Shown one piece after another: positions 1-64,000 of a stretch of 64,000 bases of DNA (the first letter of the stretch is position 1; each line of letters opens with the position of its first letter). The DNA is taken from contig CALBDO010000005.1 in assembly GCA_937927515.1 (NCBI GenBank), positions 71,665 to 135,664 on the forward strand. The letters run 5' to 3'. The notes beneath the pieces are model-generated. The model did not search any database and was not told where the DNA came from. It saw only the letters and a program-made list of their open reading frames with translations. The translations under genes were made by a program, and so were the position numbers. The stretch is from Candidatus Kapaibacterium sp. (GTDB lineage: Bacteria; Bacteroidota; Ignavibacteria; Kapaibacteriales; UBA2268).

Positions 1-2731
1 TATCCGGTATAGTAACGAATGCTTTAACGTAATCAAAATCAATACCATCGTCGAATAATCTAGGACGTAATCCATTCAGATTTGGTGCGGCAGGAAGTGA
101 TAGGGCAGAGTCTTTGTCTGTTTCTAAATATCCTATCAGATATCCACCAGCGCCATATAGAGAGTATGCGGGCATATCAGTAACTGGTTTCGCTCCACCT
201 CGTCGAGGATGTATTCTCCATCGCTTTTCATCAATGTTACATATATTTGTTATCCCATCATCACTAGGCAAAGCCCATTCAATAGCAATTTCATCGGGTG
301 GATTTGCTGCTGAACCACCGTATTGTGTCCAGACACTAAATACGTCACCATTTATCACTGTTCTTGGTTCCATTCCAATCAATTGATTATCGGACCAACC
401 TCGGTCCCAGCTATCTTGCTTAGTGGCTCTTTGGAATCCTACAGAGATTGTTGCTCCCCTTCGACCTCGTAAGTCGATTGGGAAGCTTCGCAATTCATCA
501 CCTCCGGGCGAAGTTGCTGGTTCCTGTCTTTCGAGGGTTAATCTGTTCATTCGAATTACAGGGGAACGAAGTTTGAATGCGGAGTAGTCGGGAGATGTAA
601 AGTTAAAGTCTTTATTGTTTGTTGCTGAATATTCGCCGCGTGGAGGCAATGGATAATAAGACACCTCGTCGCCACTAGCCACTTCAGCATCGATGTTGAC
701 CCATTTCAACGTACTGGGCATTGGAGTCCTTTCGGCTATATGGAACGATGTCACATCATCGCTAAAGTCGTCGAGTCTCTTCATAACAAAGAGGCGGACA
801 CTCCCAGTATCGTCGAATGGCCAAGAATCGCCCCACCCTTCCTGTGTCCTTGGATTTCTTGGGTCGGCAATGATAAATGCTCGTAGACGACCTATGTAGT
901 TGCTAACAAATTCGTTTGGCTCAAATGGAGTAAAGTATACTTGTACGAACCCATACGGTGGAATACCATTGTATCGATTTGGTCCAGGGAAAGGTTGAGG
1001 GGTGGCAACAAGCTGGTTGTTTTGAATTGCTAAAGTAACATACTGTACTTTAGTATATGGGTCACCCACACAGTTTTCTAATAATGTATCAAGCCATCCA
1101 AGAGCAAGGCAGTTGCTGTCGATTGGGACAAGTGTGTTGTAAACCTTCCTCTCGCTGGCAAGGTTTATAATTTGGAATCGAGCAAAGAAATTAAATTGTT
1201 GCGGTTGGAAATTTACCCCTTGTGGTCCTTGAATGTTGTTCGACAGGTTTTGAAGAATTGCTACCGGTTGGATAGCTCCAAGTCTTTCGTCACCAGCGAG
1301 CAACTCGTAATTATTGACCTTGTTTGCTGGTACTTTTTCTGTGAAGTCAAGTGGGGCATTCGGTTGTGGCTTTCGAATGCGATATTCGATAGCAACCACA
1401 CGACAAGTGTTTTTCCATTGTTTAAATTTTATTGCAAGTCCATTCTTTGGATACGATACATTCGGGTCGGTCATTTTCATAAAGTAGTGAGTATATTGCT
1501 GATATTCGCCAGCCCAGGGATAGGTCGGTCCGCCAGTTTGTCCGTAATTAATGTGCCTTGCAAAGCCAGTTACCCCGACAGTTGTGTTATAACGGAATAC
1601 AACATAAGATGGTACTGCTCGTCCACTAACAACAGCAACACCATCAAATCTTTCATAAACAATGGTTATACTACTGTCTCGCTTATCGAGAATTACCTGA
1701 GCATTGGCAGCGACATAGTTTTGCTCTCCAAAGCGACCATTGGTTGGTGCAGTGAATTGCCCATATGGTGTATTCATCGGGCCTTTGGGAGCAGCATTAA
1801 CAAAGTAAATGATTAACCTATCGGCAGTTGCAGTACGCTTAAAGTAAACCTTGCCAAAATCCTCGGGCATTACAGTAACTTTATTGAACTGAGATAGATG
1901 TAGGTCGCCCCAGAATGGAGCAATTAGAGCTGCTCTGTAACCTGCGATAAAACCAGGTGCGGATGGTCCACCTAAAGCACCACCACGAGCGCGAATTCCT
2001 GCAATCGGATTTGTTCGGTCGTTGCCAAGAACAACGTATTGATAACCCCAGTTATCAGGTGTGGGGTCATTCAATCCGTCGCCAGCTCGCCCACGAGCAA
2101 ACCAATCCATACTCATTGGGTCGTAAGCAGTGGTCGCACCAGTTGGTATTGTTCTGTTTCCAGCATTGTCGTAAAAATATCTTCGGTTTGTGAGTGCAAT
2201 CACGCCATTCGTAGAAACGTAGAAACTATCGTATCGAATTCCATTGAAGTAAAAGTTAAATCCAATTGGTATAGGTCCAGCGATAGCATCGTCGGTGGAG
2301 TCTGTTGGTTCCTCCCAAAAGTTTCCGTCCGATGGGTATGCTGGGTTGCGGAAGAAACGCAAGCCTTCGTCTGGATTGTTGGTCCAGAAGTCCCTTGGTA
2401 GAATCCTTGGACCAGGAACAATTCGCCGCCACAAGCCAGCTTCATCATTAGTGTCGTAAACCATAACGCTTGGACGCCAGTAATCGGGAGCATCGTCATC
2501 GCTGTCGACGAAATAATAGCCAGTCGAGACAGCTGGTTGGTTAATTGGATTATTAAGCGGGGTGAATGGCATTGGGTAGCTAGTGTTTTGGTAGAATGGG
2601 TTCGGTTCGAAAAGTTGGCTTCTTCTAAGCGGGTCGTCTCCGAGGTCTTTGTTGTCATTTGCTATGGCAATAAAAGAATTGCCAAGCAAGAATGAGCAGA
2701 AGAGAGCCAAAAAGAGAATTCGTTGTTTCAT
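1..2731 (-). CDS. Large secreted protein, N-terminal 910 aa in window; the gene continues past the window start. Hypothetical.
   Basis: My own reverse-strand translation from the ATG at 2731-2729 gives MKQRILFLALFCSFLLGNSFIAIANDN..., which looks like a signal peptide. It runs stop-free in one frame to position 1. The ORF track misses it because there is no in-window stop. It sits 63 bp downstream of the 2794-4494 gene on the same strand. Confidence 0.75.
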   Translation of the reverse strand, partial: MKQRILFLALFCSFLLGNSFIAIANDNKDLGDDPLRRSQLFEPNPFYQNTSYPMPFTPLNNPINQPAVSTGYYFVDSDDDAPDYWRPSVMVYDTNDEAGLWRRIVPGPRILPRDFWTNNPDEGLRFFRNPAYPSDGNFWEEPTDSTDDAIAGPIPIGFNFYFNGIRYDSFYVSTNGVIALTNRRYFYDNAGNRTIPTGATTAYDPMSMDWFARGRAGDGLNDPTPDNWGYQYVVLGNDRTNPIAGIRARGGALGGPSAPGFIAGYRAALIAPFWGDLHLSQFNKVTVMPEDFGKVYFKRTATADRLIIYFVNAAPKGPMNTPYGQFTAPTNGRFGEQNYVAANAQVILDKRDSSITIVYERFDGVAVVSGRAVPSYVVFRYNTTVGVTGFARHINYGQTGGPTYPWAGEYQQYTHYFMKMTDPNVSYPKNGLAIKFKQWKNTCRVVAIEYRIRKPQPNAPLDFTEKVPANKVNNYELLAGDERLGAIQPVAILQNLSNNIQGPQGVNFQPQQFNFFARFQIINLASERKVYNTLVPIDSNCLALGWLDTLLENCVGDPYTKVQYVTLAIQNNQLVATPQPFPGPNRYNGIPPYGFVQVYFTPFEPNEFVSNYIGRLRAFIIADPRNPRTQEGWGDSWPFDDTGSVRLFVMKRLDDFSDDVTSFHIAERTPMPSTLKWVNIDAEVASGDEVSYYPLPPRGEYSATNNKDFNFTSPDYSAFKLRSPVIRMNRLTLERQEPATSPGGDELRSFPIDLRGRRGATISVGFQRATKQDSWDRGWSDNQLIGMEPRTVINGDVFSVWTQYGGSAANPPDEIAIEWALPSDDGITNICNIDEKRWRIHPRRGGAKPVTDMPAYSLYGAGGYLIGYLETDKDSALSLPAAPNLNGLRPRLFDDGIDFDYVKAFVTIPD

Positions 2732-2793
2732 TGATTGTACCTCATAAAATTGTTTAACATAACAAATTGATTTAATAAAAACAACATAATTAA

Positions 2794-4494
2794 TTATCGT
2801 TTGAATCTCCAACCTTTGTCTTCGTTTTCGAAAATCCAAGCCACGATTTTGCCTTCGGGTAGATTTTCGAAATTGTCCCAATACTGCAATGTATAGTTAT
2901 AACGGCTACTTGTATCGTTGGTGTTTTGTGATTCAATTTGAGAAATTATGGCATTCAATCTGTTCTTCCATAGTTCAAAATTTTTACTTCGCAAGTCTAT
3001 CCATCCTTCCTTGCACCATTTTTCTATATTCTCTGTTGTCAATTCCACTTCTCGAAGTCCGTCTTGTTTAGGAATTTTAACTTCTTTACCTCGTAAATAA
3101 TTTTTTCCATCTGGCAAAAGTATTACCAAACCTATTGATAACATTTGAGAGCGCAATTTAGTATTTTCTTTTATTATTTTAAATGCTTTTTGAGATAATT
3201 CCTCGGGAGTAAAATTAAGTACATTTTTTATGCTACCAGCTATGAGCTTCAATAGGTTAGCTTCGTAGAGGAGTTTCGAGAGTCTTGGGGGGCCTAAAAG
3301 TTCGAAGGCAATACTTTCTACATTATTTTCTTTTTCCAATGTAATAAGTTGTTTGACAGCATAATTTTGTAAGAATCCACCACGATATGTTGGTCCAAGG
3401 GCAAATGCATCCAAACCTTGAATAATATCTTTACCAGTATTACCCCCGATTATTTCAAAAATAGCATATGCAGCAATTTCTTCAGGTGTAACTATTTCCA
3501 TTTGACCAAGAGCGCTTATTGCTTCGAATTCACCACGAGAAAATATACCATTTTCTCCAGTGTCGATGTAGACAGATTTGAATACATCGGAGGTTTCAAT
3601 TATACCATCAGTATCAGAAAATACAAATGTTTTATCGATAGTCTTTGCATTTTCCAATGGCATATCTACAATCTGTATAGGTTTACCTTTTCTTATAACG
3701 TTTCCGTAGGCTATTCTCTTCCATGCAATAGCAGCCGTGGGCTTAATTTCTTTGATAAATGGTCCACCGGGTGTTCTTGCCATGAGATATAGTAATAATG
3801 TTTGTGCTCCAGCCACTGCAGATTTTGCCAAAAGGACTCTCGATGGTCTTTCTTCGCTGTGGGTGTAGGGAATGTTCAAACCCATACCGCCGGTACCACT
3901 AGTTCCAATTTTTACATACATACTTACTTTAAAGTCGCAAAGAGCGTTGTAAAGAATTTGAATGTGTCGAATTAATTGAGGGATATAAATACTTGAAATC
4001 AATCTTTCAACAATTTCAATGTTAAGCGTGTTATTGGAAATAGAGTTACGCACAAAGTTGACGCTCTTGTAAATATCTTGGTACGCAATAGCAGTAGCAG
4101 TATTGACACAGTCGATAACAACGTCGGGTTTACATTCTTGAATTAAGGTGTACAATGCAGAGTTTTTCAAAATTTCTTCGTCAAGTTCATTATAAATATC
4201 GTCGATTGCCATTGTGCGATAAGTTGGATTGCCGAGTACTTCGTTCCAGTCTAAATCTTTCCATTCATTGCGAGCGAAGATATTTCCCCATTTAGCTTCG
4301 AATATGTTTGAGTCGAGATGTGGGAATTCGCTTTGTAGTTGTTGAACAGCTTCATCTGCTTCTGCCTTGCGGAGCGACGAAACGAAGATTTTGGCTGGAT
4401 GGTATTTAATTAATTCCCGACAGATTGCTGAACCAACAAGTCCCCATCCCCCGAGCACTAAAACTTTCTTACCAGTTAATTCCATAATTTTCAA
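2794..4494 (-). CDS. NAD(P)-binding Rossmann-fold protein with a ~400-aa uncharacterised C-terminal region
   Basis: 566-aa ORF. The N-terminus VLVLGGWGLVGSAICREL is a GxGxxG-type dinucleotide-binding motif. I cannot place the rest in a known family from memory; it may be saccharopine-dehydrogenase-like. Confidence 0.65.
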   Translation of the reverse strand: MKIMELTGKKVLVLGGWGLVGSAICRELIKYHPAKIFVSSLRKAEADEAVQQLQSEFPHLDSNIFEAKWGNIFARNEWKDLDWNEVLGNPTYRTMAIDDIYNELDEEILKNSALYTLIQECKPDVVIDCVNTATAIAYQDIYKSVNFVRNSISNNTLNIEIVERLISSIYIPQLIRHIQILYNALCDFKVSMYVKIGTSGTGGMGLNIPYTHSEERPSRVLLAKSAVAGAQTLLLYLMARTPGGPFIKEIKPTAAIAWKRIAYGNVIRKGKPIQIVDMPLENAKTIDKTFVFSDTDGIIETSDVFKSVYIDTGENGIFSRGEFEAISALGQMEIVTPEEIAAYAIFEIIGGNTGKDIIQGLDAFALGPTYRGGFLQNYAVKQLITLEKENNVESIAFELLGPPRLSKLLYEANLLKLIAGSIKNVLNFTPEELSQKAFKIIKENTKLRSQMLSIGLVILLPDGKNYLRGKEVKIPKQDGLREVELTTENIEKWCKEGWIDLRSKNFELWKNRLNAIISQIESQNTNDTSSRYNYTLQYWDNFENLPEGKIVAWIFENEDKGWRFKR

Positions 4495-4628
4495 AATTTT
4501 TTAAAATAAAATTTTAAAATAATAAATTTTTCTATTTTAACAAAAGATTAATTTTAACGACGATGCTCTAAATTTTCAAAGAACTTTTTTCAATTTTACT
4601 TTTTCTTAAAGATATAAACACATAAAAT

Positions 4629-5984
4629 TTAAAAAAGTCGCATTTCTTTGAAAAATTTTTTGTGGTAGTTGTAAATTATTGTACTACAAGGGCTACCATC
4701 GACAAATTTTACAACAAAATATAGACCATCTGAGAAATTTTTTAAACTTAGCCACCTCTGAAAATCTTGTTTATCATATCTTCCAATTTCTTTGCCTAAT
4801 AGGTCGTACACACGAATTTCATCAAAGTCGCATTCGCGTTTGTGATAATTAGTCTCAACTTGCAAACTTAACTCTACCTCAAATTTGGTTATAAAACCAT
4901 CAGACCCAAAACCAAGGATTACTACATTTGTCCAAAATATTTCAGGAAGTAAGCTTTCATTCCAGTATTTAAAAAATTTAACTGATAGGATTTGTTTACC
5001 GACGCTGTGGTCTTCGTATTTCCAAGATTGCCCGAAATCATTGCTTCTAAGCATCTTTCCGTTGTCAAAAGGAATTATGATAGTTCTGTCAATTTCGGAG
5101 ACAAAAATTCCAAGTGGCTGGCTTGTAGTTTGTTCTGCGTATATTTTGGTAAAATTTTGTTCATCGGGATTGGATTCAAATATTGTGAGTGTGTCGTCGA
5201 TAAAACAAATGACAAACCCTAACGGGAAGTTGTTTTCGATATTCCATTTGTAAAACCAAAAGTCAATCACTTCGGTACATTTGTAGTTGCTCCCAAAATC
5301 ATACAGTAATTGCCAATCTTTGAAAATTGGATTTGAATAATAAATCGTCTGGGTTTTCATAAAAGATTTCCCACCTAAAAGAAAACCCAATGTTGTGTTT
5401 CCTTGGTCAGTCTCGAATGAAAACTTTTTTAACTTAATGAAAACTTTAGAGGGGTCGACAACTATTTGTTCCCATTTTTGCTCATATTTGTCATAAAGAA
5501 AAACTGAGCCCCCGTAACCAGTAGTTAGGATTTTAAATGAGTCCTCTACACAGTCAAATAGATTTTTAGAATATGGGAAATTTTCTCCATCGAAAAAGAA
5601 AGAGGTGAGTTGGTTTCCATTTAGGTCGAAAATTTTTACCTCAGCATTGTCAAATAAATAATTGTAGCCACACACAAACAATTTATCAGTATCAAAAAAT
5701 TCTACTGAGAATGGAAAAAATACTTGAATTTCATGAACATCCCAGTTTTTTCCACCATCTTTGCTAATGAACAATGCACCATTGGTTGAACTCCACCCAA
5801 CAGCTGCCATTGTATCCGTTAATTTGTTTAAATCGTTTCCCTCGAGTAGTACATCTTTATTTTTTAAATCCACAGAGTAGATTTTTTCTTTTCGATTTCG
5901 AATGGAGATATCTTTCCAATCTGAAATACCAGCAATCGGTGTTAAGCAGATGATTAGCGAAATACTTAATACAAGCCTTTTCAT
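4629..5984 (-). CDS. Secreted BNR/Asp-box repeat protein with a T9SS C-terminal sorting domain
   Basis: N-terminal signal peptide MKRLVLSISLIICLTPIAG. Asp-box motifs SKDGGKNWD and SNDFGQSWK. The C-terminal ~70 aa (IRVYDLLGKEI...LKNFSDGLYFVVKF) fit the Por_Secre_tail pattern. Confidence 0.7.
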   Translation of the reverse strand: MKRLVLSISLIICLTPIAGISDWKDISIRNRKEKIYSVDLKNKDVLLEGNDLNKLTDTMAAVGWSSTNGALFISKDGGKNWDVHEIQVFFPFSVEFFDTDKLFVCGYNYLFDNAEVKIFDLNGNQLTSFFFDGENFPYSKNLFDCVEDSFKILTTGYGGSVFLYDKYEQKWEQIVVDPSKVFIKLKKFSFETDQGNTTLGFLLGGKSFMKTQTIYYSNPIFKDWQLLYDFGSNYKCTEVIDFWFYKWNIENNFPLGFVICFIDDTLTIFESNPDEQNFTKIYAEQTTSQPLGIFVSEIDRTIIIPFDNGKMLRSNDFGQSWKYEDHSVGKQILSVKFFKYWNESLLPEIFWTNVVILGFGSDGFITKFEVELSLQVETNYHKRECDFDEIRVYDLLGKEIGRYDKQDFQRWLSLKNFSDGLYFVVKFVDGSPCSTIIYNYHKKFFKEMRLF

Positions 5985-6000
5985 TGTTTTTATCTAACAA

Positions 6001-6498
6001 CTAAAAAGCAGTTTTTTTGAAACGTGTGTCGAGATTTTTCCTTCTCGACTCTTCAGCAATTTTTTCTTTAAACTCATCTAGGTCATAAGCTAATGTTTTG
6101 TCCACAAGAGAAAGGATTTGAACTGCAAGGATTCCAGCGTTTTTTGCTCCGTTGATGGCAACCGTTGCGACTGGAACTCCCGAAGGCATCTGCACGATTG
6201 AAAGCAACGAATCGAGACCGCCTAGGGATTTGGTTTGTATTGGTACTCCTATTACAGGCAAGGTTGTGTAAGCAGCGCAAACGCCAGGCAAGTGAGCAGC
6301 GCCCCCAGCTCCAGCTATAATCACCGATACACCATTTTCTCTAGCTTTGGAAACGTAATTGTACACATCGAGTGGGGTTCGGTGAGCGGAAGCAACAAAG
6401 ATATCGTAGTCTATCTTGAAGTCCGCCAAAACGTCGGCAGCTTGCTTCATTATCTCGTAGTCGGAATCGCTTCCCATAATAATTGCAACCTTTGGCAT
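6001..6498 (-). CDS. purE: N5-carboxyaminoimidazole ribonucleotide mutase
   Basis: MPKVAIIMGSDSD...AGGAAHLPG is the class I PurE signature. I chose the internal ATG at 6498 over the track's upstream start. Confidence 0.9.
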   Translation of the reverse strand: MPKVAIIMGSDSDYEIMKQAADVLADFKIDYDIFVASAHRTPLDVYNYVSKARENGVSVIIAGAGGAAHLPGVCAAYTTLPVIGVPIQTKSLGGLDSLLSIVQMPSGVPVATVAINGAKNAGILAVQILSLVDKTLAYDLDEFKEKIAEESRRKNLDTRFKKTAF

Positions 6499-6702
6499 AA
6501 TTATATTCCAAAAAATATTTAACATTGAAACATACAGCAAATTTACTAAACTTTTGCAAAAATTTATAATTAAAATTAATTTAGCACAGTGATACAAAAA
6601 TTTGTTAACTATTAGCCGAATTTAGCTGGTTTTGACTAATGTTAAAAAATAATAAAGACACTATATTTTCGTTTCTAACAACTGTCTAATTGAGAAGGAA
6701 CT

Positions 6703-7659
6703 ATGAGCAACATCATAGATAAAATAATTCAACTAAAAAAAGAGAGAAATGCAATAATCTTGGCGCATTATTATCAAGAGCCTTCTATACAAGACATTGC
6801 TGACTTTCTTGGAGATTCTTTAGCACTTGCCCAAGCAGCTCAGAAAACCAATGCCGATGTAATTCTTTTCTGTGGGGTTCATTTTATGGCAGAAACTGCC
6901 AAAATTTTAAATCCTGATAAAATTGTACTGATGCCAGATTTAAACGCTGGTTGCTCCCTTGCTGATAGTGCACCAGCCGACAAGTTTAGAAAATGGGTCG
7001 AAGAGCATTCTGGGCATGTTGTCATCTCTTACATAAATTGTTCTGCCGAAGTCAAGGCTCTTTCCGATATCATATGCACTTCCAGTAATGCTGAAAAAAT
7101 TATTCGTTCGGTGCCAGAAGATAAACCAATATGTTTTGCCCCAGATAAATACTTAGGTTCTTATCTCATCAAAAAAACCGGGCGACAGATGGTTTTATGG
7201 AACGGCACCTGTCAGGTGCACGAGACTTTTTCCGAAAAGGAACTCATATCAATGCAAAGGAAATATCCAAATGCTTTGGTGCTTGCTCATCCAGAATGCC
7301 CCGAGAACATTTTGCATTATGCCGATTTTGTTGGCTCGACAAGTGGAATAATAAAATATGCCACCGAAAGTCCCTCAAAAGAATTCATTATTGCCACAGA
7401 GGAGGGAATAATTCACCAGTTAAAGAAGAAAAATCCCGACAAAATCTTCCATCCTTTACCAAGTCTCAATGGATGTGCATGTAATCAATGTCCTCATATG
7501 CGTGTTCACACTTTAGAAAAGGTATTGTTAGCTTTAGAGAATCTTCAACCAAGAATAGAAATTGATGAAGAACTTCGGTTAAAGGCTCTGAAACCATTGG
7601 AAAGGATGCTTGAATTGAGTAAACAAACTTTGGTGAACAATGCCATTCCTTCCCTATAG
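6703..7659 (+). CDS. nadA: Quinolinate synthase
   Basis: 318 aa with conserved Cys ligands and NadA-like motifs (HYYQ..., CxxC near the C-terminus). It overlaps nadC by 20 nt. Confidence 0.93.
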   Translation: MSNIIDKIIQLKKERNAIILAHYYQEPSIQDIADFLGDSLALAQAAQKTNADVILFCGVHFMAETAKILNPDKIVLMPDLNAGCSLADSAPADKFRKWVEEHSGHVVISYINCSAEVKALSDIICTSSNAEKIIRSVPEDKPICFAPDKYLGSYLIKKTGRQMVLWNGTCQVHETFSEKELISMQRKYPNALVLAHPECPENILHYADFVGSTSGIIKYATESPSKEFIIATEEGIIHQLKKKNPDKIFHPLPSLNGCACNQCPHMRVHTLEKVLLALENLQPRIEIDEELRLKALKPLERMLELSKQTLVNNAIPSL

Positions 7660-8518
7660 ACAGATTGAAAAGTTAGACCCCGACTTCGTCATTGAAAAAC
7701 TATCATACTTTTTATCCGAGGATATACCCGACAAGGATATAACATCAGACATTTTTTTTGCTAAGGATTCATATTCCAAAGCGTACCTTGAAAACGAGGA
7801 GGATATGATTTTGGCTGGTCGACAAATTATCGAGCAGATTACTTATCTTTCTCAGCAACCTATTGAATTACAAGTTCATTTTGACGATGGCGATTTTGTG
7901 CCATCGTACTCAAAAATTATGGAAATTTCTGCTCCAACAAAATTTCTTTTGAAAATCGAAAGAACCCTACTGAATCTTTTGCAAAGGTTATGTGGAATAG
8001 CAACCCACACAAGGAAATATGTTGAGATTGCCGATAAATACAATGTTAGAATTTTAGACACACGGAAGACTACTCCTGGCTTACGGGTATTCGAAAAGTA
8101 TGCTGTTCGCTGCGGTGGGGGCTGGAATCATAGGCTTAATCTTTCAGAAGGGATTTTGATTAAGGACAATCATATCATTGCTGCTGGGTCAATTCCAAAG
8201 GCTGTTGAATTAATTCGAATGAACTACCCATTAGATTTTGTCGAGATAGAAGTTGAAAATTTTAGTCAGTTGCTCGAAACAATCTTGTTGAATGTTGATG
8301 GTATACTTTTGGATAATTTCTCTCCCACGGATGTTAGCGAGGCTGTTGCTTATGCTCGTTCCAAAAAGCCTGATATTTTTATTGAAGCCTCCGGCGGCAT
8401 TACCCTCGAGACTTTGGAAGAATATGCAAAGACCGGGGTTGATGCCATCTCGATTGGTGCTCTAACTCATAGTTCTAAAGCTGTAAAAATGCACCTTGAG
8501 TTCGTCAAGTTATCATGA
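7640..8518 (+). CDS. nadC: Nicotinate-nucleotide pyrophosphorylase (carboxylating)
   Basis: 292 aa with QPRTase motifs (DITS near the N-terminus; RKTTPGLR; IKDNH; SGGI). Its stop overlaps the metH start as ATGA. Confidence 0.9.
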
Positions 8519-11500
8519 GCAAAATAGAACAACTTAGGCAAATTCTTTCAGAGAGGATTTTAGTCCTCGACGGTGCTATGGGCACTATGATACAAAAGCA
8601 CCGTCTCGACGAATCTGACTTCCGCAGCAAGCGCTTTTCTAATCATCCAAGAGACCTCAAAGGTAATAACGACATTTTAGTCCTCACGAAACCGGAGATT
8701 ATTGCAGGAATTCATCAGTCCTATCTTGATGCAGGTGCAGATATCATTGAAACTTGTACATTTAATGCAAATAGAATATCTCAAAGCGACTATGGAACAG
8801 AAAATTTGGTTTACGAAATAAACTTCAATGCCGCAAGTATTGCAAAGAAACTTGCACAAAAAAAATCCCAAGAGACCCCCGAGAAACCTCGGTTTGTCGC
8901 TCTGTCTATCGGTCCAACCAATAAAACTCTGTCCCTCTCGCCAGATGTAAACAATCCAGCTTATAGAGCAATTTCTTTCGATGAACTAGTCGAGGCTTAT
9001 TATGAACAAGTACGCGGTGGGGTCGAGGGTGGTGTAGATATATTGCTTATCGAGACGGTCTTCGATACATTGAACGCAAAGGCAGCTATCTACGCCATTG
9101 ATGAGTACTTTTCAAACTCTGGAACAGAGCCCCTACCAGTTATCATCTCCGGAACCATTGTCGACCAGAGTGGCAGGACACTTTCTGGTCAAACAGTAGA
9201 AGCTTTTTACATTTCAATATCTCATTGTAAAAACTTACTTGCCGTTGGATTAAATTGTGCTCTTGGCGCAAAGCAAATATATCAGTTTTTGAAAAGCTTA
9301 TCAAACATATCTGAGGTTTATACTTGTGTCTATCCAAATGCTGGTCTACCAAATGAGTTCGGTGAATACGATGATACCCCAGAGTCCATGGCTTATTACA
9401 TCGAGCAGTTTGCTCGACAAGGACTTGTGAATATAGTTGGGGGATGTTGTGGAACAACCCCAGAACACATCGAATCCTTTGCTAAGGTTGTTTCTAAGCA
9501 TAAGCCGCGGATATTGCCGCCAAAAAGTTTTTACCTTAGGCTTTCCGGACTTGAACCGCTAATCTATACTCCCGAGACCAATTTTTTAAATATTGGTGAG
9601 AGGACAAACATTTCTGGCTCGAAAAAATTTGCTCGATACATCTTGAGTGGCGATTATCAAAGTGCAATAGAAATTGCAAAAGAGCAAGTGCAAAATGGAG
9701 CGCAGGTCGTCGATGTAAACCTTGACGAAGGATTAATTGACAGCGAAAAAGCAATGCGCACGTTCTTAAACTACCTTGCGACTGAACCCGAAATAGCCAA
9801 AGTGCCAATTATGATTGACTCTTCAAAATGGAGTGTAATCGAAACGGGTTTAAAATGCTTGCAAGGCAAAGGCATCGTGAATTCAATCTCTTTGAAGGAT
9901 GGCGAGGATGAGTTTCTACGCCGTGCTCAGAAAATTCTTCGCTATGGCGCTGCTGTTATTGTAATGGCTTTCGACGAAAATGGCCAAGCTGTAACTTTTG
10001 AACATAAAATAAATATATGCAAAAGAGCATACGATATTTTGACACAGAAGGTAGGATTTCCACCTCAAGACATAATCTTCGACCCAAATATTTTGACAAT
10101 TGGCACGGGAATGGACGAGCATAACAATTATGCTGTTGAATATATAGAAGCAACTAGGTGGATAAAAGCAAATCTACCCTATGCCAAGGTTAGTGGTGGT
10201 GTAAGCAATCTTTCATTTGCATTTCGCGGAAATGAGGTGGTTCGCCGTGCTATGCATTCCGTATTCCTTTACCATTCTATTCAAGCTGGAATGGATATGG
10301 GGATTGTAAACCCCGGTCAACTGGATGTTTATAACGAAATTGAACCTCAACTGCGAAATTTAGTTGAAGATTTGATTTTTAATCGTCGTCCGGATGCAAC
10401 AGAACGTTTAATTGAATATGCTAATCAAATAAAGAACAAAGGAAAAATTACTAACGAAGAAGCAGAGGAATGGCGTCGATTAGATGTTCCACAAAGGCTA
10501 AAATATGCATTAATTAAAGGTATAGATAAGTACATTGTAGAAGATTTGAAAGAAGCACTTCAACTTTACAACAATCCTTTGGAGATAATTGAAGGTCCTT
10601 TGATGGAAGGAATGGATGAAGTCGGTTCCCTTTTTGGCTCGGGTAGGATGTTTCTTCCACAAGTAATAAAGTCCGCTCGTGTTATGAAGCAGTCTGTTGC
10701 ATTTTTGGAGCCATACATAAAACAATCGCTTGCGAAGGATTCACCCGCTCAAAAGAAACTTGGAACGATAGTTCTTGCAACAGTCAAGGGGGATGTCCAC
10801 GATATTGGTAAGAATATTGTTGGAGTTGTCTTGTCGTGCAACAATTTTGAAGTGATTGACTTGGGAGTAATGGTGCCAGCGGAGAAAATAATAGAAGAAG
10901 CGAAGAAAAACAATGCCGATATCGTGGGTTTGAGTGGTCTAATTACGCCCTCTCTCGACGAAATGATAAATGTTGCAAGGGAATTTGAAAAAGAAAAAAT
11001 GAAAGTGCCCCTACTGATTGGTGGAGCAACTACCTCGCGTGTGCATACAGCAGTTAAAATAGCTCCCTTGTATTCACAGCCAGTGATTTACGTTCCCGAT
11101 GCATCAAGAAGTGTTCCAGTTGCTTCAAACCTCGTTAACCATGTTCAAAGACAAAGTTTTATTGAAAGCATCAATGCCGAATATTTAGAAATAAGGGAAA
11201 ATTTTCGGAAAAAGAGTGAGTACAATATTATACCCTACGAAAGAGCAAAAGCTAACAAATTTATTTTTGATGAAAAGACTGCGGAAATTGTTGAACCGAA
11301 ATTTTTGGGAATAAAATATCTTGTGAGTTACGACTTAAATGAGATTCGACAATACATCAATTGGACTGAATTCTTCCTTACGTGGGAGATGAAAGCTCGA
11401 TATCCAACGATTTTTGAGCATCCGAAATATGGCGAGGAAGCAAAGAGGCTGTTTAAAGAAGCAAATGAACTTCTCGATATCATAATCAAAGAAGACTTGA

Positions 11501-12201
11501 TAAAAGCCTCGGGGGTTTTTGGAATATTTCCTGCCAACTCCATTGGCGAGGATGTAGAAGTTTACTCGCCAAACAATTTGCGAAGTGTTCAAACTGTTCT
11601 ACATTTCTTACGACAACAAACAAAGAAAGACGGTGCAAAGCCTAATTACTCTCTCGCAGATTTTGTTGCACCCAAGGGTAGTGGTATAACTGATTACATT
11701 GGTGCTTTTATAGTTACTGCAGGAATTGGTGTCGATGAACTTTCAAAAAATTTCAAGGAGGAAGGCGACGATTTCCGAGCTATTACAACAAAGATACTTG
11801 CAGACAGGCTTGCGGAAGCCTTTGCAGAGCTTTTACACAAGAAAGTAAGAACTGAATTTTGGGGCTATTCCTGTGAAAACTTAACTACAGAAGATTTGTT
11901 AAAAGAAAAATATCGAGGAATTCGACCAGCACCTGGTTATCCAGCCTGTCCAGACCATACCGAAAAGCAAATAATCTTCGACTTGCTCCTCGATGGCAAT
12001 AGCATTGGTGTCAAGTTAACCGAAACATTCCTGATGGTGCCAGCAGCTTCTGTGTGTGGTTTGTACTTTGCTCATCCAGAAGCTCGATACTTTCCCGTTG
12101 GAAAAATCGATAGAGACCAAGTCCTCGATTACAAACAAAGAAAAGGGATGGATTTGGAAGAAATTGAGAAATGGTTATCTCCAATTTTGGTTTATAAATA
12201 A
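8515..12201 (+). CDS. metH: Cobalamin-dependent methionine synthase
   Basis: 1228 aa. Contains the Hcy-binding domain, the pterin-binding domain, the B12-binding DxHxxG-like region ([10 protein letters not shown]) and the AdoMet-activation domain. Confidence 0.95.
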
Positions 12202-12253
12202 AATAACAAATTATATTGCTCGTTGTTCATATATTGAGAAAGTGGAGGAGGAC

Positions 12254-12502
12254 ATGGTAAATGGACCAAAAGTAATTATATTTACTACCCCTACTTGTTC
12301 TTTCTGCAATGCTGCGAAACGCTACCTCCGCGAAAAAAAAGTACCATTTAAGGAAGTTGATGTTTCAAAGGATATGGTAGCCTTTCGTGATATGCAAAGG
12401 AGGACCGGAGGAAATACCGGTGTGCCGGTGATTTTGATAAATAACAAACCAATTATTGGGTTCGACAAAGCCCAAATCGATAGAATGTTGAATATTAAAT
12501 AG
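12254..12502 (+). CDS. Glutaredoxin-like small redox protein (CxxC = CSFC)
   Basis: 82 aa from the ATG at 12254, preceded by GGAGGAGG. Thioredoxin-fold pattern TCSFC...GGNTGVPVILIN. I chose the downstream ATG; the track ORF starts inside metH. Confidence 0.75.
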   Translation: MVNGPKVIIFTTPTCSFCNAAKRYLREKKVPFKEVDVSKDMVAFRDMQRRTGGNTGVPVILINNKPIIGFDKAQIDRMLNIK

Positions 12503-12510
12503 GAGGTTTT

Positions 12511-12780
12511 ATGAAAGTCAGACCAATTGACGACCGATTACTTATTAAACCAATTGAACCAGAAAGCAAAACTTCTGGTGGAATTATAATTCCTGATACT
12601 GCAAAGGAGAAACCTATTATGGGTGAAGTTGTTGCTGTTGGTACCGACGAGGAGCTCCAAAAGTTATTCAAAGTCGGGGATAAGATAATTTTTGCGAAGT
12701 ATGGTGGGGAGGAGATTACCATTGATGGTCAAGACTATCGCATCATCCAGCGCTCTGATGTATTGGCAATTGTCGAGTAA
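12511..12780 (+). CDS. groES: Co-chaperonin GroES (Hsp10); no groEL follows
   Basis: 89 aa aligning to GroES throughout (IKPIEPESKTSGGIIIP...DILAIVE). An AGGAGG RBS precedes it. A terminator follows directly. Confidence 0.9.
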   Translation: MKVRPIDDRLLIKPIEPESKTSGGIIIPDTAKEKPIMGEVVAVGTDEELQKLFKVGDKIIFAKYGGEEITIDGQDYRIIQRSDVLAIVE

Positions 12781-12797
12781 TTTTTTCTGCTAATTTC

Positions 12798-12850
12798 AAA
12801 GGCTGTCTCGGTTTTAAAACTTAAACAATTTTACCGGACAGCCTTTGTTA
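12798..12850. terminator. Bidirectional rho-independent terminator between groES and the convergent OM barrel gene
   Basis: Inverted repeat ggctgtc(t)cgg ... ccggacagcc with flanking A- and T-runs. Confidence 0.55.
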
Positions 12851-12854
12851 TTTA

Positions 12855-14285
12855 TTAATATCTGTAAGTGAATTGCAAGCCTATCTTGATTGGGGATAGT
12901 TTTATTATGTAGTTTCTGGAGTTTTCATCATCGGTCTCGTAATTAGTACGAAGAACCGAGTTGGTAAGGTACTGGAAAGTTGGTTCGAGTCTTATATTGG
13001 GAGCGAGATAAATTGCTGCGCCCAAGGAGAGAATGTTCGTATTTGCATTTGGGATGTCTTTAACGTATGGCGACGTAATGGAAGAGTACCCAGCACGAAA
13101 TTCCACTGGAAGAATACTCGGAGCGTATTGAATACCCAGACCCCATTGCACCTGGCCAACTAACTCTCGTACTATCTTAGAGTTTAGACGGTCTATCTCG
13201 GGAGGGGCATCGCTAAATCTCAATTGTGTAACATCAAAATATTCAACCCCAGCGGTGAAAATAAAATCAACTACTTTGATGGAGATGCCAGCTGCGTAAA
13301 TAAATGGTGTTGTAATTTTATAAGAATTGTAGGAGTTTTCTTTGGGCTCATAGGGATTTGGTTCCCAGCCATCGTCGAAACGAGCATAAGCATCCTGACG
13401 AAACTCCTCTTCGACTTGGAAATAAGTGGGAAACTTTATAGTGGCTCCGAAACGGAGAAAGTTTTCAAATGTGCCAAAGACACCTAAAGAACCCGAGATA
13501 CCAGATACTTTTTGTGTTAAACTTTCTTTTAAAGAAAATGAATTGAAATCGATATTTGAATAATTTACTGAATCAAAAAAGTTGTATTTATTTTTTATGT
13601 CTATTTCATTGAACTCTCTATTATAGGTAAACCTTCCAAATTTACCCATTATGGTAGCCCCAATTGATACATTTTTGTTCAGTCGTACTGAAAATCCACC
13701 AGTGATGTTGTGTAAGCCACCGTCTTCGTTGACCAATATGTTTTGCTGAACAGAATCTACTACTGGTGTCTTAAACTTATTGTTAGCAAGCCAAAGGAAA
13801 TACGGTATATTTAAAGTTGTATCTTGTGGTCCATACTTAGCCATTGAGTTTATAATAGAACTTTTGGGATTAAATCCAGAGTAGTCGAAATAGTTTTGAA
13901 AGTTGTTTTCGTGGAAGTAACCAATGCCAGCAACGACGTCTTTGCTAAACTCCTTTACCGGTACAACAATGCCGATGTGAGTAAAGTAGCTCGAATTCGA
14001 CTTTCGCTCCATTTTGTTTGATAAGTAATCGCTTTCGGTGATGTTTCGGTTAAATCCTAAGCCAAGTGAAATTTCGCTATGCCCGATGAAGATTAAACCA
14101 GCAGGGTTGAAGAACAAACCAGAAATATCGTCGGAAAGCCCGTAGAAAGCTACACCGAAACTCGAGGCACGAGGGGTAATCATGGAATTGGGTATTGTAT
14201 AACGAAGAGCATCCTCGACAAACTGTGGAAAAATTTCAATATGCCAAAGAGAGATTAATAAGAGAACTAGAAAGATTTTCTTCAT
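12855..14285 (-). CDS. Outer-membrane beta-barrel protein (FadL/PorV-like class, unassigned)
   Basis: Signal peptide MKKIFLVLLLISLW from the internal start. Glycine/aromatic-rich alternating beta-strand composition. C-terminus ...LQFTYRY has an aromatic last residue and alternating hydrophobics, as OMPs do. Its start overlaps the stop of the upstream lipoprotein gene. Confidence 0.6.
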   Translation of the reverse strand: MKKIFLVLLLISLWHIEIFPQFVEDALRYTIPNSMITPRASSFGVAFYGLSDDISGLFFNPAGLIFIGHSEISLGLGFNRNITESDYLSNKMERKSNSSYFTHIGIVVPVKEFSKDVVAGIGYFHENNFQNYFDYSGFNPKSSIINSMAKYGPQDTTLNIPYFLWLANNKFKTPVVDSVQQNILVNEDGGLHNITGGFSVRLNKNVSIGATIMGKFGRFTYNREFNEIDIKNKYNFFDSVNYSNIDFNSFSLKESLTQKVSGISGSLGVFGTFENFLRFGATIKFPTYFQVEEEFRQDAYARFDDGWEPNPYEPKENSYNSYKITTPFIYAAGISIKVVDFIFTAGVEYFDVTQLRFSDAPPEIDRLNSKIVRELVGQVQWGLGIQYAPSILPVEFRAGYSSITSPYVKDIPNANTNILSLGAAIYLAPNIRLEPTFQYLTNSVLRTNYETDDENSRNYIIKLSPIKIGLQFTYRY

Positions 14286-14289
14286 ATTT

Positions 14290-15000
14290 TCACCTTGGTC
14301 TTGTTTGACTTCTATCTTGTTTAGTTTTGGATTCAGACTTTGGCGTTTCATCGGCTTTTGAAGGTTTTTCTGGTAGTTTAGTTTTTACTGGTTCGGTATC
14401 GATTCTTGGGGTATCGGTGGGTTTTGTAACTTGTGTATTTCGTCCCTCGCTGCGTGAACTACTTCGAGTTTCTTTAGTTGGTGTTTCTCTTTTGTCATAA
14501 TCGTAATCACCTCGAGAGGGACCAAAATCCCGCACTCTCCTTTCACGTGGCTTATCTTCCTTAACATCGTATGGAACATATATTATCCTAGACCTTCTAT
14601 CCCACCAATAACTCCAGTATGGTGATGGATAGTAAACACAGTGATGACGTTGGTTGTAAGGTACGTAAATGACATAAGAGTCCCAAAATGGGTCGTAATA
14701 GTTGTTGCCAAAGTATAGGAATAAGTCGATATCAGAGGGGTCGTAGAAGCGAACGTAATTTGGTGCATATGGATAGGGGTAATAGTTGTTGATAATATAA
14801 ACATCGCCAGAGTTATCTGTTTTTTGGTTTATCTTGCGAGAGTAAACATGAGGGGTAGAGTGGTTTGTCTTTTTAAGTGTTTTGTCATATTTAGGTTCGT
14901 TATTATATCCAAAATATTCCTCGCGAAGCTTATTACTCGAAGCGCAGCCAGCGAAAATTAAAAAGGATATTAAAGCAAATAAAAAGAACTTTGTTTTCAT
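14290..15000 (-). CDS. Lipoprotein with a Tyr/Pro/Trp-rich core and a charged low-complexity tail
   Basis: ATG at 15000 with a GGAGGT SD. Lipobox-like FAGC after the signal peptide MKTKFFLFALISFLI. The track's upstream start is a TTG. See findings for composition. Confidence 0.65.
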   Translation of the reverse strand: MKTKFFLFALISFLIFAGCASSNKLREEYFGYNNEPKYDKTLKKTNHSTPHVYSRKINQKTDNSGDVYIINNYYPYPYAPNYVRFYDPSDIDLFLYFGNNYYDPFWDSYVIYVPYNQRHHCVYYPSPYWSYWWDRRSRIIYVPYDVKEDKPRERRVRDFGPSRGDYDYDKRETPTKETRSSSRSEGRNTQVTKPTDTPRIDTEPVKTKLPEKPSKADETPKSESKTKQDRSQTRPR

Positions 15001-15115
15001 TTTACCTCCGAATTGTCTACACAAATTTATACGAATAATTTGAACAAATGTTACAATTAAATTTTCTTTTTTACATATCGTCAATATTTTCTTGAATTAA
15101 AGTGATAAAAATTGT

Positions 15116-16213
15116 ATGAAATATAAGAGAAGAGTTTTAGTTGGTATGTCTGGAGGTGTAGATTCCTCGACTACCGCTGCTATATTGAAATCTCAAGGAT
15201 ATGAAGTTGTGGGTATTACTGTTACATCGGTTAAAATTACAGACGATTGCAAGGTGGAGAATAGCACCTCCGGCTGTTGCAATTATCAAGCTATTATAGA
15301 TGCAAGCGATGTTGCTGAGTATCTTGGAATTGAGCATCATATTGTAGACCTATCGGATGTTTTCAAAGAAAAGATAATCTCCAATTTCGTCGATGAATAT
15401 TTGAAAGGTAGAACTCCAAATCCTTGTTCATTGTGCAATCCTTTGATTAAATGGGGTGAAATTTTGAAAAAAGCAGATGACTACGATTGTTATTTTTACG
15501 CTACTGGACATTATGCAAAGCTTGTTCTGGATAATGAAACATCGAGATATTACGTCAGAATGGCAAAAGACAAAAATAAGGACCAATCATACTTCCTTTG
15601 GGGTTTAAGCCAAGAACAACTCAAAAGGACAATTTTTCCACTGGGGGATTACACGAAAGCCGAAGTCAGAGAGTTAGCCAAAACTTTTGGCTTGAAAGTG
15701 TATAATAAATTCGAAAGCCAGGAGATTTGTTTTGTCCCTACCAACAACTATCGAGACGTTATAAATAAATATGCTATTGGTTTGGAGTCTATCCAAGAAG
15801 GGGATATTGTTTTTCGTGGCGTTGTTATCGGCAAACACAAAGGCTATATCAATTATACAATTGGCCAAAGAAAAGGCTTGGGTGTGAGCTATTCCAAACC
15901 ACTGTATGTGAAAAATATTTTTCCCGATACGAATACGATTGAAGTAGACGTAGAGGAAGGTTTAAGTTCAAAAAAACTTTATGCTTCGAATGTAAATTTT
16001 ATGAAATCGGAAAATTTAATTGAAAAGAGGCCTTATTTGGTAAAAATTCGTTACAAAGACAAGGGCTCGTTGGCTTACTGTACATTGTCAAGTAGTGGTC
16101 AACTAATTGTTGATTTCCTGGAACCCAAAAAAGCCATTACTCCTGGACAATCGGTGGTTGTGTATGATGAGGAAGACTTAGTTGTTGGTGGAGTCATATA
16201 TGCAAGTGAATAA
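15116..16213 (+). CDS. mnmA: tRNA-specific 2-thiouridylase
   Basis: PP-loop SGGVDSS, catalytic Cys residues, 365 aa. Confidence 0.9.
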   Translation: MKYKRRVLVGMSGGVDSSTTAAILKSQGYEVVGITVTSVKITDDCKVENSTSGCCNYQAIIDASDVAEYLGIEHHIVDLSDVFKEKIISNFVDEYLKGRTPNPCSLCNPLIKWGEILKKADDYDCYFYATGHYAKLVLDNETSRYYVRMAKDKNKDQSYFLWGLSQEQLKRTIFPLGDYTKAEVRELAKTFGLKVYNKFESQEICFVPTNNYRDVINKYAIGLESIQEGDIVFRGVVIGKHKGYINYTIGQRKGLGVSYSKPLYVKNIFPDTNTIEVDVEEGLSSKKLYASNVNFMKSENLIEKRPYLVKIRYKDKGSLAYCTLSSSGQLIVDFLEPKKAITPGQSVVVYDEEDLVVGGVIYASE

Positions 16214-17108
16214 GATTTCTTTTCTTATGTTCTTAGTTTCAATTAGTTTTTGCTCTTTCTCTTATTTAGCAATAACACAAGAAGATAGTACAACCAAAGA
16301 TTCGACTATTTACTGTTTCAAATACAACTTTAACCTCAACGATACGCTCGTTTACTTGGTCCATTCCTATGATAGTATTGTAATAGATTATGGTAGGCCC
16401 TTGCTCAAAGAGAGAAATGAAATTCATCAAGTGATATGCGAAAGTATTACCAAGAATGGCGACTTTATCTTGAAATATAAATTATTGGCTTTCGAAGGTC
16501 GGGATAAACAGGATACCACATTTATTCAATATGATGAATCGGATTGGTTAAATAGAGAAATTCGAATAGAAATCGACTCCTTCGGTAATCGAAAAAATTT
16601 TTGGTGCGACGACACAACAATTAGTGGACGTACTCCGGGAGGACCTTTCCAGCCACACTTGTTCTTCCCATTCCAAGAGAATTGTAAAAAGTTAAATGAG
16701 ACTTGGTTGGTGCGAACAACAGAGGATTTGGTCGAAAATGGTATTCCCATACCACGGCTCCGACACACAATGCTTTTTAAAATGCTTGGCGAGTTTGACA
16801 CTCTTGGCGAGAAAGTAGTACGTAGTGAATTTATTAGAACTGGACAAGGTTTCCTCAAGCTTTCAAATCCAGCAGGTGAGTTAACTTTAAATGCAATTAT
16901 TAATTCTTACGGTTATTTGGATGTGTCTAAAGAGAAGTTGATACCAGTACACCTTTTTACGACGGTTGAACAAAAATTAACATTTGTTTCGAACGACTCT
17001 GAAAGTACTGGGCGGCATTATATTTATTGTAACTTTACACTTATAGATTACAAAAAAGGACCGTCAAAGAAGAAAATACCTGCTTCAAAAGTGAAAAAAA
17101 GGAAATAA
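16200..17108 (+). CDS. Hypothetical secreted protein with a Lys-rich C-terminal tail
   Basis: Start at internal ATG 16200 (MQVNKISFLMFLVSISFCSF, signal-like). C-terminal KKGPSKKKIPASKVKKRK. Overlaps the mnmA 3' end by 14 nt. Confidence 0.5.
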   Translation: MQVNKISFLMFLVSISFCSFSYLAITQEDSTTKDSTIYCFKYNFNLNDTLVYLVHSYDSIVIDYGRPLLKERNEIHQVICESITKNGDFILKYKLLAFEGRDKQDTTFIQYDESDWLNREIRIEIDSFGNRKNFWCDDTTISGRTPGGPFQPHLFFPFQENCKKLNETWLVRTTEDLVENGIPIPRLRHTMLFKMLGEFDTLGEKVVRSEFIRTGQGFLKLSNPAGELTLNAIINSYGYLDVSKEKLIPVHLFTTVEQKLTFVSNDSESTGRHYIYCNFTLIDYKKGPSKKKIPASKVKKRK

Positions 17109-17112
17109 GAAA

Positions 17113-18030
17113 TCAAGAATTTCTAAAAAACTCCACTGTCAATTCTAACCCATGGTCCAAATTAATTTCTGGCTTCCAGCCAGTTAACCTCTGAAATTTT
17201 TCGTAAGACAAACAACTTCTTAGAATTTCGCCAGGTTTAGGTGGTCCATGAATTGCATCTAAATCAGAATTGATTATTCCTTTAATTTTTTTGAAAATGG
17301 TATTTACATCTGTTTCAATTCCGGTTGAAATGTTGAATATACCATTTACGTTTTCGTTCAAGGATAGTACATTTGCTCGGATGACATCTGATATGAAGAC
17401 GTAGTCTCTTGTTGCTGTTCCATCTCCATGTATAATAGGTTGCACACCTTTTAATAACTTACTGGTGAAGATTGCAACTACTCCAGCCTCTCCCTTGGGA
17501 TTTTGACGTGGGCCATAGACATTGCTGTACCTTAAAGCTACAAACTGAGTACCGTATACTTTTTGAAAGAAGGAAAGATAAAGTTCATTGGTCAATTTAG
17601 AGATACCATAAGGCGAGCAAGGGTTCAATGGATGTTCCTCGTTTGCGGGGTAGTAGATTTGTTCTCCGTATACTGTTCCACCAGATGAAGCAAAAATAAT
17701 TTTTTTTACCTTGGAACGAACAGCACTATTGTATAATCTTACACTACCGAGTATGTTGGTTTGGGCATCGAAGACTGGGTTGTCCACCGAGATTCGAACA
17801 TCAATTTGCGCTGCATGGTGATTGATAACATCGAAGTTTCTTTTTTCTATAATTGTGGAGATTTCAGGGTCATTAATATCTAATTTGAGGAATTCTGCTT
17901 TGGGGTTTACATTTGAAATATCGCCAGTGGAAAGGTTATCAACAACAGTTACATTGTGCCCAAGTGAGATATATGCATCGACAATATGCGACCCAATAAA
18001 TCCGGCACCTCCTGTGACAAGTATGTTCAT
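17113..18030 (-). CDS. NAD-dependent epimerase/dehydratase (UDP-sugar 4-epimerase-like)
   Basis: N-terminal TGGAGFIGSH; catalytic YxxxK (YGISK); 305 aa. Confidence 0.85.
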   Translation of the reverse strand: MNILVTGGAGFIGSHIVDAYISLGHNVTVVDNLSTGDISNVNPKAEFLKLDINDPEISTIIEKRNFDVINHHAAQIDVRISVDNPVFDAQTNILGSVRLYNSAVRSKVKKIIFASSGGTVYGEQIYYPANEEHPLNPCSPYGISKLTNELYLSFFQKVYGTQFVALRYSNVYGPRQNPKGEAGVVAIFTSKLLKGVQPIIHGDGTATRDYVFISDVIRANVLSLNENVNGIFNISTGIETDVNTIFKKIKGIINSDLDAIHGPPKPGEILRSCLSYEKFQRLTGWKPEINLDHGLELTVEFFRNS

Positions 18031-19151
18031 TTTTCAACCAAGTTGGTAAAACATTTATTAAGTAAAATGTCTACAATTCGCATTGCTGCTTTTCCATCCC
18101 ATAGTGGTGGAACCCGATGCTGACGTCGTTCTCCATTTAAAATTTTTTTTACTGCTGTAATAAGTTTTTCTTTTTCGGGGTAAACCAAATAATTAGTCCC
18201 AATCTCGCAAGTTATAGGTCTTTCGGTAGAAGTTCTCATCGTAATGCAAGGAATTCCCAAATATGTTGTTTCTTCTTGAATTCCTCCAGAATCGGTTATT
18301 ACAAATTTTGAGTGCTTCATTAGTTTTACAAAGTCGATGTAGCCTAATGGTTCAGTCAAAATTAAGTTTGGAATACTTTTGAATTTCGATAGCAGATTAA
18401 ATTGTTCAATGTTTTTCCTTGTTCGAGGATGCAAAGGTAAAACTAAATGCAGGCTTTTGCAAATGTACTCAATTAGTTCAAGTATTTGTATAAGTTGAGT
18501 TTTCTCGTCTACATTGCTGGGGCGGTGCAAGGTCATTACTGCAAACTCTTTATCATTTAGTCTAAGTTTAGAAATTATATTACTTTTGTTAACTTTAGGC
18601 AAAATGTATATCAAAGAATCTATCATTGTGTTGCCAACAAAGTATACTTTTTCTGGGTCGTGCCCTTCTTTCAAGAGATTTTGGACCCCGCTTTCTTCTG
18701 TTACGAAAAGGTAATCACAAATTGAATCCGTGGCAATTCGGTTAATTTCTTCCGGCATTGTTCTGTCGAAGCTTCGTAGTCCAGCCTCGATATGTGCAGT
18801 TTTAATGCCAAGTTTTGTTGCAGTTAATGTTGCCGCAATAGTAGAGTTGACATCTCCAACGACGATAACAAGGTCCGGTTTCGCTTGGTAACAAATCTTC
18901 TCGAATTCAATCATAATTTTTCCAGTTTGCTCGCCGTGACTACCCGAGCCAACGCCTAAATAAAAGGTAGGTCGAGGTAAACCAAGGTCTTCGAAGAAAA
19001 TTTTCGACATTTCGTAGTCGTAGTGTTGCCCAGTGTGACAAATTAGATGCTCGACCTGTTCTTTATGTAATAAAAATTCTCTATGGATTGGGGCGACTTT
19101 CATAAAATTTGGTCGAGCACCAACAACGGATATTACTCTTAATTTTTTCAT
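18027..19151 (-). CDS. wecB: UDP-N-acetylglucosamine 2-epimerase (non-hydrolysing)
   Basis: 374 aa with Epimerase_2 family features (VVGARPNFMK...HTGQHYD...). It overlaps the downstream epimerase gene by 4 nt. Confidence 0.85.
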   Translation of the reverse strand: MKKLRVISVVGARPNFMKVAPIHREFLLHKEQVEHLICHTGQHYDYEMSKIFFEDLGLPRPTFYLGVGSGSHGEQTGKIMIEFEKICYQAKPDLVIVVGDVNSTIAATLTATKLGIKTAHIEAGLRSFDRTMPEEINRIATDSICDYLFVTEESGVQNLLKEGHDPEKVYFVGNTMIDSLIYILPKVNKSNIISKLRLNDKEFAVMTLHRPSNVDEKTQLIQILELIEYICKSLHLVLPLHPRTRKNIEQFNLLSKFKSIPNLILTEPLGYIDFVKLMKHSKFVITDSGGIQEETTYLGIPCITMRTSTERPITCEIGTNYLVYPEKEKLITAVKKILNGERRQHRVPPLWDGKAAMRIVDILLNKCFTNLVEK

Positions 19152-19269
19152 TAATAAATTTATTTACAAATAAAGGTACAAAATTAACTTATAATAATCA
19201 ATTAGTTTATTTGTCTTTTTTGTAGTTTTGATTGTAACATTTTTATACTTTTGATGTTATTATTTCTGA

Positions 19270-19836
19270 ATGGCTTACAATTTAGAGAAATTTAGTGATA
19301 ACGACTTATACAATTTGCTTTCAAATGGTGGTAAAGAAAGCGAATTTGCTTTTTTAGAAATATATAGGAGGTACTCTGGAAGGATTTATGCATATTGTAA
19401 AAGATTTCTTGGGAACAAAGAGGATGCTATGGATGTTTTTCAAGATACGTTTGTAAGGTTTTACCATTCCTCGAAAGAAGTGCGTCAAATGTCGAATCTT
19501 TCTGCTTTTCTTTTGAGAATAGCAAAGAACTTGTGCTTAAATTATTTAAGACAAAAGAAGCAGTCCCTCGAAGTCGAGGATTACATGTCCCATATTGATA
19601 TTGAAAATCAGAACGATACCAATGAGATGTTGAAATTAATTCATGATGCAATAAATCAGTTGCCGGATGATTATCGCGAGATTTTCATTCTTCGTGAATA
19701 TCAAGGCATGAGTTACAATGAGATTGCACAGCATTTGAATATTTCGCTTTCTTTAGTAAAGGTTCGTCTCTTTCGAGCAAAAGAAAAGCTTCGTGAAATA
19801 CTTGCTCCAGTTATTTCCGAGTTGTCTAAATTTTAA
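19270..19836 (+). CDS. ECF (sigma-70 family) RNA polymerase sigma factor
   Basis: 188 aa. Region 2 (DAMDVFQDTFVRFY) and region 4 HTH (YREIFILREYQGMSYNEIAQHLNISLSLVKVRLFRAKEKL). Confidence 0.9.
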   Translation: MAYNLEKFSDNDLYNLLSNGGKESEFAFLEIYRRYSGRIYAYCKRFLGNKEDAMDVFQDTFVRFYHSSKEVRQMSNLSAFLLRIAKNLCLNYLRQKKQSLEVEDYMSHIDIENQNDTNEMLKLIHDAINQLPDDYREIFILREYQGMSYNEIAQHLNISLSLVKVRLFRAKEKLREILAPVISELSKF

Positions 19837-19845
19837 GGAGGTTCG

Positions 19846-21033
19846 ATGGAATTAAACAAGAATTTAGAACAGATTATTGAATATTTAGATGGTGAGTTGC
19901 CAATAACAGAAGAACAAGAATTGTTCTCTGCACTGGCTAAAAGTGAGCCTTTGCGAAATGCAATGCGTGATTATTTAACTCTGTCTCGTGCAATTCATTA
20001 TGATGCCGTTTCTTTTCAACCGCCCCCAGAAGCTACAATGAACATATTTACAAAATTGGGAATTCAAAATATAGACTATTTAAACTCTCCATCTCCAAAG
20101 ACTTTCTCAAGTAAAACAAAGAAATTTGTTCTCCCAATTTTGTTTGCTTTGGTTTCTTCTTTGGGGACTTTTCTGGCAACTTATTATTTCTTTAACAAAA
20201 ATCAGCATGTTCCTTACACTTCGAGAGCAATCGTACAAGCTCCTCCAATAATTATTTCCTCTGTGCAAAATGAAAATATAAATTCCTCATTAAACACAAA
20301 TGCATTTCTTAATACCTTTCCAAATAGAAATGCAATTCAAAACTCTAACGCAGGAAATGTTTTGACTTTGCAAACCAACGATGCAAAGCCAATAGCCAGT
20401 TTGTTGGAAACGTCTCATTTTAAAGCAAATGCTTTGGGTGAAGCTACCCTCAACAAAGATGATTACTCAAATGATTTTTACCAAACAACTTTTCAACAAG
20501 ATAAAGAGATAATTAAACTTAGTATTCCCAAACCAAAGAATATTTTCTTTACCATTCGTGGCATTGTAGCAAAATCTTTTCCAGACCCAGATATCGTTCC
20601 CAAAGGAACTGAAAAGCTATTTTCAAATTTGAGTGCTGGTTTGTATTTTACACAGTGGGATAATATTAAATTTGGTATAGAATTTGGCAATGAAATTTTT
20701 GGTTTGAATTATCAAAATATGAAAGATGGTATAGAATTTACATACGAGCAAAAACCGAATTTGTACTGGGCTGCTGTTGGAGTTGATTATACTGTTCCGA
20801 AAGAACTAATGCAGATTCCAAACATTTACCCGTTTACAACAATTCTTGCTGGTGGTTCTCAGATTGGAGGTCCTTTGTTGAAAGGGTTATTTGGCTTGCG
20901 TTATAGGCCGTTCAACTCTAATTTTGAAATCTACCTTGCAACAGAGGGCACTTTATTGTTTTATCAAAATCAGAAAAAAAATTTTCTGTCCCGAAAATTC
21001 GGTTTAACTTATGGAATGTCGGTTATTTTTTAA
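19846..21033 (+). CDS. Putative membrane-anchored anti-sigma factor with a C-terminal beta-barrel-like domain
   Basis: Lies 9 bp after the sigma gene behind a GGAGG RBS. The N-terminal ~60 aa follow the anti-sigma pattern (IEYLDGELP...AMRDYL) but lack Zn ligands. One TM helix (FVLPILFALVSSLGTFLATYYFF). After an N/S/Q-rich linker the C-terminus has alternating aromatic strands ending ...LTYGMSVIF. Confidence 0.6.
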   Translation: MELNKNLEQIIEYLDGELPITEEQELFSALAKSEPLRNAMRDYLTLSRAIHYDAVSFQPPPEATMNIFTKLGIQNIDYLNSPSPKTFSSKTKKFVLPILFALVSSLGTFLATYYFFNKNQHVPYTSRAIVQAPPIIISSVQNENINSSLNTNAFLNTFPNRNAIQNSNAGNVLTLQTNDAKPIASLLETSHFKANALGEATLNKDDYSNDFYQTTFQQDKEIIKLSIPKPKNIFFTIRGIVAKSFPDPDIVPKGTEKLFSNLSAGLYFTQWDNIKFGIEFGNEIFGLNYQNMKDGIEFTYEQKPNLYWAAVGVDYTVPKELMQIPNIYPFTTILAGGSQIGGPLLKGLFGLRYRPFNSNFEIYLATEGTLLFYQNQKKNFLSRKFGLTYGMSVIF

Positions 21034-21055
21034 TTTCCACTTATTGAAAAGGATT

Positions 21056-21817
21056 ATGAAAAAGGTGTCTTCTTGGTGTGTTATCGGATTGTTTGCCTTG
21101 ATATTTCAATTTTGTACACAACCTTCTGAACTTGATGAGCCAACAAAAATATCGCCGAATGACAGAACAAAGGCGAGAATTTATCCGAACATTTATTACA
21201 TATCTATAGCTGAAAATGGAGTTGAAGATGCAGAATACCCACAATTCGAACAGAAGTTTAAAAGTAGTAAAATCGAAATATTTGTCGACACTCTGTATCC
21301 AACTCCATTGATTTGGTTTAAGGTTTATTTAGAAAGAAAAAGGTTCGAATATCACGACAAAGAATTTCAACGACTTAAAATTAAAAGTTTAAACTTTAAC
21401 ATTGATTCTTTTCCAATCTTGGGTGTGCCCTTGCCATTGAAGATGAGTAATTCGTCTAACTCCTGGTTGAAGATTAATTTAGCCAGAGGACCCAAAAACA
21501 ACTACGATACAATCATAGACCCAACGGTTGAACCCAACTACTTCGAAATTGGTTTTATTTACAACAAATCATACCGTGAAATCTGGGCAAATGGCTATGG
21601 AAAAATCTTTAGCCAGCGTTTTACTTTGTCTCAAAGGGATACAACAGTCGTCGACTCTGTCTTAAAAACTCGTTACGATACAGTTTGGATAAACAACAAT
21701 CCCCACATAAAAAAAGTTGAATATTGGGAGATAAAAGAAATAAAGTTGAAAATCGAGGAAATTACTTCATTCCCAGACTCATTAATGTTGAGTTTTAAAT
21801 TCAGATTGAAATATTAA
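21056..21817 (+). CDS. Hypothetical secreted protein or lipoprotein
   Basis: Internal ATG at 21056, with signal peptide MKKVSSWCVIGLFALIFQFC. I recognise no conserved motifs. Confidence 0.5.
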   Translation: MKKVSSWCVIGLFALIFQFCTQPSELDEPTKISPNDRTKARIYPNIYYISIAENGVEDAEYPQFEQKFKSSKIEIFVDTLYPTPLIWFKVYLERKRFEYHDKEFQRLKIKSLNFNIDSFPILGVPLPLKMSNSSNSWLKINLARGPKNNYDTIIDPTVEPNYFEIGFIYNKSYREIWANGYGKIFSQRFTLSQRDTTVVDSVLKTRYDTVWINNNPHIKKVEYWEIKEIKLKIEEITSFPDSLMLSFKFRLKY

Positions 21818-21842
21818 AGTCTATAAATTTTAAGGAGGTTGT

Positions 21843-24377
21843 ATGAGAAGAGTTTTTCTTATTCCTGTATTGGGAATATTAATTTCTTGGTTTTCTGGTT
21901 CCCTTGTTGCGCAAGTTGATGTACCAAATCCACCGCAAGGCTTGAGTATTAAAACTAATGAAAATTTGGACGGGACTTTCGACGCAAACTTATCCTGGTT
22001 CATTAATAATAACAATTTTGCTCCGTTTCCCCATGGTTTCCATATTTACCAAACAATTTTTCAAAAAAATATTGTCAGCACTCAATTACTGGATGAGATT
22101 AGCGCTAAGCAAGGCGTTTACCAGTATTCCTATGTGGTTAAGAATCTAAAACCTGGAACTTACGAATTTTACGTAACATCATTCATCGGTAAAGCCGAAA
22201 GCAGACCAAGCAACACAGTGCGGGTTGTTTTAGAAAAACACGAGCCATTCATTAAAATTATTTCTCAGCCACCAATATATGCATTTGTTGGGGTAAAATA
22301 TCTTTATCAAATTCAAGTTCATTCAAATATCAATTGTCCAATCGATGAATTTGGTTTTGATGGAACTCCACCAAAAGGAATGACCATTTCGAAAAAGGGT
22401 TTAGTTGAATGGGTTCCTCAAGATGTTGGAGAATATGAGGTGACTGTTCGTGCTGGTACCTCTTGTAAAATCAATATAGAACCAGCACGCCAGACATTCA
22501 AAATTATTGTTAACAAGCAAGGTCACAATGACCAATCATATATTAGAATTGTGAGCAAACCACCTACAAAAGGTATTGTGGGGGTGCCAATTTATTACCA
22601 AGTAGTTGCAGAGTCGAATGTTCGATCTCCTATAAAATTCAAACTTTCCGATTGCAATATGGATGGTGCTGTTATTGATGAAAACACAGGTTTACTTACT
22701 TGGTCGCCCAAAGAAGTTGGTCAATTTGGTTGTGTAGTTGTTGCATACTTATCTTGCGATACAAACATAGTTGCTATTCAAAAACTGTGCATTGAAATTC
22801 AAGCTGCTCAAGAGCATCCGAAACACTGTGTACATTTAGTTGGAAGTGCAAAATTTGCGGATGACACTCCTGTTTCAAACGGACTTGTTTATGCTTGGAA
22901 GTTAGATGCTAATGATAACCAAACCAATGTAGTTTTTAAGACATTCATAAAACATGGTGTGTTTGAATTTTATTTGCCCGTTGGTACTTATGTTTTTGAA
23001 TTTTATGGTGAAATGTTTGAACATGTGTTCTATCACAATGCAAAAAGATTTGTTGATGCTGTACGCATAAAGTTTGAATGCATCGACAACGAAACAATCG
23101 AAAAGACCCTCGAGGTCGTCCTTCCTGAAAAACCAAAACCTATTTTCTATACTGTTTCTGGTTATGTCAATTCTATGAAAGATGATGCACCCATATTAGC
23201 ACTCGTAGAGTTTATTCCTGTTGAATTTTTAAATTATCCAGAGAAGAGGATAAACTATGGAGCATTTTCGAATTTTGTTGCCAAAACAGACAAGGATGGC
23301 CATTATGAAATTCTGCTCCCAAATACATTTTCGTATATTGCTCATGCCATCCCTTTAAACAAAGAAGAATTTTATGACCAATACTATCAGCTTTCCAGTT
23401 CCCCTTATTTAGCCGACATTATTGAATTAAAAAACGATAGGGGTGATATTAATTTTCGCTTGAAACCTATTGAAAAGCCAAACAACGGTTTTACTGGAAT
23501 TGTAGTCGATAAGGATAGGAATCCAATTCAATCTCGTGTTCTGGCAATACTTGTCAGACCAAAATTCCAAAACAACATTCCAAAAGATGCTATTATTAAT
23601 GTTGTCGAAACCAATGAAAATGGTTATTTTAGGTTTGTTAATTTGATACCCGGGGATTATGTTCTTCTTTCAATTCCAAAGGATAAGCATTTTGCCCCTG
23701 GTTATTACAAAATGAATGATTTTGCAACTCTTAGTTGGAAAGAAGCTACCATTGTAACTGTCGATGATGTAATGATACAGATGATTTTCGAAATCAAACA
23801 CCGTGAGCGTCTGCAGTTGAAGGGATTAGTTAGAATTGAAGGTCAGCTTTTTGATGTAACTGGTTTAGCCAAGCAAGACAATAAACCACAATGTGATGAA
23901 ATTCCTCTGGACCAAGCACTAGTTGCCGCTATGAACATAGACGGAAACGTAATCGAATACTTTGTTACAGGTAAAGATGGAAAGTTTATTCTCGAAGAAC
24001 TTCCACCAACTACCTTTAAAATTTTTGTGACTAAAGTAGGGTATAAGGAACTTGAAGCCACTTACAGTGGCGACTATGAATCGAACTTTGCAATACGTAG
24101 TAATTTCTACCTCCAAAAAGAAGTAAGTGAAGTGCAAGAAGGAGGAGAATATGCCATAAATTTGAATGAGAATAATCTTATTCTAAGCTTTGATGATGGT
24201 CTCGAACTAAGAAATGTGCGAATTTTTGATGTGTTTGGAAATAGTTTACCTATTCAAATTTTTGCTAATGAAAAAATATTATCAATCGACATTAGTTCCT
24301 ATCCCTCTGGCGTTTACTTTGCCAATATAATTACTACTAAGGGGATTTTACAAACAAAATTTGTAATTGTTAGATAA
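21843..24377 (+). CDS. T9SS-secreted surface protein with cadherin-like (He_PIG-type) Ig domains and carboxypeptidase-regulatory-like domains
   Basis: AAGGAGG RBS and a signal peptide. Two ~65-aa Ig units matching P..G..Y.Y...P.GM.I...GL.EW.P...G.Y.V. Transthyretin-like segments (NENGYFRFVNLIPGDYVL). A canonical T9SS type-A CTD ends it (...SYPSGVYFANIITTKGILQTKFVIVR). Confidence 0.85.
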   Translation: MRRVFLIPVLGILISWFSGSLVAQVDVPNPPQGLSIKTNENLDGTFDANLSWFINNNNFAPFPHGFHIYQTIFQKNIVSTQLLDEISAKQGVYQYSYVVKNLKPGTYEFYVTSFIGKAESRPSNTVRVVLEKHEPFIKIISQPPIYAFVGVKYLYQIQVHSNINCPIDEFGFDGTPPKGMTISKKGLVEWVPQDVGEYEVTVRAGTSCKINIEPARQTFKIIVNKQGHNDQSYIRIVSKPPTKGIVGVPIYYQVVAESNVRSPIKFKLSDCNMDGAVIDENTGLLTWSPKEVGQFGCVVVAYLSCDTNIVAIQKLCIEIQAAQEHPKHCVHLVGSAKFADDTPVSNGLVYAWKLDANDNQTNVVFKTFIKHGVFEFYLPVGTYVFEFYGEMFEHVFYHNAKRFVDAVRIKFECIDNETIEKTLEVVLPEKPKPIFYTVSGYVNSMKDDAPILALVEFIPVEFLNYPEKRINYGAFSNFVAKTDKDGHYEILLPNTFSYIAHAIPLNKEEFYDQYYQLSSSPYLADIIELKNDRGDINFRLKPIEKPNNGFTGIVVDKDRNPIQSRVLAILVRPKFQNNIPKDAIINVVETNENGYFRFVNLIPGDYVLLSIPKDKHFAPGYYKMNDFATLSWKEATIVTVDDVMIQMIFEIKHRERLQLKGLVRIEGQLFDVTGLAKQDNKPQCDEIPLDQALVAAMNIDGNVIEYFVTGKDGKFILEELPPTTFKIFVTKVGYKELEATYSGDYESNFAIRSNFYLQKEVSEVQEGGEYAINLNENNLILSFDDGLELRNVRIFDVFGNSLPIQIFANEKILSIDISSYPSGVYFANIITTKGILQTKFVIVR

Positions 24378-24395
24378 AATTTATTGGTATCTTAA

Positions 24396-24430
24396 GCCCC
24401 GCTAATCTTGGCGGGGCATTTTATTCTTTG
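24396..24430 (+). terminator. Rho-independent terminator
   Basis: gccccgc-taatcttg-gcggggc hairpin followed by a T-rich run. Confidence 0.7.
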
Positions 24431-24806
24431 TTAAAAATACATTCATTTCAACATCTGAAACTCGTTTCAATTATTACGTCGTGAGAAAAAACAAAATGAG
24501 ATTGATATTGTTTCGAATAAAAAGCGAAATTAAATATAAAAGTGTTTTTGTGGAAAAATTCTAACATTATGGATAAAAATCCACAGAATAATATTGAAAA
24601 CATAAAAATTTTAGTTTTTTTAATCCAACCTCCAATTCTAAAATCTATATAAGTAATTGATATACTGATGGTTATAAGAATGAAAGTAAATTAAACTATT
24701 AAATTTCTATTAAATTTTATTCATTAAAAAAAATTAATTGCATATACCAACCAAATTTTTTTTATTGCACTTTGATTTTAAGCTTATCCATTATAATGAG
24801 GGTTCT

Positions 24807-25613
24807 ATGAGGTTGTCGAGAAGAGGTCAACTTATTAAAATACTTTTTTTAATCATGATTCCAGCATTGTTGCTCTTCTTATCAACCCCGGAAATAACTT
24901 TTTCGAAAACTAAATCCCACAAAAGGTATAAAAAACCTCGTAGAGCCTACAACCCCGAGAAAACTAAACGGGAAGCTCTTGAAATTCTTAATTCTTCCGG
25001 TGCAAATTATCTTCTCCAACTTGCAAATGGTCAAATCGACGAATCTGAATTGATTTTGGATTCTCTTATCATTGACCAAGGTGAAGACCCCATTGAATTG
25101 GAATATGAAGACGACAAGCCGGTGGATTTAGATGTCTTTCGCACAATGTTTTTAGGCTATATCGAGGGTGAAGAACTTTATGATTTTGGCGGGAAACTGG
25201 CTTCTGGTATTAGTCGAAAAAAAGTGATGGAAATCATTTTAAATTGGCTGGGTATACCATATTATTTTGGCGGTACAACAGAGCGTGGGATTGATTGTTC
25301 TGCCTTCACAAGGCAAGTCTTCTATTCTTCTGCAAAAATACTATTACCACGCACTGCAAAAGAACAATATAAATTAGGTGTACCAGTTCGCCGAGATAAA
25401 TTAGAGTTCGGCGACCTTGTGTTCTTCCATACACGGCGTCATGCTTACGTTTCACACGTTGGAATATATCTGGGAGATAATCTATTTGCCCACTCAAGTT
25501 CCCGCTATGGTGTTACTGTCTCTTCCTTGGAAAGTAAATATTATAGTTCCAGATTTATCGGTGCTCGCCGTTTGACAGTGAAAGATATTGCAAAGTTGGG
25601 AATAGATAATTAA
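24807..25613 (+). CDS. NlpC/P60 (C40) family cell-wall peptidase
   Basis: Catalytic region GIDCSAFTRQVF...H...H (VSHVGIYLG; AHSS). Signal/TM MRLSRRGQLIKILFLIMIPALLLF. Start at the internal ATG 24807. Confidence 0.85.
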   Translation: MRLSRRGQLIKILFLIMIPALLLFLSTPEITFSKTKSHKRYKKPRRAYNPEKTKREALEILNSSGANYLLQLANGQIDESELILDSLIIDQGEDPIELEYEDDKPVDLDVFRTMFLGYIEGEELYDFGGKLASGISRKKVMEIILNWLGIPYYFGGTTERGIDCSAFTRQVFYSSAKILLPRTAKEQYKLGVPVRRDKLEFGDLVFFHTRRHAYVSHVGIYLGDNLFAHSSSRYGVTVSSLESKYYSSRFIGARRLTVKDIAKLGIDN

Positions 25614-25795
25614 TTCAAATATAGTTTTTTAAGATAGTTTTTAATTGGTCTGATAAAATCTATAAGAAGACTGTGTTTTCTGGGAGCTTCGGTACGAAGA
25701 ATTATTGGAGCAATAGGTTTAAAAATCCTTTTCCCTTCAACATTTAACATCGAAAGTGCCAGCGAAAATATCATTGTAGCAAGTAATTTTTTCAT
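25610..25795 (-). CDS. Small ORF (61 aa) with signal-peptide-like N-terminus
   Basis: MKKLLATMIFSLALSMLNVEG... Its start overlaps the stop of the upstream FtsX-like gene by 4 nt. No homology is recognisable, and it could be spurious. Confidence 0.3.
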   Translation of the reverse strand: MKKLLATMIFSLALSMLNVEGKRIFKPIAPIILRTEAPRKHSLLIDFIRPIKNYLKKLYLN

Positions 25796-27015
25796 TCTCT
25801 AAAAATTTCCTCCGCAACCTTAATTTTCGACGCTTTATATGCTGGGTATATTGTCGACAAGTACGAAAGTAAAATCGAAACAACAATTATTGCTATTAAA
25901 GTTGGCAAGGAGATTTTCATTGGCAAAGCAGAGATTATATACTTCTGAGTATTTAATTTCAACCAACCATACTCAATTTGACCAATTGTGAAACCTAAAC
26001 CGATTAAAGCCCCGACAAAAGTACTCATAACTCCAATTAATATTCCTTGAGTATGAAATATCTTCTTGATATCTTTACTTTTTGCCCCTAATGCAAAAAG
26101 AATTGATATATCTGGCTTTTTCTCTACTACTGTCATATACAAGGAAGCAAGTGTATTGAAAACAGCAATTGATATAATAAGCGATAGGATTATAAAAACT
26201 GAGTACTTTTCAAATTGCATTGCATTCATGATATCTTTGTTGAGGTCGTACCAAGTAAGAACTTTGTATTGCGGAAATTTTTCCCGTAGTGTTTTGGCAA
26301 AGTTCTCTACATGGTTTATCGAACTAAGTCTTATATCTACTCCTTGTGTAATACTCTTAGGATTTTTAAAAAAAGTTTTGGCAATACTCTGAGGAAGAAA
26401 TATATAATAGTTGTCGTACTGGATGTTATTTGTTTGAAAGATAGAGCCGACAACTAAGTCTTTTCTCTTTGGTGGTGCTGAAAATGTGATTGCTTTATCA
26501 ATCTCTTCGATTGTTACAACTGAGAAGGCTTCGCCAGGAAGTAAGCGTAGTGCGTCTGCAAGACCAATCCCTATTAGTATGTTGCTTTGATAGATATGGT
26601 TGCTTTTTGGCGAGGGTAGGTTTAGAATTGCTTTTTTAATTATAGGATGTCTTTGATAAGTCGAGTCGGCAATTGCAAATAATTCTACGGCTCGCAAACT
26701 TTCTTTGTATTGTACTATTGCTTTCATAGAAAGAAAGGGAAAACATTTTGCATCGAGCCCTGTTTGCAAAAGTTGTAAAATTTTCTCCGAATCGATATTG
26801 TGGTTCGGCTTGCCTACTATTCTAATGTGTGGGTCGATGCCAATTATTTCTTGTTGTGCAAAATCTCGGAAGCCATTAAAAAGAGAAGTTACAATTATTA
26901 ATGCGCAAACGCCTATAGTTATACCGAGAGCCGAGAGAAATGAAATAAAGGTAATAAACTGAAACTTCCTTATTGTAAAAATGTATTTTAATGCTATTTT
27001 AGTTGTATAAATCAT
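25792..27015 (-). CDS. FtsX-family ABC transporter permease (LolC/LolE-like)
   Basis: 407 aa. Has an N-terminal TM, a large periplasmic loop and three C-terminal TM helices, which is the MacB/LolE topology. Overlaps the ATPase gene stop by 4 nt. Confidence 0.8.
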   Translation of the reverse strand: MIYTTKIALKYIFTIRKFQFITFISFLSALGITIGVCALIIVTSLFNGFRDFAQQEIIGIDPHIRIVGKPNHNIDSEKILQLLQTGLDAKCFPFLSMKAIVQYKESLRAVELFAIADSTYQRHPIIKKAILNLPSPKSNHIYQSNILIGIGLADALRLLPGEAFSVVTIEEIDKAITFSAPPKRKDLVVGSIFQTNNIQYDNYYIFLPQSIAKTFFKNPKSITQGVDIRLSSINHVENFAKTLREKFPQYKVLTWYDLNKDIMNAMQFEKYSVFIILSLIISIAVFNTLASLYMTVVEKKPDISILFALGAKSKDIKKIFHTQGILIGVMSTFVGALIGLGFTIGQIEYGWLKLNTQKYIISALPMKISLPTLIAIIVVSILLSYLSTIYPAYKASKIKVAEEIFRE

Positions 27016-29777
27016 TGGCTTTTAGATTGTTCCAAAGACTGTCTCTTCTTGTAGCGGTACCAAGAGGTGACTATTTTATTCAGCTCCACAACAATGATTA
27101 TACTAAAAGTTGTGGAGAAAACAATTAGCCAATCACTGAAGGATAAGGGCACTGTATCCATTAGCACATTCATGAAAGGAACATTTACAGCAAAAAGTTG
27201 TAGGAAAACAGCTAAAAGCATAACTGCCAAAAGTACTAAATTTTTTGAAAATGTCACTCTATCCAAAGTTTCAGTTGCTCTGTATGGTAAATTAAAAAAC
27301 AGGGAGCGGTCGAGCGAGCGTGAGTTTTGAACGTTCCAAATTTGGAAGAAAGCCAAAGTGCAAAAGGCAATTGTCCTTGCTTTTTCAAGTGTTTGTGGGT
27401 CGGGATGAAATGAGCCACCCAGATAAAGATAGAATAGTACCAATGTTCCAATTGTCATAACAAGAGCTGATATAATAATTCTGTAAACCATTGGCATCGA
27501 GACAAGAGGCTCGTCTTTTCGACGAGGTGGAAAAGCCATTACATCGCCGTGTTCTTTCTCGAAAGCGAGTGGAAAAGTGGAGGTTCCGTCGGTAACAAGA
27601 TTAACCCAAAGCAATTGTGCGGGTAGCAATGGTAATGGAAATCCAATAATAACCGATGTAGCTATGGTTAACAAACCTCCAGCGCTTGTCGAGAGGATAT
27701 ATAAGAGAATGTGTTTAAGGTTATTCAAGATTATCCTGCCGCGACGAACGGCTTCTACAATTGTGGCAAAATTGTCGTCCAAAAGAACCATATGGGCTGC
27801 TTCACGCGCTACGTCAGTTCCACTACCCATAGCAACTCCGATATCGGCTTGTTTCAGAGCGGGTGCATCATTCACCCCATCGCCAGTCATTGCTACAATG
27901 TTGTTGTTCAACTGCAATTGTTTTACAATTCTGAACTTGTGCTCGGGGACAACCCTTGCGTAAACATCGACCGAGGGAGCTACCTTAAACAATTCCTCGT
28001 CTGTCATATTGTTTAGTTCTACTCCAGTTAAAGCAAATGGTTCTTTGTCTCTTGGGGTGATGCCGACTTTGCGAGCAACTGTTTTGGCTGTTTTGACATG
28101 GTCGCCGGTAATCATAACAACTTTTATTCCGGCTCGATGACAATCATTAACAGCAGCGATTGCTTCTGGGCGTACAGCGTCTTCGATACCAGCAAAGCCA
28201 ACAAAAATTAAATCAGTTAACTCATCTAATGCAATAGCTTCATTTTTCGATATTGATTTGAATGCCAAAGCAAGTATCCTCAGACCCTCTTCTGATAATT
28301 GGTTTATTTGAACTTCTAATTTTCCTCTATCTAATTCTACTATGTTACCATCAGATTTGATTGAATAACTACATCTTTGGATAACTTTTTCCGGTGCCCC
28401 TTTTACTAAAATGTAAACCTTGTCATCAATTTTGGTTCGAACACCCATCAATTGGTGCTCCGATTCAAAAGGTATATCAACAAATACTTCGGGGCTTTTG
28501 GTATTAAATTTAAATTTTTTAGCTGCAATCATCAAAGCAGCTTCTGTCGGGTCGCCTGTGATTTTCCACTGCTCGTTTTCTAATTTAATAGAACTCTCCG
28601 TGCATAGAGCTGAAATGTAAGTTGCAAACTTAATTGCTTCGTTGTATTTGTAATCAATAACCTTTTCCGATTTTTGGTCTATTGCTAATCCCTTTGCGCC
28701 ATATCCGGCACCTGTGACTAAATATGTATTCCCATCGATAAGATACTTCGTCACGGTCATTTCGTTTTTTGTTAATGTTCCAGTTTTGTCTGTACAAATA
28801 ATATTTGTGCTTCCAAGAGTTTCAACCGCTGCAAGTTTTTTGACAATGGCTTTATGTTGTGCCATTTGTGAAAGCCCGATTGAAAGAGTTATTGTGACTG
28901 CTACTGGCAAACCTTCGGGTATTGCAGATACAGCCAATCCCACAGAAGTAAGGAACATTAGTACAAATTCATTACCTCGCAGGTATCCAATGATGAATAT
29001 TGCCGTAATAACTAATAAAATAGCAATACTTAGTGCTTTACCAAATTTGGCAATTTGTATTTGGAGAGGTGATTGTGCCTCCTCTGCTTCGGATACCTTT
29101 TGTGCAATTTTCCCAAATTCAGTATTCTGTCCAACTGCTGTTACGACTGCAATACCTCGTCCTTTCTGAACAATGCTACCGCTATAGACCATAGTTAATC
29201 TATCGCCAAGCGGTGCGTTCTCGGGTACTTTGGCATTGTGATTCTTTTCAATAGGAAATGATTCACCGGTTAACATCGACTCATCGACAGTTAAATTGTT
29301 CGAGTCAATCAGTCTGCCGTCTGCTGGCACTCGAACCCCACTCTCTAGTATTAATAAATCACCACAAACAACTTCCTGAGTGGGAATGTTCTTTTGTTGA
29401 CCATTTCGGATAACCCGAGCAAGTGGGGCTGCCATTTTCTCAAGAGCTTTCAGAGCATCCGAAGCTCTTCGTTCTTGAATAAAACCTATGAGTGTATTAA
29501 GAATAACGACAGCAACGATAACAAAAGTATCTTTTATGTCTGAAATGAATGCATTTAAAATCGCTGCGATTATTAGAATAATGATGACGGGGTTGTTAAA
29601 CTGTTCCAAGAGCAAAGACCAGTTCGATTTTGCCTTCTTGGAGAATAATTTGTTTTCACCAAATCTTTTTTTATTGTTCTCGGCTTGTTTACTGGTTAAT
29701 CCTTTATTTTTATCGACTTCAAAGTATTCTAAGGCTTTTTCGTAGGGTTCACAATGCCAATTCATTATCAAATGCAT
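27012..29777 (-). CDS. P-type (type IIA, Ca2+-ATPase-like) cation-transporting ATPase
   Basis: 921 aa with PEGLP in TM4, DKTGTLT, KGAPE, TGDHV and GDGVNDAPAL motifs, and ten predicted TM segments. Confidence 0.9.
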   Translation of the reverse strand: MHLIMNWHCEPYEKALEYFEVDKNKGLTSKQAENNKKRFGENKLFSKKAKSNWSLLLEQFNNPVIIILIIAAILNAFISDIKDTFVIVAVVILNTLIGFIQERRASDALKALEKMAAPLARVIRNGQQKNIPTQEVVCGDLLILESGVRVPADGRLIDSNNLTVDESMLTGESFPIEKNHNAKVPENAPLGDRLTMVYSGSIVQKGRGIAVVTAVGQNTEFGKIAQKVSEAEEAQSPLQIQIAKFGKALSIAILLVITAIFIIGYLRGNEFVLMFLTSVGLAVSAIPEGLPVAVTITLSIGLSQMAQHKAIVKKLAAVETLGSTNIICTDKTGTLTKNEMTVTKYLIDGNTYLVTGAGYGAKGLAIDQKSEKVIDYKYNEAIKFATYISALCTESSIKLENEQWKITGDPTEAALMIAAKKFKFNTKSPEVFVDIPFESEHQLMGVRTKIDDKVYILVKGAPEKVIQRCSYSIKSDGNIVELDRGKLEVQINQLSEEGLRILALAFKSISKNEAIALDELTDLIFVGFAGIEDAVRPEAIAAVNDCHRAGIKVVMITGDHVKTAKTVARKVGITPRDKEPFALTGVELNNMTDEELFKVAPSVDVYARVVPEHKFRIVKQLQLNNNIVAMTGDGVNDAPALKQADIGVAMGSGTDVAREAAHMVLLDDNFATIVEAVRRGRIILNNLKHILLYILSTSAGGLLTIATSVIIGFPLPLLPAQLLWVNLVTDGTSTFPLAFEKEHGDVMAFPPRRKDEPLVSMPMVYRIIISALVMTIGTLVLFYLYLGGSFHPDPQTLEKARTIAFCTLAFFQIWNVQNSRSLDRSLFFNLPYRATETLDRVTFSKNLVLLAVMLLAVFLQLFAVNVPFMNVLMDTVPLSFSDWLIVFSTTFSIIIVVELNKIVTSWYRYKKRQSLEQSKSQ

Positions 29778-29917
29778 TTTTTAGAAAAGCAAATTTAGTT
29801 ATAATTTTCGAAAACTTGATAATGATTCAATAAAGTTAAACGTTTGGTACAATCTTGGGGGTAATTAGAGTCGAAGTTGAAAGGTTCTTAGAATAAATGT
29901 TAAATATTAGAGTAGTG

Positions 29918-29989
29918 TGACCCTAACGGGATTCGAACCCGTACTACCACCTTGAAAGAGTGGTGACCTAACCATTAGTCGATAGGGCC
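29918..29989 (-). tRNA. tRNA-Glu (anticodon UUC)
   Basis: Reverse complement GGCCCTATCGACTAATGGTTAGGTCACCACTCTTTCAAGGTGGTAGTACGGGTTCGAATCCCGTTAGGGTCA folds as a cloverleaf. The anticodon loop CTTTCAA holds anticodon TTC. No CCA is encoded. Confidence 0.8.
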
Positions 29990-30208
29990 AAATGCAAATA
30001 CAAAATTAATAAAAAAACTTGAAATAAAAGGAATAAAATTGAAATAATGAGAATTTTGAACCAAAATTATTTACATAAATGCATCAAAGCTGTTAGTAAG
30101 ACTACGGTGCAACTTTCAAAACTAGCAGGATGCAAAGTGTTTAAGTTTAATATGCTTAAAAAAAATTTTTATTTTAGAATTGATTTAAATTCTTTTTTAC
30201 TCGAAGAT

Positions 30209-30880
30209 TCAAGTTATTACTTCTTGAATTTTTTTTCTCATTTTTTCAATATTCTCGAGCAAATTTCCATTGAATAAACCCGAGCCAGAGACAATCATAT
30301 CCGCACCTGCACGTACAACATCCTGGACGTTATCAATTTTAATTCCTCCGTCGACTTCGATTAAGACATTTTCTAAATTGTTTTTTAGTAGAAAGTCTTT
30401 AAGTCTCTCGGCTCTTTTAAGAAAACTAGTTATAAATGTTTGTCCCCCAAATCCAGGATTGACTGACATCAGCAAGATAAAATCGCAAATTTCTGCGTTT
30501 TCAAAAGCAAATTCAATTGGGGTACCAGGGTTCAATGCCAAGCCACAAAATTTCCCATAACTTTTTATGCTTTCAAGCGTTCGGTTTATATGATGTTGAC
30601 CTTCGCAATGTATAGATATGTAATCGGCACCGGCATCGACAAAATCCTCTATGTATCTTTCTGGATGAACAATCATAAGATGACAAACAAGAGGTAAGTT
30701 TGAGACTTGTCGAATAGCTTTCACCACAGGTTGGCCTATGGTAATATTTGGAACAAAGCAACCATCCATGATGTCGAGGTGCAAAAGGTCGGCTCCTCCC
30801 TCTTCACACATTCTTATATCCCGTGCCAAATTTACAAAGTCTGCGCTCAAAAGCGATGGCTCGATATAAACTTTTCTCAT
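30209..30880 (-). CDS. rpe: Ribulose-phosphate 3-epimerase
   Basis: 223 aa showing the RPE signature (HLDIMDG...PGFGGQ). Confidence 0.9.
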   Translation of the reverse strand: MRKVYIEPSLLSADFVNLARDIRMCEEGGADLLHLDIMDGCFVPNITIGQPVVKAIRQVSNLPLVCHLMIVHPERYIEDFVDAGADYISIHCEGQHHINRTLESIKSYGKFCGLALNPGTPIEFAFENAEICDFILLMSVNPGFGGQTFITSFLKRAERLKDFLLKNNLENVLIEVDGGIKIDNVQDVVRAGADMIVSGSGLFNGNLLENIEKMRKKIQEVIT

Positions 30881-33597
30881 TGCTTTCTCAATTTGGTTAA
30901 AAGTATTTCCAATTTGTTTAAAGTCTCGGTCATACTTTCGAGTTTTATCTTTTCTTTTTCAATTACTTCCGGTTTTGCTCTCTCGAGGAAAATAGGATTG
31001 TTTAATTTTTTGTTGATTGACAAAATATTATTTTGCAATCTCTCTTTCTCCTTCGAAATTCTTTCGATTTCTTTTGTTAAGTCGATATCTTTGCTTATCA
31101 AAATATGAATTTCAACATCTCTTACGATGCTTGTTATTGAATTCAAGTTTTCGTCGGCTTTATCCAATATCTGGATTTGATTGCCCTTGACAAAGAATAG
31201 AAGAGCTTCACTATTTGCATTCAGCATGTTCTTCAACTCTTGGTTTTGTGTAACTAAAATTAAGTCTATCTTTCTAAACGGCTCAATATTTATCTCGTTA
31301 CGAAGTTTTCGGATTTCTTCTACAACCAATTGGAAAATTTCGAAATTTTTCTCTACAGACTCATCTATATACTCACTATTGGCTTGTGGGAAATTTTCAA
31401 CACTTATACTTTGATTAAGATGATTGTTTTTCAACAAATGCCATAATTCTTCTGAAATAAATGGCATAACTGGATGTATTAGTTTTAAGATATTCTCAAA
31501 AATATCAAGCGAAAATCGCATCAAGGCATGATTGAAAGAGATTTCGTTAGTATCATTTAGTTCGACTTTTAGAATTTCAACATACCAGTCACAAAAATCT
31601 TTCCAAATGAAATCATAAAGTAATTTTGCATAATCGTTAATACGATAACTCTCGAGATTTTTATTCGATTTTTGGATAGTTGAATGAAGGCGAGACCTAA
31701 TCCACATGTCTGCGTAACTTAGTTCCTCTTCGGCAAGTATACGATTTTGATTGGATGGACAAGTATCGGGCAGGAAAATCAAATCGCGTTTCAACAAAAG
31801 GAATCTTGCAGCATTCCAAATTTTATTCGCAAAGTTTCTTCCAATCTCCATCGATGGAATATCTTGAGTTTTGACGTCAATTTCCATGCGAACATCTTGA
31901 CCAAGTGGAGAAAGAAACGTCATTGTGTACCTTGTTGCATCCGCTCCATACTTTTCGATAATTCTTAAAGGGTCGGGAGAGTTTCCAAGAGATTTACTCA
32001 ATTTCCTTCCCAGGTCGTCTCGTATCGTGCTTGTGAAGTAAACATCTTTGAACGGAATTTCATTTTTAAACTTCATCGTAGCCATTATCATTCGCGCCAC
32101 CCAGAAGAAAATAATATCGGGAGCAGTCACAAGTAGGTCTGTGGGGAGGAATTTTCTTAGGTCCGGGGTGTCTTCGGTCGCACCGTCGTGTAGCCATCTC
32201 ATAGTGGTTAATGGCCAAAGCCAAGAAGAAAACCAAGTATCAAGAACATCTGGGTCTTGTAGCAATTGAACATCATCATCGATGTTTAGTTTTGCTTTCG
32301 CTTCTTTTTCACTTCTAGCAGCGGTATACCTACCATCTGGGGCATAATAGACAGGGATTCTATGACCCCACCAAAGTTGGCGCGATATACACCAGTCTCG
32401 GACATTTTCCAACCAATGTTGATATGTTTTTTCCCAATGCTTGGGATAAAACTTTATTCGACCATCCAGAACTGGTTTGAGGGCAAGCTCGGCCAGCGGT
32501 TTCATTTTTACGAACCATTGGTCCGATAGGTAGGGTTCTATTGGCTCTCCACCTCGTTGCGAGAACCCGACATTATGAATATAATCATCGACCTTTTCCA
32601 AGAGACCTTTGTCCTTTAATCTTTCCACAATTTTTTTTCTTGCCTCGAAACGTTCTATTCCATTAAATTCACCAGCGTGTTCATTTAGTTTTCCGTCTGG
32701 ATTTATGGAATTAATGATTGGAAGATTGTGTCGTATCCCAACTTCGAAATCATTTGGGTCGTGGGCTGGAGTAATTTTTACGCACCCAGTTCCGAAGGTC
32801 GGGTCTGCATAATCGTCGGCAATAACAGGAACTTCACGATTGGCAAGGGGAACGAGCACCTTCATTCCAATGAAATTTTTATATCTTTCATCATTTGGAT
32901 TAACGGCAACAGCAACATCACCAAAGATGGTTTCTGGTCGGACAGTTGCTACAAGTAAATATTCATTTGAGTTTACAAAGTAGTATCGAAGAGTATAAAT
33001 GTGTTCTTTAACTTCACGAAATTCTACTTCTTCATCGGAGAGGGCGGTTTGCGACAAAGGTGACCAATTTATGATTCTTTTGCCACGATAAATCAATCCC
33101 TCCTCGAATAGCCGAATAAATGCTTCGCGAACAGCATTGGAGGCGGATTCATCCATTGTAAATAGTGTTCGACTCCAATCGCAAGAGACACCCAATTCCC
33201 GCAGTTGTCGCAAAATTATTCCTCCGTATTGTTCTTTCCATTGCCAGACTCGTTCTAAAAACTTTTCTCGTCCTAAATCGTATCGTGTTAGTCCTTCTTT
33301 GGCGAGTTCGCGTTCAACTTTAGTCTGTGTAGCAATTCCAGCATGGTCCGTTCCAGGAAACCAACAAACTTCATATCCAAGCATTCTTTTCCATCGAATG
33401 TAAATGTCTTGTATTGTTATATTTAATACGTGACCAAAGTGCAAGATACCAGTAATATTTGGTGGTGGCATTAATATGCTGTAAGGGGGCTTGGGCGAGC
33501 TTGCAGAAGCAATGTATATCTGATTTCTTTGCCAAACTTCATACCATCTTTTTTCTACTTCTCGTGGATTATATGATTTTGGATACTTGTCCTGCAT
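30877..33597 (-). CDS. valS: Valine--tRNA ligase
   Basis: 906 aa with HIGH-type PPNITGILHFGH, KMSKS as KLSKSLGN, and a C-terminal coiled coil. Confidence 0.95.
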   Translation of the reverse strand: MQDKYPKSYNPREVEKRWYEVWQRNQIYIASASSPKPPYSILMPPPNITGILHFGHVLNITIQDIYIRWKRMLGYEVCWFPGTDHAGIATQTKVERELAKEGLTRYDLGREKFLERVWQWKEQYGGIILRQLRELGVSCDWSRTLFTMDESASNAVREAFIRLFEEGLIYRGKRIINWSPLSQTALSDEEVEFREVKEHIYTLRYYFVNSNEYLLVATVRPETIFGDVAVAVNPNDERYKNFIGMKVLVPLANREVPVIADDYADPTFGTGCVKITPAHDPNDFEVGIRHNLPIINSINPDGKLNEHAGEFNGIERFEARKKIVERLKDKGLLEKVDDYIHNVGFSQRGGEPIEPYLSDQWFVKMKPLAELALKPVLDGRIKFYPKHWEKTYQHWLENVRDWCISRQLWWGHRIPVYYAPDGRYTAARSEKEAKAKLNIDDDVQLLQDPDVLDTWFSSWLWPLTTMRWLHDGATEDTPDLRKFLPTDLLVTAPDIIFFWVARMIMATMKFKNEIPFKDVYFTSTIRDDLGRKLSKSLGNSPDPLRIIEKYGADATRYTMTFLSPLGQDVRMEIDVKTQDIPSMEIGRNFANKIWNAARFLLLKRDLIFLPDTCPSNQNRILAEEELSYADMWIRSRLHSTIQKSNKNLESYRINDYAKLLYDFIWKDFCDWYVEILKVELNDTNEISFNHALMRFSLDIFENILKLIHPVMPFISEELWHLLKNNHLNQSISVENFPQANSEYIDESVEKNFEIFQLVVEEIRKLRNEINIEPFRKIDLILVTQNQELKNMLNANSEALLFFVKGNQIQILDKADENLNSITSIVRDVEIHILISKDIDLTKEIERISKEKERLQNNILSINKKLNNPIFLERAKPEVIEKEKIKLESMTETLNKLEILLTKLRKQ

Positions 33598-33726
33598 AGT
33601 TTATCAACTCATTATAAAATTACAAACTTACGAAAATCGCCGCTTATAGCAAAAATAAACACTAATGATGTATTATGTATATGATTATGTTTACTCGATA
33701 TTCTATACTTATGGGAAAGAATTTTG

Positions 33727-35892
33727 TTATTTATCTATGAACGGGTTGTATTCATTGTCCTCTTGATAGAATCTGTAATCGTCGACTTCAATGAAGTCGC
33801 CCCACTTCTTGTGAAAATAGAGGTAGTTTTTTAAGTCAATGCTATTGGGGTCATTAAATTTCAAAGCATAGTAATCTAAACCTTTTAACTTTTTAGTCAT
33901 AGATTCTAAATGAACTGCCAAAATCTTGGCATTGAACCAAACTTTATAGCCCGCTCTACGAACTGCAATGCAAAGGTCAATATCCTCGTGTCCGAATTGA
34001 TAAGTCTCATCAAAACCACCTATGGCCTCGAATAGTTCTCGCCTTATTGCCAAGAAAGCGCCAGTTACAGCTTGAACCTCTCGACTTTTGGAGACACACA
34101 ATTCATTACTTGGTTTGCATAGATAGATGTGATAATGTAGTTTCATTCCGTTTTTTAATCTTCGAAAAACAATCCCAGCGTGTTGAACTAATCCATTAGG
34201 ATATAGTAATTTGGCTCCTTGTATGCCAATTTTTGGATTATTCTCGAAAGTTTCTAAAAGTGCTTCACTCCAATTATTATCTAAAAAGACATCGTTGTTT
34301 AAGAAAACTAAATATTTGCCCCGAGCAATTCTTGCGCCTTGATTGTTCGATTCTGAGTAGTTTTTCTCAATTTTGTTGTAGATAGCTTTCAATAGACCAA
34401 TTCTTTCTAATCGTTTTAGCATTGGTACTGTTGAATCAACGGAATTATTATCTACTATAATGATTTCATAGTTAAATGTATGAACAGTATGGAAAATTTT
34501 CCTAATACATTGAAATGTTACGTCCCAATTATTGTGTGTTGGAATTATGATTGAAATTGTCGGAATTGTTTTTTTAAATAGAGCTATCTTTTCCTCAAAT
34601 TCCTTTTTTATAATCTCAAATTCCTCAAATCTCATCATCGCTAGTAAAATTGTACCTAATTGATGTAGAGAAATGAGGTTATTGGGATTCTTGTTTAAAT
34701 CTTCTCTAGACCAAATTTCTCCTAACTCAATAAAGCCTTTGTAATTATCTGAGTACTTATCTAATATTTTACTCCACTTTTTATTGAGTAAATCTAAATT
34801 CATTTGGTCGTATTTATTCCTATTTGGAGTTTGCGATTCAAAGTGGTAAATAACTGAATTAGCACAAAAACGAATTCTAAAATTTGCTTCTCTTGCTCTT
34901 ATACAAAAGTCTACATCTTCGTAACTATTAATATAATCTTCGTCTAACAAGCCAATTCGTTCAAAAACTTCCTTTTTAATCAAGACGCAAGCGAAAGTAA
35001 CGCAATTATAATCCATTGAAATATGGGCTTCGGGAATGTTTTTTTGGTTATTAAGCTTTGCAAAATGGTATGGGTAAAATTTATCCATTTTCACAAATTT
35101 TACGCCAATGTGCTGTATTAAGTTTGAATTTGGATAAAGTAATTTGGAACCGACAATTCCAATATCCTTAGAGCTTTCTGCTTCATTAATTAAGTTCGAA
35201 AGCCATCCTTGTGTTACAATTGTGTCATTATTAAGCAAGACAATGTATTTCGAATTTGATGCAGAGATACCTTGATTGCAAGCTTTTGCAAAGCCTAGAT
35301 TTTGAGAATTTGTAATAACGTGTATGTTTTTGTAACTTGTGGAGAGTTGCGCAAGAAATTCTTTAGTTCCGTCGGTAGAGGCATTATCAACAATTATTAA
35401 TTGAAGCTCTTTGAACTCTGGTGTATTCTCTATAATTGATTTAATGCATTGCTTTGTAAGTTCCACTTTGTTGAACACGGGGATTATGATAGATGCAATG
35501 AATTCCCCTGGATGATTTTGAAAGTAAGATTGTTTATTAAGCACAAGGGATTCAGTGTAATCATTGCTAAATCCTTTTTTCAGTTCTAATTCTATGTTTT
35601 GTTTTAGTGTAAAGGCTTGATAATTGCTTGGGAATTTGGTGCATTCTTGGTTAATTGAATTTAAAGCGTCTAAGTACCTACCAAGTTGCATTTCAGAGTA
35701 TGCTTTAATTAAGTATAGATTTGGAATAGAAATACCGAATTTATTAGAAAGGTTTATAGATTCTATAATCAAAGGCAAAGCCAGGTTGAATTCTCTTCTC
35801 TGAAAATGCTCCAAGGCTTTGCCAACAGAGGATTCTAACTTTGATTTTTCCGATTGTGGGAGATTATTAACATCATCAAATCCAAAATCCAT
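33727..35892 (-). CDS. Glycosyltransferase with an N-terminal TPR-like region and two tandem GT2 (GT-A) domains
   Basis: Two GT2 signatures (IIIPVFN...IIVDNASTDGT and SIIIPTHNN...IIVDNNSVDST), each with DxD-like motifs. Confidence 0.8.
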   Translation of the reverse strand: MDFGFDDVNNLPQSEKSKLESSVGKALEHFQRREFNLALPLIIESINLSNKFGISIPNLYLIKAYSEMQLGRYLDALNSINQECTKFPSNYQAFTLKQNIELELKKGFSNDYTESLVLNKQSYFQNHPGEFIASIIIPVFNKVELTKQCIKSIIENTPEFKELQLIIVDNASTDGTKEFLAQLSTSYKNIHVITNSQNLGFAKACNQGISASNSKYIVLLNNDTIVTQGWLSNLINEAESSKDIGIVGSKLLYPNSNLIQHIGVKFVKMDKFYPYHFAKLNNQKNIPEAHISMDYNCVTFACVLIKKEVFERIGLLDEDYINSYEDVDFCIRAREANFRIRFCANSVIYHFESQTPNRNKYDQMNLDLLNKKWSKILDKYSDNYKGFIELGEIWSREDLNKNPNNLISLHQLGTILLAMMRFEEFEIIKKEFEEKIALFKKTIPTISIIIPTHNNWDVTFQCIRKIFHTVHTFNYEIIIVDNNSVDSTVPMLKRLERIGLLKAIYNKIEKNYSESNNQGARIARGKYLVFLNNDVFLDNNWSEALLETFENNPKIGIQGAKLLYPNGLVQHAGIVFRRLKNGMKLHYHIYLCKPSNELCVSKSREVQAVTGAFLAIRRELFEAIGGFDETYQFGHEDIDLCIAVRRAGYKVWFNAKILAVHLESMTKKLKGLDYYALKFNDPNSIDLKNYLYFHKKWGDFIEVDDYRFYQEDNEYNPFIDK

Positions 35893-36084
35893 TTCAAAAT
35901 TTTGGATAATTTGAAATTACAATTTTAAAAATTTTAGGCAACTTTTGTTTCAGAAATTCCACGATGTATTCTTGAATATTTTTAATGTTGCTTTATCTTA
36001 ATTAAATTATTTCATATATCTCTCGTGCCCACAGGTTGAAAAATGTACTTTAACATTTAATCTTACCAGTGGAACAAAAATTAC

Positions 36085-38025
36085 TTACTTGGTTAAACTA
36101 ATTAGAAAATTCCATTCTTTGGTGTAATCAATTTTATTGTAATATTCTGTTTCTCTTTTAACACCAACAACTTTGTTCTTATCATCGTAAATTGGAACTC
36201 TTCGCACGACTGCAAGGGTTATTCTTTTTAATACTTTTTGAAAGTCAGATTCAGTAGAAATGCGTATCCATTGCAATATCTCGGAATACCAAAGAATTTC
36301 ATTATTGTCGCTAATTTCAAGATGAAATTCAATAGTATCGTTTAAGTCGTATCCATTTTCAAATTCGTTTTCAATTTGTATCTCATTTAAGTTGATTTTT
36401 TGAACATAGTTCTTTTTAAATGGGTTCATTTCGACATAAATTTTTTTCTCGACAGTTGAATTGTTAGAAGAAGTTTTTGAAGAATGCGAAAACTTATTAC
36501 CGTCCCAAAAAATTTGGTTGGAGGTAAAATCGAAATTGAAATGATATTTTTGGTTACTCGACGACCCGCTCAGTGATGCGTAGAAGTTACAATAAAATTG
36601 TTTTAAATGGGAATATTGTGATGATTGTTGTTGAACAGAATAGAAATTAATACCATTGAAATCAATGTAAGCATAGATTTTTTTTGCTTTTTCCAGCTCG
36701 CTTTTTGATGATACTGCTTCAAAATTGCCATCAGTACAATTCACTTTGTAAGTTTTGGAATCAATAAAAACAATTACTTCGCCATTGTATGATACTTTAT
36801 TAGGGTATTCATCAGTTTTGAAAGTCTCGACAGTTCCAGCAATTTTGCCATTTTCATAGTCAATTTTTTTAATTGTGACTTGGATTGGTGGCATAAATAA
36901 GGCAAGGTCTTTCATTGCCGAAACCATAAAATTTGGGATAAGTTCAGAAGCTTGGGATTCAACACATTCCTTGTCGATATATGGATATCCTCGATTTCTG
37001 AATATAGAGTTGAAATATCCTTTATCTTTTGCCATTTTCACACGACGGCCACTTGGAAAAACTTTGTAGAAAGTGAATTCCTCCTCTACGTATTCCAGAT
37101 TTTCTAATTTAGGCGAGCTATATTCCTTCTCGCCATTTAATGGTTTAATAGTGGAATATCCTTTGCCGGAAATAGTTTCACCACTAAAAAAATTTGAATT
37201 TGTAAACAAGGCAAGTTGTTCATGAACTTCGCGAATAGTTTTTGCTTTTTGTATATTTTCCAAAAGAAATGGGTCTGGCTGGCCGTCTGCATAGTCTTTT
37301 ATCCAAGATGGATTGAAAAGTTCTTCGTATGGGTCTGGGCTGCCAAAAGCCCAACCCCAACTTAATCCAAATGGAGCTGCATGGCTATCATTTCGTACAT
37401 GAGGTGGGCAAGCCATGTCTGCTAGATTATGCAAAACCTCTCCAAAGCATCGCCAAGCTTTTGCAAGAAGTTGTCGCTTCTTCTGTGGGTCTGGTTCTTG
37501 AATTGCTTGAAGCATATATAATTTTCCATTCTTAGCGCTCAATTTATTTGCTTCTCCTTTCGGTGTATCGCCAAGTGCCCATTCAATTGCATCAATACCC
37601 GGGTTTGGATAGAAACCTTCCCAATATGTTCCACGATTTGAAAGATATTTCTTACCATCCTTTAATCCTTTCGGGTCGAAAAAATGTCGAACCGCAGCTG
37701 GGACTTCGGGCTCGTCGGCAGACATACCGCCATGAGCTATCCATTCTCCAGGTGTTAGGTTCAACTCACTCTCTCCAGTAGTTGATTCAAAAAGACCTAA
37801 ATTACTTACACCCTGACCTTTTAACTTATTCAAATTGTCTGTCAGTTTTAGTTGAAAACCTAAATCAAAAGGGTCCTTTGTGGACATTAGTTTCTCTAAA
37901 TATTTTACAAATTCACTGTTAAAGGTCGTGTGTGATTTAGTATTTTCATAACTAATTGAAGCAAAATGTAGTGCAACGTATGTTGCAAAACCAGCTATCA
38001 ACATTATTATATTTCTTGTTTTCAT
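36085..38025 (-). CDS. Zinc-dependent phospholipase C / P1-nuclease superfamily domain protein with a ~370-aa unknown C-terminal region
   Basis: Signal/TM at the N-terminus. HFFDP aligns to HFYDP, and AWRCFGEVLHNLADMACPPH aligns to the Bacillus cereus PLC segment LGLSLHYLGDVNQPMH. Both are Zn-ligand segments. Confidence 0.6.
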   Translation of the reverse strand: MKTRNIIMLIAGFATYVALHFASISYENTKSHTTFNSEFVKYLEKLMSTKDPFDLGFQLKLTDNLNKLKGQGVSNLGLFESTTGESELNLTPGEWIAHGGMSADEPEVPAAVRHFFDPKGLKDGKKYLSNRGTYWEGFYPNPGIDAIEWALGDTPKGEANKLSAKNGKLYMLQAIQEPDPQKKRQLLAKAWRCFGEVLHNLADMACPPHVRNDSHAAPFGLSWGWAFGSPDPYEELFNPSWIKDYADGQPDPFLLENIQKAKTIREVHEQLALFTNSNFFSGETISGKGYSTIKPLNGEKEYSSPKLENLEYVEEEFTFYKVFPSGRRVKMAKDKGYFNSIFRNRGYPYIDKECVESQASELIPNFMVSAMKDLALFMPPIQVTIKKIDYENGKIAGTVETFKTDEYPNKVSYNGEVIVFIDSKTYKVNCTDGNFEAVSSKSELEKAKKIYAYIDFNGINFYSVQQQSSQYSHLKQFYCNFYASLSGSSSNQKYHFNFDFTSNQIFWDGNKFSHSSKTSSNNSTVEKKIYVEMNPFKKNYVQKINLNEIQIENEFENGYDLNDTIEFHLEISDNNEILWYSEILQWIRISTESDFQKVLKRITLAVVRRVPIYDDKNKVVGVKRETEYYNKIDYTKEWNFLISLTK

Positions 38026-38035
38026 CGTTTTCTCC

Positions 38036-38449
38036 TTAAAACCTTGCTATTTTCCAAATGCCATCACCACTTTGGGCAAAAGCCAGAGTGTACTTTTCAC
38101 CATTAATTGTTATTTCATATTCAGCATAGAAAGGTGTACCGTAGATAAGTTTTCTCCCAGCTAATGCTTCACCAAATTTCTTTAATGTTTCTGGGTTATC
38201 AGGAAGATAATTCTTGCAGGATTCTGCAAATTCATTGTAGGTAATTGAGAGGATGCTATCTTTTGAACCGCTTAAAAAGGCATTTTCGGCATGTTTTGCA
38301 AATGCTTTTAACTCTGCTGGTTCTATTCCTTTGGAGACTTCGTTGCTTGGACCGGTGGCTTTTTCAGGGCACATTGTAAAGTTGAACATTACAAATGCAA
38401 GCACAAATCCAATGACGTAAAACCTTGAATTTGAAAGTAACTTTTTCAT
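38036..38449 (-). CDS. Small secreted hypothetical protein
   Basis: 137 aa with signal peptide MKKLLSNSRFYVIGFVLAFVMF. Lies 10 bp upstream of the PLC-like gene on the same strand. Confidence 0.5.
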   Translation of the reverse strand: MKKLLSNSRFYVIGFVLAFVMFNFTMCPEKATGPSNEVSKGIEPAELKAFAKHAENAFLSGSKDSILSITYNEFAESCKNYLPDNPETLKKFGEALAGRKLIYGTPFYAEYEITINGEKYTLAFAQSGDGIWKIARF

Positions 38450-38676
38450 CTTTTTCCTTTAATTATTTAAAAAGTAGGAGTCTAAAATTCAATTTATTGA
38501 AAATTAATTTAAAAATACTATAAATAGCGAATATTGATTTTTTGTATGGTATTGTGGTTTAATTTTTAGATTTTGGGTTGGATGCAGATAAATTTACTAT
38601 TAACCGAATAATTTTTGAGATACAGATTGGTAATTTTCAAGGATTTTAGTAATTCTTTTCTTTTGTGGATTATGTT

Positions 38677-39843
38677 CTAACTGAAAGCATCTTTTACTCT
38701 GGTAAAGAAGTCTTTAGGTTTTTTAGTGTGGTTTTTTGGTTTTATGTTTTCACTTTGCAAAAGTTCTTTCAGGAGTGATTTTTCTTTTGAATTTATATTA
38801 TCTGGCACGTAAATATTGACTATTACTATTTGGTCGCCTTTTCCAAATTGGTTCAAGTGTGGTATCCCTTTGCCGGGTAATTTAATTCTGGTGCCTGGTT
38901 GTGTTCCGGGTTCGATTTTTAAAGATTCCATACCATAGAGAGTTGGGACCTCGACTTTAGTTCCCAAAACAGCTTCTGGAAAACTTATTAGAAGATTGTA
39001 ATGTACGTCGTCATTTTTCCTTTCAAAGAGTTCATGTTGTTTTTCTTCAATAACAATTATTAAATCTCCGGGTTCTCCTCCACGCCTTCCAGCGTTACCT
39101 TTACCAATTAATGGGATGTAGTTGCCATTTTCTACACCAGCTGGCACCTTTATTTGTATTGTTTCTTCACCTTGAATTCTGCCTTCGCCCATACATACGT
39201 TACATTTCTCAGCGATTATCCTTCCGCTTCCACCGCAGTTCGAACAGGTTGATATATTAATAAATTGTCCCAAAAATGAACGCGAGACCTGGCGAATTTC
39301 TCCAGTTCCATTGCAATTTGGGCAAGTTTTATATCCAGAGCCAGGTTTTGCCCCACTACCATCGCAATGCTTACAGGGGATATATTTTTTTAATTTTATC
39401 GTCTTTTCTACACCAGTGGCAATTTCCTCCAATGTCAAAGCTAGACGTATTTTTAAATCGGAGCCTCGCTCCCCGATAGATACTGCTCTTGTTCGTCTAC
39501 TTCTTGTACTTGTTCCAAAAAAATCATCAAAAATACTACTCCCAAAACCACCAAATATATCGCTGAATGCCGAGAAAATATCGTCGATGGAAGTGTAAGT
39601 ATGGTAATCGTACCCGCTTCTTAATCCTTCGTGACCAAATCTATCATATCTTTCTCTTTTTTCTGGGTCGCTCAAAACTTCGTAAGCCTCGGTTGCTTCC
39701 TTGAACTTCTCTTCGGCTTCTTTATTGCCCGGATTTCTATCGGGATGGTATTTCATTGCAAGCTTTCTGTATGCAGATTTTATCTCCTCGATGCTAGCAT
39801 TTCTGGATACACCCAAAATCTCGTAGTAATCTCTTTTAGACAT
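38677..39843 (-). CDS. dnaJ: Molecular chaperone DnaJ
   Basis: J-domain with HPD (KYHPDRN), G/F-rich region, and four CxxCxGxG zinc-finger repeats. Start at the ATG at 39843. Confidence 0.9.
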
Positions 39844-39863
39844 CTTAAAATCCAAATATAGTT

Positions 39864-40595
39864 TTACATTTCATTGTTTTTACCGTCATTACCACTAGGT
39901 CCCGAGGAGGTAATAACTTTGGTGTGTCGAAGTACTTTGTCGAAAAATTTATACCCTTTTTGCAGTTCTTGTACAACGTAGCCTTCTGGCAAATCCGATG
40001 GCATTGTCATTAATGCATCGTGGTACTCTACATCAAAGGGTTTCCCAACCGGGGAATCTATTTCCACTACACCAGCTTGCTCGAAAATTTTTTTTGCTTT
40101 TAACCAAATGAGTTCTATTCCCTTTGCCATCGCATCGAAATCTACATTTTGCTTTGAATTTTGTACCGCATTGCCTAAATCGTCGAGTATTGAAAGAAAC
40201 TCGGCAAGTAGCTTTTCGTTTCCATATTTAATTATTTCTTCTTTCTCTTTTTGAGTTCGGCGTCTGAAATTTTCAAATTCGGCTACTTTGCGTAGCAACT
40301 GCTCATGCAAATCACTTTTCTCTTTCATTAGTTGCTCAATTTGTGTTTCAAGTTTTGCAACTTCTTCTTTTAATTTTTGAATTTCCTCATCTTTTGATTG
40401 AAGCATTCTATTCTTTTCATCAATTTCCAACCCGGCGGAATCCTCTTTATCTTCGATTTTTTCTATATCATTTATGGTGTCGTTTGAAGTTATAGGGATT
40501 GTTTTTCCACCTTCGAACTTCAAATAAGTATTATAAATATCTTTAGCTTTATTGCCAGACTGCTTTAAAGGTTTTTTAGTATTTCCATCTTCCAT
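39864..40595 (-). CDS. grpE: Nucleotide exchange factor GrpE
   Basis: Coiled-coil N-terminal half followed by GrpE motifs (FENFRRR; the C-terminal beta domain). Confidence 0.85.
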
Positions 40596-40777
40596 AGTTT
40601 AATCCGAATATGTAAAATATTAAACGAATTTTTTATTCTTTTGTTTTTAAATGAAATTGATTTGCATTCATACATTGTTTTTGGAAGTCTTCAGAGAAAA
40701 TTTTAACAATATTAATTTAACTTTAATTTTTTTTTGCCAATTTGCAAATTTATATGTTCAACATACGAGGTAGTACT

Positions 40778-43700
40778 ATGAGGCGATTTTCAACAATAAT
40801 CCTACTTTTGTTTGTTTTATTTCCTTATTTAGCTTTAACCCAAGGTATAACAACTTCATCGATAACGGGTAAAGTTTTTGATATTGATGGCAAAGCCTTG
40901 GCTGGAGCAACTGTGAAAGCTACTCATTTGCCTTCTGGAACAACTGCTGGTGTTGTTGTAAATGCAAAAGGAAACTTTGTTATCCCCGGGTTACGCCCCG
41001 GTGGCCCCTACAAAGTTGAGGTCTCTATGGTTGGATTTAAGCCAGAGACTAAGGATGATATTTTTCTTAGCGTTGGACAAGAATTCAACTTACGATTTGT
41101 TTTACAGCCTAAAGATATTATGACAAGAGAAATCCAAGTCGTAAGCGACAGAAATGACATTATCAGCTCAAATCGCACTGGTGCATCCCATACAGTGACA
41201 GAAGTCGAAATTTCATCCTTACCCACTATTGCTCGTTCTATACACGATTATTCCAGGCTTTCTCCTCTCGTCATCTCCTCTACGAGCGAGGGTTCGAACG
41301 TCGGTTCGCGTAACAGTAAATACAATAACATACAAGTTGATGGCGCAGCACTTGGCGACGCATTTGGTTTACCATCCTCTGGTACACCTGGGGGGCAAGC
41401 TGGAACCGAGCCCATCTCTCTTGATGCAATCGAGGAATTCCAAGTCGCAATTGCACCTTTCGACGTACGCCAGGGCATGTTCACTGGAGGTCTGATTAAT
41501 GCTATCACCAGAAGTGGAACCAACAAGTTCCGTGGTAGTATCTATTTCTACGGAAGAAATCAAAATTTTGTCGGTAAAAGCCCAGTTCCAGATGCTAACG
41601 GTATTCGTCAAAGTTATCCCGATTTTAGTGATTTCTTCATAGGTGGAAGAGTAGGTGGACCAATTATTGCAAATAAATTATTTTATTTCATCAATGTTGA
41701 AACTAAAAATAGAAGAGACCCACAAAGAGTTGGTCTTCTCGGCGACAAAGGTTATTCTTTCAATTTTAATGTTTCAAGAGATACTCTTGAAAAAATTAAA
41801 AACATTGCAATAAACAAATATGGTTACGACCCTGGTAATTATGATTTATACACAAGAAAGACAGAGGACGTCAAGCTATTTCTACGAGCCGATTATAATC
41901 TCGACCAAAACAACAGACTAACTCTTCGACATAATTTTATCAAGGCAAATCAAGGCAATGCTGTTACACGCTCTCAATTTGCATTTTCCTTCTCTGGCCA
42001 AGAGTATATTTTCAACTCGATGCAAAACCAAACAGTTTTGCAGTTAAACAGCATTATTGGTTCAAACATGGCAAATGAATTAAGGCTTGTCTACACTGCA
42101 ATCCGTGACCATAGAGACCCGGTTTCCAAACCATTCCCCTCTGTTGCCATTTACGATATTGGACCAAAAGGTGAAGATGTTTTTTTAGGTGTCGAAAGAT
42201 TTTCCCAAGCTAATGCTCTCGACCAAGATATAATAGAACTCACAGACAATTTCAACTACTTTCTTGGTAGCCACACGATTACAATTGGCACAAGTAACCA
42301 ACTTGTTTCTTTCGACAATTTATTTTTGCAAGACTATTACGGTACTTACTCATTTACATCTATTGCTGATTTCGAAGCTGGAAAACCTTCACAATATCAA
42401 TTAAGTTACTCATTATTGCCAGACAATCCAAAGCCAAGGGCTAAGTGGAGTTACTTACAATTAGGTTTCTATGCGCAAGATGAGTGGAAACTGCTCTCAA
42501 ATTTAAAAATTAATCTTGGGGTCCGTGCCGATTTATTTGCTTTTCCAGACAAGCCCGCCCAAAACGACTCGGTTACAAAAGTTTTTCCAAATCTTAGAAC
42601 CGATGAACTACCAACTTCGTTTGCTTTATCGCCTCGCCTTGGTTTCAACTGGGATGTTTTGGATGACAAGACACTTCAAGTGCGAGGTGGAATTGGAGTG
42701 TTCTCTGGAAAAACCCCGGGCGTGTGGATATCTAATCATTATTCTAACACTGGTACAGACATTGGTCGCATCGACGTACGTAATCCAAGAATTACTTTCG
42801 AACCCGACCCAAATAAACAGTATTTAAAAATCGACTCTCTTACTCCAATAAAAACAACAGAAATCAATATCACAGATAAAAATTTAAAGATGCCCCAGGT
42901 CCTTCGGTTCAACCTTGCAGTAGATAGAGAACTACCATTTGGTTTCATAGGTACCATCGAATTTCTCTATGGAAAGACCTTGTATGACATGTTGTACAAA
43001 AATTTAAATCGACAAATTCTCAAAGCTTCCAATGGTCGGGACTCGACCTTACCCGATGGTAGACCAGTTTACAGTCGTTCCGATGTTAGCCCATTGTTTA
43101 CTAATGTCATTCTAATGACAAACACTACCCAAGGATATCAAACAAGTGTTACTGTCCAAGTTCAAAAGCAGTTTGGCAAAGGAATTTTACCAGACTTGAG
43201 TTTCAACCTTGCTTATACTTGGAGCCGAGCTAAAGATGTGAACAGTCTTACTTCCAGCCGAGCTATTTCTAATTGGCAATTTAACCGTGCCATAGACCCC
43301 AATAATCCAGAGCTCGGTACATCTTTATTCGAAATTCCTCATCGTATTCTGGCGAACATTTCTTACAAGTTTAACTACGGAAATGGCTTCTCAACTTCCT
43401 TTGGTCTATTCTACGAGGGGCGTAGTGGTGCTCCATTCTCTCTAGCTTATTCTAATGATGCTAATGGCGATAGAACTCCCGACCGCAGAGCAACTAATGA
43501 CTTAGTTTATTTACCAATCTCTGACAACGACCCGAAGATGGTCTTAAGAGATAAAAATTGGAATGAATTAAATCAGTTTATCTCTTGGTTCCCCGAGCTC
43601 GAAGACCAAAGAGGTAAAATTGTTGAGAGAAATTCTTTAAGACAGCCATGGTACAACCAGTTGGACTTGCGAATAACCCAGGAGTTTCCAACTCTTCGTG

Positions 43701-44005
43701 GCCAATCTTTGCAAGTTTATGTCGATATTCTAAATGTTTTAAACCTGTTGAATTCAGATTGGGGCCATTTGAAGTTTGTTAGCAGTGCAGTTTATGATAG
43801 GGCATTCACTTACAATGGCATTGTAACCCAGGAGTTAATTGATAATCCACAAAATGGATTTACCCAAGCAGATTTGGGTAAAATGATTGTAAAATTTTCT
43901 ATTCCCAAAGATGCACAAGGAAAGCCCAGCAAGGATGCTATGTTTAGTACATCCGATTTTATCTCTCGATGGCAAATACAATTAGGAATTCGTTATTCAT
44001 TCTAA
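40778..44005 (+). CDS. TonB-dependent outer-membrane receptor with an N-terminal carboxypeptidase-regulatory-like domain
   Basis: Signal peptide from the ATG at 40778. CarbopepD_reg segment (ITGKVFDIDGKALAGATVKA...GGPYKVEVSMVGF), then plug and 22-strand barrel, ending in terminal aromatic ...GIRYSF. No SusD-like gene follows. Confidence 0.85.
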   Translation: MRRFSTIILLLFVLFPYLALTQGITTSSITGKVFDIDGKALAGATVKATHLPSGTTAGVVVNAKGNFVIPGLRPGGPYKVEVSMVGFKPETKDDIFLSVGQEFNLRFVLQPKDIMTREIQVVSDRNDIISSNRTGASHTVTEVEISSLPTIARSIHDYSRLSPLVISSTSEGSNVGSRNSKYNNIQVDGAALGDAFGLPSSGTPGGQAGTEPISLDAIEEFQVAIAPFDVRQGMFTGGLINAITRSGTNKFRGSIYFYGRNQNFVGKSPVPDANGIRQSYPDFSDFFIGGRVGGPIIANKLFYFINVETKNRRDPQRVGLLGDKGYSFNFNVSRDTLEKIKNIAINKYGYDPGNYDLYTRKTEDVKLFLRADYNLDQNNRLTLRHNFIKANQGNAVTRSQFAFSFSGQEYIFNSMQNQTVLQLNSIIGSNMANELRLVYTAIRDHRDPVSKPFPSVAIYDIGPKGEDVFLGVERFSQANALDQDIIELTDNFNYFLGSHTITIGTSNQLVSFDNLFLQDYYGTYSFTSIADFEAGKPSQYQLSYSLLPDNPKPRAKWSYLQLGFYAQDEWKLLSNLKINLGVRADLFAFPDKPAQNDSVTKVFPNLRTDELPTSFALSPRLGFNWDVLDDKTLQVRGGIGVFSGKTPGVWISNHYSNTGTDIGRIDVRNPRITFEPDPNKQYLKIDSLTPIKTTEINITDKNLKMPQVLRFNLAVDRELPFGFIGTIEFLYGKTLYDMLYKNLNRQILKASNGRDSTLPDGRPVYSRSDVSPLFTNVILMTNTTQGYQTSVTVQVQKQFGKGILPDLSFNLAYTWSRAKDVNSLTSSRAISNWQFNRAIDPNNPELGTSLFEIPHRILANISYKFNYGNGFSTSFGLFYEGRSGAPFSLAYSNDANGDRTPDRRATNDLVYLPISDNDPKMVLRDKNWNELNQFISWFPELEDQRGKIVERNSLRQPWYNQLDLRITQEFPTLRGQSLQVYVDILNVLNLLNSDWGHLKFVSSAVYDRAFTYNGIVTQELIDNPQNGFTQADLGKMIVKFSIPKDAQGKPSKDAMFSTSDFISRWQIQLGIRYSF

Positions 44006-44031
44006 GGGCTGGTTTCATTTTAAACTTAACA

Positions 44032-44066
44032 AAGGACAAGGAGCGTTTTGCTCCTTGTTCTTTTTT
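44032..44066 (+). terminator. Rho-independent terminator
   Basis: aggacaaggagc-gtttt-gctccttgt hairpin followed by TTTTTT. Confidence 0.7.
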
Positions 44067-44099
44067 GGAAATTTTTTATTAATTTTGTAATTGTTTTCT

Positions 44100-44172
44100 G
44101 GCTAGGTAGCTCAGTTGGTAGAGCAGTGGACTGAAAATCCATGTGTCGGCGGTTCGATTCCGTCCCTAGCCA
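44100..44172 (+). tRNA. tRNA-Phe (anticodon GAA)
   Basis: GGCTAGGTAGCTCAGTTGGTAGAGCAGTGGACTGAAAATCCATGTGTCGGCGGTTCGATTCCGTCCCTAGCCA is a canonical cloverleaf. The anticodon loop CTGAAAA holds anticodon GAA. Confidence 0.85.
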
Positions 44173-44299
44173 CAAAAATGATAACACATCGTACGACAAT
44201 TCATTTAAAATTTTAAACTAATTACTGTTTGTAAATTGATTTAAATGTTAATTTTGCTTAATTTAAAGTTATTATTATGGGAAAATTTTTGAGAAATAA

Positions 44300-45427
44300 A
44301 TGGAAAGTATATATAATGCTGAAAATTCCGGGAGTGGGGAAAAATCTCCGCAAACCCCCAAAAAACGTAACCCTTACTACTATGAAATTCTGAAGCAGAA
44401 ACCCCCGGCACAACGAGGTGTAGAATCCCGCTTCTACAACATTGACATTATCGGCGAATTTGATGTTGGAGAAATTAAATATAATGGTGAAAAAAAGAGC
44501 GATGTTTCGGACTTGGTTGAAGTTATGTTTAAAGCCAAAAGAAAGAAAATATATAAAAATCCCAAGAAGTTATCATTTTTCAATTATGAGTATGTCATTG
44601 TAGAAGTTGATAATGGGTTTGATATAGCAACTGTTATTTCATTTGGAAGAGAAGCCGAGGATAAATGGAAAAAAATTTATAAGAAGGAGGATGTTCAGTT
44701 TTCCATAGTTCGTTTCGCCACAGAAAAAGATATGCAAATCTTTGAAAAAAACAGACAAGAAGAACCACTTGTAGTTGAAACAACTAAAGAGCTTGCAAAA
44801 AAATACAAACTTGAAATCAAAGTTACCGAAGCTGAATGGCAACTCGACCGACAACGGCTAACTATCTATTTCAGTGCACCTCAGAGAGTAGATTTTCGTG
44901 AACTCGTAAAAGACTTGGCTAAGATCTATAAAACCAGAATAGAGCTTCGTCAAATCAGTACTCGTGAGGAGGCTCGTAGAATTGGTGGGATGGGTCCCTG
45001 TGGATTTACTCTTTGTTGTTCGACTTTTTCTTGTCAGAGTTGCCACGTAACATTGGAACATGCCCGTATTCAACGGCTTGCAAATAACGTTGCAAAGTTG
45101 AGTGGTTACTGTGGACGGTTGAAATGCTGTATATTGTATGAGCACGATGTCTACCTCGAAGAATATAAAAACTATCCACCTATGTTTTCTGTTGTTGAAT
45201 TACCAGATGGAATTGCTCGAATCCACAAAATTGATGTATTTTCTCATAAAGTGCATCTTCTTTTGGAAAACACTGGCTACATTAAAATCGTCCCAAAAAG
45301 TGAGATTGATAAATTGCTAGCTCAAGGGAAAGTTCGACCTCCAGATAAGGTTGTTGAAGAACAACTGTATGACGACGATAGGAACTTAACTCCAGAAGAC
45401 ATTTCGCTGCTCGAGAACGATATATAA
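44300..45427 (+). CDS. PSP1 C-terminal domain protein (RicT/YaaT-like) with a Lys-rich N-terminal extension
   Basis: Conserved PSP1 core (...TREEARRIGGMGPCGFTLCCSTFSC...GRLKCCILYE...) with its cysteine cluster. Confidence 0.7.
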   Translation: MESIYNAENSGSGEKSPQTPKKRNPYYYEILKQKPPAQRGVESRFYNIDIIGEFDVGEIKYNGEKKSDVSDLVEVMFKAKRKKIYKNPKKLSFFNYEYVIVEVDNGFDIATVISFGREAEDKWKKIYKKEDVQFSIVRFATEKDMQIFEKNRQEEPLVVETTKELAKKYKLEIKVTEAEWQLDRQRLTIYFSAPQRVDFRELVKDLAKIYKTRIELRQISTREEARRIGGMGPCGFTLCCSTFSCQSCHVTLEHARIQRLANNVAKLSGYCGRLKCCILYEHDVYLEEYKNYPPMFSVVELPDGIARIHKIDVFSHKVHLLLENTGYIKIVPKSEIDKLLAQGKVRPPDKVVEEQLYDDDRNLTPEDISLLENDI

Positions 45428-45435
45428 TTTGATAC

Positions 45436-45894
45436 ATGGCTTTAATATTTTTGGACAAGCGAGAAGTTTGCAATTATCTACGCTATCACGAAAGTGGTAG
45501 ACAATACATATTTTTTTCAACTTTCCCAATACACAAAAGGTTTCTACTTAAAAAATTTTCAATTTTTTTATTATGTTTTGGTTTTATTTGTTTTGTTATT
45601 TCTTTGGTTTTTCAATATTGGGTAAATGCTTTGGTGTATCCACAAAGTTTGAGTGGCAAACCGTATTTTAGTTTGCTTACTGCTATTCCATTTTCTTTCG
45701 AATGTACATTGGCTCTTGTAGGAGTGGTGCTTTTTTTAAGATTTGTCTTGGTATGCTTTACGAGAAATCAAAGCCTGCCAAGCGAGGTTAAACAAAATTT
45801 GCATAAACTTGATGAAAATTGTGTTATGATTTATTCTCAAGCCAATTTCATCAATAATGTTAATGAACCAGTTGTGAACCAAAATACACAATAA
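45436..45894 (+). CDS. Small two-TM membrane protein, DUF3341 / ACIII ActD-like (tentative)
   Basis: Two TM helices. The motifs FSTFPIH and SGKPYFSL..IPFSFECTL resemble my recollection of the ActD/DUF3341 pattern FSPFPVH...GGKPHFSL..IPITFELTVL. Confidence 0.45.
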   Translation: MALIFLDKREVCNYLRYHESGRQYIFFSTFPIHKRFLLKKFSIFLLCFGFICFVISLVFQYWVNALVYPQSLSGKPYFSLLTAIPFSFECTLALVGVVLFLRFVLVCFTRNQSLPSEVKQNLHKLDENCVMIYSQANFINNVNEPVVNQNTQ

Positions 45895-45897
45895 TTT

Positions 45898-46491
45898 ATG
45901 TTTAATAGGATTGTTTTAAATGTGTTGCTTGCTCTCTCACTTATGTTATTTTTAATTTTGCTTGGTTTAAACTTTGGCTTAATTAGTATAAAGAAAGATT
46001 ATTTATTACAGGTCATCTCCGATATGGATAATCAAAAAACCCCAAGCTTGGATTACTTTGCTAATATAAGTAGCATAAATTTAAATTTATTGCCTCTTGA
46101 AGAGAATTTCCCGACCAGAAAATTATTTTATGAATATGCACCCCATGAGTATTCTATACCCTCAAAGATTTACATAAATCAACTTGGTGATGATGTTTTT
46201 GTTTTAGAACGAGGAAGAATGCTTTTTGGTAGATTTTGTGTTCCTTGTCACAACACAGATGGTAAAGGAAATGGTCCGATTATCACTGATGTTGTTTTGG
46301 CCGAAGACGAAGAAGGTTTCCCGCCTCCGAAGGATTTAACTAGCGAAAATACAAGGAAATTGACCGATGGTCGTTTATTTCATATATTGTCAGCGGGACA
46401 GAATCTAATGTTCTCTTTTCACGACAAAATGAACGATTTTGACAAGTGGTGTGTAATAAGTTACATAAGAAAATTACAATCAAAGAAATAA
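45898..46491 (+). CDS. Membrane-anchored monoheme c-type cytochrome (class I, ActE-like)
   Basis: N-terminal TM anchor, CVPCH heme-binding motif, then the class I pattern G.G......P.L........DG.LFHI..AG...M. Confidence 0.8.
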   Translation: MFNRIVLNVLLALSLMLFLILLGLNFGLISIKKDYLLQVISDMDNQKTPSLDYFANISSINLNLLPLEENFPTRKLFYEYAPHEYSIPSKIYINQLGDDVFVLERGRMLFGRFCVPCHNTDGKGNGPIITDVVLAEDEEGFPPPKDLTSENTRKLTDGRLFHILSAGQNLMFSFHDKMNDFDKWCVISYIRKLQSKK

Positions 46492-46503
46492 ATTGGAGGT
46501 TTT

Positions 46504-49500
46504 ATGAGAAAGTATGTTTGTTTATTAGCAATCTCTATTTGTACGCACTTTTTTTCATTTTCTCAACCCAATCCTAATTACCTCTTCTTTTTTAATGGAA
46601 ATGACATCACTTCTGTCGTGCCTGTATTCGGTAGTTCTACTTACTTAATTGGTTCTCGGTTTAGTGGTTTAGGTATTTTCCACTTGGATTCTATGAAATA
46701 CTTAGGTTTAATTCAAAAAATATCAGCTCCAATTCCAAGTCACAATATCTTAGCTTTGAGAAAATTTTCGAATGATGTAGTTTGGATTTGCACCGACAAA
46801 GGTTTGGTACAAGTCCGCAGCAACCAATATACTATATTCGATTCTCGGAATTCTCCTCTTCCCTCCGATATTGTAAACGACATTTACATTGATGCACTGG
46901 GTATTTGGTGGATTGCTACGGACCGTGGTCTTGTCTCTAAAAACGATACAGTCTGGACAGTGTATACTCCAAGTAACTCTGGCATACCATCCGAGAAGGT
47001 CTTCCACGTAAATGTTGACCCTGTGGGTAATGTCTGGGTGGCTACCCCCTTTGGTTTGGGAATGTATGATAGGTCGGATTGGTATGTTTTCAACACTTCA
47101 AACTCTGGTTTGCCGGACAATTTCATAACATTCATTGAATTCGATAATTTTAACAATTCTAAATGGATAGGTACCCTTCAAGGTGGATTGGTTCATTGGG
47201 TAGGAAATAACTTTTTCGTTTACGACACTAGCAATTCTGCTCTTCCAAGTAATTTGGTTACTTGCTTTGCTTTCGATACTGCGCACAACAAGTGGGTCGG
47301 CACATCCGAAGGTTTGGTTTATATCTCTCCTTCTGGCTGGCAAGTCTTTAATACCAGCAACTCTGGATTATCAGACGATTTCATTAATTTTATCCATGTC
47401 GATGCCCTTAATCGGAAGATGATTTGCACAAGAAATAAGTTAACTGTTATTCACGACACAAATTTTGTGATAATAAGTTTTGAAAATTCCAAACTTCCAA
47501 GTAATTATATACAAAAAGTGGTGGAAGGTATCGACCTTGTAAAGTGGATTGCAACTCCCGATGAGTTAGTTTCTTATGATGGCGATAATTGGACTGTTTA
47601 TAATTCTTTGAACTCCCCCATAACACACCAAATCAATGATATAGCGATTGATAGTGATAACAATTTGTGGGTTGCTACCGACTCGGGATTGTTTGTCCGA
47701 AGATTTAAAACCAATGATTGGCTTTCGTATTACTACGACACCTTAGGTTTGATAAGTAGCAGAGTAACCAAAGTGCTTCCCACCACTCTTGGGGTTTGGA
47801 TTGGCACCGATTCTGGGTTAGTGCTTTATAATGGTGGCAACTGGATAAGATACGACACCACGTACGGTGCTAAATTTAATGGTATTATTACTTCTTTGAG
47901 TTCAAAGATGGTTGAAGACAGTATTGGTACTTATGAAAGGATTTATGTTGGGCTTGGCTACGAAGGTATTGCAATATTTGAAAGAGATACAGTAAGATTT
48001 ATTGACGATACCAATTCGCCATTTTCTTTGATTTACATTACTGATGTCAAAGAAGATATCTCGGGTAAGTTGTTTGTAGGCTCTTTGGACCAAGGACTCT
48101 ATACTTACGATTCTCTTTGGTTGGTGCATAACCCTCTTACTGGCAGTTTTCCCGGCTTTTCCGTGAAAAGCATTACTTTCGACAGGTTCAATAGACCTTG
48201 GGTAACGACTTTGGCTGGTGGAATTTGGACCCAAATTAACGACACAACATCCATTGTCATTACAGAGGATGGATATCCATTTTATACTAATGAATTCAAC
48301 GATGTGTTTGTAGATTTATCGAACAACAAATGGATTTCAACTTCATATGGTCTGTATGTTTTTAATGAAGACACTATCAAACCAGAATTAAAATTAAAGC
48401 CTTACGATTTTGAAGTTTGCCAAGATAATATTTTCACATTGAGTTTTTATTCTTTCTTTTTGTTTAGAGAGGGGAATAGTTTTTTGGTAAAACTAAGTGA
48501 TACCACAGGTAGATTTGATACAACAATTATTATTGGTTCGATACAATCGAGGAGCAGTCGACCGATTAGATGCTATATACCCAAAATCACCTCTCCCAGC
48601 ACCAAATACAAACTTCAAATAGTTTCTACAAATCCACCACTGATTTCACATCCATCTGGTATGATGGAGCGCTTAGTGGTTCGTCCACTTCCTGTTCCTA
48701 AAATAAGTGGTGATTCTGTGATTTGCTCATCCGAAATAGCCAAATTATGGGCAATTCGCCAAGGAGTTGGTTCGGACCTTTGGACTTTCGTTTGGAGAGT
48801 TGATGGGGGAGAATTGCTATCGCCCCCAACTAATGATACAATTTTGGTGAGATTTCAAGGCGTATCCTATGGTACAGTAGTTTTAAATGTTTACAATTCC
48901 TATGGTTGTGTCGATTCAACATCTGCAAAAGTATGGTTGTCCAATCCTCCTGGGAAAATCCTTTATGGTCAGAACCGAGCTTGTGCTGGCGATGCGTTCA
49001 TTTATTCCACAACTGATACATCTAACATAAGAAACATCTGGACCGTTGTTAATGGTACTTTGGTGAAAAAGCTTGCAAATAACGTCGTTATTGTTCGTTG
49101 GGATAATTCAGGAACTGGTTATGTTAAACTCAAAAGAGTAAATCTTCTGGGTTGTGCTGATTCTATAAGTTTGAAAGTTGATATCTTTCCGACACCTACG
49201 GCAGAATTTGCTGGCAAATCGGAGGTTATGGTCGAGGAAATAGCGTATTACATAGCTAAAAGAAAAGAATCGAGCACTGCTAACAAGTGGAGTGTCGTGA
49301 ATGGAATTATTGTCGGGCCTAGCGATGGCGACACTCTTGTAGTAGGTTGGCCAAATGGTGGTTTTGGTAAAGTGAAACTATTACAGCGTACTCCATCTGG
49401 TTGCTCGGATTCGTCTGAAAAAATTGTAAGAGTTTTTGAACACTCTAAACTTGCTGGCGACACTTTGGTTTGTGAAAACTCCGAAACATACTACGAAGCC

Positions 49501-50151
49501 ATCTCTAACCTCGGAGCGAATAACCAATGGTATGTTACTAATGGTACAATTACATCCAATCCACAAAATCGTAGAGTTTGGGTTCGTTGGGGTGCTCCTG
49601 GAACTGGTCGTGTGAAACTAGTTCAAACGGTTCCAAATACTTTCTTCAAAGACTCTTTTGATGTTGTCGTAAAAATCGCTGCTGTTCCATCCAAACCCTT
49701 TATTGTCGATAGTGGTGGATATTTATATTCTAGTTCTCCATTTGGCAATCAATGGTATTGGAATGGACAAATGCTTTATGGTGATACCAATAGAACAATT
49801 GTTCCGCTACGTACAGGCTATTACACTGTTAAAGTTAAATCTGCTCCAAATTGCGAAAGTGAGTTTTCAGACCCATTCTACTTTGTCAGTGGTGTGGATG
49901 ATGAAGCAAGCGGTGTTGTTATTTACCCAAATCCATCATCTGGAGTAGTATTCGTTACCTTGTCCGAGGATATCGTATGTGATAACATCATTGTGAAGGA
50001 CCTCCTCGGAGTCGAACTACTTAGACAAAGCTTTGCAGAAATTTCCCAGAATAAATATTTAGACCTATCGAATTTAAGTACTGGAACGTATTTAATCACA
50101 ATGAGGATAGGAAACAAAGAAATTACAAAAAGAGTCGTTCTTATTAAGTAA
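46504..50151 (+). CDS. Large T9SS-secreted protein with two-component-regulator-propeller (Reg_prop) repeats, four tandem ~85-aa Cys-containing domains, and a type-A CTD
   Basis: GGAGG RBS and a signal peptide. There are at least eight Reg_prop-like repeats (W[IV][AG]T..GL......W.V[FY][NT].SNS.LP.). Residues ~740-1080 contain four repeats of the pattern G..V/AC.......Y....W.V.NG......D.L.V.W...G.G.VKL....GC.DS. The C-terminus is VVIYPNPSSGVVFVTL...GTYLITMRIGNKEITKRVVLIK. Confidence 0.85.
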   Translation: MRKYVCLLAISICTHFFSFSQPNPNYLFFFNGNDITSVVPVFGSSTYLIGSRFSGLGIFHLDSMKYLGLIQKISAPIPSHNILALRKFSNDVVWICTDKGLVQVRSNQYTIFDSRNSPLPSDIVNDIYIDALGIWWIATDRGLVSKNDTVWTVYTPSNSGIPSEKVFHVNVDPVGNVWVATPFGLGMYDRSDWYVFNTSNSGLPDNFITFIEFDNFNNSKWIGTLQGGLVHWVGNNFFVYDTSNSALPSNLVTCFAFDTAHNKWVGTSEGLVYISPSGWQVFNTSNSGLSDDFINFIHVDALNRKMICTRNKLTVIHDTNFVIISFENSKLPSNYIQKVVEGIDLVKWIATPDELVSYDGDNWTVYNSLNSPITHQINDIAIDSDNNLWVATDSGLFVRRFKTNDWLSYYYDTLGLISSRVTKVLPTTLGVWIGTDSGLVLYNGGNWIRYDTTYGAKFNGIITSLSSKMVEDSIGTYERIYVGLGYEGIAIFERDTVRFIDDTNSPFSLIYITDVKEDISGKLFVGSLDQGLYTYDSLWLVHNPLTGSFPGFSVKSITFDRFNRPWVTTLAGGIWTQINDTTSIVITEDGYPFYTNEFNDVFVDLSNNKWISTSYGLYVFNEDTIKPELKLKPYDFEVCQDNIFTLSFYSFFLFREGNSFLVKLSDTTGRFDTTIIIGSIQSRSSRPIRCYIPKITSPSTKYKLQIVSTNPPLISHPSGMMERLVVRPLPVPKISGDSVICSSEIAKLWAIRQGVGSDLWTFVWRVDGGELLSPPTNDTILVRFQGVSYGTVVLNVYNSYGCVDSTSAKVWLSNPPGKILYGQNRACAGDAFIYSTTDTSNIRNIWTVVNGTLVKKLANNVVIVRWDNSGTGYVKLKRVNLLGCADSISLKVDIFPTPTAEFAGKSEVMVEEIAYYIAKRKESSTANKWSVVNGIIVGPSDGDTLVVGWPNGGFGKVKLLQRTPSGCSDSSEKIVRVFEHSKLAGDTLVCENSETYYEAISNLGANNQWYVTNGTITSNPQNRRVWVRWGAPGTGRVKLVQTVPNTFFKDSFDVVVKIAAVPSKPFIVDSGGYLYSSSPFGNQWYWNGQMLYGDTNRTIVPLRTGYYTVKVKSAPNCESEFSDPFYFVSGVDDEASGVVIYPNPSSGVVFVTLSEDIVCDNIIVKDLLGVELLRQSFAEISQNKYLDLSNLSTGTYLITMRIGNKEITKRVVLIK

Positions 50152-50187
50152 GTTTATTTTAGTTGAATTTGTTAATTTTGTGTTAGA

Positions 50188-50276
50188 GGAGAGTTGCCGG
50201 AGTGGTTGAACGGGGCGGTCTCGAAAACCGTTGTCCCGATGACTCGGGACCGGGGGTTCGAATCCCTCACTCTCCG
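50188..50276 (+). tRNA. tRNA-Ser (anticodon CGA), long variable arm
   Basis: GGAGAGTTGCCGGAGTGGTTGAACGGGGCGGTCTCGAAAACCGTTGTCCCGATGACTCGGGACCGGGGGTTCGAATCCCTCACTCTCCG, with anticodon loop CTCGAAA. Confidence 0.8.
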
Positions 50277-50281
50277 CTTAA

Positions 50282-50365
50282 GCCCGGATGGCGGAACTGG
50301 TAGACGCGCTGCGTTCAGGGCGCAGTGGCTGCAAAGCCGTGCAGGTTCGATTCCTGTTCCGGGCA
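50282..50365 (+). tRNA. tRNA-Leu (anticodon CAG), long variable arm
   Basis: GCCCGGATGGCGGAACTGGTAGACGCGCTGCGTTCAGGGCGCAGTGGCTGCAAAGCCGTGCAGGTTCGATTCCTGTTCCGGGCA, with anticodon loop TTCAGGG. Confidence 0.8.
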
Positions 50366-50374
50366 CTTCACAAA

Positions 50375-51757
50375 CTAAATTTCAGTCCACAATTTACCTC
50401 TTGCGATAGAAGCAACTACTCCAATACCACAAACTATAGAAAAACCTAAAAAGAGAGTTCTTGAAAGTTCTAAAAAATGGGGATAAAGATGTGTACCAAA
50501 CTTTGTTCCACCCAGATATAAAGCAAAAAACATAGTTACTATACCCATGCTTAATGTTTGCCCTACTAATCGCATTGTTCCGACAGTTGCAGAGGCTACA
50601 CCGTAGTACTTTTGTTCTACAGAGCTTATTATAGCATTTGTGTTCGGTGATGAAAAGAATGCAAATCCCAAACCAAGGCAGATTTGTGCTAATAGAATAA
50701 AACCAATTGGGGTATTGAAGTTAATAAAAGAAAGCAGGAATAGTCCAGATGATGTTAAAATCATTCCAAACGAAGCTACATATTGGGGTTCAAGTTTGTC
50801 CGATAATTTGCCAGCTGGCGAAGAAAACACTGCTTGGATTATCGGCTGTATTGCCAAGATAACTCCGGCGCTTTGTGGCGTTATTCCTTTTATATATTGT
50901 AAATACAAACTTAGAAGGAAAGTAACAGCAAAAGTAGCGCTGTAATTAATTAGAGCTGCAAGGTTTGAAAAGGTAAAAGTTGTGTTTCTTGTAAATAGCT
51001 TAATTGGCAAGATTGGGTGTGAATTCTTGTTCTCGACGAACAAAAAAAACAATATAAAAACGAATGAAATCGCAAGATAAACTTTTCCAAATGTGGTTTG
51101 TATTTTTGTAAATCCGAGTATTAAGGATGATAAACCAATAACGTAGAGAAAGGAGCCAACCCAATCAAATTTTTCGCCTTTAGAGTCTGCCCATTCTTTA
51201 TTTTTGAGATTTTTCGACACGAAAAGGCTAAGAAATACACCAACTGGAAAATTCAAAAGAAAAATAGATTGCCAGCCGAGATTCTGGGTAAGTATACCGC
51301 CGATTAATGGACCAGCTGTCAAGCCCAAGTAAACTGCAGATACAGACATCCCCATAGCTTTGCCACGCTCTCCAGTAGGGAAGACCGAGCTGATTATTGC
51401 AGTGCTCGAGGAAAATATCATTGCGGAGCCTACACCTTGGAATATTCTCAATACAATCAATATGTATATGTTTGGAGCAAAGGAACATAGAAACGAGAAG
51501 AAAGTAAAAAAAATTAGACCAATGAGGAATGTTTTCTTTCTTCCAGCTATATCTGATAACCGACCAAATGGCAAAAGAATCGAAGCAGTTGCCAAAAGAT
51601 ACGACGAAGTAATCCACGCCAGAGTTACCGCATCAATTTTAAAGTGTCTTTGAATTGCTGGTAGTGCAACGGAAACAGAAGAACCTAAAAATGCAGTCAA
51701 AAATGAACTGATGACAGAAGTAATTAAAACAGATTTTTTTATATCTAAATTGTTCAT
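50375..51757 (-). CDS. MFS transporter, 14-TMS drug:H+ antiporter (DHA2/EmrB-like)
   Basis: 460 aa with ~14 hydrophobic segments and the MFS motifs GRLSDIAGRKK and FQGVGSAM. Confidence 0.85.
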   Translation of the reverse strand: MNNLDIKKSVLITSVISSFLTAFLGSSVSVALPAIQRHFKIDAVTLAWITSSYLLATASILLPFGRLSDIAGRKKTFLIGLIFFTFFSFLCSFAPNIYILIVLRIFQGVGSAMIFSSSTAIISSVFPTGERGKAMGMSVSAVYLGLTAGPLIGGILTQNLGWQSIFLLNFPVGVFLSLFVSKNLKNKEWADSKGEKFDWVGSFLYVIGLSSLILGFTKIQTTFGKVYLAISFVFILFFLFVENKNSHPILPIKLFTRNTTFTFSNLAALINYSATFAVTFLLSLYLQYIKGITPQSAGVILAIQPIIQAVFSSPAGKLSDKLEPQYVASFGMILTSSGLFLLSFINFNTPIGFILLAQICLGLGFAFFSSPNTNAIISSVEQKYYGVASATVGTMRLVGQTLSMGIVTMFFALYLGGTKFGTHLYPHFLELSRTLFLGFSIVCGIGVVASIARGKLWTEI

Positions 51758-51776
51758 TAAACTTATGTCGAAAAAA

Positions 51777-52646
51777 CTAAATGACGTTTTGAGGGCGCTT
51801 TTTAATATAACCGCCGATTGTGTCCTTCACTTTATGAATGACTACGAAGGCTTTGGGGTCGATTTTATTTATTTCGATTGCCAGTTTTGGCAATTCCATT
51901 CTTGTTAAAACTGTATATAGGATGTCTATTTCATCATTTTTATCGAGAGAAGAAAGCCCTTTTTTACCTTTGAAAACTGTTGCACCTCTTCCAAGATTAA
52001 ACAAAATAGCATTACGAAGCTCATCGGATTTTTCCGACACTATAATGACAGCCACATATTCTTCGATGCCCTCTATGATAAAATCGGCTGTTTTAGAGGC
52101 AGAAAGGTATGTTAAAATTGAGTAGAAAGCAATTTCTACACCCAAAAATATAGCTACAATCGAAAAAATAATGATGTTGGTTATTAAAATTATGTCGCCG
52201 ACTGTTGTGTGGAGTTTGCGACTAAGAAAAACTGCAAGAATCTCTGTTCCATCGATGACACCACCGCCTCTGATTGCAAATGCTATTCCAGCACCAAGGA
52301 AAAAACCACCAAAAACCGACACGAGCAATTTGTCGTGAGTAATTATTGGCAAAGGAATGACGGTGAGTGCTATCGATAGCCCGAGAATTCCGAGTATGGC
52401 ACGAATGGACATATCTTTTGATATGTTGTAAAAAGCCAGGATAATAAACGGAAGATTGTAAACCACTAACAATACCGAGATAGGAATTCCCGAAAGCACA
52501 TAGGTTAACATTGATATGCCAGTGACACCACCATCGATAAATTTATTGGGTAGTAAAAAAGATTTTAGTCCGAAGGTTGCGGATAAAATTCCCAAAACGA
52601 GGAATAGGATTTTCTTAAACTGTGTCCAAATGATTTTCGCAGTCAA
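51777..52646 (-). CDS. YitT-family (DUF161/DUF2179) membrane protein
   Basis: Characteristic DGGVTGIS motif, five TM segments, and a C-terminal DUF2179-like soluble domain. Confidence 0.8.
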   Translation of the reverse strand: MTAKIIWTQFKKILFLVLGILSATFGLKSFLLPNKFIDGGVTGISMLTYVLSGIPISVLLVVYNLPFIILAFYNISKDMSIRAILGILGLSIALTVIPLPIITHDKLLVSVFGGFFLGAGIAFAIRGGGVIDGTEILAVFLSRKLHTTVGDIILITNIIIFSIVAIFLGVEIAFYSILTYLSASKTADFIIEGIEEYVAVIIVSEKSDELRNAILFNLGRGATVFKGKKGLSSLDKNDEIDILYTVLTRMELPKLAIEINKIDPKAFVVIHKVKDTIGGYIKKRPQNVI

Positions 52647-52653
52647 TTTCTTT

Positions 52654-54078
52654 TTATATTAGTTTACGCAAGATGTATTCGTAAGCAGATTTTAATCTTT
52701 CGTCGAATAGAAGATTTCTCTCCATTGTATTCAAGGCATGCAATACAGTGGTGTGGTCACGATTGCCAAAATGCCTTCCAATTGTCTCGAGGGTCGCATT
52801 AGTCAGTTCTTTGCAAATGTACATTGCTAACTGACGGGGTTCGACAAGTTCCTTTTTACGAGATTTAGACTCTAAGTCTGACGGATTTAAGTTGAAATAA
52901 TGAGCAACTGCACTTTTAATTTTGTCTATAGTGATGATTTTTGAGGTTCGTATATGTTTTGTACGGAGAATATCGCGTACAAGGTCGATGCTGGGTTTTT
53001 TGTTTCCGAGTGCAACTTGAGCAACCAAACTTATAATAACTCCTTCTATTTCACGCACATTAGTAGTGACATTTTGAGCAATATATTCAATCACCTCCAA
53101 AGGTAAATCTATTCCTTCATTTTCACTTTTCTTTCGGGCTATAGCTATTCTTGTTTCTAATTCTGGTGGTTCAATGAAAGCCAAGACACCCCATTGAAAA
53201 CGGCTAATCAGTCGCTCGTCCAAGTCTTTTAAATCCTTTGGGGCTTTATCGCTGGTAAGAACAATTTGCTTACCAGATTGGTGAAGATTGTTGAATGTAT
53301 GGAAGAAATGGTCTTGTATTTTCCCTTTATTTTGAAAAAATTGTATATCGTCTAATAATAGAACATCGACACTTCGGTATAATTGAAGAAATTCGTTCAT
53401 ATTATTATTTTTTATTGCTTCGATAAAGTCGTTTGCGAAATTTTCGCTTGTTGAGTATAATACTTGTACATTGGGATGATGGATTAAAATGTAATTTCCA
53501 ATTGCTTGAAGTAGATGAGTTTTTCCCAAGCCAGAATTTCCATATATGATTAATGGATTGAAGCGAGTTTGCAAAGGATTTTTAGAGATTGCTAATGCAG
53601 ATGAATAGGCAAATTCATTACTATCGCCGACGACAAAGTTGTCGAAGGTATAATTTGAAACAAGGTTTGGGTTATAATTAAGTTTTTGAATTCGGGAGAT
53701 TCGAACTTGTTCTTCTGTGCGAGTATTGCTACTTGGAATTTTGATTTTGGACAAATCTGGTTGGTTTGTATCGAGAACAACTTGATATTTAAGTTTTATG
53801 TTTTCTCCGAATAATTTTTGAATACCAGTATAAATCAAACTATAGTAATGCTCGTCCAACCACTCGCAGTAAAATTGTGATGGTACTTCAACGATAAGTT
53901 CTGTTTGCTCTATTTTGATAGGCTTTATTGGGGCAAACCAAGTTCGGAAGATATGAGTTGAAACATTATTTTTAATGAAACGAAGAAACTTTTTCCATTT
54001 TGATGTTAGACTTTCCTTTTTAATTTCAATATTTTGTCCTGCCTCTGTAATAGTTTCTTGCAAAAAGTCTTTTTCCAT
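52654..54078 (-). CDS. dnaA: Chromosomal replication initiator protein DnaA
   Basis: AAA+ Walker A YGNSGLGKTHLLQAIGNY. The C-terminal DNA-binding signature ...NRDHTTVLHA... is present. 474 aa. Confidence 0.92.
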   Translation of the reverse strand: MEKDFLQETITEAGQNIEIKKESLTSKWKKFLRFIKNNVSTHIFRTWFAPIKPIKIEQTELIVEVPSQFYCEWLDEHYYSLIYTGIQKLFGENIKLKYQVVLDTNQPDLSKIKIPSSNTRTEEQVRISRIQKLNYNPNLVSNYTFDNFVVGDSNEFAYSSALAISKNPLQTRFNPLIIYGNSGLGKTHLLQAIGNYILIHHPNVQVLYSTSENFANDFIEAIKNNNMNEFLQLYRSVDVLLLDDIQFFQNKGKIQDHFFHTFNNLHQSGKQIVLTSDKAPKDLKDLDERLISRFQWGVLAFIEPPELETRIAIARKKSENEGIDLPLEVIEYIAQNVTTNVREIEGVIISLVAQVALGNKKPSIDLVRDILRTKHIRTSKIITIDKIKSAVAHYFNLNPSDLESKSRKKELVEPRQLAMYICKELTNATLETIGRHFGNRDHTTVLHALNTMERNLLFDERLKSAYEYILRKLI

Positions 54079-54384
54079 TACTTCCTTTCCTCCAATCGTA
54101 AACAGACAGGTTCGAAGATTAAAATTTAAATTCTATAATTAATGAAAGACAAATTTGAAAGAATTTTATAAAAAAATCAAATAAAATTTCTATCATTTTT
54201 AAAAATTACCTTTGTTTGTTTGTATGTATTGAAAATAAAGAACTTCCAAATAAAATTTGTTTAAACTTTATTAATATTCTGTAAGTTTTTATTTAATCTT
54301 TTGAAAATTAAGATAATTAAATTGGCATAGTGGATTTATATAAGTTTTATAAAGAAATATTTTAAGTGTTTGGAATTAAATAAC

Positions 54385-55371
54385 TTATCTAAAAGGAGGT
54401 GTTCCGATATAGAAAAAGTTCAACACTTCGCCAATTTTTAGGAGGTTTTTACTTTTTATTTTAGTATTTTTCTGATAAGTATTCAGAATTTCGAGCATAC
54501 CTTGTTGTTGCCAAATAAAGTTTTGTGGTAGATTTTTGAATTTTCTGGTCAAAATTCCGTATGAATTTAAGGCCGGGGTAGACCAAAACCATACGAATAG
54601 GTTTATTCTTTGCTCTTCATTAGCAATAGCAAGAGCAAGGGGAAGCAAACAGTTCAATATTAATTCTCTACGCATATGATTTCCTTCATTATAAAAACGC
54701 GCTTTCATCATTTGAAACATTCTTTCGGGAATGTTTTTAACTGCTTGGTTTTGAATTTCAATTAAAAACTTAAGCATTTCCGAATTTTTTAATACCGCGA
54801 TTAATTCCTCGAGAGAGTCTATTTTATAAATTGGTCGGTGTTTCCTTGTTGAGTATTTTTGCAAAAAGTTTCGCAATGAGTTTTCAAATGCTTTTTCTAA
54901 TGGTAGATTGTTAACGAGAACTTTGGCTTCGGAAGTTTTACGCAACAGCCTAAGTAGAGCAAAGCTTTGAATTTCTTCCAGAGAGTCGATATATTCATTG
55001 GGTTCAAAATCAGATTTTTCAATGTCGACATTGGGAAGTTGTTCTGGATTCAGTACCAATGTTTCGAAGTTTGTTTCGATACTAACATCATTGTACAATA
55101 CAATATGTATACCTACATTTGAATAAAGAGGATTTGTGCTATGATTATGTAATAACCACTCTGAAGCTTTTTTGTGGAATTCGCAGTCACAAATTACAAC
55201 TGAACCATTGAGTAGAATAGCAACTTCTTTGAAATCTGGACCATAATCTTTGTTTATGTATCCTGGCGAGAGAAATTGCAAGTGCTTGCCGGTGGTAGTC
55301 TTGTGAATTATTGATGGGTCGGACATTAGTTTGTGCACCTGTCTCTGAATTGTAAGTTCTTTGTGTTCCAT
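54385..55371 (-). CDS. Hypothetical protein
   Basis: 328 aa with a contiguous ORF and codon usage consistent with its neighbours. I recognise no motifs. Confidence 0.55.
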   Translation of the reverse strand: MEHKELTIQRQVHKLMSDPSIIHKTTTGKHLQFLSPGYINKDYGPDFKEVAILLNGSVVICDCEFHKKASEWLLHNHSTNPLYSNVGIHIVLYNDVSIETNFETLVLNPEQLPNVDIEKSDFEPNEYIDSLEEIQSFALLRLLRKTSEAKVLVNNLPLEKAFENSLRNFLQKYSTRKHRPIYKIDSLEELIAVLKNSEMLKFLIEIQNQAVKNIPERMFQMMKARFYNEGNHMRRELILNCLLPLALAIANEEQRINLFVWFWSTPALNSYGILTRKFKNLPQNFIWQQQGMLEILNTYQKNTKIKSKNLLKIGEVLNFFYIGTPPFR

Positions 55372-55372
55372 T

Positions 55373-56167
55373 TTAGAAAATTTTTAGTTTCTCATAATAG
55401 TAAGAAGTTCTTTGGAAGATTTTATCTTGAAAATTTTCGTCCTGCGAGGCAAAAATTATATCGCGTCCAACATTTACCAAGAGATTTTGGTTTCGATTTT
55501 TCTCCAAGATATTTTGAAGGTTTCCACCTTGGGCTCCAATTCCAGGAACTAAAATGAAATTTTCTGATGCGATTTCTCTAACTTTTTGAAATTCGTTTTC
55601 GCTGGTGGCTCCGACAACAAGTCCTAAATTTTGCACTGAAAAGTTTGATAATAATTTATCCAAGATAATTTCATAAAGGTATTTTTTGTCGATTTTTAAC
55701 TTTTGAAAATCCGACGAGCCAGCATTCGAGGTGACTATTAATACGAAATTTAATCTATTTTTATAATCAAAGAACGGCTCTAAAGAATCCATTCCAAGAA
55801 ATGGATTAACTGTTGCACAGTCGAATTTGAAATGTTCGTAGATAGCTCGTGCGTAAGCTTTCGAGGTATTGCCTATGTCGGCTCTTTTGACATCGGCTAT
55901 GGTGATTGTAGACTCTGGTATGATTTCTAATGTTTTTTCCAAGATTTCAATTCCCCTCGACCCAAATTGCTCGTAAAAAGCAAAGTTCAACTTGTAAGCC
56001 GATACAAACTTGCTTGTTAATTCGACTATGATTTTATTGAATTCGAAAATACCTTCGATGTTTTTAGGAATAGGTTTTGGTAATTTTTCCATTTGTGGGT
56101 CCAACCCAACGCACAATCGCGTATTGTTTTTTAGCTGAATTTTATTTAGTTTTTCGAAAGATGTCAT
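55373..56167 (-). CDS. pyrF: Orotidine 5'-phosphate decarboxylase
   Basis: LCVGLDP at the N-terminus and DVKRADIGNT around the catalytic Lys. Type 2 length, ~264 aa. Confidence 0.85.
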   Translation of the reverse strand: MTSFEKLNKIQLKNNTRLCVGLDPQMEKLPKPIPKNIEGIFEFNKIIVELTSKFVSAYKLNFAFYEQFGSRGIEILEKTLEIIPESTITIADVKRADIGNTSKAYARAIYEHFKFDCATVNPFLGMDSLEPFFDYKNRLNFVLIVTSNAGSSDFQKLKIDKKYLYEIILDKLLSNFSVQNLGLVVGATSENEFQKVREIASENFILVPGIGAQGGNLQNILEKNRNQNLLVNVGRDIIFASQDENFQDKIFQRTSYYYEKLKIF

Positions 56168-56169
56168 AT

Positions 56170-57015
56170 TTAATAAATTTCAGGAATATATGTAAATTCT
56201 TCAATTGGTGGGCGTACATAACTGTCATCTATCTTCCTTTTTGGTAGTTCAATTGGTTTAGGAATTACGTCCTCGTAAGGAATCATCGACAATATATGAG
56301 CTATGCAATTAAGTCTGGCTTTTCTTTTGTCATCAGAATTTACACAATACCAAGGTGATATCTTTGTATCGGTGTATTTAAACATTTCATCCTTTGCCTT
56401 GGAATAAGCTGCCCATTTGTGCCAACTGGCTATATCCATTTCAGATAATTTCCATCTTTTCCTTGGGTCTGTTGCACGTTCCCTAAACCTTTTTTCTTGT
56501 TCCTCATCACTTATCGAGAACCAGTATTTGAGCAAAATTATGCCGCTTCGAATTAGCATTTTCTCGAATTCGGGACAAGAGCGTAGGAATTCCCAATATT
56601 CCTCCTCTGTACAAAAGCCCATAACTCGTTCGACACCGGCGCGATTATACCAACTTCGGTCGAATATCACTATTTCCCCAGCAGAAGGCAGATGAGCTAC
56701 GTAGCGTTGGAAGTACCACTGGGTTCTTTCTCTATCCGATGGCTTTTCCAAAGCTACAACACGACAACCGCGTGGATTGAGTGGTTCGGTAATTCGCTTG
56801 ATTGTGCCTCCTTTTCCCGCTGCATCTCGTCCTTCGAAGATTATTACTACTTTTAATCCTTTATGTTTTACCCAGTATTGGAGCTTGACAAGTTCGGTTT
56901 GAAGTTTCGCCAATTCACGCTCATAAAATTTTTTGTGCAACTTGCCTTTTTCGTTATACTTAGGTATTGGTTCAAGTTCTTCTTCCTTGTCTTTATGTCC
57001 CATAGAATCCCCCAA
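56170..57015 (-). CDS. ppk2: Polyphosphate kinase 2 family protein
   Basis: Walker A FEGRDAAGKGGTIKRI, and a PPK2 lid region WYNRAGVERVMGFCTEEEY. Confidence 0.85.
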   Translation of the reverse strand: MGDSMGHKDKEEELEPIPKYNEKGKLHKKFYERELAKLQTELVKLQYWVKHKGLKVVIIFEGRDAAGKGGTIKRITEPLNPRGCRVVALEKPSDRERTQWYFQRYVAHLPSAGEIVIFDRSWYNRAGVERVMGFCTEEEYWEFLRSCPEFEKMLIRSGIILLKYWFSISDEEQEKRFRERATDPRKRWKLSEMDIASWHKWAAYSKAKDEMFKYTDTKISPWYCVNSDDKRKARLNCIAHILSMIPYEDVIPKPIELPKRKIDDSYVRPPIEEFTYIPEIY

Positions 57016-57020
57016 AAATG

Positions 57021-57578
57021 TTATGAAACATATTGAAAAATATATACCAAGGTATCTCCATATTGCTTCTTCCTTAGAACCCTGAAATTCGTACTTACCT
57101 CCAAATCTGTTCTTTGTGATAATTCAATAACAAATAGTGTACCAGTTTTAGCAATTTTATTGACATTGGAACTGCTCAATAATTTTTGATTTAATGGTAA
57201 ATTATACGGTGGGTCAGAGAATATTAAATCAAATTTAATCTCACCTGAATAGGTACGTAAGAAGGAAAATACATCTGCTTTAGTTATTCTGTAACGTTCT
57301 TTTGGTATTGGTAGCAATGCTAAGTTCGAAGAGATAATTTTTACAACATCTGAATCTTTATCAACGAAATGACAAAAATTAGCTCCGCGACTGAGCGATT
57401 CAATTCCAAGCATCCCAGTTCCAGCAAACAAATCCAAAACATTTGTGGAATTGAATTCAACGAAGTTTGATAAAGTGTCGAAAATAGCCTCTCTAACGAA
57501 ATCGGAGGTTGGCCTTATATTCTTGGGTATTTTTGTTTTAAACAAGTTACCTTTAAACTTGCCTCCGACGATTCTCAT
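57021..57578 (-). CDS. rsmD: 16S rRNA (guanine966-N2)-methyltransferase
   Basis: DLFAGTGMLGIE SAM motif plus the DPPY motif. 185 aa. Confidence 0.85.
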   Translation of the reverse strand: MRIVGGKFKGNLFKTKIPKNIRPTSDFVREAIFDTLSNFVEFNSTNVLDLFAGTGMLGIESLSRGANFCHFVDKDSDVVKIISSNLALLPIPKERYRITKADVFSFLRTYSGEIKFDLIFSDPPYNLPLNQKLLSSSNVNKIAKTGTLFVIELSQRTDLEVSTNFRVLRKKQYGDTLVYIFQYVS

Positions 57579-57579
57579 T

Positions 57580-58506
57580 TTAATAAAACTTTACTTTTTT
57601 GTGGTATTCTGGCAATACACAGCCTACACAAGCTGGATAATGATGGGCTAAGCGTGCACAAATTTGTTTCGAACTTTCTTCCATTCCGTTGGCTACAAGA
57701 CGAAAGGCATTAAGTCTTTTAATTTTGATTAATTTATTTTTAAATTGACGTGTCAAATTGTTTAGAATAATTTTATTCAAGTTTGTTCCAAAAAGATATA
57801 GAGAATTTATTTCAATTGAGAACTCGTTACTTATTTTATTTACATTCTGCTCTATTAATTTTGGAATATCTTCTTCACTGTTATATTTTATTAGGTTGTA
57901 GGAGTAAAACTCTTCACCTTTTATAACGCTGTAATCGATAAAATTATCTGATAAATTGAACAATCCAACGAAATTGTCTCTTTCCTCTGGATAATTATAT
58001 AAAAAGCAATTCTGGGCTGAAATTTGGCTTATTTCAATTCGTTGCACAGTTTTATTACACTGTTTAGCTATTGATTTGATAGTTTGAAAAATTTTCTTTG
58101 GTATAATTGCTGCAAGGAAGTGTATTCTTTCTTTTCGTGGTTGTAGTTCAAACAAAAAAGTGGGAAAATCCTCGGGATTGAATTGCGGGTAATTGTGTTT
58201 AATCTCGAAATCCAATACAGTCATAATTTCATCTCTGGAGAGTTGTGGTCGACCTGGAAATTGTGTGATAATTAAATATTCCATAGGGATAGAAATCGAG
58301 ATAAATTTTGCGTCATTTGAAATGTCTTTAATTGTCGTGTAGAGTTCTTCTAATGCTTGCTCATTTGTTGGATTTTCTAGATTCTCTAAATCAATAGGTA
58401 AAGAAGTTGTGGACAAATCTAAAAGTTTCAACCCTTTATTCGCTTTTTCTAATAAAGTGATATACGTCCTTGTTGGTGAAAAATACATTGAAAGGACTTT
58501 TTCCAT
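57580..58506 (-). CDS. Hypothetical protein
   Basis: 308-aa ORF tightly packed between the HDOD gene and rsmD. No family recognised. Confidence 0.55.
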   Translation of the reverse strand: MEKVLSMYFSPTRTYITLLEKANKGLKLLDLSTTSLPIDLENLENPTNEQALEELYTTIKDISNDAKFISISIPMEYLIITQFPGRPQLSRDEIMTVLDFEIKHNYPQFNPEDFPTFLFELQPRKERIHFLAAIIPKKIFQTIKSIAKQCNKTVQRIEISQISAQNCFLYNYPEERDNFVGLFNLSDNFIDYSVIKGEEFYSYNLIKYNSEEDIPKLIEQNVNKISNEFSIEINSLYLFGTNLNKIILNNLTRQFKNKLIKIKRLNAFRLVANGMEESSKQICARLAHHYPACVGCVLPEYHKKVKFY

Positions 58507-58519
58507 ATTTTACCTAAAT

Positions 58520-59698
58520 TTATCTTCTTTTCACTTCCCTTGCTTTTCTTATATGTAGTATGGAATTTAGTAAATTCTTTTCGAAACCAATTTCAAAAAT
58601 ATGTGGAACGTCTAAAGGTGGAGCATGGTAAATAAAATCAGCAATATGAACAACAGTTGCAAAATTCAGCTTGCTATTTTGCAACTGTGAGGGCTTGTGG
58701 TGGTAGGCCACGGCTTCTACTATTGAGATTGGAAATCCCCAGAGTCCGAGTAGATAAGCACCAATTTCAGCATGGGTGCACTGATAAATTTCTTCCTCTG
58801 CCTCGAGGTGGGTATATCCCTTTTGTTCGGATAATACAATTAAATTTTCGGGATAGGTTAAAGTATTCAAGAGAACAAATTTTCCAACATCGTGTAGGAC
58901 ACCAGCGGTGTAAGAAATATCTAACGCACTTTTTTCTTTAAAAAACAATTCAGAAAGGTGGTAGGAGTTCGACGCAACAAATAGGCTGTGCTGCCAAAAA
59001 CGCTCTAAGTGCTTTCGATTTTCGGCTGTGACTTTAAAGTTCGAAAATAGATGTATGTAAAAAACCAATGATTTAATGACATTCACTCCCAAATAAGCCA
59101 ATGCGTAATTGATATTGGTGATTTCGCTCCTCAAACCAAAGTAAGCAGAGTTGACAATTTGTAAAATTTTTGCGGTTAAATTTGGGTCCTTTGAAATCAA
59201 ATTTGCAATCTTATTTAAAGAAAAATCTTTTTTGGCTACCTCTTCCTCAATTTGTATATAGATTTCTGGCATAGAGGGTAAAGTGGTGGTATTTTTTATC
59301 AATTCCTCTACTTTTTCATTTCTTAGAAACTTTTGAATTTGCAAAATATTATCAATTCTCTCTTTTAAGTTGTCTTTTGTTATAGGAAGGGTAACAAATT
59401 GATGTACATATTGGCTTGATTGTGCAACAGCAGGACTTTCTAAATTTTGAACTAAAGCAAAACGTATAGTTTCTGGAAAAAGCCTTTTGATTTCGTGCAA
59501 CAAATTTGCTCCAGATGACAAAACAATTTCTGTACTTGAAAATACTATATCTACTCTATTGTTTGCCAAAAGTTGTATTGCCTTTTCTCCACTTTCTGCG
59601 AAAAAACAATCAAACTCATCTCGCAATGGAATAGTGATTGAAATTAACTCCTTTAGTAGATTTTCATTGCCAACGGCGAAAAGTATGCTTGGTTTCAT
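58520..59698 (-). CDS. HDOD-domain protein with an N-terminal degenerate (pseudo) receiver domain
   Basis: The C-terminal HDOD pattern (...GVLHDVGKFVL...HAEIGAYLLGLWGFP...) is present. In the N-terminal CheY-like fold the phospho-acceptor position reads VDIVFSSTE, with Ser in place of Asp. Confidence 0.75.
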   Translation of the reverse strand: MKPSILFAVGNENLLKELISITIPLRDEFDCFFAESGEKAIQLLANNRVDIVFSSTEIVLSSGANLLHEIKRLFPETIRFALVQNLESPAVAQSSQYVHQFVTLPITKDNLKERIDNILQIQKFLRNEKVEELIKNTTTLPSMPEIYIQIEEEVAKKDFSLNKIANLISKDPNLTAKILQIVNSAYFGLRSEITNINYALAYLGVNVIKSLVFYIHLFSNFKVTAENRKHLERFWQHSLFVASNSYHLSELFFKEKSALDISYTAGVLHDVGKFVLLNTLTYPENLIVLSEQKGYTHLEAEEEIYQCTHAEIGAYLLGLWGFPISIVEAVAYHHKPSQLQNSKLNFATVVHIADFIYHAPPLDVPHIFEIGFEKNLLNSILHIRKAREVKRR

Positions 59699-59748
59699 AA
59701 TATGTTAATAAATTGGTTAAATGCAAATTAATAATCATGCATGATATA

Positions 59749-61065
59749 TCAAAATACTCGTTCCCAAAAGGCTGAATTAAACTTAGGGTCTTTATATTTT
59801 AAAAATGTTTCTAAATTTTGGAATGATTTTCTAAACACAAAAGGCTTCATTCTGGCGTCTTTTGCTGGGTACAAAGCACCTCCGAATTCAACCACCATTT
59901 CGTCGGTTTTGTCCAAGACATTGAATAATGATTGGTTGATAGGAAAGTCTATTGCTACAGTTACCCCATCTCTTGGAAATGATAAGTAACCCGGAGGTTC
60001 AAAATTCCCAAATGTCTTCAAAACGGTTAGAAATGAACCTAAGTTGGCTTTTTTAAATTCATTGAATATCGAATGGAGAGTTCTTTTGGCATCTTCTCTT
60101 GGAATAACAAACTGGTATTGGAGAAACCCTTTTCTGCCGTAGAGATAATTCCAATTTCCAATTGCATCGAGAGGATAAAAAAAAGCATCATAGTGCACTA
60201 ACTTTGATTCTATTTTGTTGAATTGTTTTCCATAGTAAATGTAGTTGAAAACAGAGGTGGAAAATTTATTTATTAATGAGAAAGGTAGTGCAAAAGGAAT
60301 ACCCAGCAATGTTTCTTTATATCGCTGCTCAAACCCTGCGTCAATATGATTTGCTCTTTGGTAGATGCCTCGCACAGTGTTTTCACCTCCATTAGTTACA
60401 TCAACCCAAGCAACTGTGTATTCGTAATGTCTTTCTGAAGAAGTGTTTATTTCAAAAAACTCATCTAGTGAATTAAATTTCAAGTATTCCAAATTTAGAT
60501 ACTCACTTGGAATTTTTTTGAGAGCGATTTCAGCACTGAGAATTAATCCTGTTAAACCTAATCCGCCTATCGTGGCTTTGAAAAACTCGGTATGATTGTT
60601 ATTAGAGCAAAGAAGGACATCGCCATCTGAACGAAGTAATTCAAAATTTTTAACATAATGTCCAAAAGAGCCAGCATTGTGGTGATTTTTCCCGTGGACG
60701 TCATTTGCGATTGCTCCTCCGATGGTCACAAATTTTGTACCAGGTGTAACTGGTAAAAACCAACCGAAACGAACAATAAGTTTCAAAATTTTTGCAAGTG
60801 ATACTCCGCTTTCACATTTTAAAAGCCCTCTGTCTTTATCAAAAAAAATGAAATGATTCAATCCAGAGGTGTCGATTAAAGTGCCATTTTGAACCAAGCA
60901 AACATCACCATAACTTCTTCCTAATCCGAAAGGTAATACCTTTGAGTTGTCATAGAAGATGTCGGTTTCATTACGCCAATTAATTTTCCTTACCTGGCTT
61001 GCACTTAATTTTGGGTATAAACCCCAAGAATGATATTTTTTCATAATATTATCGCCGAAATCCAA
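59749..61065 (-). CDS. FAD-dependent oxidoreductase, DprE1-like (decaprenylphosphoryl-beta-D-ribose oxidase homologue)
   Basis: GLGRSYGD and [35 protein letters not shown] match the M. tuberculosis DprE1 segments GLGRSYGD and [45 protein letters not shown] is identical. Confidence 0.8.
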   Translation of the reverse strand: [438 protein letters not shown]

Positions 61066-62477
61066 ATGATTATCATTAAAACTAAAGTGAAAAGAAAAGT
61101 TGGATTTTTAAGAATAACGAGTATTGGGTCGTGGTCTATACTCTTGTTCTTTGCATAGTTCCATAGCATTGCCAGCCAAAACAGCAAAAGAAAAGCGTCG
61201 AACCAAAGTAGGGAGGGGGATTTATAAAGTGTGTTTACTTTTTCACTATTAATGTAGAGGATTAACACAATTATCGATGCAAATGCACTATTGATTCCAA
61301 GGATTTGAAAAAAGTTCGACGAATCGATATTGTATGGCCTACCATACATATTTTTTTCAGAGTTAGCGATTAAATTTAACTCCACATACCGCTTTAAAGT
61401 CGCCAATGACAAAAAGAAAAAGATAGAAAATGCAAGTAACCAGTTAGATACTGGTATTCCAGTTGCAAGACTACCAGCTATAATTCTTAACACGTAGAAT
61501 GTTGAAAGTAAAAAAATATCCGCTATAGGTATGCGTTTTGCAAAAAATGAATAAACAAAATTCAACAAGACATACATTATGCACGTAAGTGTGAATTCAT
61601 TACTGACTGAAAATGCAACCACAATACCTATCGTAAGTAATAAAAAACAAACGAAAAGACCAGTGTATGCTGAAGTCACTCCGCTTGGAATTGGTCTGTG
61701 TTTCTTTGAGGGATGATTTCTATCGTTTCTAATGTCAACAATATCATTAAAAATGTAGACGGAGGAAGCGACAAAAGAAAACGAAATAAAGGCTAAAATG
61801 GACTTACCAATAATGGAAATGTTGTTGAATTCGTGTGCCAATAATAATGGCAAGAAAATCAATAGGTTTTTTATCCATTGATGAACTCTGATTAGTCTGC
61901 TAAAGTCCTCAATTTTGGTTCGATAGTTTAGTAAGTTACCAGAGAAATTTTTTCGTTTCTGAAGAAGTAAATTGATAATTCTTGAATTGGAAACAAGTAT
62001 AGATTTTTTTGCAATTTTCCAAATTGGCAAGTCGGCTATGGAATCTCCAATGTAGATGAAGTTGCCTTTGCCAAATTTTCGCTCGAGAAATTTAGCTTTA
62101 TTTTTGCCTTTCAAATTAAAGTTGTAATCAGAACCATACACTTCGTCGAAAAGTTTCAAATGATTATTAATGTCTTGTGCTATTTTGATATTCGAGGCGG
62201 TAACAAGGACTAATCTTCTCCCTTTTTCCTTTTCTTGTTTCAAAAAGCTTAGCACTTCTTCACGATATGGTAATTCGCCATATTCTAATTGCACATTTTC
62301 GGATAATTTTTCTTTTAAGTATTGCTTGGATTTAAGGAGCCAAAAAGGGGTAAGAAAAATGGCAGTGGGTTTTTTTTTAAGATACAATACAATCTGCTCG
62401 ACAAGTATATCTGTTGATATCAAAGTGTAATCGAGGTCTACACAAATTATCTCTGCTTCTTTTTGGTTCATTTTCAC
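61041..62477 (-). CDS. Fusion of a HAD-superfamily phosphatase (N-terminal) and a UbiA-family polyprenyl-phosphate phosphoribosyltransferase (C-terminal; DPPR-synthase-like)
   Basis: HAD motif I DLDYTL and motif IV GDSIAD in residues 1-190. The UbiA part (HQWIKNLLIF; NDIVDIRNDRNHPSKKHRPIPSG; LRIIAGSLATGIPVSNWLL; LKRYVELNL) closely parallels M. tuberculosis Rv3806c (NDVLDVEADRLHPTKRFRPIASG, etc.). Overlaps the DprE1-like gene by 25 nt. Confidence 0.8.
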   Translation of the reverse strand: MKMNQKEAEIICVDLDYTLISTDILVEQIVLYLKKKPTAIFLTPFWLLKSKQYLKEKLSENVQLEYGELPYREEVLSFLKQEKEKGRRLVLVTASNIKIAQDINNHLKLFDEVYGSDYNFNLKGKNKAKFLERKFGKGNFIYIGDSIADLPIWKIAKKSILVSNSRIINLLLQKRKNFSGNLLNYRTKIEDFSRLIRVHQWIKNLLIFLPLLLAHEFNNISIIGKSILAFISFSFVASSVYIFNDIVDIRNDRNHPSKKHRPIPSGVTSAYTGLFVCFLLLTIGIVVAFSVSNEFTLTCIMYVLLNFVYSFFAKRIPIADIFLLSTFYVLRIIAGSLATGIPVSNWLLAFSIFFFLSLATLKRYVELNLIANSEKNMYGRPYNIDSSNFFQILGINSAFASIIVLILYINSEKVNTLYKSPSLLWFDAFLLLFWLAMLWNYAKNKSIDHDPILVILKNPTFLFTLVLMIIIWISAIIL

Positions 62478-62599
62478 GAAAAAAACAAAAATACGGAATT
62501 ATCGGATAATCAATACATTAATAGTTAGGGTTTGCATCGAGAATATGAGCTAAATTATTCCTTTGAATAAAGGCTGTAATTTAAAATTGAAATTGAATA

Positions 62600-64000
62600 T
62601 TAATATTTCATTATCTGCTCGATAGCGGAATAAACTTTTTGCTCTGTCACCAGCACGTAATTTTCATAATTGGGATGATAGGGGATGTGTGAGTCGTGCG
62701 AAGCAACTCGAATTATTGGAGCATCTAAATAATTAAAAGCAAATTGGGAAATTGTAGCAGCAATTTCGGCACCAAAACCATTTGTCCAAGTATCCTCATG
62801 AACTATCATCAGTCTATTTGTTTTTTGAACAGATTTTAACACCAAGTCCTTGTCCCAAGGAATAATTGTCCTCAAATCTATAATTTCAATAGAAACACCG
62901 GGGTTTTCATTTGTGTATTTTTTAGCGGCATTGAAAGAATCCTTTACACCCATTCCCCAAGTTACAATTGTAAGTTCGTTTCCTTGCTGAACAATTTTGC
63001 CTTTTCCAAATGGAAGCAAGAAATCTTTTCCTGGCTCAATATCAGATGAGAAGGGATGTCGATATAGACCTTTGTGTTCGCAAAAAATTACTGGGTCTTG
63101 CAATCGACAAGCAGTTTTGAGCAGGCCTTTTGCATCTGCTGCATTCGATGGATAAGCAATTAGAAGGCCAGGAATATGGGCGAAGATTGATTCAATGTTT
63201 TGTGAATGGTACAGACCACCGTGAATATACCCTCCGACGGCTACTCTTATCACGACTGGTGCAGAGAAATTACCATTGGAACGATACCGTAGAGTAGCGA
63301 TTTCGTTTTTGATTTGCATAAAAGCAGGCCAAATATAATCCCCAAATTGCATTTCCACAACGGGCTTGAAACCTCGCACTGCCAATCCAAGAGCTACACC
63401 CGCAATCGAGGCTTCTGCCAGAGGTGAATTGAAGACTCTTTGAGAACCAAACTTACTGGAAAGTCCTTTGGTTGCAGTAAAAACTCCCCCCTTGGGGTCG
63501 GCAATATCCTCGCCGAAAATTAACATTTTGGGATTGCGTTCCATTTCTTCATGCAAAGCGTGGTTGATAGCATCAACCATGACTATTTTCTCCCCCGTTC
63601 GGGGATAGTCAGTCGAATAAGGAAGGTTTCGAGTTTCCTCCGGAGCAAAAATGTGTTTTAAACTGTCTGTTGGAATTGGGTCTGGTTCGGAGAAGGCTTT
63701 ATCAGCCCAATAATCAATTTCTGAATTAGTTTGTTCTAAAATTTCATTCAATTCATCGTGTGTTGCAATGTTATTTTCAATCAAGTAGTTTTGGAGTTTT
63801 TTTATTGGGTCCTTTTGAAAAGCATAGCTTAGTTCTTCTTTCGACCTATACTTTCTGTGGTCATCGCTCGAGGAGTGGGGGAGTAGCCTTTCCACAAGTG
63901 CGTGGAGCAATACGGGTCCACAACCGCTCGTAGTGTAATCCAGTGCTTCCTTTGCAGCTAAGTAAGATTCAAAAAAGTTTGTCCCGTCAAATGTTTTGAT
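62600..64000 (-). CDS. 2-oxo-acid dehydrogenase E1 component, fused alpha/beta type; C-terminal part in window, 5' end beyond window
   Basis: The beta-subunit transketolase-like core (GEDIADPKGGVFTATKGL...; ...VVEMQFGDYIWPA...) is preceded by an alpha-subunit C-terminal region (LLPHSSSDD). The frame stays open from 63911 to the window end, so the track start at 63910 is internal. Confidence 0.8.
   Translation of the reverse strand: MKTFDGTNFFESYLAAKEALDYTTSGCGPVLLHALVERLLPHSSSDDHRKYRSKEELSYAFQKDPIKKLQNYLIENNIATHDELNEILEQTNSEIDYWADKAFSEPDPIPTDSLKHIFAPEETRNLPYSTDYPRTGEKIVMVDAINHALHEEMERNPKMLIFGEDIADPKGGVFTATKGLSSKFGSQRVFNSPLAEASIAGVALGLAVRGFKPVVEMQFGDYIWPAFMQIKNEIATLRYRSNGNFSAPVVIRVAVGGYIHGGLYHSQNIESIFAHIPGLLIAYPSNAADAKGLLKTACRLQDPVIFCEHKGLYRHPFSSDIEPGKDFLLPFGKGKIVQQGNELTIVTWGMGVKDSFNAAKKYTNENPGVSIEIIDLRTIIPWDKDLVLKSVQKTNRLMIVHEDTWTNGFGAEIAATISQFAFNYLDAPIIRVASHDSHIPYHPNYENYVLVTEQKVYSAIEQIMKY

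Follow-up and report, generated by a model that had tools for sequence, protein, structure and literature searches.

The window, that is, the whole 64,000-nt stretch of the Candidatus Kapaibacterium contig CALBDO010000005.1 that was analyzed, carries on its minus strand a gene for an aromatic-rich lipoprotein followed directly by a gene for a large outer membrane (OM) beta-barrel, which raises the question of whether the two proteins form a dedicated pair and what such a pair may do in the cell envelope. The first-pass annotation, made from the sequence alone, had proposed a dedicated pair in the manner of a FadL-like or PorV-like barrel with a surface lipoprotein, neither member of which could be assigned. 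Both ORFs were found undamaged where they had been placed, and their features are collected in Table 1.

Table 1. Features of the lipoprotein and barrel genes, with positions in the window.
Feature	Position	Strand	Details
Candidate Bacteroidota-type -7 promoter box TAAATTTG	15022..15029	-	22 nt upstream of the lipoprotein ATG; weak
Lipoprotein CDS	14290..15000	-	236 aa; intact ORF, full-length homologs
Type II signal peptide and lipobox, MKTKFFLFALISFLIFAG-C	14944..15000	-	Cys19 invariant in the alignment
N-proximal acidic-aromatic motif REEYFGYNNEPKY	14887..14925	-	Conserved in alignments
Aromatic block, residues 67-150	14551..14802	-	From composition, conservation, and profile similarity; predicted unstructured
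Charged, net-cationic tail, residues 151-236, predicted disordered	14293..14550	-	From composition and motif conservation
Gene junction AAGGTGA-aaat-ATG	14283..14296	-	Shine-Dalgarno-like sequence spans the lipoprotein stop
FadL-superfamily OM barrel CDS	12855..14285	-	476 aa including the signal peptide (14226-14285)
Mature N-terminus of the barrel, QFVEDALRY	14199..14225	-	Invariant columns Q21, D25, A26, R28; family motif Q[FY][IV]EDALR
NPAG, FadL-family NPA hatch motif	14097..14108	-	N60, P61, A62 invariant; aligns to the NPA of FadL/TbuX

The lipoprotein gene starts at ATG 15000, with a GGAGG 5' of the ATG, and stops at TGA 14292-14290, as read from the sequence. For the barrel gene, ATG 14285 (MKKIFLV...) is favored because it is conserved among homologs in two alignments and supplies the signal peptide, while the alternative ATG 14351, which opens the longest ORF (498 aa) and overlaps the lipoprotein gene by 62 nt, is unsupported. 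The overlap of the lipoprotein stop with the barrel start that had been described would need this second ATG; the two genes are instead separated by a 4-nt spacer (TGA aaat ATG). Junctions of 2-5 nt with a terminal Arg codon (AGG/AGA) were seen again in relatives. The pattern of the -7 promoter box occurs 132 times in the window, above the expected 85.5 ± 9.8, and is weak evidence; no minus-strand copy lies between the lipoprotein and barrel starts, and scans for σ70 promoters and intrinsic terminators returned nothing beyond chance. The two genes form one two-gene operon, probably translationally coupled, given the short spacer with its Shine-Dalgarno-like sequence over the stop, the recurrence of this arrangement in relatives, and the single candidate promoter box 5' of the first gene. 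The barrel ribosome-binding site alone was considered as the cause of the R-x-R C-terminus of the lipoprotein, where AGR codons are enriched (72% of the Arg codons among the last five codons vs. 51% in the remaining tail). The synonymy of third-position changes and the retention of a basic end despite gaps of 19-100 nt in Bacteroidota loci argue for a constraint that also acts at the protein level.

The lipoprotein has the cleavable, hydrophobic signal peptide and the FAGC lipobox (residues 16-19) with an invariant Cys expected of an SPII substrate, as had been recognized, and a lipobox was found in 67 family members. It is followed by a motif with the family consensus C-x6-10-[DE]Y[FY]GYNNxP. 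Tyr, Trp, and Phe account for 32% of residues 67-150 (Tyr 22.6%; Pro 10.7%), which bears out the reported aromatic-rich core and makes this the most aromatic 84-aa stretch in any of the 38 window ORFs that are 200 aa or longer; the block holds two [VI]IYVPY[ND] segments. The tail consists to 86% of S/T/P/K/R/E/D/Q/N, is 45% charged with a net charge of +7, and contains the conserved motifs RDFGPSRG (14509-14532), TPTKExRSSSR, EPVKxKLPEK, and the C-terminal TKQ[DE]RSxTRPR. Tails are net positive in all 65 members scored and vary in length from 81 to 426 aa. The earlier description of a charged, disordered tail of about 80 aa holds for the charge, but the disorder is not confined to the tail: AlphaFold2 with 20 homologs gave a pLDDT of 45 and secondary structure only in the signal peptide, so that the whole mature chain is predicted to be disordered. 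No fold was found in this model, and the lipoprotein had no match among Pfam, NCBIfam, and PDB sequences.

When the short-clade lipoprotein profile was used in an exhaustive HMM search, it recovered only 49 representatives among 1.84 billion proteins and stopped short of the Bacteroidota forms, so the wider family is delimited by synteny, architecture, and hhalign. With hhalign, the lipoprotein cores of Kapaibacteria and Ignavibacteria matched at 94% and those of Ignavibacteria and Bacteroidota at 73%, compared with less than 0.5% for column-shuffled controls, and the similarity of the aromatic-block profile to the Ignavibacteria and Bacteroidota versions depends on residue order. Judged from these profiles, the cores are related beyond mere composition.

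The same lipoprotein architecture, i.e., lipobox, acidic-aromatic motif, aromatic block of about 85-95 aa, and net-cationic tail, immediately precedes the gene of the orthologous barrel in at least 63 of 79 related loci, which are found in Kapaibacteria, Ignavibacteria, and four Bacteroidota orders, including loci from Bacteroidales, Sphingobacteriales, Flavobacteriaceae, and Cytophagales. The flanks vary around the pair: mnmA and groES are kept only among close relatives, and in Bacteroidota loci the pair adjoins proS divergently. Because the pairing persists across phylum-level divergence while the flanks change, the barrel and the lipoprotein are a dedicated, conserved pair, as had been proposed. 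Neither of the two findings named beforehand as telling against it appeared: relatives carry the same lipoprotein upstream rather than an unrelated gene, and the lipoprotein ORF is not split by a frameshift, since its homologs (20 clusters) align over 92-100% of its length. Adjacency is not obligatory, because about 10 loci lack an adjacent lipoprotein (e.g., L022, L030, L039, and L073, with alanine dehydrogenase upstream). A broad-profile search for the barrel in a large database added few new taxa among the best 8000 candidates.

The barrel is confidently predicted as a 14-stranded FadL fold (pLDDT 90.5) with the N-terminal hatch domain characteristic of OMPP1/FadL/TodX proteins. Its family profile matches TbuX (E = 7e-15) and FadL (about 1e-8 to 1e-9) with the NPA motif aligned, and this motif is invariant in both alignments (40 and 23 sequences). 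By fold and profile, the barrel belongs to the FadL/PorV superfamily, in line with the first-pass annotation, and it is predicted to be a FadL-type channel on account of the confident fold, the TbuX and FadL matches, and the aligned NPA. Structurally it is equidistant from BamG, FadL, and TodX. It scores 22.2 bits against Pfam PF03349 (Toluene_X), below the gathering cut-off of 29.7, and some of its homologs carry a precomputed PF03349 match. Its best NCBIfam match is BamG (NF053685), at 44.9 bits vs. an equivalog cut-off of 250; distant relatives reach at most 30-53 bits or have no BamG match, with only 30 bits for the Flavobacteriaceae member, and at the profile level TbuX and FadL outscore BamG. 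Assignment to PorV/PorQ (NF033709) was rejected at 24 bits vs. a cut-off of 90, and weak similarity to PorV_fam is seen at the barrel N-terminus. This N-terminus extends about 11 residues beyond that of E. coli FadL (FadL residue 10 aligns to profile position 41), and the ARxxGxG motif is preceded by about 20 mature residues in the barrel family vs. nine in FadL. The extended, conserved N-terminus is a BamG trait that also occurs in PorV and is thus not specific to BamG. Since no named family's threshold was reached in the Pfam and NCBIfam HMM searches, the earlier view that neither member can be assigned stands, and by these scores the two proteins fall outside the named families, among them BamG, PorV, and FadL proper.

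Surface lipoproteins of Bacteroidota are recognized by two or more acidic residues among the six positions that follow the lipidated Cys (PMC12578637). The window lipoprotein has none in these positions, and the signal was found in 0 of 67 family members (54 without an acidic residue and 13 with one) by a rule that derives from Bacteroidota, not Kapaibacteria. Because this export signal is absent, the lipoprotein is probably oriented toward the periplasm and not toward the surface. The analogy with a surface lipoprotein drawn at first is therefore not upheld, and the syntenic F. johnsoniae lipoprotein Fjoh_4940 was likewise classed as periplasm-facing, its function unassigned (PMC12045153 supplement).

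In F. johnsoniae, Fjoh_4939 encodes Pro-tRNA ligase (proS), Fjoh_4940 an SPII lipoprotein, and Fjoh_4941 an OMPP1/FadL barrel referred to as a "FadL homologue"; upon TamL depletion, the barrel rose 5.6-fold and the lipoprotein 2.6-fold (PMC12045153). The order proS-lipoprotein-barrel is that of every Bacteroidota locus of the pair family, and the signal types SPII and SPI match those of the pair, which in Kapaibacteria adjoins mnmA and groES rather than proS. Fjoh_4940/4941 are thus the probable counterpart, equated by synteny alone. The published information on them consists of proteomic abundance changes only, by which they behave as part of an envelope or lipid-homeostasis response; the rise could also be a generic stress effect. 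The supplements of the BAM paper make no mention of Fjoh_4940 or Fjoh_4941, and a literature search on disordered or tyrosine-rich lipoproteins with FadL, PorV2, and the Kapabacteria outer membrane returned nothing on the pair except the passing remark in the TamL paper. The term "tyrosine-rich" in PMC12578637 refers to loop EL3 of BamA, not to the lipoprotein of the pair.

Taken together, we favor, with a probability of about 0.4, the view that the operon encodes a two-component OM module, ancient in the Fibrobacterota-Chlorobiota-Bacteroidota (FCB) group, in which a FadL-type channel and a disordered, periplasm-facing lipoprotein deal with hydrophobic cargo. The lipoprotein would be anchored in the inner leaflet of the OM and would reach into the periplasm as a chain that runs from a short polar linker through the acidic-aromatic motif and the Tyr/Trp/Pro-rich block to a net-cationic tail rich in Ser, Thr, Arg, and Lys. 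The lipid anchor and the N-proximal motif may dock it beside or under the barrel, which would let a hydrophobic molecule such as a lipid or fatty acid through by lateral diffusion of the FadL type. The aromatic block and the cationic tail would work on the periplasmic side, where they may hand off or sequester the cargo or, alternatively, connect the module with anionic surfaces of the peptidoglycan or the inner membrane. As our best guess, the module functions as a channel for a hydrophobic substrate or for envelope homeostasis, with the disordered lipoprotein as its dedicated partner in the periplasm. It is a bolder and unlikely proposition that the pair is a core OM complex of the whole FCB superphylum, in which a third FadL-like barrel and a wholly disordered lipoprotein form a membrane-tethered periplasmic disordered phase or conduit for lipids, lipoproteins, or hydrophobic molecules between the OM and the cell wall. 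The Tyr/Trp-rich and Arg-rich blocks may follow the "sticker" grammar of phase-separating proteins; we know of no precedent for such a membrane-tethered mechanism among the described bacterial envelope systems.

The response of the F. johnsoniae pair to TamL depletion would also suit a barrel that is a BamG paralog, or the Kapaibacterial BamG, binding BamA or the BamA-like TamL, with a BamH-like lipoprotein whose lipidated N-terminus is wedged at the lateral opening. Consistent with this, BamG is the best NCBIfam match of the barrel, both share the conserved N-terminal extension of about 11 residues (PMC12578637), BamG2 and BamH2 likewise form an operon pair, and a conserved segment follows directly after the lipid anchor of the lipoprotein, as in BamH. 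We nevertheless consider it unlikely, as the BamG score is far from the cut-off and lower still in Flavobacteriaceae, TbuX and FadL score higher by profile, the lipoprotein has neither the export signal nor a BamH-like fold, and F. johnsoniae already has BamG (Fjoh_1412) and BamG2 (Fjoh_1686). The published F. johnsoniae BAM preparation contained BamA, D, G, H, M, and P; only these five named subunits co-purified with BamA, and Fjoh_4941 is not among them. The missing export signal also weighs against display of the lipoprotein as cargo, its disordered hydrophilic chain threaded through the barrel lumen or a lateral opening to the surface, as in RcsF-OmpA or PorV/PorP-type anchoring. A fully disordered chain could pass through a pore, the cargo gene precedes the barrel gene with tight coupling, the barrel N-terminus weakly resembles PorV_fam, and the BamA of Bacteroidota exposes on the surface a disordered loop rich in Tyr, Gly, and Asn (PMC12578637). 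Such display has a low probability in our view, because the barrel keeps the NPA hatch that plugs its lumen, the lipoprotein lacks a T9SS C-terminal domain, and Fjoh_4940 was classed as periplasm-facing.

The probable periplasmic orientation, the conserved layout of a Tyr/Trp-rich block followed by an Arg/Lys-rich one, and the net positive charge of every tail would agree with an OM-peptidoglycan tether or a periplasmic gel, in which the aromatic block attaches to glycan strands and the cationic tail to anionic peptidoglycan or membrane, or else Tyr-Arg "stickers" self-associate, with the barrel serving mainly as an anchor. To our knowledge, Bacteroidota have no Lpp homolog, which counts in favor of this model. 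It is nonetheless improbable, since it is argued from composition alone, no binding domain was detected in the lipoprotein, and the FadL transport signatures of the barrel, including the invariant NPA, are left unexplained. An ordinary FadL fatty-acid importer beside a functionally unrelated gene, to which the annotation of homologs as "long-subunit fatty acid transport protein" or OmpP1/FadL and the loci without the lipoprotein might point, is already disfavored and highly improbable, given that the pair is kept across classes and phyla with differing flanks, the genes are joined by the coupled 2-5 nt junction, and both proteins are co-regulated in F. johnsoniae.

FadL-like barrels have recently been found at the core of two Bacteroidota machines, as BamG in BAM and PorV in T9SS. 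Our results indicate a third lineage of such barrels, distinct from BamG and PorV and ranging from Kapaibacteria to Flavobacteriia and Bacteroidales, most members of which have their own partner gene for an unusual, wholly disordered lipoprotein outside the named families. Fjoh_4940/4941, as the probable counterpart, are expressed, genetically tractable, and responsive to the loss of the lipid/OMP factor TamL, which makes the pair directly testable, and it could bear on how lipids and lipoproteins move through the envelope of Bacteroidota. In annotation, the barrel can be recognized by a start of Q[FY][IV]EDALR, and the upstream lipoprotein by C-x6-10-[DE]Y[FY]GYNN (Kapaibacteria) or EYDD[LM]YY (Bacteroidota), an aromatic block, and a cationic tail.

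Among the known systems, FadL and TodX/TbuX (PDB 1t16, 3brz, 3bry; PF03349) differ from the barrel in that the latter is extended at its N-terminus by an invariant stretch of about 11 residues and is paired with a lipoprotein of its own. We know of no such lipoprotein partner for FadL, TodX, or TbuX. In its extended, conserved N-terminus, the barrel is closer to BamG and PorV than to FadL, and neither BamG nor PorV is a transporter. BamG, which acts with BamH (PDB 9n2d_B, 9hiv_F; PMC12611786, PMC12578637), shares 11-18% identity with the barrel, and Bacteroidota carry the lipoprotein/barrel pair besides BamG and BamG2; the lipoprotein of the pair is predicted to be disordered, lacks an export signal, and is not BamH-like. 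The T9SS shuttle PorV (PDB 6h3i_F) is a FadL-like barrel of the same superphylum with an N-terminus of comparable length, which also opens with Gln (QDIER... vs. QFVEDALR in the barrel).

The interval 12855–15000 is occupied by two minus-strand ORFs in the same orientation, a lipoprotein gene and a gene for an outer-membrane beta-barrel (ORF analysis of the window). The 236-aa lipoprotein of the first-pass annotation has both the cleavable signal and the lipobox described there, namely a type II signal peptide of classical form ending in …FLIFAG ahead of C19, and its ORF is not split by a frameshift, as homologues align end to end. In the barrel, the signal peptide MKKIFLVLLLISLWHIEIFP precedes QFVEDALRY…. 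The two genes meet at AAGGTGA-aaat-ATG, where a Shine-Dalgarno-like element covers the lipoprotein stop codon. The earlier view that this stop overlaps the barrel start does not hold, since the conserved start, MK… (seen in two alignments, with 40 and 21 homologues), sits 4 bases after the stop; an overlap needs the upstream ATG of public calls, which take the longest ORFs. Because those starts are unsupported by the homologue alignments, the 62-nt gene overlap is an artefact. Among Kapaibacteria relatives, the typical junction is …AGA CCN AGG TAA nn ATG, and AGR codons encode 72% of Arg within the final five positions versus 51% in the remaining tail. This enrichment fits a barrel ribosome-binding site embedded in the end of the lipoprotein gene and, judged from sequence, putative translational coupling.

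Coordinates of the paired genes and of features discussed with them
Feature	Position	Strand	Detail
Lipoprotein gene	ATG 15000; stop TGA 14292-14290	-	236 aa; GGAGG ahead of start
Barrel gene	ATG 14285	-	476-aa ORF
Barrel Q21	14223-14225	-	first mature residue
Public lipoprotein call P0001	TTG 15084	-	264 aa
Public barrel call P0021	ATG 14351	-	498 aa
TAnnTTTG copy	15022-15029	-	22 nt upstream of lipoprotein ATG
groES	12511-12780	+	Cpn10, 96 bits
ECF-type sigma factor ORF, then 395-aa ORF	19270-21033	+	one hydrophobic segment in the 395-aa ORF

The Bacteroidota-type -7 box TAnnTTTG occurs 132 times in the window versus 85.5±9.8 expected, a count reached in 0/100 shuffles, which suggests that Kapaibacterium may use Bacteroidota-like promoters alongside Shine-Dalgarno sequences such as the GGAGG before the lipoprotein gene. 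One copy precedes the lipoprotein start and a window scan found no minus-strand copy between the lipoprotein and barrel starts, a placement that hints at a single transcript. The ORF behind the ECF-type sigma factor has no Pfam match, ends in …YGMSVIF like an outer-membrane beta-signal, and may be an unusual anti-sigma/OMP-like protein. The nearest proteins are encoded by MAGs assigned to Candidatus Kapaibacteria/Kapabacteria (FCB group). The pair is flanked by housekeeping genes: one flank carries metH, a glutaredoxin gene and groES, the other divergent mnmA, and their conservation is limited to the nearest relatives. The gene next to groES is the convergent barrel and not groEL, as also in the close relatives L002–L007.

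Scanning species-representative genomes with the barrel N-terminal signature yielded 80 loci. Counting the window, 79 loci had an upstream ORF that could be scored. In 63 of them the ORF immediately preceding the barrel gene is of the lipoprotein type, on the same strand and usually 2–30 nt away, and its product combines a lipobox with an aromatic-rich block and then a cationic, polar tail. Six further loci retain consistent remnants, the gene being truncated at a contig end, broken by runs of N or possibly frameshifted, and in about ten no such gene was found within ±5 kb of the barrel. Among the latter, four loci of a Kapaibacteria/'Chlorobiota'-labelled subclade (L022, L030, L039, L073) have alanine dehydrogenase directly upstream of the barrel (barrel at ~5001) and no aromatic-rich ORF inside ±5 kb; there the partner was either lost or relocated. 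The pair is present in Ignavibacteria and four Bacteroidota orders, with loci in Bacteroidales (L072), Sphingobacteriales (L079), Flavobacteriaceae (L080, L081) and Cytophagales (Botryobacter ruber, L082), and at L083, whose genes include one for a GldD-type lipoprotein (Pfam GldD_lipo). Comparison of lipoprotein cores by hhalign gave probabilities of 94% (E 2e-7) for Kapaibacteria against Ignavibacteria types, 73% (E 3e-5) for Ignavibacteria against Bacteroidota, and 27% (E 7e-4) for Kapaibacteria against Bacteroidota. Column-shuffled controls stayed below 0.5%, so the similarity is order-dependent and goes beyond composition.

The aromatic-rich core and charged tail noted earlier agree with composition counts: residues 67–150 are 32% Tyr/Trp/Phe, the maximum among the window's long ORFs, and residues 151–236 are 86% polar or charged with a net charge of +7. 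Across 65 family members the aromatic block has a median of 95 aa and the tail spans 81–426 aa with a net charge of +3 to +52, making the window's protein the minimal version of the architecture. AlphaFold2 (20 homologues) predicted no structure past the signal peptide (pLDDT 45), despite strong conservation in the immediate clade of the short motifs C-x6-8-[DE]YFGYNNxP, [VI]IYVPY (two segments), RDFGPSRG, TPTKExRSSSR, EPVKxKLPEK and C-terminal TKQERSSTRPR. Neither the lipoprotein (Pfam, NCBIfam, PDB) nor five divergent relatives had a match, and an HMM search run exhaustively over 1.84 billion representatives returned only 49 proteins at E ≤ 1e-3; sequence-detectable relatives are thus few, and the family is unassigned. 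Extracellular loop 3 of Bt BamA, flexible, 38 residues long and Tyr/Gly/Asn-rich, resembles the aromatic block in composition (PMC12578637); Tyr-rich disordered segments may be used more widely across FCB envelopes.

The divergent neighbour upstream of the lipoprotein gene is proS in every Bacteroidota locus. In F. johnsoniae, Fjoh_4939 (proline-tRNA ligase), Fjoh_4940 (listed as an SPII "periplasm-facing lipoprotein" of unknown function) and Fjoh_4941 (an OMPP1/FadL/TodX barrel) are adjacent, according to the supplement of the TamL paper (PMC12045153), and on synteny the latter two are putative orthologues of our pair. Upon TamL depletion, the Fjoh_4941 barrel rose 5.6-fold and the Fjoh_4940 lipoprotein 2.6-fold, and the barrel fell in vesicles (0.4-fold); the authors' sole comment on the two was that their proximity "might indicate a functional link" (PMC12045153). 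Apart from this passing sentence, the searchable literature yielded no description of the pairing, its FCB-wide breadth or the proS linkage.

We place the probability that lipoprotein and barrel form a dedicated functional pair, as first proposed, at about 0.85. That the upstream gene is an unrelated neighbour would suit the loci lacking it, but the two genes are tightly joined, and the same architecture in 63/79 loci and the order-dependent core similarity argue for a pair kept across the superphylum. Surface display mediated by the barrel is another rival reading. Against the earlier surface-lipoprotein analogy, none of 67 family lipoproteins has ≥2 acidic residues within six after Cys, the criterion used in PMC12578637, and Fjoh_4940 is classed as periplasm-facing. 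These data favour anchoring in the inner leaflet, facing the periplasm, although this Bacteroidota rule may not hold in Kapaibacteria.

A BamG/BamH-like accessory is a further rival. The top Foldseek matches were BamG of B. thetaiotaomicron (E = 4e-19) and F. johnsoniae (2.5e-17), with FadL homologues directly below. The barrel scores 44.9 bits against the NCBIfam BamG cut-off of 250, and BamG and BamG2 of F. johnsoniae are Fjoh_1412 and Fjoh_1686, so the proS-linked barrel is a third, separate FadL-like protein. The lipidated, disordered partner, built of two compositional blocks, might also serve as a tether or gel. The leading specific model, still tentative, pairs a channel with an adaptor in the periplasm: the two proteins would assemble as an outer-membrane complex, with the lipoprotein's N-proximal motif docking at a barrel through which a hydrophobic molecule passes by lateral diffusion. 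On the periplasmic side, the aromatic block and cationic tail would hand off or sequester cargo, or touch peptidoglycan or membrane. A FadL-type barrel with such a conserved, compositionally unusual lipoprotein partner is readily testable.

The AlphaFold2 barrel model (40 homologues) is confident (pLDDT 90.5, pTM 0.83), with N-terminal helices followed by beta-barrel strands. Its structural neighbours scored closely: Fj BamG 30.2, E. coli FadL 30.1, Pg BamG 29.6, a P. aeruginosa FadL homologue 28.9, TodX 28.8, Bt BamG 28.3 and PorV 26.7. The family profile matches TbuX (E = 7e-15) and CymD and FadL (about 1e-8 to 1e-9) ahead of Bt BamG (1e-6) and PorV (8e-5). The expectation of a FadL-like/PorV-like barrel thus stands at superfamily level but not for a named family, as foreseen for both members: the protein lies under every curated Pfam and NCBIfam threshold (Toluene_X, 22.2 versus 29.7 bits; PorV_fam, 23.7 versus 90 bits), and assignments to FadL proper and PorV, as well as to BamG, were rejected. 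It is a distinct, new lineage inside the FadL superfamily. Q21 is an invariant Gln in the whole family, as in PorV, and fits the Bacteroidetes 'Q-rule', by which an N-terminal pyroglutamate follows signal peptidase I cleavage. N60-P61-A62 is likewise invariant and aligns with the NPA hatch motif of FadL. The N-terminus of FadL is shorter, whereas the mature N-terminus Q[FY][IV]EDALR, invariant across the family, extends about 11 residues further, in a way comparable to PorV and BamG (PMC12578637).

Follow-up and report, generated by a model that had tools for sequence, protein, structure and literature searches.

A Kapaibacterium gene cluster that is probably the detached distal half of an alternative complex III cluster

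In the four-gene stretch at 44300–50151 of the window (the whole 64-kb stretch of DNA analyzed), actD, actE, and a propeller gene probably make up the distal half, now split from actABC, of an alternative complex III (ACIII) cluster specific to the lineage, with actD and actE still encoding ACIII subunits. In complete clusters of relatives, a gene for the same secreted propeller protein follows actE, so the actDE pair of the window appears to be the relocated 3' part of a known respiratory cluster. Bacteroidota and their relatives have ACIII as their main quinol:cytochrome c oxidoreductase, and of its subunits the small ones are the least understood. The uncoupling of actDE from actABC in a natural lineage provides a natural experiment on which subunits need co-expression. 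Also, because the actDE pair stays joined to one ~1200-aa secreted propeller protein, that protein is a concrete candidate partner for ActE, whose role in growth of Flavobacterium johnsoniae is unexplained by electron transfer to aa3. There is a warning for annotation as well: a lone ActD/ActE pair on a MAG contig indicates neither the presence nor the absence of ACIII.

Gene layout and borders

Open reading frames show four tightly packed genes on the + strand, with tRNA-Phe on one side and a tRNA-Ser/Leu pair on the other. The features are as follows ("type I" is defined in the next section):

44036–44066, + strand: hairpin ACAAGGAGC-gtttt-GCTCCTTGT (44036–44058) followed by a T-run; terminator of the upstream TonB-type outer membrane protein gene, read directly from the sequence
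44100–44173, + strand: tRNA-Phe(GAA), conserved upstream border of the type I block, with a TAATTTTG box before it at 44080
44228–44256, + strand: candidate Bacteroidetes-type promoter (TTTG at 44228–44231, TAATTTTG at 44249–44256), 51 nt 5' of the PSP1 ATG
44300–45427, + strand: PSP1/RicT-family protein, 375 aa, cytoplasmic and Cys-rich (family models)
45436–45894, + strand: ActD, ACIII subunit D, 152 aa, two-helix TM hairpin (Pfam and PDB matches)
45898–46491, + strand: ActE, ACIII monoheme cytochrome c, 197 aa, N-terminal TM anchor (Pfam and PDB matches)
46495–46499, + strand: GGAGG ribosome-binding site in the 12-nt ActE–propeller spacer, kept across type I loci
46504–50151, + strand: secreted Reg_prop/T9SS propeller protein, 1215 aa (domain models)
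50173–50366, + strand: conserved downstream border, comprising a TAATTTTG box (50173–50180), tRNA-Ser(CGA) (50188–50277), and tRNA-Leu(CAG) (50282–50366)

An earlier sequence-only reading had described this tight packing of same-strand genes, and the gaps of 8 nt (PSP1/actD), 3 nt (actD/actE), and 12 nt (actE/propeller) are confirmed, as is the placement between a terminator plus tRNA-Phe and the tRNA-Ser/Leu pair (by tRNA scan and by reading of the sequence). It had also considered that internal promoters or terminators might uncouple the four genes. There are none at the intergenic junctions: no junction within the cluster carries a terminator-like site, and intergenic promoter-like boxes occur only before tRNA-Phe, PSP1, and tRNA-Ser. 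The terminator-like matches inside the cluster are all in coding sequence, with weak T-tracts, and the stretch from the propeller stop codon to tRNA-Ser contains no terminator. The TAATTTTG box before PSP1 is kept at position −50/−51 in four other loci (L005, L006, L008, and L016); we take the TTTG/TAATTTTG motif to be a promoter on the strength of the Bacteroidetes sigma-A consensus, TAnnTTTG. A scan with the sigma-70 consensus gave 18 matches against 20.9 expected, so that promoter-like sites are not enriched, and an Rfam scan of the region returned the three tRNAs, one sub-threshold chance match, and nothing else.

The same genes in relatives

The arrangement recurs in at least 11 loci besides the window (L005, L006, L008, L009, L011, and L016–L021), which with it constitute type I; the genomes include GCA_049972595.1, GCA_026417135.1, GCA_037445895.1, and GCA_046289495.1, and a further member is the JGI contig Ga0308397_1000005. 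All type I loci have tRNA-Phe, PSP1, ActD, ActE, and the propeller gene, with tRNA-Ser/Leu wherever the contig reaches past the propeller gene. Synteny extends from tRNA-Phe to PPK2 and takes in genes for MFS, YitT, DnaA, DUF2851, OMP decarboxylase, and PPK2. The type I ActE sequences form a single clade (neighbor-joining bootstrap 139/200), which provides moderate support (70%) for a single origin of the split.

In the type II loci, L014 (GCA_964464375.1), L022, L024, and L025, ActA-B-C-D-E is followed directly by a propeller gene whose product is an end-to-end orthologue of 1205–1210 aa. The L014 protein, for example, aligns with that of the window over its full length (1205 vs. 1215 aa, 30% identity, E 9e-160). 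Orthologous genes for ActD, ActE, and the propeller protein thus occur in both types, in identical order and on the same strand. Type II clusters differ from the window in having actABC directly upstream and a longer spacer between actE and the propeller gene (99–199 nt vs. 1–15 nt in type I), and they lack both PSP1 and the tRNA frame. The sequence-only reading saw no obvious precedent for an ActDE pair with a secreted propeller; the type II clusters are such a precedent. As to conservation of the operon in relatives, all four genes are kept together across type I, but PSP1 is absent from type II.

The type II layout is found in at least three deeply diverged lineages (ActC 47%–50% identical) with unrelated flanking genes, so it is the act–propeller adjacency that is the conserved feature. 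Overall, actE and the propeller gene are adjacent in at least four deeply separated lineages in which both the upstream and the downstream flanks differ. The linkage is old and is unreported, in that we found no link in the literature searched between ACIII and either T9SS or a propeller protein.

Could the propeller gene and PSP1 simply be an inherited neighborhood, kept beside actDE by phylogenetic inertia and co-transcribed incidentally in a compact genome? We consider this possible, although the odds are against it. Conservation of the four genes within type I is unspecific, because the whole region from tRNA-Phe to PPK2 is syntenic there, and PSP1 is linked in type I only. Further, the propeller gene is absent after A-B-C-D-E in L012, L028, and L036, from lineages that the ActE tree places near L014 of type II (bootstrap 145/200), and it is absent from type III operons. 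However, inertia would have to account for an adjacency that persists in at least four lineages, down to 30% propeller identity and 47%–50% ActC identity, and that outlived the rearrangement by which actABC was removed. Without selection, gene order is seldom preserved at such divergence.

ActD, ActE, and their partner subunits

ActD is a proposed coupler of quinol oxidation to proton pumping. The sequence-only reading hinged on whether the product of 45436–45894 matches DUF3341, and it does (PF11821, 50.7 bits vs. a cutoff of 25.7). Its best PDB match is ActD of Rhodothermus marinus ACIII (6f0k_D, 3.8e-7), followed by 6lod_D and 6btm_D. Hydrophobic segments at aa ~41–62 and ~80–106 predict two TM helices. 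In an AF2 model built from a three-sequence alignment, helices at 32–67 and 80–112 have pLDDT 60–77 and the rest is poor (mean pLDDT 52); the elements sought as beta-alpha-beta motifs (strands 12–17, 23–28, and 131–134, helix 116–122) are all at pLDDT <50. The periplasmic loop, YPQSLSGKPYF, is at aa 68–78, and TM2 carries Glu89 (nt 45700–45702), a residue shared by 11/11 type I and 13/13 canonical sequences. The type I loop, YP-x-x-LSGKP-x-F, aligns with YPLNISGKPFF of 6f0k_D, with loss of an Asn that is near-invariant (12/13) in canonical ActD. [quoted passage not shown]

The description of the next gene as a membrane-anchored monoheme cytochrome c resembling ActE stands, as Pfam models (PF13442, 32.7 bits, and PF00034, 27.4 bits, both above cutoff) and ActE chains in the PDB agree. 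PDB matches 1, 2, and 4 are the ActE subunits 6btm_E (3.4e-9), 6f0k_E, and 6lod_E, and the protein is 35%–46% identical to ActE from complete act operons. The single CVPCH heme site (C114-V-P-C117-H118, nt 46237–46251) and the axial Met171 (nt 46408–46410) are both invariant. A hydrophobic N-terminal helix (aa 5–28) replaces the lipobox, as it does in low-GC canonical operons; in the high-GC relatives L031 and L033, a Cys lipobox is found at the equivalent position, directly before a conserved DM motif. In the window, this motif is part of SDMDNQ (D42-M43) and lies just past the membrane anchor. All 22 columns that are ≥85% conserved in ActABC-linked ActE are retained in type I (22/22), including CxxCH, Met171, and D42-M43.

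The pair thus has much in common with the actABCDEF-encoded ACIII of R. marinus, F. johnsoniae, and Roseiflexus castenholzii (6F0K, 6BTM, 6LOD): an ActD two-TM hairpin with a periplasmic loop and a TM2 Glu, an anchored monoheme ActE with CxxCH and Met, and D and E adjacent in that order. Unlike in those systems, D and E of the window are away from actABC(F), there is no actF nearby, and a T9SS propeller gene occupies the slot after actE; the anchor of ActE is a TM helix rather than the lipobox Cys of R. marinus. ActD and ActE are fused in Ignavibacterium album (IALB_1390) and Melioribacter roseus (Mros0042) (PMC3362086, PMC3534657), so D and E are a physical unit, and one structural and evolutionary unit in the superphylum. 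Those fusions differ from the window, where D and E are separate ORFs 3 nt apart and are detached from actABC.

No gene of the block evolves faster than actD (34%–36% identity where DnaA has 68%–79%), as might be expected if the actDE copy were the decaying remnant of a broken operon. However, canonical ActD evolves equally fast (L010 vs. L013: ActD 38%, ActE 50%, ActC 63%), and this rate is therefore normal for the family. Each of the 12 type I loci has intact ORFs, the key residues are invariant, and dN/dS for type I actDE is 0.2–0.37 in unsaturated pairs (window vs. L005: ActD 0.27, ActE 0.20, and, for the propeller gene, 0.11). ActD and ActE are under purifying selection. Decay is essentially refuted by dN/dS and residue retention, and we assign it almost no probability.

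If ActD and ActE are functional, where are their partners? The absence of actA, actB, actC, and actF from the window, reported by the sequence-only reading, was borne out by a Pfam scan of all ORFs ≥150 aa and by our own ActA/B/C/F-like HMMs applied in six frames; Pfam scans of the window also yielded no oxidase gene. No type I locus has actA, actB, actC, or actF within 10 kb. We searched for ActC homologues with L012 ActC; among the matches listed, which go down to ~45% identity and leave out even known type III ActCs, none is attributable to a type I genome. Three of the ActC contexts (P0207, P0206, and P0213) are A-B-C-D(-E) operons of other lineages, P0207 with the type II arrangement. All of the ActC candidates are low-GC, based on amino-acid composition as a proxy, which does not discriminate among them. 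A scan of GTDB genomes with the ActD alignment found only one relative, on a contig already known. These searches did not find a full act operon of which the window's actDE would be duplicates, an outcome that the sequence-only reading had raised as counting against it. ACIII is present in Kapabacteria (PMC6338057).

The ActD and ActE of the window are most likely still ACIII subunits with partner genes elsewhere, because the residues that are invariant in ActABC-linked homologues, including the heme site, the axial Met, and the ActD TM2 Glu, are all kept. Conservation of the heme ligands would also be expected if the cytochrome had gained a new partner. That is the case in a rival account that we regard as unlikely, in which type I lost actABC, and ActD, ActE, the propeller protein, and possibly PSP1 took on an envelope function of their own, in which the membrane-anchored ActE works with a different donor or acceptor. 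It would explain why no actABC is tied to a type I genome in the window or among the ActC matches listed, and shrinkage of the type I ActE–propeller spacer suggests tighter coupling after the split. It fits poorly with ActD, which has been reported from ACIII alone (PMC5928083) and which in type I keeps the membrane Glu and the ActB-contacting loop at only ~35% overall identity, and with ActE, which keeps every ActABC-linked invariant position, including the anchor-proximal DM. Moreover, the propeller protein has no redox motif and, as T9SS cargo, is expected beyond the outer membrane and thus apart from the inner-membrane pair. The sequence-only reading had speculated about a redox-linked envelope module of ActDE, propeller, and PSP1; given the complete clusters in relatives, the pair is instead better seen as a relocated piece of a respiratory cluster.

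Under the preferred reading, that of ACIII subunits encoded apart from actABC, the ancestral order would have been actA-B-C-D-E and then a gene for a ~1200-aa T9SS-secreted double propeller, as is still the case in relatives. In the Kapaibacteriota clade of the window, a break presumably occurred between actC and actD, and the actD-actE-propeller piece would have landed directly behind PSP1/RicT, near dnaA, where it is framed by tRNA-Phe and tRNA-Ser/Leu and is probably transcribed from the PSP1 promoter. ActD and ActE would assemble with ActA, ActB, and ActC encoded elsewhere in the genome, and the complex would pass electrons from menaquinol toward a terminal oxidase. The propeller protein would be exported by Sec and then moved by T9SS to the cell surface, where, judging by domain homology, its HTCS-sensor-like propellers and PKD-like modules may recognize a ligand, of which a glycan is the likeliest kind. 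The protein would be tied to actE through co-expression and would not be a physical member of ACIII, and the linkage to PSP1 may be a by-product of the relocation.

The propeller protein and the PSP1 gene

The 1215-aa protein was first read as a secreted Reg_prop T9SS cargo, and domain models agree with this prediction. There is a predicted signal peptide at aa 1–20 (the N-terminus is hydrophobic in 12/12 orthologues), then ~14 Reg_prop blades with a period of ~42 aa at aa ~46–625 (Reg_prop, 53 bits), which would fit two seven-bladed propellers. Cys-containing PKD_6-like/Ig-like modules with eight invariant Cys follow at aa ~630–1135; BLASTP self-comparison of this C-terminal half gave no internal repeats, so the modules are defined from Cys spacing and the PKD_6 match. 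The T9SS type A C-terminal domain is at aa 1140–1212 (Por_Secre_tail PF18962, 47.5 bits vs. 27; TIGR04183, 36.4 bits vs. 23). The protein contains no CxxCH and no heme or other redox motif. An AF2 model of the propeller region made without an alignment has a mean pLDDT of 33.

The best PDB sequence matches are propellers of Bacteroides hybrid two-component sensors (HTCS; 3V9F, and BT4663, 4A2L), which share the Reg_prop repeats and the ~14 blades fitting two seven-bladed propellers. In contrast to those sensors, the window protein lacks an above-threshold Y_Y_Y domain, TM segment, kinase, and receiver; it has a signal peptide, PKD_6-like modules, and a T9SS C-terminal domain in their place, and would therefore be secreted rather than a sensor kinase.

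Porphyromonas gingivalis PorZ, of the T9SS attachment complex, likewise has a double Reg_prop-type propeller and, after it, a T9SS C-terminal domain (PMC5121618, PMC8545088), which raises the question of whether the window protein is the PorZ-like structural component of T9SS in this lineage and not cargo. The NCBIfam model T9SS_PorZ (NF052228) matches it in six stretches, but at 86 bits, far from the equivalog cutoff of 260. No PorZ chain appears among its PDB sequence matches, where the HTCS propellers are found instead, and it is ~450 aa longer than PorZ, with PKD-like modules that PorZ lacks and a conserved genomic linkage to actE. We consider a PorZ role very improbable.

More speculatively, ActD, ActE, and the propeller protein could be a conserved unit in a Kapabacteria/Ignavibacteria-related lineage that ties the ACIII branch to a T9SS surface protein and that is ActABC-independent in type I; we would give this only a slim chance. 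For example, cells might display a ligand-binding surface protein only while they express the ACIII respiratory branch; alternatively, the propeller protein could act on ACIII in the periplasm before its export.

PSP1 seems to be a bystander. Its family assignment is strong (PF04468, 103 bits vs. a cutoff of 27; RicT_YaaT NF041131, 221.5 bits vs. 70), and the likeness to RicT/YaaT of Bacillus subtilis includes the Cys-rich Fe-S region. The context differs from that in B. subtilis: there is no ricA or ricF nearby, and actDE is downstream, an association seen only in the type I clade, where PSP1 is near dnaA. Because the link is confined to type I and lies inside a wholly syntenic block from tRNA-Phe to PPK2, it is not specific evidence of shared function; it is particular to the clade and probably incidental. 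Of the sequence-only idea, the old actDE–propeller association remains. With a dN/dS of 0.04, PSP1 is under the strongest constraint in the cluster, and it is, besides ActE, the sole CxxCH-bearing ORF in the window, although in its case the motif is in a cytoplasmic context.

The four-gene cluster and its transcription

The cluster and its borders comprise the following features.

44036-44066: hairpin with a T-run, at the end of the preceding TonB-type outer-membrane protein gene
44080, 44249 and 50173: identical TAATTTTG boxes in three intergenic spacers, before tRNA-Phe, PSP1 and tRNA-Ser, respectively
44100-44173: tRNA-Phe, upstream of the cluster
44300-45427, + strand: PSP1/RicT gene (ORF; NF041131, 221.5 bits against a cut-off of 70)
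45436-45894, + strand: ActD gene (ORF; PF11821, 50.7 bits against a cut-off of 25.7)
45898-46491, + strand: ActE gene, class I monohaem cytochrome c with CVPCH (ORF; HMM search)
46504-50151, + strand: propeller gene, with Reg_prop repeats and a T9SS C-terminal sorting domain (ORF; HMM search)
50188-50366: tRNA-Ser and tRNA-Leu, downstream of the cluster

ORF and tRNA positions bear out the layout described in the sequence-only reading, with four ORFs on one strand (+), spacers of 8, 3 and 12 nt, and tRNA genes at both borders. The identities of all four proteins were confirmed by HMM searches, including the above-threshold PF11821 match of ActD. When compared with all PDB sequences, the small membrane protein has as its top match ActD of the R. 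marinus alternative complex III (ACIII), and the cytochrome best matches ActE from the complexes of F. johnsoniae, R. marinus and R. castenholzii. The reported lack of ActA, ActB, ActC and ActF likewise held throughout the 64 kb, based on Pfam scans of every ORF of at least 150 aa and a search of all six frames using our own act-gene HMMs. The four-gene observation is real and the annotations are right.

The box upstream of PSP1 lies 51 nt before the ATG, with TTTG ~20 nt further upstream, and is conserved in the closer loci of the same arrangement (type I, below). The intergenic DNA that holds the three boxes totals 256 nt, whereas the background frequency of such boxes is ~1 per kb. We take TAATTTTG to be a Bacteroidetes-type -7 box, presuming that the Bacteroidetes promoter consensus applies here, and the three boxes fit the use of such an element in Kapaibacteriota. 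None of the spacers inside the cluster contains a box, and no terminator-like site was found at any junction of the cluster or from the propeller stop codon to tRNA-Ser. Given also the short spacers, co-transcription of the four genes is likely, in keeping with the single operon originally proposed.

Gene arrangements in relatives

Very few proteins are closely related to the ActD-like protein; the named one comes from a Candidatus Kapaibacteriota MAG. This MAG and a Logan contig have the identical four-gene order, but because their flanks are identical too, the shared order carries little information on its own. The ActE-like cytochrome, unlike the ActD-like protein, has many relatives. We sampled their contexts at falling identity, used an ActE alignment to scan contigs from JGI metagenomes, and classified all loci (L-numbers) into four arrangements using HMMs built in this analysis.

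Arrangements of actDE loci
Type I: tRNA-Phe, PSP1, ActD, ActE, propeller, tRNA-Ser, tRNA-Leu (window, L005, L006, L008, L009, L011, L016-L021)
Type II: ActA, ActB, ActC, ActD, ActE, propeller (L014, L022, L024, L025; also the fragment L034)
Type III: ActA-E followed by an ActF-like gene, without propeller (L010, L013, L027, L029)
Type x: ActA-E, with ActE as the last gene (L012, L028, L036/L037)

The PSP1-ActD-ActE-propeller order is thus kept in type I loci. The combination of ActDE with a propeller protein and PSP1 had been considered to have no obvious precedent, yet type II relatives carry the same propeller gene directly after actE in a complete actABCDE. It is a full-length orthologue: the L014 and window proteins align over 1205 and 1215 residues, respectively (30% identity, E 9e-160), with every module covered. 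All 12 of the propeller orthologues examined are 1197-1215 aa long and share a signal peptide, the lack of CxxCH, and eight invariant cysteines. Because the type II lineages are widely diverged (ActC identity 47-50%) and their flanking genes bear no relation to one another, the actE-propeller adjacency is old and itself conserved. It has outlasted the event that, in the type I clade, parted actDE from actABC. Type I loci have an ActE-propeller spacer of 1-15 nt, with GGAGG, and type II loci one of 99-199 nt. The novelty lies not in a categorically new module but in the conserved pairing of actE with one particular giant T9SS propeller protein, present in intact clusters as well as in the window, whose split arrangement the type II relatives mark as a rearranged ACIII gene cluster. 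Among the papers searched, none ties ACIII to T9SS or a propeller protein.

We favor a split operon, in which the actDE-propeller segment would have been parted from actABC in the type I clade, with actABC encoded elsewhere in these genomes and ActD and ActE still serving as ACIII subunits. In an NJ tree, the ActE proteins of type I group together as one clade (bootstrap 139/200), consistent with the split having happened once. A GTDB scan, context look-ups, and a search for ActC homologues among the matches listed recovered no actABC that could be assigned to a type I genome; the ActC list is too shallow for its lack of a type I match to count. Alternatively, the window genes could duplicate part of a full act operon. 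In the ActE search, the three matches named Kapaibacteriota or Kapaibacteriales are all at least 54% identical, and three more in the type I range bear other names (two are labelled Ignavibacteria, and one of these two is the type I locus L009). All contexts examined at ≥49% identity are type I, and no match under 49% bears a Kapaibacteriota name. This confinement to the type I range is weak evidence that Kapaibacteriota-named genomes have no second, complete operon.

Some other act loci are unusual. Textbook actABCDEF clusters have actF, and type III clusters an ActF-like gene, after actE, whereas type II and x clusters (L012, L014, L022, L024, L025, L028, L036) have no ActF-like gene in that position; the ACIII of these lineages may function without ActF or encode it elsewhere. 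On a metagenome contig of 44% GC, an ActE homologue (L026, 6315-6941) with no ActD or ActC in the 6.3 kb upstream is possibly a genuinely solitary ActE-like cytochrome of another lineage. ORFs of ~400 aa with an ActE domain (L030, 1275-2474; L035, 5490-6698) probably fuse ActD to ActE, like the I. album protein, and a 641-aa protein with both NrfD and ActD Pfam domains (P0263) is an apparent ActC-ActD fusion.

Properties of ActD, ActE and the propeller protein

All four genes are under purifying selection (dN/dS, window versus the type I locus L005: PSP1 0.04, ActD 0.27, ActE 0.20, propeller 0.11; neighboring MFS gene 0.11). ActD is the fastest evolving of the four, but this is normal for the family, as ActD of the canonical operons L010 and L013 is only 38% identical (ActE 50%, ActC 63%). 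We compared residues of 11 type I and 13 ActABC-linked sequences. In ActE, type I keeps 22 of the 22 columns whose conservation among canonical sequences is 85% or more, including C114, C117, H118, the axial M171, and the D42-M43 motif directly behind the membrane anchor. The Glu of ActD TM2 (E89) is invariant in both sets; a loop Asn present in 12/13 canonical sequences is not retained in type I. In the R. marinus structure, the ActD Glu, 98% conserved, adjoins the ActC quinol pocket, the ActD periplasmic loop touches ActB, and the ActE N-terminus is intertwined with ActB; ActD is reported from ACIII only (PMC5928083). Retention of these ACIII features in the type I clade, whose ActD is otherwise only ~35% identical, argues that the partners still exist. 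ACIII is known from Kapabacteria (PMC6338057). Relocation of both genes as one unit is plausible, given that I. album and M. roseus have ActD-ActE fusion proteins (PMC3362086, PMC3534657).

The propeller protein has ~14 Reg_prop-type blades with a period of ~42 residues (aa ~46-625; 11 scored significantly, three placed by eye at the expected spacing), from which we infer two 7-bladed propellers. Its closest PDB sequence matches, 3v9f and 4a2l, are glycan-sensing periplasmic domains of Bacteroides hybrid two-component systems. The C-terminal half has Cys-containing PKD_6-like modules (sub-threshold in the window protein, above threshold in L014), then an Ig-like module and a T9SS type A sorting domain. 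No redox motif was found in the protein, which most simply would be a surface-displayed ligand-binding protein. An identity as PorZ is very unlikely, with no PorZ among the PDB sequence matches and 86 bits against a cut-off of 260 for the NCBIfam PorZ model.

PSP1, the dnaA neighborhood and other loci in the window

The sequence-only reading had included an Fe-S-associated PSP1 in a speculative redox-linked envelope function. In every type I locus PSP1 and actD abut closely, their junction ranging from an overlap to a gap of 8 nt, but the linkage occurs only in the type I clade, within a block whose entire length, from tRNA-Phe via MFS, YitT and dnaA to PPK2, is syntenic. We therefore read PSP1 as the putative landing site of the relocated actDE-propeller segment rather than as a sign of Fe-S/redox partnership. 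Its Cys-rich segment contains SCQSCH, the only other CxxCH in window ORFs of at least 80 aa; the cytoplasmic nature of PSP1 and the position of the motif within the Fe-S Cys cluster region make a c-type haem site unlikely. The dnaA gene (52654-54078, - strand) is followed by a 306-nt intergenic region (together 52654-54384). In every type I locus whose contig reaches that far, the actDE block is ~2.5 kb from dnaA, and is thus probably near the replication origin.

A sub-threshold Rfam match to Plastid-psbl-rps4 (50223-50276, - strand; 46.7 bits, gathering score 68) lies antisense to tRNA-Ser and almost certainly reflects a chance resemblance to the tRNA structure. Pfam gave no match at E ≤ 0.001 for three large ORFs, 2794-4494 (566 aa), 36085-38025 (646 aa) and 57580-58506 (308 aa). 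On the - strand, a gene for a HAD-UbiA prenyltransferase fusion (61041-62477) and one for an FAD_binding_4 oxidase (59749-61065) overlap; this fused pair is unusual and may have a prenyl-phosphate sugar as its substrate. Finally, an ECF sigma factor gene (19270-19836) and two ORFs without Pfam match (19846-21033, 21011-21817) precede a gene for an 844-aa CarboxypepD_reg/Por_Secre_tail-like protein (21843-24377); 19270-24377 resembles a sigma/anti-sigma unit with a coupled T9SS cargo, and the cargo weakly matches our propeller-family HMM (E 3.7e-7).

What the first reader, a model, noticed from the sequence alone, without database searches (positions are those of the whole stretch)
59749..62477. 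DprE1-like oxidase plus HAD-phosphatase::UbiA (DPPR-synthase-like) fusion: a polyprenyl-phospho-pentose donor pathway in a non-actinobacterial genome
**Seen in sequence**
- Two overlapping minus-strand genes.
- The UbiA half carries the NDxxDxxxDRxHPxKxxRPIxSG motif and other blocks that parallel mycobacterial decaprenyl-phosphate phosphoribosyltransferase (Rv3806c) almost residue by residue.
- The neighbour matches DprE1 across its FAD and substrate regions (GLGRSYGD; GGAIAxDxHGKNHHxAGSFG; [10 protein letters not shown]).

**Established knowledge**
- In Corynebacterineae the arabinan donor DPA is made in four steps: Rv3806c makes DPPR, a PAP2 phosphatase (Rv3807c) dephosphorylates it, then DprE1/DprE2 epimerise at C2'.

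**Inference**
- Here the phosphatase step appears to be supplied by an N-terminally fused HAD domain, a different phosphatase superfamily.
- I see no DprE2-type SDR adjacent, so the product could be a polyprenyl-P-ribose or 2-keto sugar, or the reductase lies elsewhere.
- This would predict an arabinofuranose-like or ribofuranose-like lipid-linked donor for a surface glycan in this organism.
Basis: partly seen in the sequence, partly recalled or inferred. Interest (0 to 1): 0.65.

Follow-up and report, generated by a model that had tools for sequence, protein, structure and literature searches.

The report
Lipid-linked pentose donor gene pair
Two overlapping genes in this Kapabacteria-type genome encode an already described kind of enzyme pair that builds a lipid-anchored ribose and oxidises it on the way to arabinose, for decorating a cell-surface sugar polymer; it is a new member of a known, widespread system, not a new pathway.

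Summary
Window 61041-62477(-) encodes an N-terminal HAD phosphatase fused to a UbiA-fold domain of the Rv3806c (polyprenyl-phosphate phosphoribosyltransferase) clade. Window 59749-61044(-) encodes a DprE1-type FAD oxidase. The two genes overlap by ATGA.

The same architecture (C. youngae ORF15, PRP::PPPRS) was characterised biochemically by Kelly et al. 2024 (PMC11127046), who also report DprE1/E2 homologues in Araf-type systems of Gram-negatives.

The fusion is a curated NCBIfam family (NF006088) and occurs in at least 565 species genomes. The usual operon is fusion, then DprE1-like, then a DprE2-like SDR, often with a GT-C and a small flippase.

What is particular here: in this genome and its Kapabacteria/Ignavibacteria relatives the pair stands alone among housekeeping genes. 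No DprE2, flippase or GT-C lies in the 64-kb window or 10 kb beyond it.

In one related Kapabacteria assembly the pair and a DprE2-like gene lie on different contigs. Two further contigs carry a DprE2-like gene with no pair within 8 kb. A reductase elsewhere is therefore the likeliest reading, but it is unproven for this genome.

Verdict: new member of a known kind, modest interest.

The parts
61041..62477 (-). Bifunctional HAD phosphatase (PRP-like, residues ~1-185) fused to a UbiA-fold polyprenyl-phosphate phosphoribosyltransferase (PPPRS, residues ~190-478). The probable true start is the ATG at 62471 (476 aa).
59749..61044 (-). DprE1-type FAD-dependent polyprenyl-phospho-ribose 2'-oxidase homologue (431 aa from the ATG at 61044; the mechanical ORF extends to the TTG at 61065).
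   Evidence: PF01565. NF053785 at 3.9e-107. PDB DprE1 at 3e-71. The equivalents of Mtb K418, H132 and K134 are invariant in 52 aligned sequences, and the C387 equivalent is Ala.
61041..61044 (-). ATGA stop/start overlap joining the two genes, which implies co-transcription and probably translational coupling.
   Evidence: Read directly from the sequence. The same 4-nt overlap, or a 0-nt junction, is seen in relatives L001, L004, L086-L088 and L095.

Best explanation
The two genes form a two-gene operon for the cytoplasmic-face synthesis of a polyprenyl-phosphate-linked pentofuranose donor.

**Step 1 (inferred from homology and conserved catalytic residues).** The C-terminal UbiA-fold domain transfers ribofuranose-5-phosphate from PRPP to a polyprenyl phosphate. 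The carrier is presumably undecaprenyl-P.

**Step 2 (inferred likewise).** The fused N-terminal HAD domain removes the 5'-phosphate and gives polyprenyl-P-beta-D-Ribf. These two steps are what the architecturally identical C. youngae ORF15 does in vitro.

**Step 3 (inferred).** The DprE1-like flavoenzyme oxidises the 2'-OH to give polyprenyl-P-2-keto-erythro-pentofuranose.

**Step 4 (not shown for this genome).** A DprE2-like NAD(P)H-dependent SDR encoded elsewhere reduces the keto sugar to polyprenyl-P-D-Araf.

**Step 5 (not shown).** The donor is flipped and used by a GT-C glycosyltransferase, also encoded elsewhere, to add arabinofuranose to a surface glycan or protein.
For: - **Family and fold assignments:**
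- **Mutated residues of ORF15 are all present.** The residues mutated in ORF15 (D18, N247, D248, D251, D255, R366, E369; PMC11127046) are all present in the window protein at a constant offset of 3 to 4 residues: D14, N244, D245, D248, D252, R363, E366.
- **ATGA coupling of the two genes:**
- **Usual gene order.** A DprE1-like gene lies within 3 kb of the fusion in 55 of the 80 loci from the genome scan. It directly follows the fusion, and is followed by a ~245-aa SDR, in most of them; 29 of the 41 loci with both ORFs called carry that SDR nearby.
- **The SDR is DprE2-like.** It hits NF053786 DprE2 at 2.4e-54, and the PDB DprE2 chain at 7.5e-32, 15 orders of magnitude ahead of any other SDR.
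- **Separation has precedent.** In the Kapabacteria assembly GCA_026418625.1 the fusion+DprE1 pair (contig 1) and a DprE2-like gene (contig 56) are unlinked. Two further contigs (L093, an unnamed ENA contig; L094, named Kapabacteria) carry a DprE2-like gene with no pair within 8 kb.
- **GT and sugar genes can also be unlinked.** This is the case in P. aeruginosa Pa5196.
Against: - No DprE2-like, GtrA/ArnEF-like, GT-C or PRK07233-like gene was found in the 64-kb window (Pfam on all ORFs of 150 aa or more; tblastn with 13 neighbour families; hydropathy scan). None was found in the 10 kb beyond the window's right end.
- Two searches with Kapabacteria DprE2-like queries returned no hit on the large contigs that carry this clade's fusion gene (2.66 Mb and 533 kb) among the top 120. 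This is weak evidence, because only the top 120 of about 8000 hits are shown.
- The oxidase scores below NCBIfam's DprE1 equivalog cutoff (359 against 500).
- No biochemistry exists for any member of this phylum, and the acceptor glycan is unknown.
Confidence: 0.72

Rival explanations
1. The pathway really lacks a DprE2. The pair makes polyprenyl-P-Ribf and its 2-keto derivative. Either the 2-keto-pentofuranose itself is the donor or end product, or a non-DprE2 enzyme (another reductase, or an aminotransferase) converts it to a different pentose derivative.
For: - The pair is conserved as a stand-alone cassette, without an adjacent SDR, in at least six Kapabacteria/Ignavibacteria lineages. Fusion identity to the window ranges from 46 to 99%, and the neighbourhoods differ.
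- No DprE2-like hit could be tied to the large contigs of this clade.
Against: - Unlinked DprE2-like genes do exist in Kapabacteria, once in the same assembly as a stand-alone pair.
- Other Kapabacteria/Ignavibacteria keep the three genes together (L040, L089-L091).
- The window's oxidase is 49% identical to the DprE2-linked oxidase of L040.
- No keto-pentose donor is known in any system (background knowledge).
Confidence: 0.15
2. The product stops at polyprenyl-P-ribofuranose (a Ribf-type three-component system), and the DprE1-like oxidase is a decayed or repurposed passenger.
For: About a third of the fusion loci have no DprE1. They carry instead an ArnE/F-like small transporter and a GT-C, which is the Ribf type described by Kelly et al..
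Against: - Here the oxidase is intact and overlaps the fusion gene by ATGA.
- It keeps the FAD-region and catalytic residues that are invariant in the family.
- The pair has been kept together across deep divergence.
Confidence: 0.08
3. The UbiA half is an aromatic or quinone/heme prenyltransferase, and the neighbour is a generic FAD-linked alditol or lactone oxidase. The resemblance to the arabinan pathway is then superficial.
For: Only the general Pfam-level membership in PF01040 and PF01565.
Against: - DPPRS models score 124-162 bits, against 49 or less for UbiA, heme O, DGGGP and chlorophyll synthases.
- The DprE1 model scores 359 bits, against 46 or less for lactone, alditol and glycolate oxidases.
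- PDB DprE1 chains hit at 3e-71, against 8e-10 for the next family.
Confidence: 0.02

Closest known systems
Citrobacter youngae O1 ORF15, the PRP::PPPRS polyprenyl-phosphoribofuranose synthase of the 'three-component' pentofuranose glycosylation systems (Kelly et al., PNAS 2024, PMC11127046)
   Different: ORF15 sits in an O-antigen locus next to its ArnE/F-like flippase and GT136 GT-C, and has no DprE1. Here the partner is a DprE1-like oxidase, and no flippase or GT-C lies within about 74 kb.
Mycobacterial decaprenyl-phospho-arabinose pathway (Rv3806c/UbiA, Rv3807c, DprE1, DprE2)
   Same: The chemistry is the same for the transferase and oxidase steps. The closest solved structures for the two proteins are 8j8j and DprE1.
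   Different: The phosphatase is a fused HAD domain instead of the separate PAP2 protein Rv3807c. The lipid is probably C55, not C50. The DprE1 Cys387 is Ala. DprE2 is not adjacent. The organism is a Gram-negative member of the FCB group.
Pseudomonas aeruginosa Pa5196/PA7 D-Araf pilin glycosylation cluster PsPA7_6245-6251 (bioRxiv 10.1101/2020.04.19.049825; Harvey et al. 2011 as cited there)
   Same: It is a non-actinobacterial DPPRS + DprE1 + DprE2 route to a polyprenyl-P-Araf donor. The sugar-donor genes are unlinked from the GT-C (TfpW) genes.
   Different: In P. aeruginosa the phosphatase is a separate protein, and DprE2 and a GtrA-like protein are in the same cluster.
NCBIfam NF006088 (PRK08238) fusion followed by DprE1-like and PRK07102 SDR, the operon widespread in Proteobacteria, Acidobacteriota, Nitrospirota and others
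   Same: The window's fusion passes the family cutoff. The gene order (fusion, then oxidase) is identical.
   Different: The third gene (the DprE2-like PRK07102 SDR) and the frequent downstream genes are missing here. Those frequent genes are a GT-C, an extended SDR, the PRK07233 FAD oxidoreductase and GtrA.

Membership tests
PRP::PPPRS bifunctional polyprenyl-phosphoribofuranose synthase (ORF15 type; NCBIfam NF006088) | Full-length match to the curated family model, above its cutoff | tested here: met
   523.9 bits against a cutoff of 351, covering residues 3-476 of 478.
PRP::PPPRS bifunctional polyprenyl-phosphoribofuranose synthase (ORF15 type; NCBIfam NF006088) | N-terminal HAD fold with the catalytic DxD nucleophile loop and motifs II-IV | tested here: met
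PRP::PPPRS bifunctional polyprenyl-phosphoribofuranose synthase (ORF15 type; NCBIfam NF006088) | C-terminal UbiA fold of the DPPRS clade, with the NDxxDxxxD motif and the loop-IV R/E pair | tested here: met
   N244, D245, D248 and D252 are invariant; R363 and E366 are conserved in at least 90%. 8j8j is the best sequence and fold match.
PRP::PPPRS bifunctional polyprenyl-phosphoribofuranose synthase (ORF15 type; NCBIfam NF006088) | PRPP-dependent synthesis of polyprenyl-P-Ribf | not testable with these tools
   This needs a membrane assay with PRPP and farnesyl-P or undecaprenyl-P.
Three-component pentofuranose glycosylation system (Kelly et al. 2024) | A cognate small flippase (ArnE/F- or GtrA-like) and a GT-C glycosyltransferase are encoded with the synthase | tested here: not met
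   None was found in the 64-kb window or in the next 10 kb. The rest of the genome could not be searched.
DprE1 (decaprenylphosphoryl-beta-D-ribose 2'-oxidase) | VAO-type FAD-binding domain plus full-length DprE1 homology | tested here: met
   PF01565 at 1.1e-18. PDB DprE1 at 3e-71 over residues 43-424. NF053785 at 3.9e-107.
DprE1 (decaprenylphosphoryl-beta-D-ribose 2'-oxidase) | Score above the NCBIfam equivalog cutoff | tested here: not met
   359 bits, below the cutoff of 500. My own inference: the model appears tuned to actinobacterial orthologues.
DprE1 (decaprenylphosphoryl-beta-D-ribose 2'-oxidase) | Catalytic Lys418, and the His132/Lys134 region | tested here: met
   K402, H124 and K126 are invariant in 52 of 52 aligned sequences. 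The residue mapping comes from the alignment.
DprE1 (decaprenylphosphoryl-beta-D-ribose 2'-oxidase) | Cys387, the covalent benzothiazinone target | tested here: not met
   Ala371 in the window; Ala in 45, Thr in 6 and Cys in 1 of the 52 aligned sequences (window plus 51 homologues). From background knowledge, natural Ala/Ser variants in mycobacteria remain active, so this residue is not required for catalysis.
DprE1/DprE2 epimerase couple | A partner DprE2-type SDR | tested here: inconclusive
   It is absent from the window and from the adjacent 10 kb. Unlinked DprE2-like genes exist in related Kapabacteria.

The most novel reading that the evidence does not exclude
In Kapabacteria/Ignavibacteria the fusion+DprE1 cassette has been kept for a long time as a free-standing pair inside housekeeping neighbourhoods, rather than inside a variable glycan locus. 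Two novel readings remain open:

1. These FCB-group Gram-negatives build a core, lineage-wide arabinofuranose-containing envelope polymer. Some relatives place glf (galactofuranose) directly beside the genes, which would give an arabinogalactan-like glycan outside Actinobacteria.
2. In the DprE2-less genomes the pathway ends in a different product, a 2-keto-pentofuranose or a derivative.
Probability: 0.12. Interest if true: 0.6.

Novelty: new member of a known kind. Interest (0 to 1): 0.3.

Why it matters
It predicts that an uncultured Kapabacteria lineage makes a polyprenyl-phosphate pentofuranose donor, most likely for D-arabinofuranose. It therefore predicts a pentofuranose-decorated surface glycan or glycoprotein.

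It adds a phylum to the distribution of the PRP::PPPRS / DprE1 route. It also shows that the pathway's genes can be scattered around the genome, so locus-based searches for 'three-component systems' would miss such genomes.

It does not open a new biochemical question. The fused HAD phosphatase, which was the finding's main point, was demonstrated experimentally in 2024.

Tried and rejected
- **HAD domain alone against PDB sequences (E up to 10):** no hits. The fold comparison was needed instead.
- **Promoter and terminator scan of 58400-63000:** counts no higher than in shuffled sequence, so uninformative.
- **Search for DprE2, GtrA, ArnE/F-like, GT-C, PRK07233 and extended-SDR neighbours in the window by tblastn:** the only hit was a generic 26-28% match of the GalE-like gene at 17113-18030. 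That gene sits next to a UDP-GlcNAc 2-epimerase 42 kb away and was judged unrelated.
- **Attempt to tie a DprE2-like protein to this clade's genomes by matching 'longest contig' lengths (2,660,650 and 533,415 bp):** no match in the two top-120 lists. The result is inconclusive.
- **Apparent truncation of the upstream E1 dehydrogenase gene:** considered and rejected. The reading frame simply runs off the window end.
- **Menaquinone / heme O / generic oxidase reading:** rejected.
Full report
**Observation**

Two co-directional minus-strand ORFs occupy 59749-62477.

The upstream ORF (61041-62477) is a two-domain protein:
- Pfam finds HAD (PF12710, residues 49-152) and UbiA (PF01040, residues 224-441).
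- The curated NCBIfam model NF006088/PRK08238 matches from residue 3 to 476 at 524 bits, above its cutoff of 351.

The downstream ORF matches three things:
- the VAO-type FAD domain PF01565;
- the NCBIfam DprE1 model (3.9e-107; 359 bits, below the equivalog cutoff of 500);
- all DprE1 chains in the PDB at about 3e-71 over nearly its full length, with 38% identity to the M. smegmatis enzyme.

Reading the junction shows ...ATA TTA TGA for the end of the fusion, with ATG AAA AAA TAT overlapping it. The real arrangement is therefore an ATGA 4-nt overlap, and the oxidase is 431 aa. Gene calls on a 99%-identical public contig agree: 476 aa and 431 aa with a 4-nt overlap.

**Which clades the two proteins belong to**

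For the UbiA half:
- The three decaprenyl-phosphate phosphoribosyltransferase models score 162, 146 and 124 bits. The best other prenyltransferase model scores 49, and 4-hydroxybenzoate, heme O, DGGGP and chlorophyll synthases score 40 or less.
- The only PDB sequences hit are the M. tuberculosis DPPRS entries 8j8j/8j8k (1.7e-31).
- An AlphaFold2 model built on 66 homologues is confident (mean pLDDT 92.7, pTM 0.90).

Conserved residues in alignments of 15 and 66 homologues:
- The HAD catalytic positions are invariant (D14, D16, K127, D149) or at least 90% conserved (T18, T93).
- The first Asp-rich motif of the transferase is invariant (N244, D245, D248, D252, R253).
- R363 and E366 are at least 90% conserved.

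For the oxidase, the next-best families (sugar lactone oxidase, xylitol oxidase, cytokinin oxidase) are more than 60 orders of magnitude weaker.

Mapping through the PDB alignment gives:
- Mtb Lys418 corresponds to K402.
- Mtb His132/Lys134 correspond to H124/K126. All three are invariant in the 52 aligned sequences (window plus 51 homologues).
- Mtb Cys387 corresponds to Ala371. That position is Ala in 45, Thr in 6 and Cys in 1 of the 52.

From background knowledge, Cys387 is the benzothiazinone attachment site and is not needed for catalysis. Its absence therefore does not count against a DprE1-like function. It does predict insensitivity to benzothiazinones.

**This is already known**

Kelly, Duong, Nothof, Lowary and Whitfield (PNAS 2024, PMC11127046) characterised Citrobacter youngae ORF15. 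It has an N-terminal HAD 'phosphoribose phosphatase' (PRP) domain fused to a C-terminal Rv3806c-like polyprenyl-phosphoribose synthase.
- Membranes with ORF15 made farnesyl-P-Ribf from PRPP.
- The D18A mutant accumulated the 5-phosphate intermediate.
- N247, D248, D251 and D255 were needed for activity.

The window protein carries D14, N244, D245, D248, D252, R363 and E366. These are the same residues at a constant offset of 3 to 4 positions.

The same paper states that candidate systems for Araf-containing glycans contain DprE1/E2 homologues, and that those for Xylf contain an SDR epimerase. A DPPRS/DprE1/DprE2 route to D-Araf for pilin glycosylation in P. aeruginosa is older still.

**Distribution and usual context**

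The 80 best span:
- Beta-, Gamma-, Alpha- and Zetaproteobacteria;
- Acidobacteriota, Nitrospiraceae and Verrucomicrobiia;
- Tepidisphaeraceae, Bdellovibrionota and Myxococcales;
- Saprospiraceae, Kapabacteria and a Nocardioides.

Findings from those loci:
- tblastn finds a DprE1-like gene within 3 kb of the fusion in 55 of the 80 loci. It directly follows the fusion in most of them.
- After clustering all neighbouring ORFs, the third most common family is a ~245-aa classical SDR. It lies near the pair in 29 of the 41 loci where both ORFs were called. That fraction is probably an underestimate, because spurious antisense ORFs in high-GC genomes mask real genes.
- The SDR matches NF005489/PRK07102 above its cutoff and the DprE2 model at 2.4e-54. 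Its best PDB match is the DprE2 chain of the DprE1-DprE2 complex (7.5e-32, against 1e-16 for the next SDR).
- Further recurrent neighbours are GT-C-like polytopic proteins, GtrA-like proteins, an extended SDR and the PRK07233 FAD oxidoreductase.
- Loci without DprE1 often carry an ArnE/F-like small transporter and a GT-C. That is the Ribf-type three-component system of Kelly et al..

**What is particular here**

The organism is a member of the Kapabacteria. The best named homologue, at 83%, is from 'Candidatus Kapaibacteriota'. The window also encodes T9SS sorting-domain proteins.

None of the accessory genes was found near the pair:
- Pfam on every ORF of 150 aa or more, tblastn with 13 neighbour families and a hydropathy scan were all negative.
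- The only polytopic proteins in the window are an MFS transporter, a YitT protein, a P-type ATPase, an FtsX permease and the fusion itself.
- The 10 kb beyond the window's right end, read from the 99%-identical contig, holds the rest of the E1 dehydrogenase gene, pol III delta', DnaB, RuvA and a peptidase.

The flanks are E1 dehydrogenase upstream, and HDOD response regulator, RsmD, PPK2, PyrF and DnaA downstream. They are syntenic in relatives with only 57-59% fusion identity.

More distant Kapabacteria/Ignavibacteria (46-51% identity) keep the overlapping pair but in four different housekeeping neighbourhoods, again without an SDR, flippase or GT-C.

Other members of the group keep three genes together:
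- L040 has fusion, DprE1-like and DprE2-like genes in a row.
- L089-L091 have the same three genes with UDP-galactopyranose mutase directly upstream. In L089 and L090 a transposase-like ORF sits between the DprE1-like and DprE2-like genes.

**Where the reductase might be**

- In assembly GCA_026418625.1 the stand-alone pair is on contig JAOABA010000001.
- A DprE2-like SDR, 60% identical to the operon-encoded one of L040, is on contig JAOABA010000056, between secA and an acyltransferase gene.
- Two more contigs carry a DprE2-like gene with no pair within 8 kb: L093 (an unnamed ENA contig whose SDR is 83% identical to P0127) and L094 (named Kapabacteria).

Separation of the reductase from the pair is thus a recurrent arrangement in this lineage, and 'the reductase lies elsewhere' is the most economical reading.

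I could not verify it for this genome. The rest of the genome is not available, and two homology searches did not return a DprE2-like protein on the large contigs of this clade among the 120 hits shown. That negative result is weak.

**Mechanism proposed**

1. PRPP + polyprenyl-P gives polyprenyl-P-Ribf-5-P (UbiA domain).
2. Dephosphorylation gives polyprenyl-P-Ribf (HAD domain).
3. Oxidation at C2' gives the 2-keto sugar (DprE1-like, FAD).
4. Reduction gives polyprenyl-P-Araf (unlinked DprE2-like SDR).
5. Flipping, then transfer by an unlinked GT-C.

Steps 1-3 rest on strong homology, conserved catalytic residues and the biochemistry of characterised homologues. Steps 4-5 are inferred from the usual operon and from related genomes.

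Neither protein has a signal peptide in its N-terminal sequence. This fits synthesis at the cytoplasmic face, which is where P. aeruginosa DprE1 was localised.

**Verdict**

The finding is a new member of a known and widespread system. Its only unusual aspect is the scattered gene organisation in Kapabacteria/Ignavibacteria, which leaves a small chance of a DprE2-independent product or of a lineage-wide Araf(-Galf) envelope polymer.

Noticed in passing
L089 3365-8738, L090 3365-8738, L091 4115-8738: In Ignavibacteria/Kapaibacterium contigs, UDP-galactopyranose mutase (glf, PF03275) lies directly upstream of fusion, DprE1-like and DprE2-like genes. This hints at a glycan with both Galf and Araf. 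In L089 and L090 a Y1-transposase-like ORF is inserted between the DprE1-like and DprE2-like genes, which suggests one way the reductase becomes separated.
   Followed up: partly
L092 8001-8738, L093 8001-8738, L094 8001-8750: DprE2-like SDR genes sit alone in housekeeping contexts: secA-SDR twice (L092, named Kapabacteria; L093, an unnamed ENA contig) and thiL-like-SDR-clpP-clpX once (L094, named Kapabacteria). L092 comes from the same assembly (GCA_026418625.1) as the stand-alone fusion+DprE1 pair in L088.
   Followed up: yes
L009, L018, L022, L028, L035, L038, L069, L073, L074 (downstream of the fusion, about +1.5 to +8 kb): A longer gene array recurs in proteobacterial and Nitrospiraceae-labelled loci: fusion, DprE1-like, DprE2-like, GT-C, extended SDR, PRK07233-type FAD oxidoreductase (NF005560, 568 bits), then often GtrA. 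The roles of the extended SDR and of the PRK07233 protein are unexplained. They might further modify the lipid-linked pentose.
   Followed up: partly
L010, L019, L034, L043, L070, L076, L082: Fusion loci without a DprE1-like gene carry an ArnE/F-like ~120-aa membrane protein and/or a ~410-560-aa GT-C. This matches the published Ribf-type three-component layout.
   Followed up: partly
window 59934-59936 (codon for Ala371 of the oxidase): The benzothiazinone-reactive Cys387 of M. tuberculosis DprE1 is Ala here, and Ala in 45 of the 52 aligned sequences (window plus 51 homologues). These enzymes should be naturally insensitive to covalent DprE1 inhibitors.
   Followed up: yes
window 33727-38025 (-): A 721-aa protein with two GT2 domains lies next to a 646-aa ORF that has no Pfam hit. 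This may be a separate polysaccharide synthesis unit. No link to the pentose genes was found.
   Followed up: no
window 4629-5984, 21843-24377, 46504-50151: Three proteins carry the type IX secretion C-terminal sorting domain (PF18962). This fits an FCB-group (Kapabacteria) origin for the window.
   Followed up: no
window 52654-54384 (-): dnaA is followed by a 306-bp intergenic gap before DUF2851. The fusion+DprE1 pair lies only about 6 kb from dnaA, and this synteny is conserved in relatives (L001, L004, L095). The cumulative GC skew shows no clear turning point here, and I did not look for an origin.
   Followed up: no
window 62600-64000 (-): The upstream fused E1alpha/beta 2-oxoacid dehydrogenase gene (720 aa in relatives) runs off the window end. 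The 436-aa ORF in the ORF list is only its C-terminal part, not a truncated gene.
   Followed up: yes
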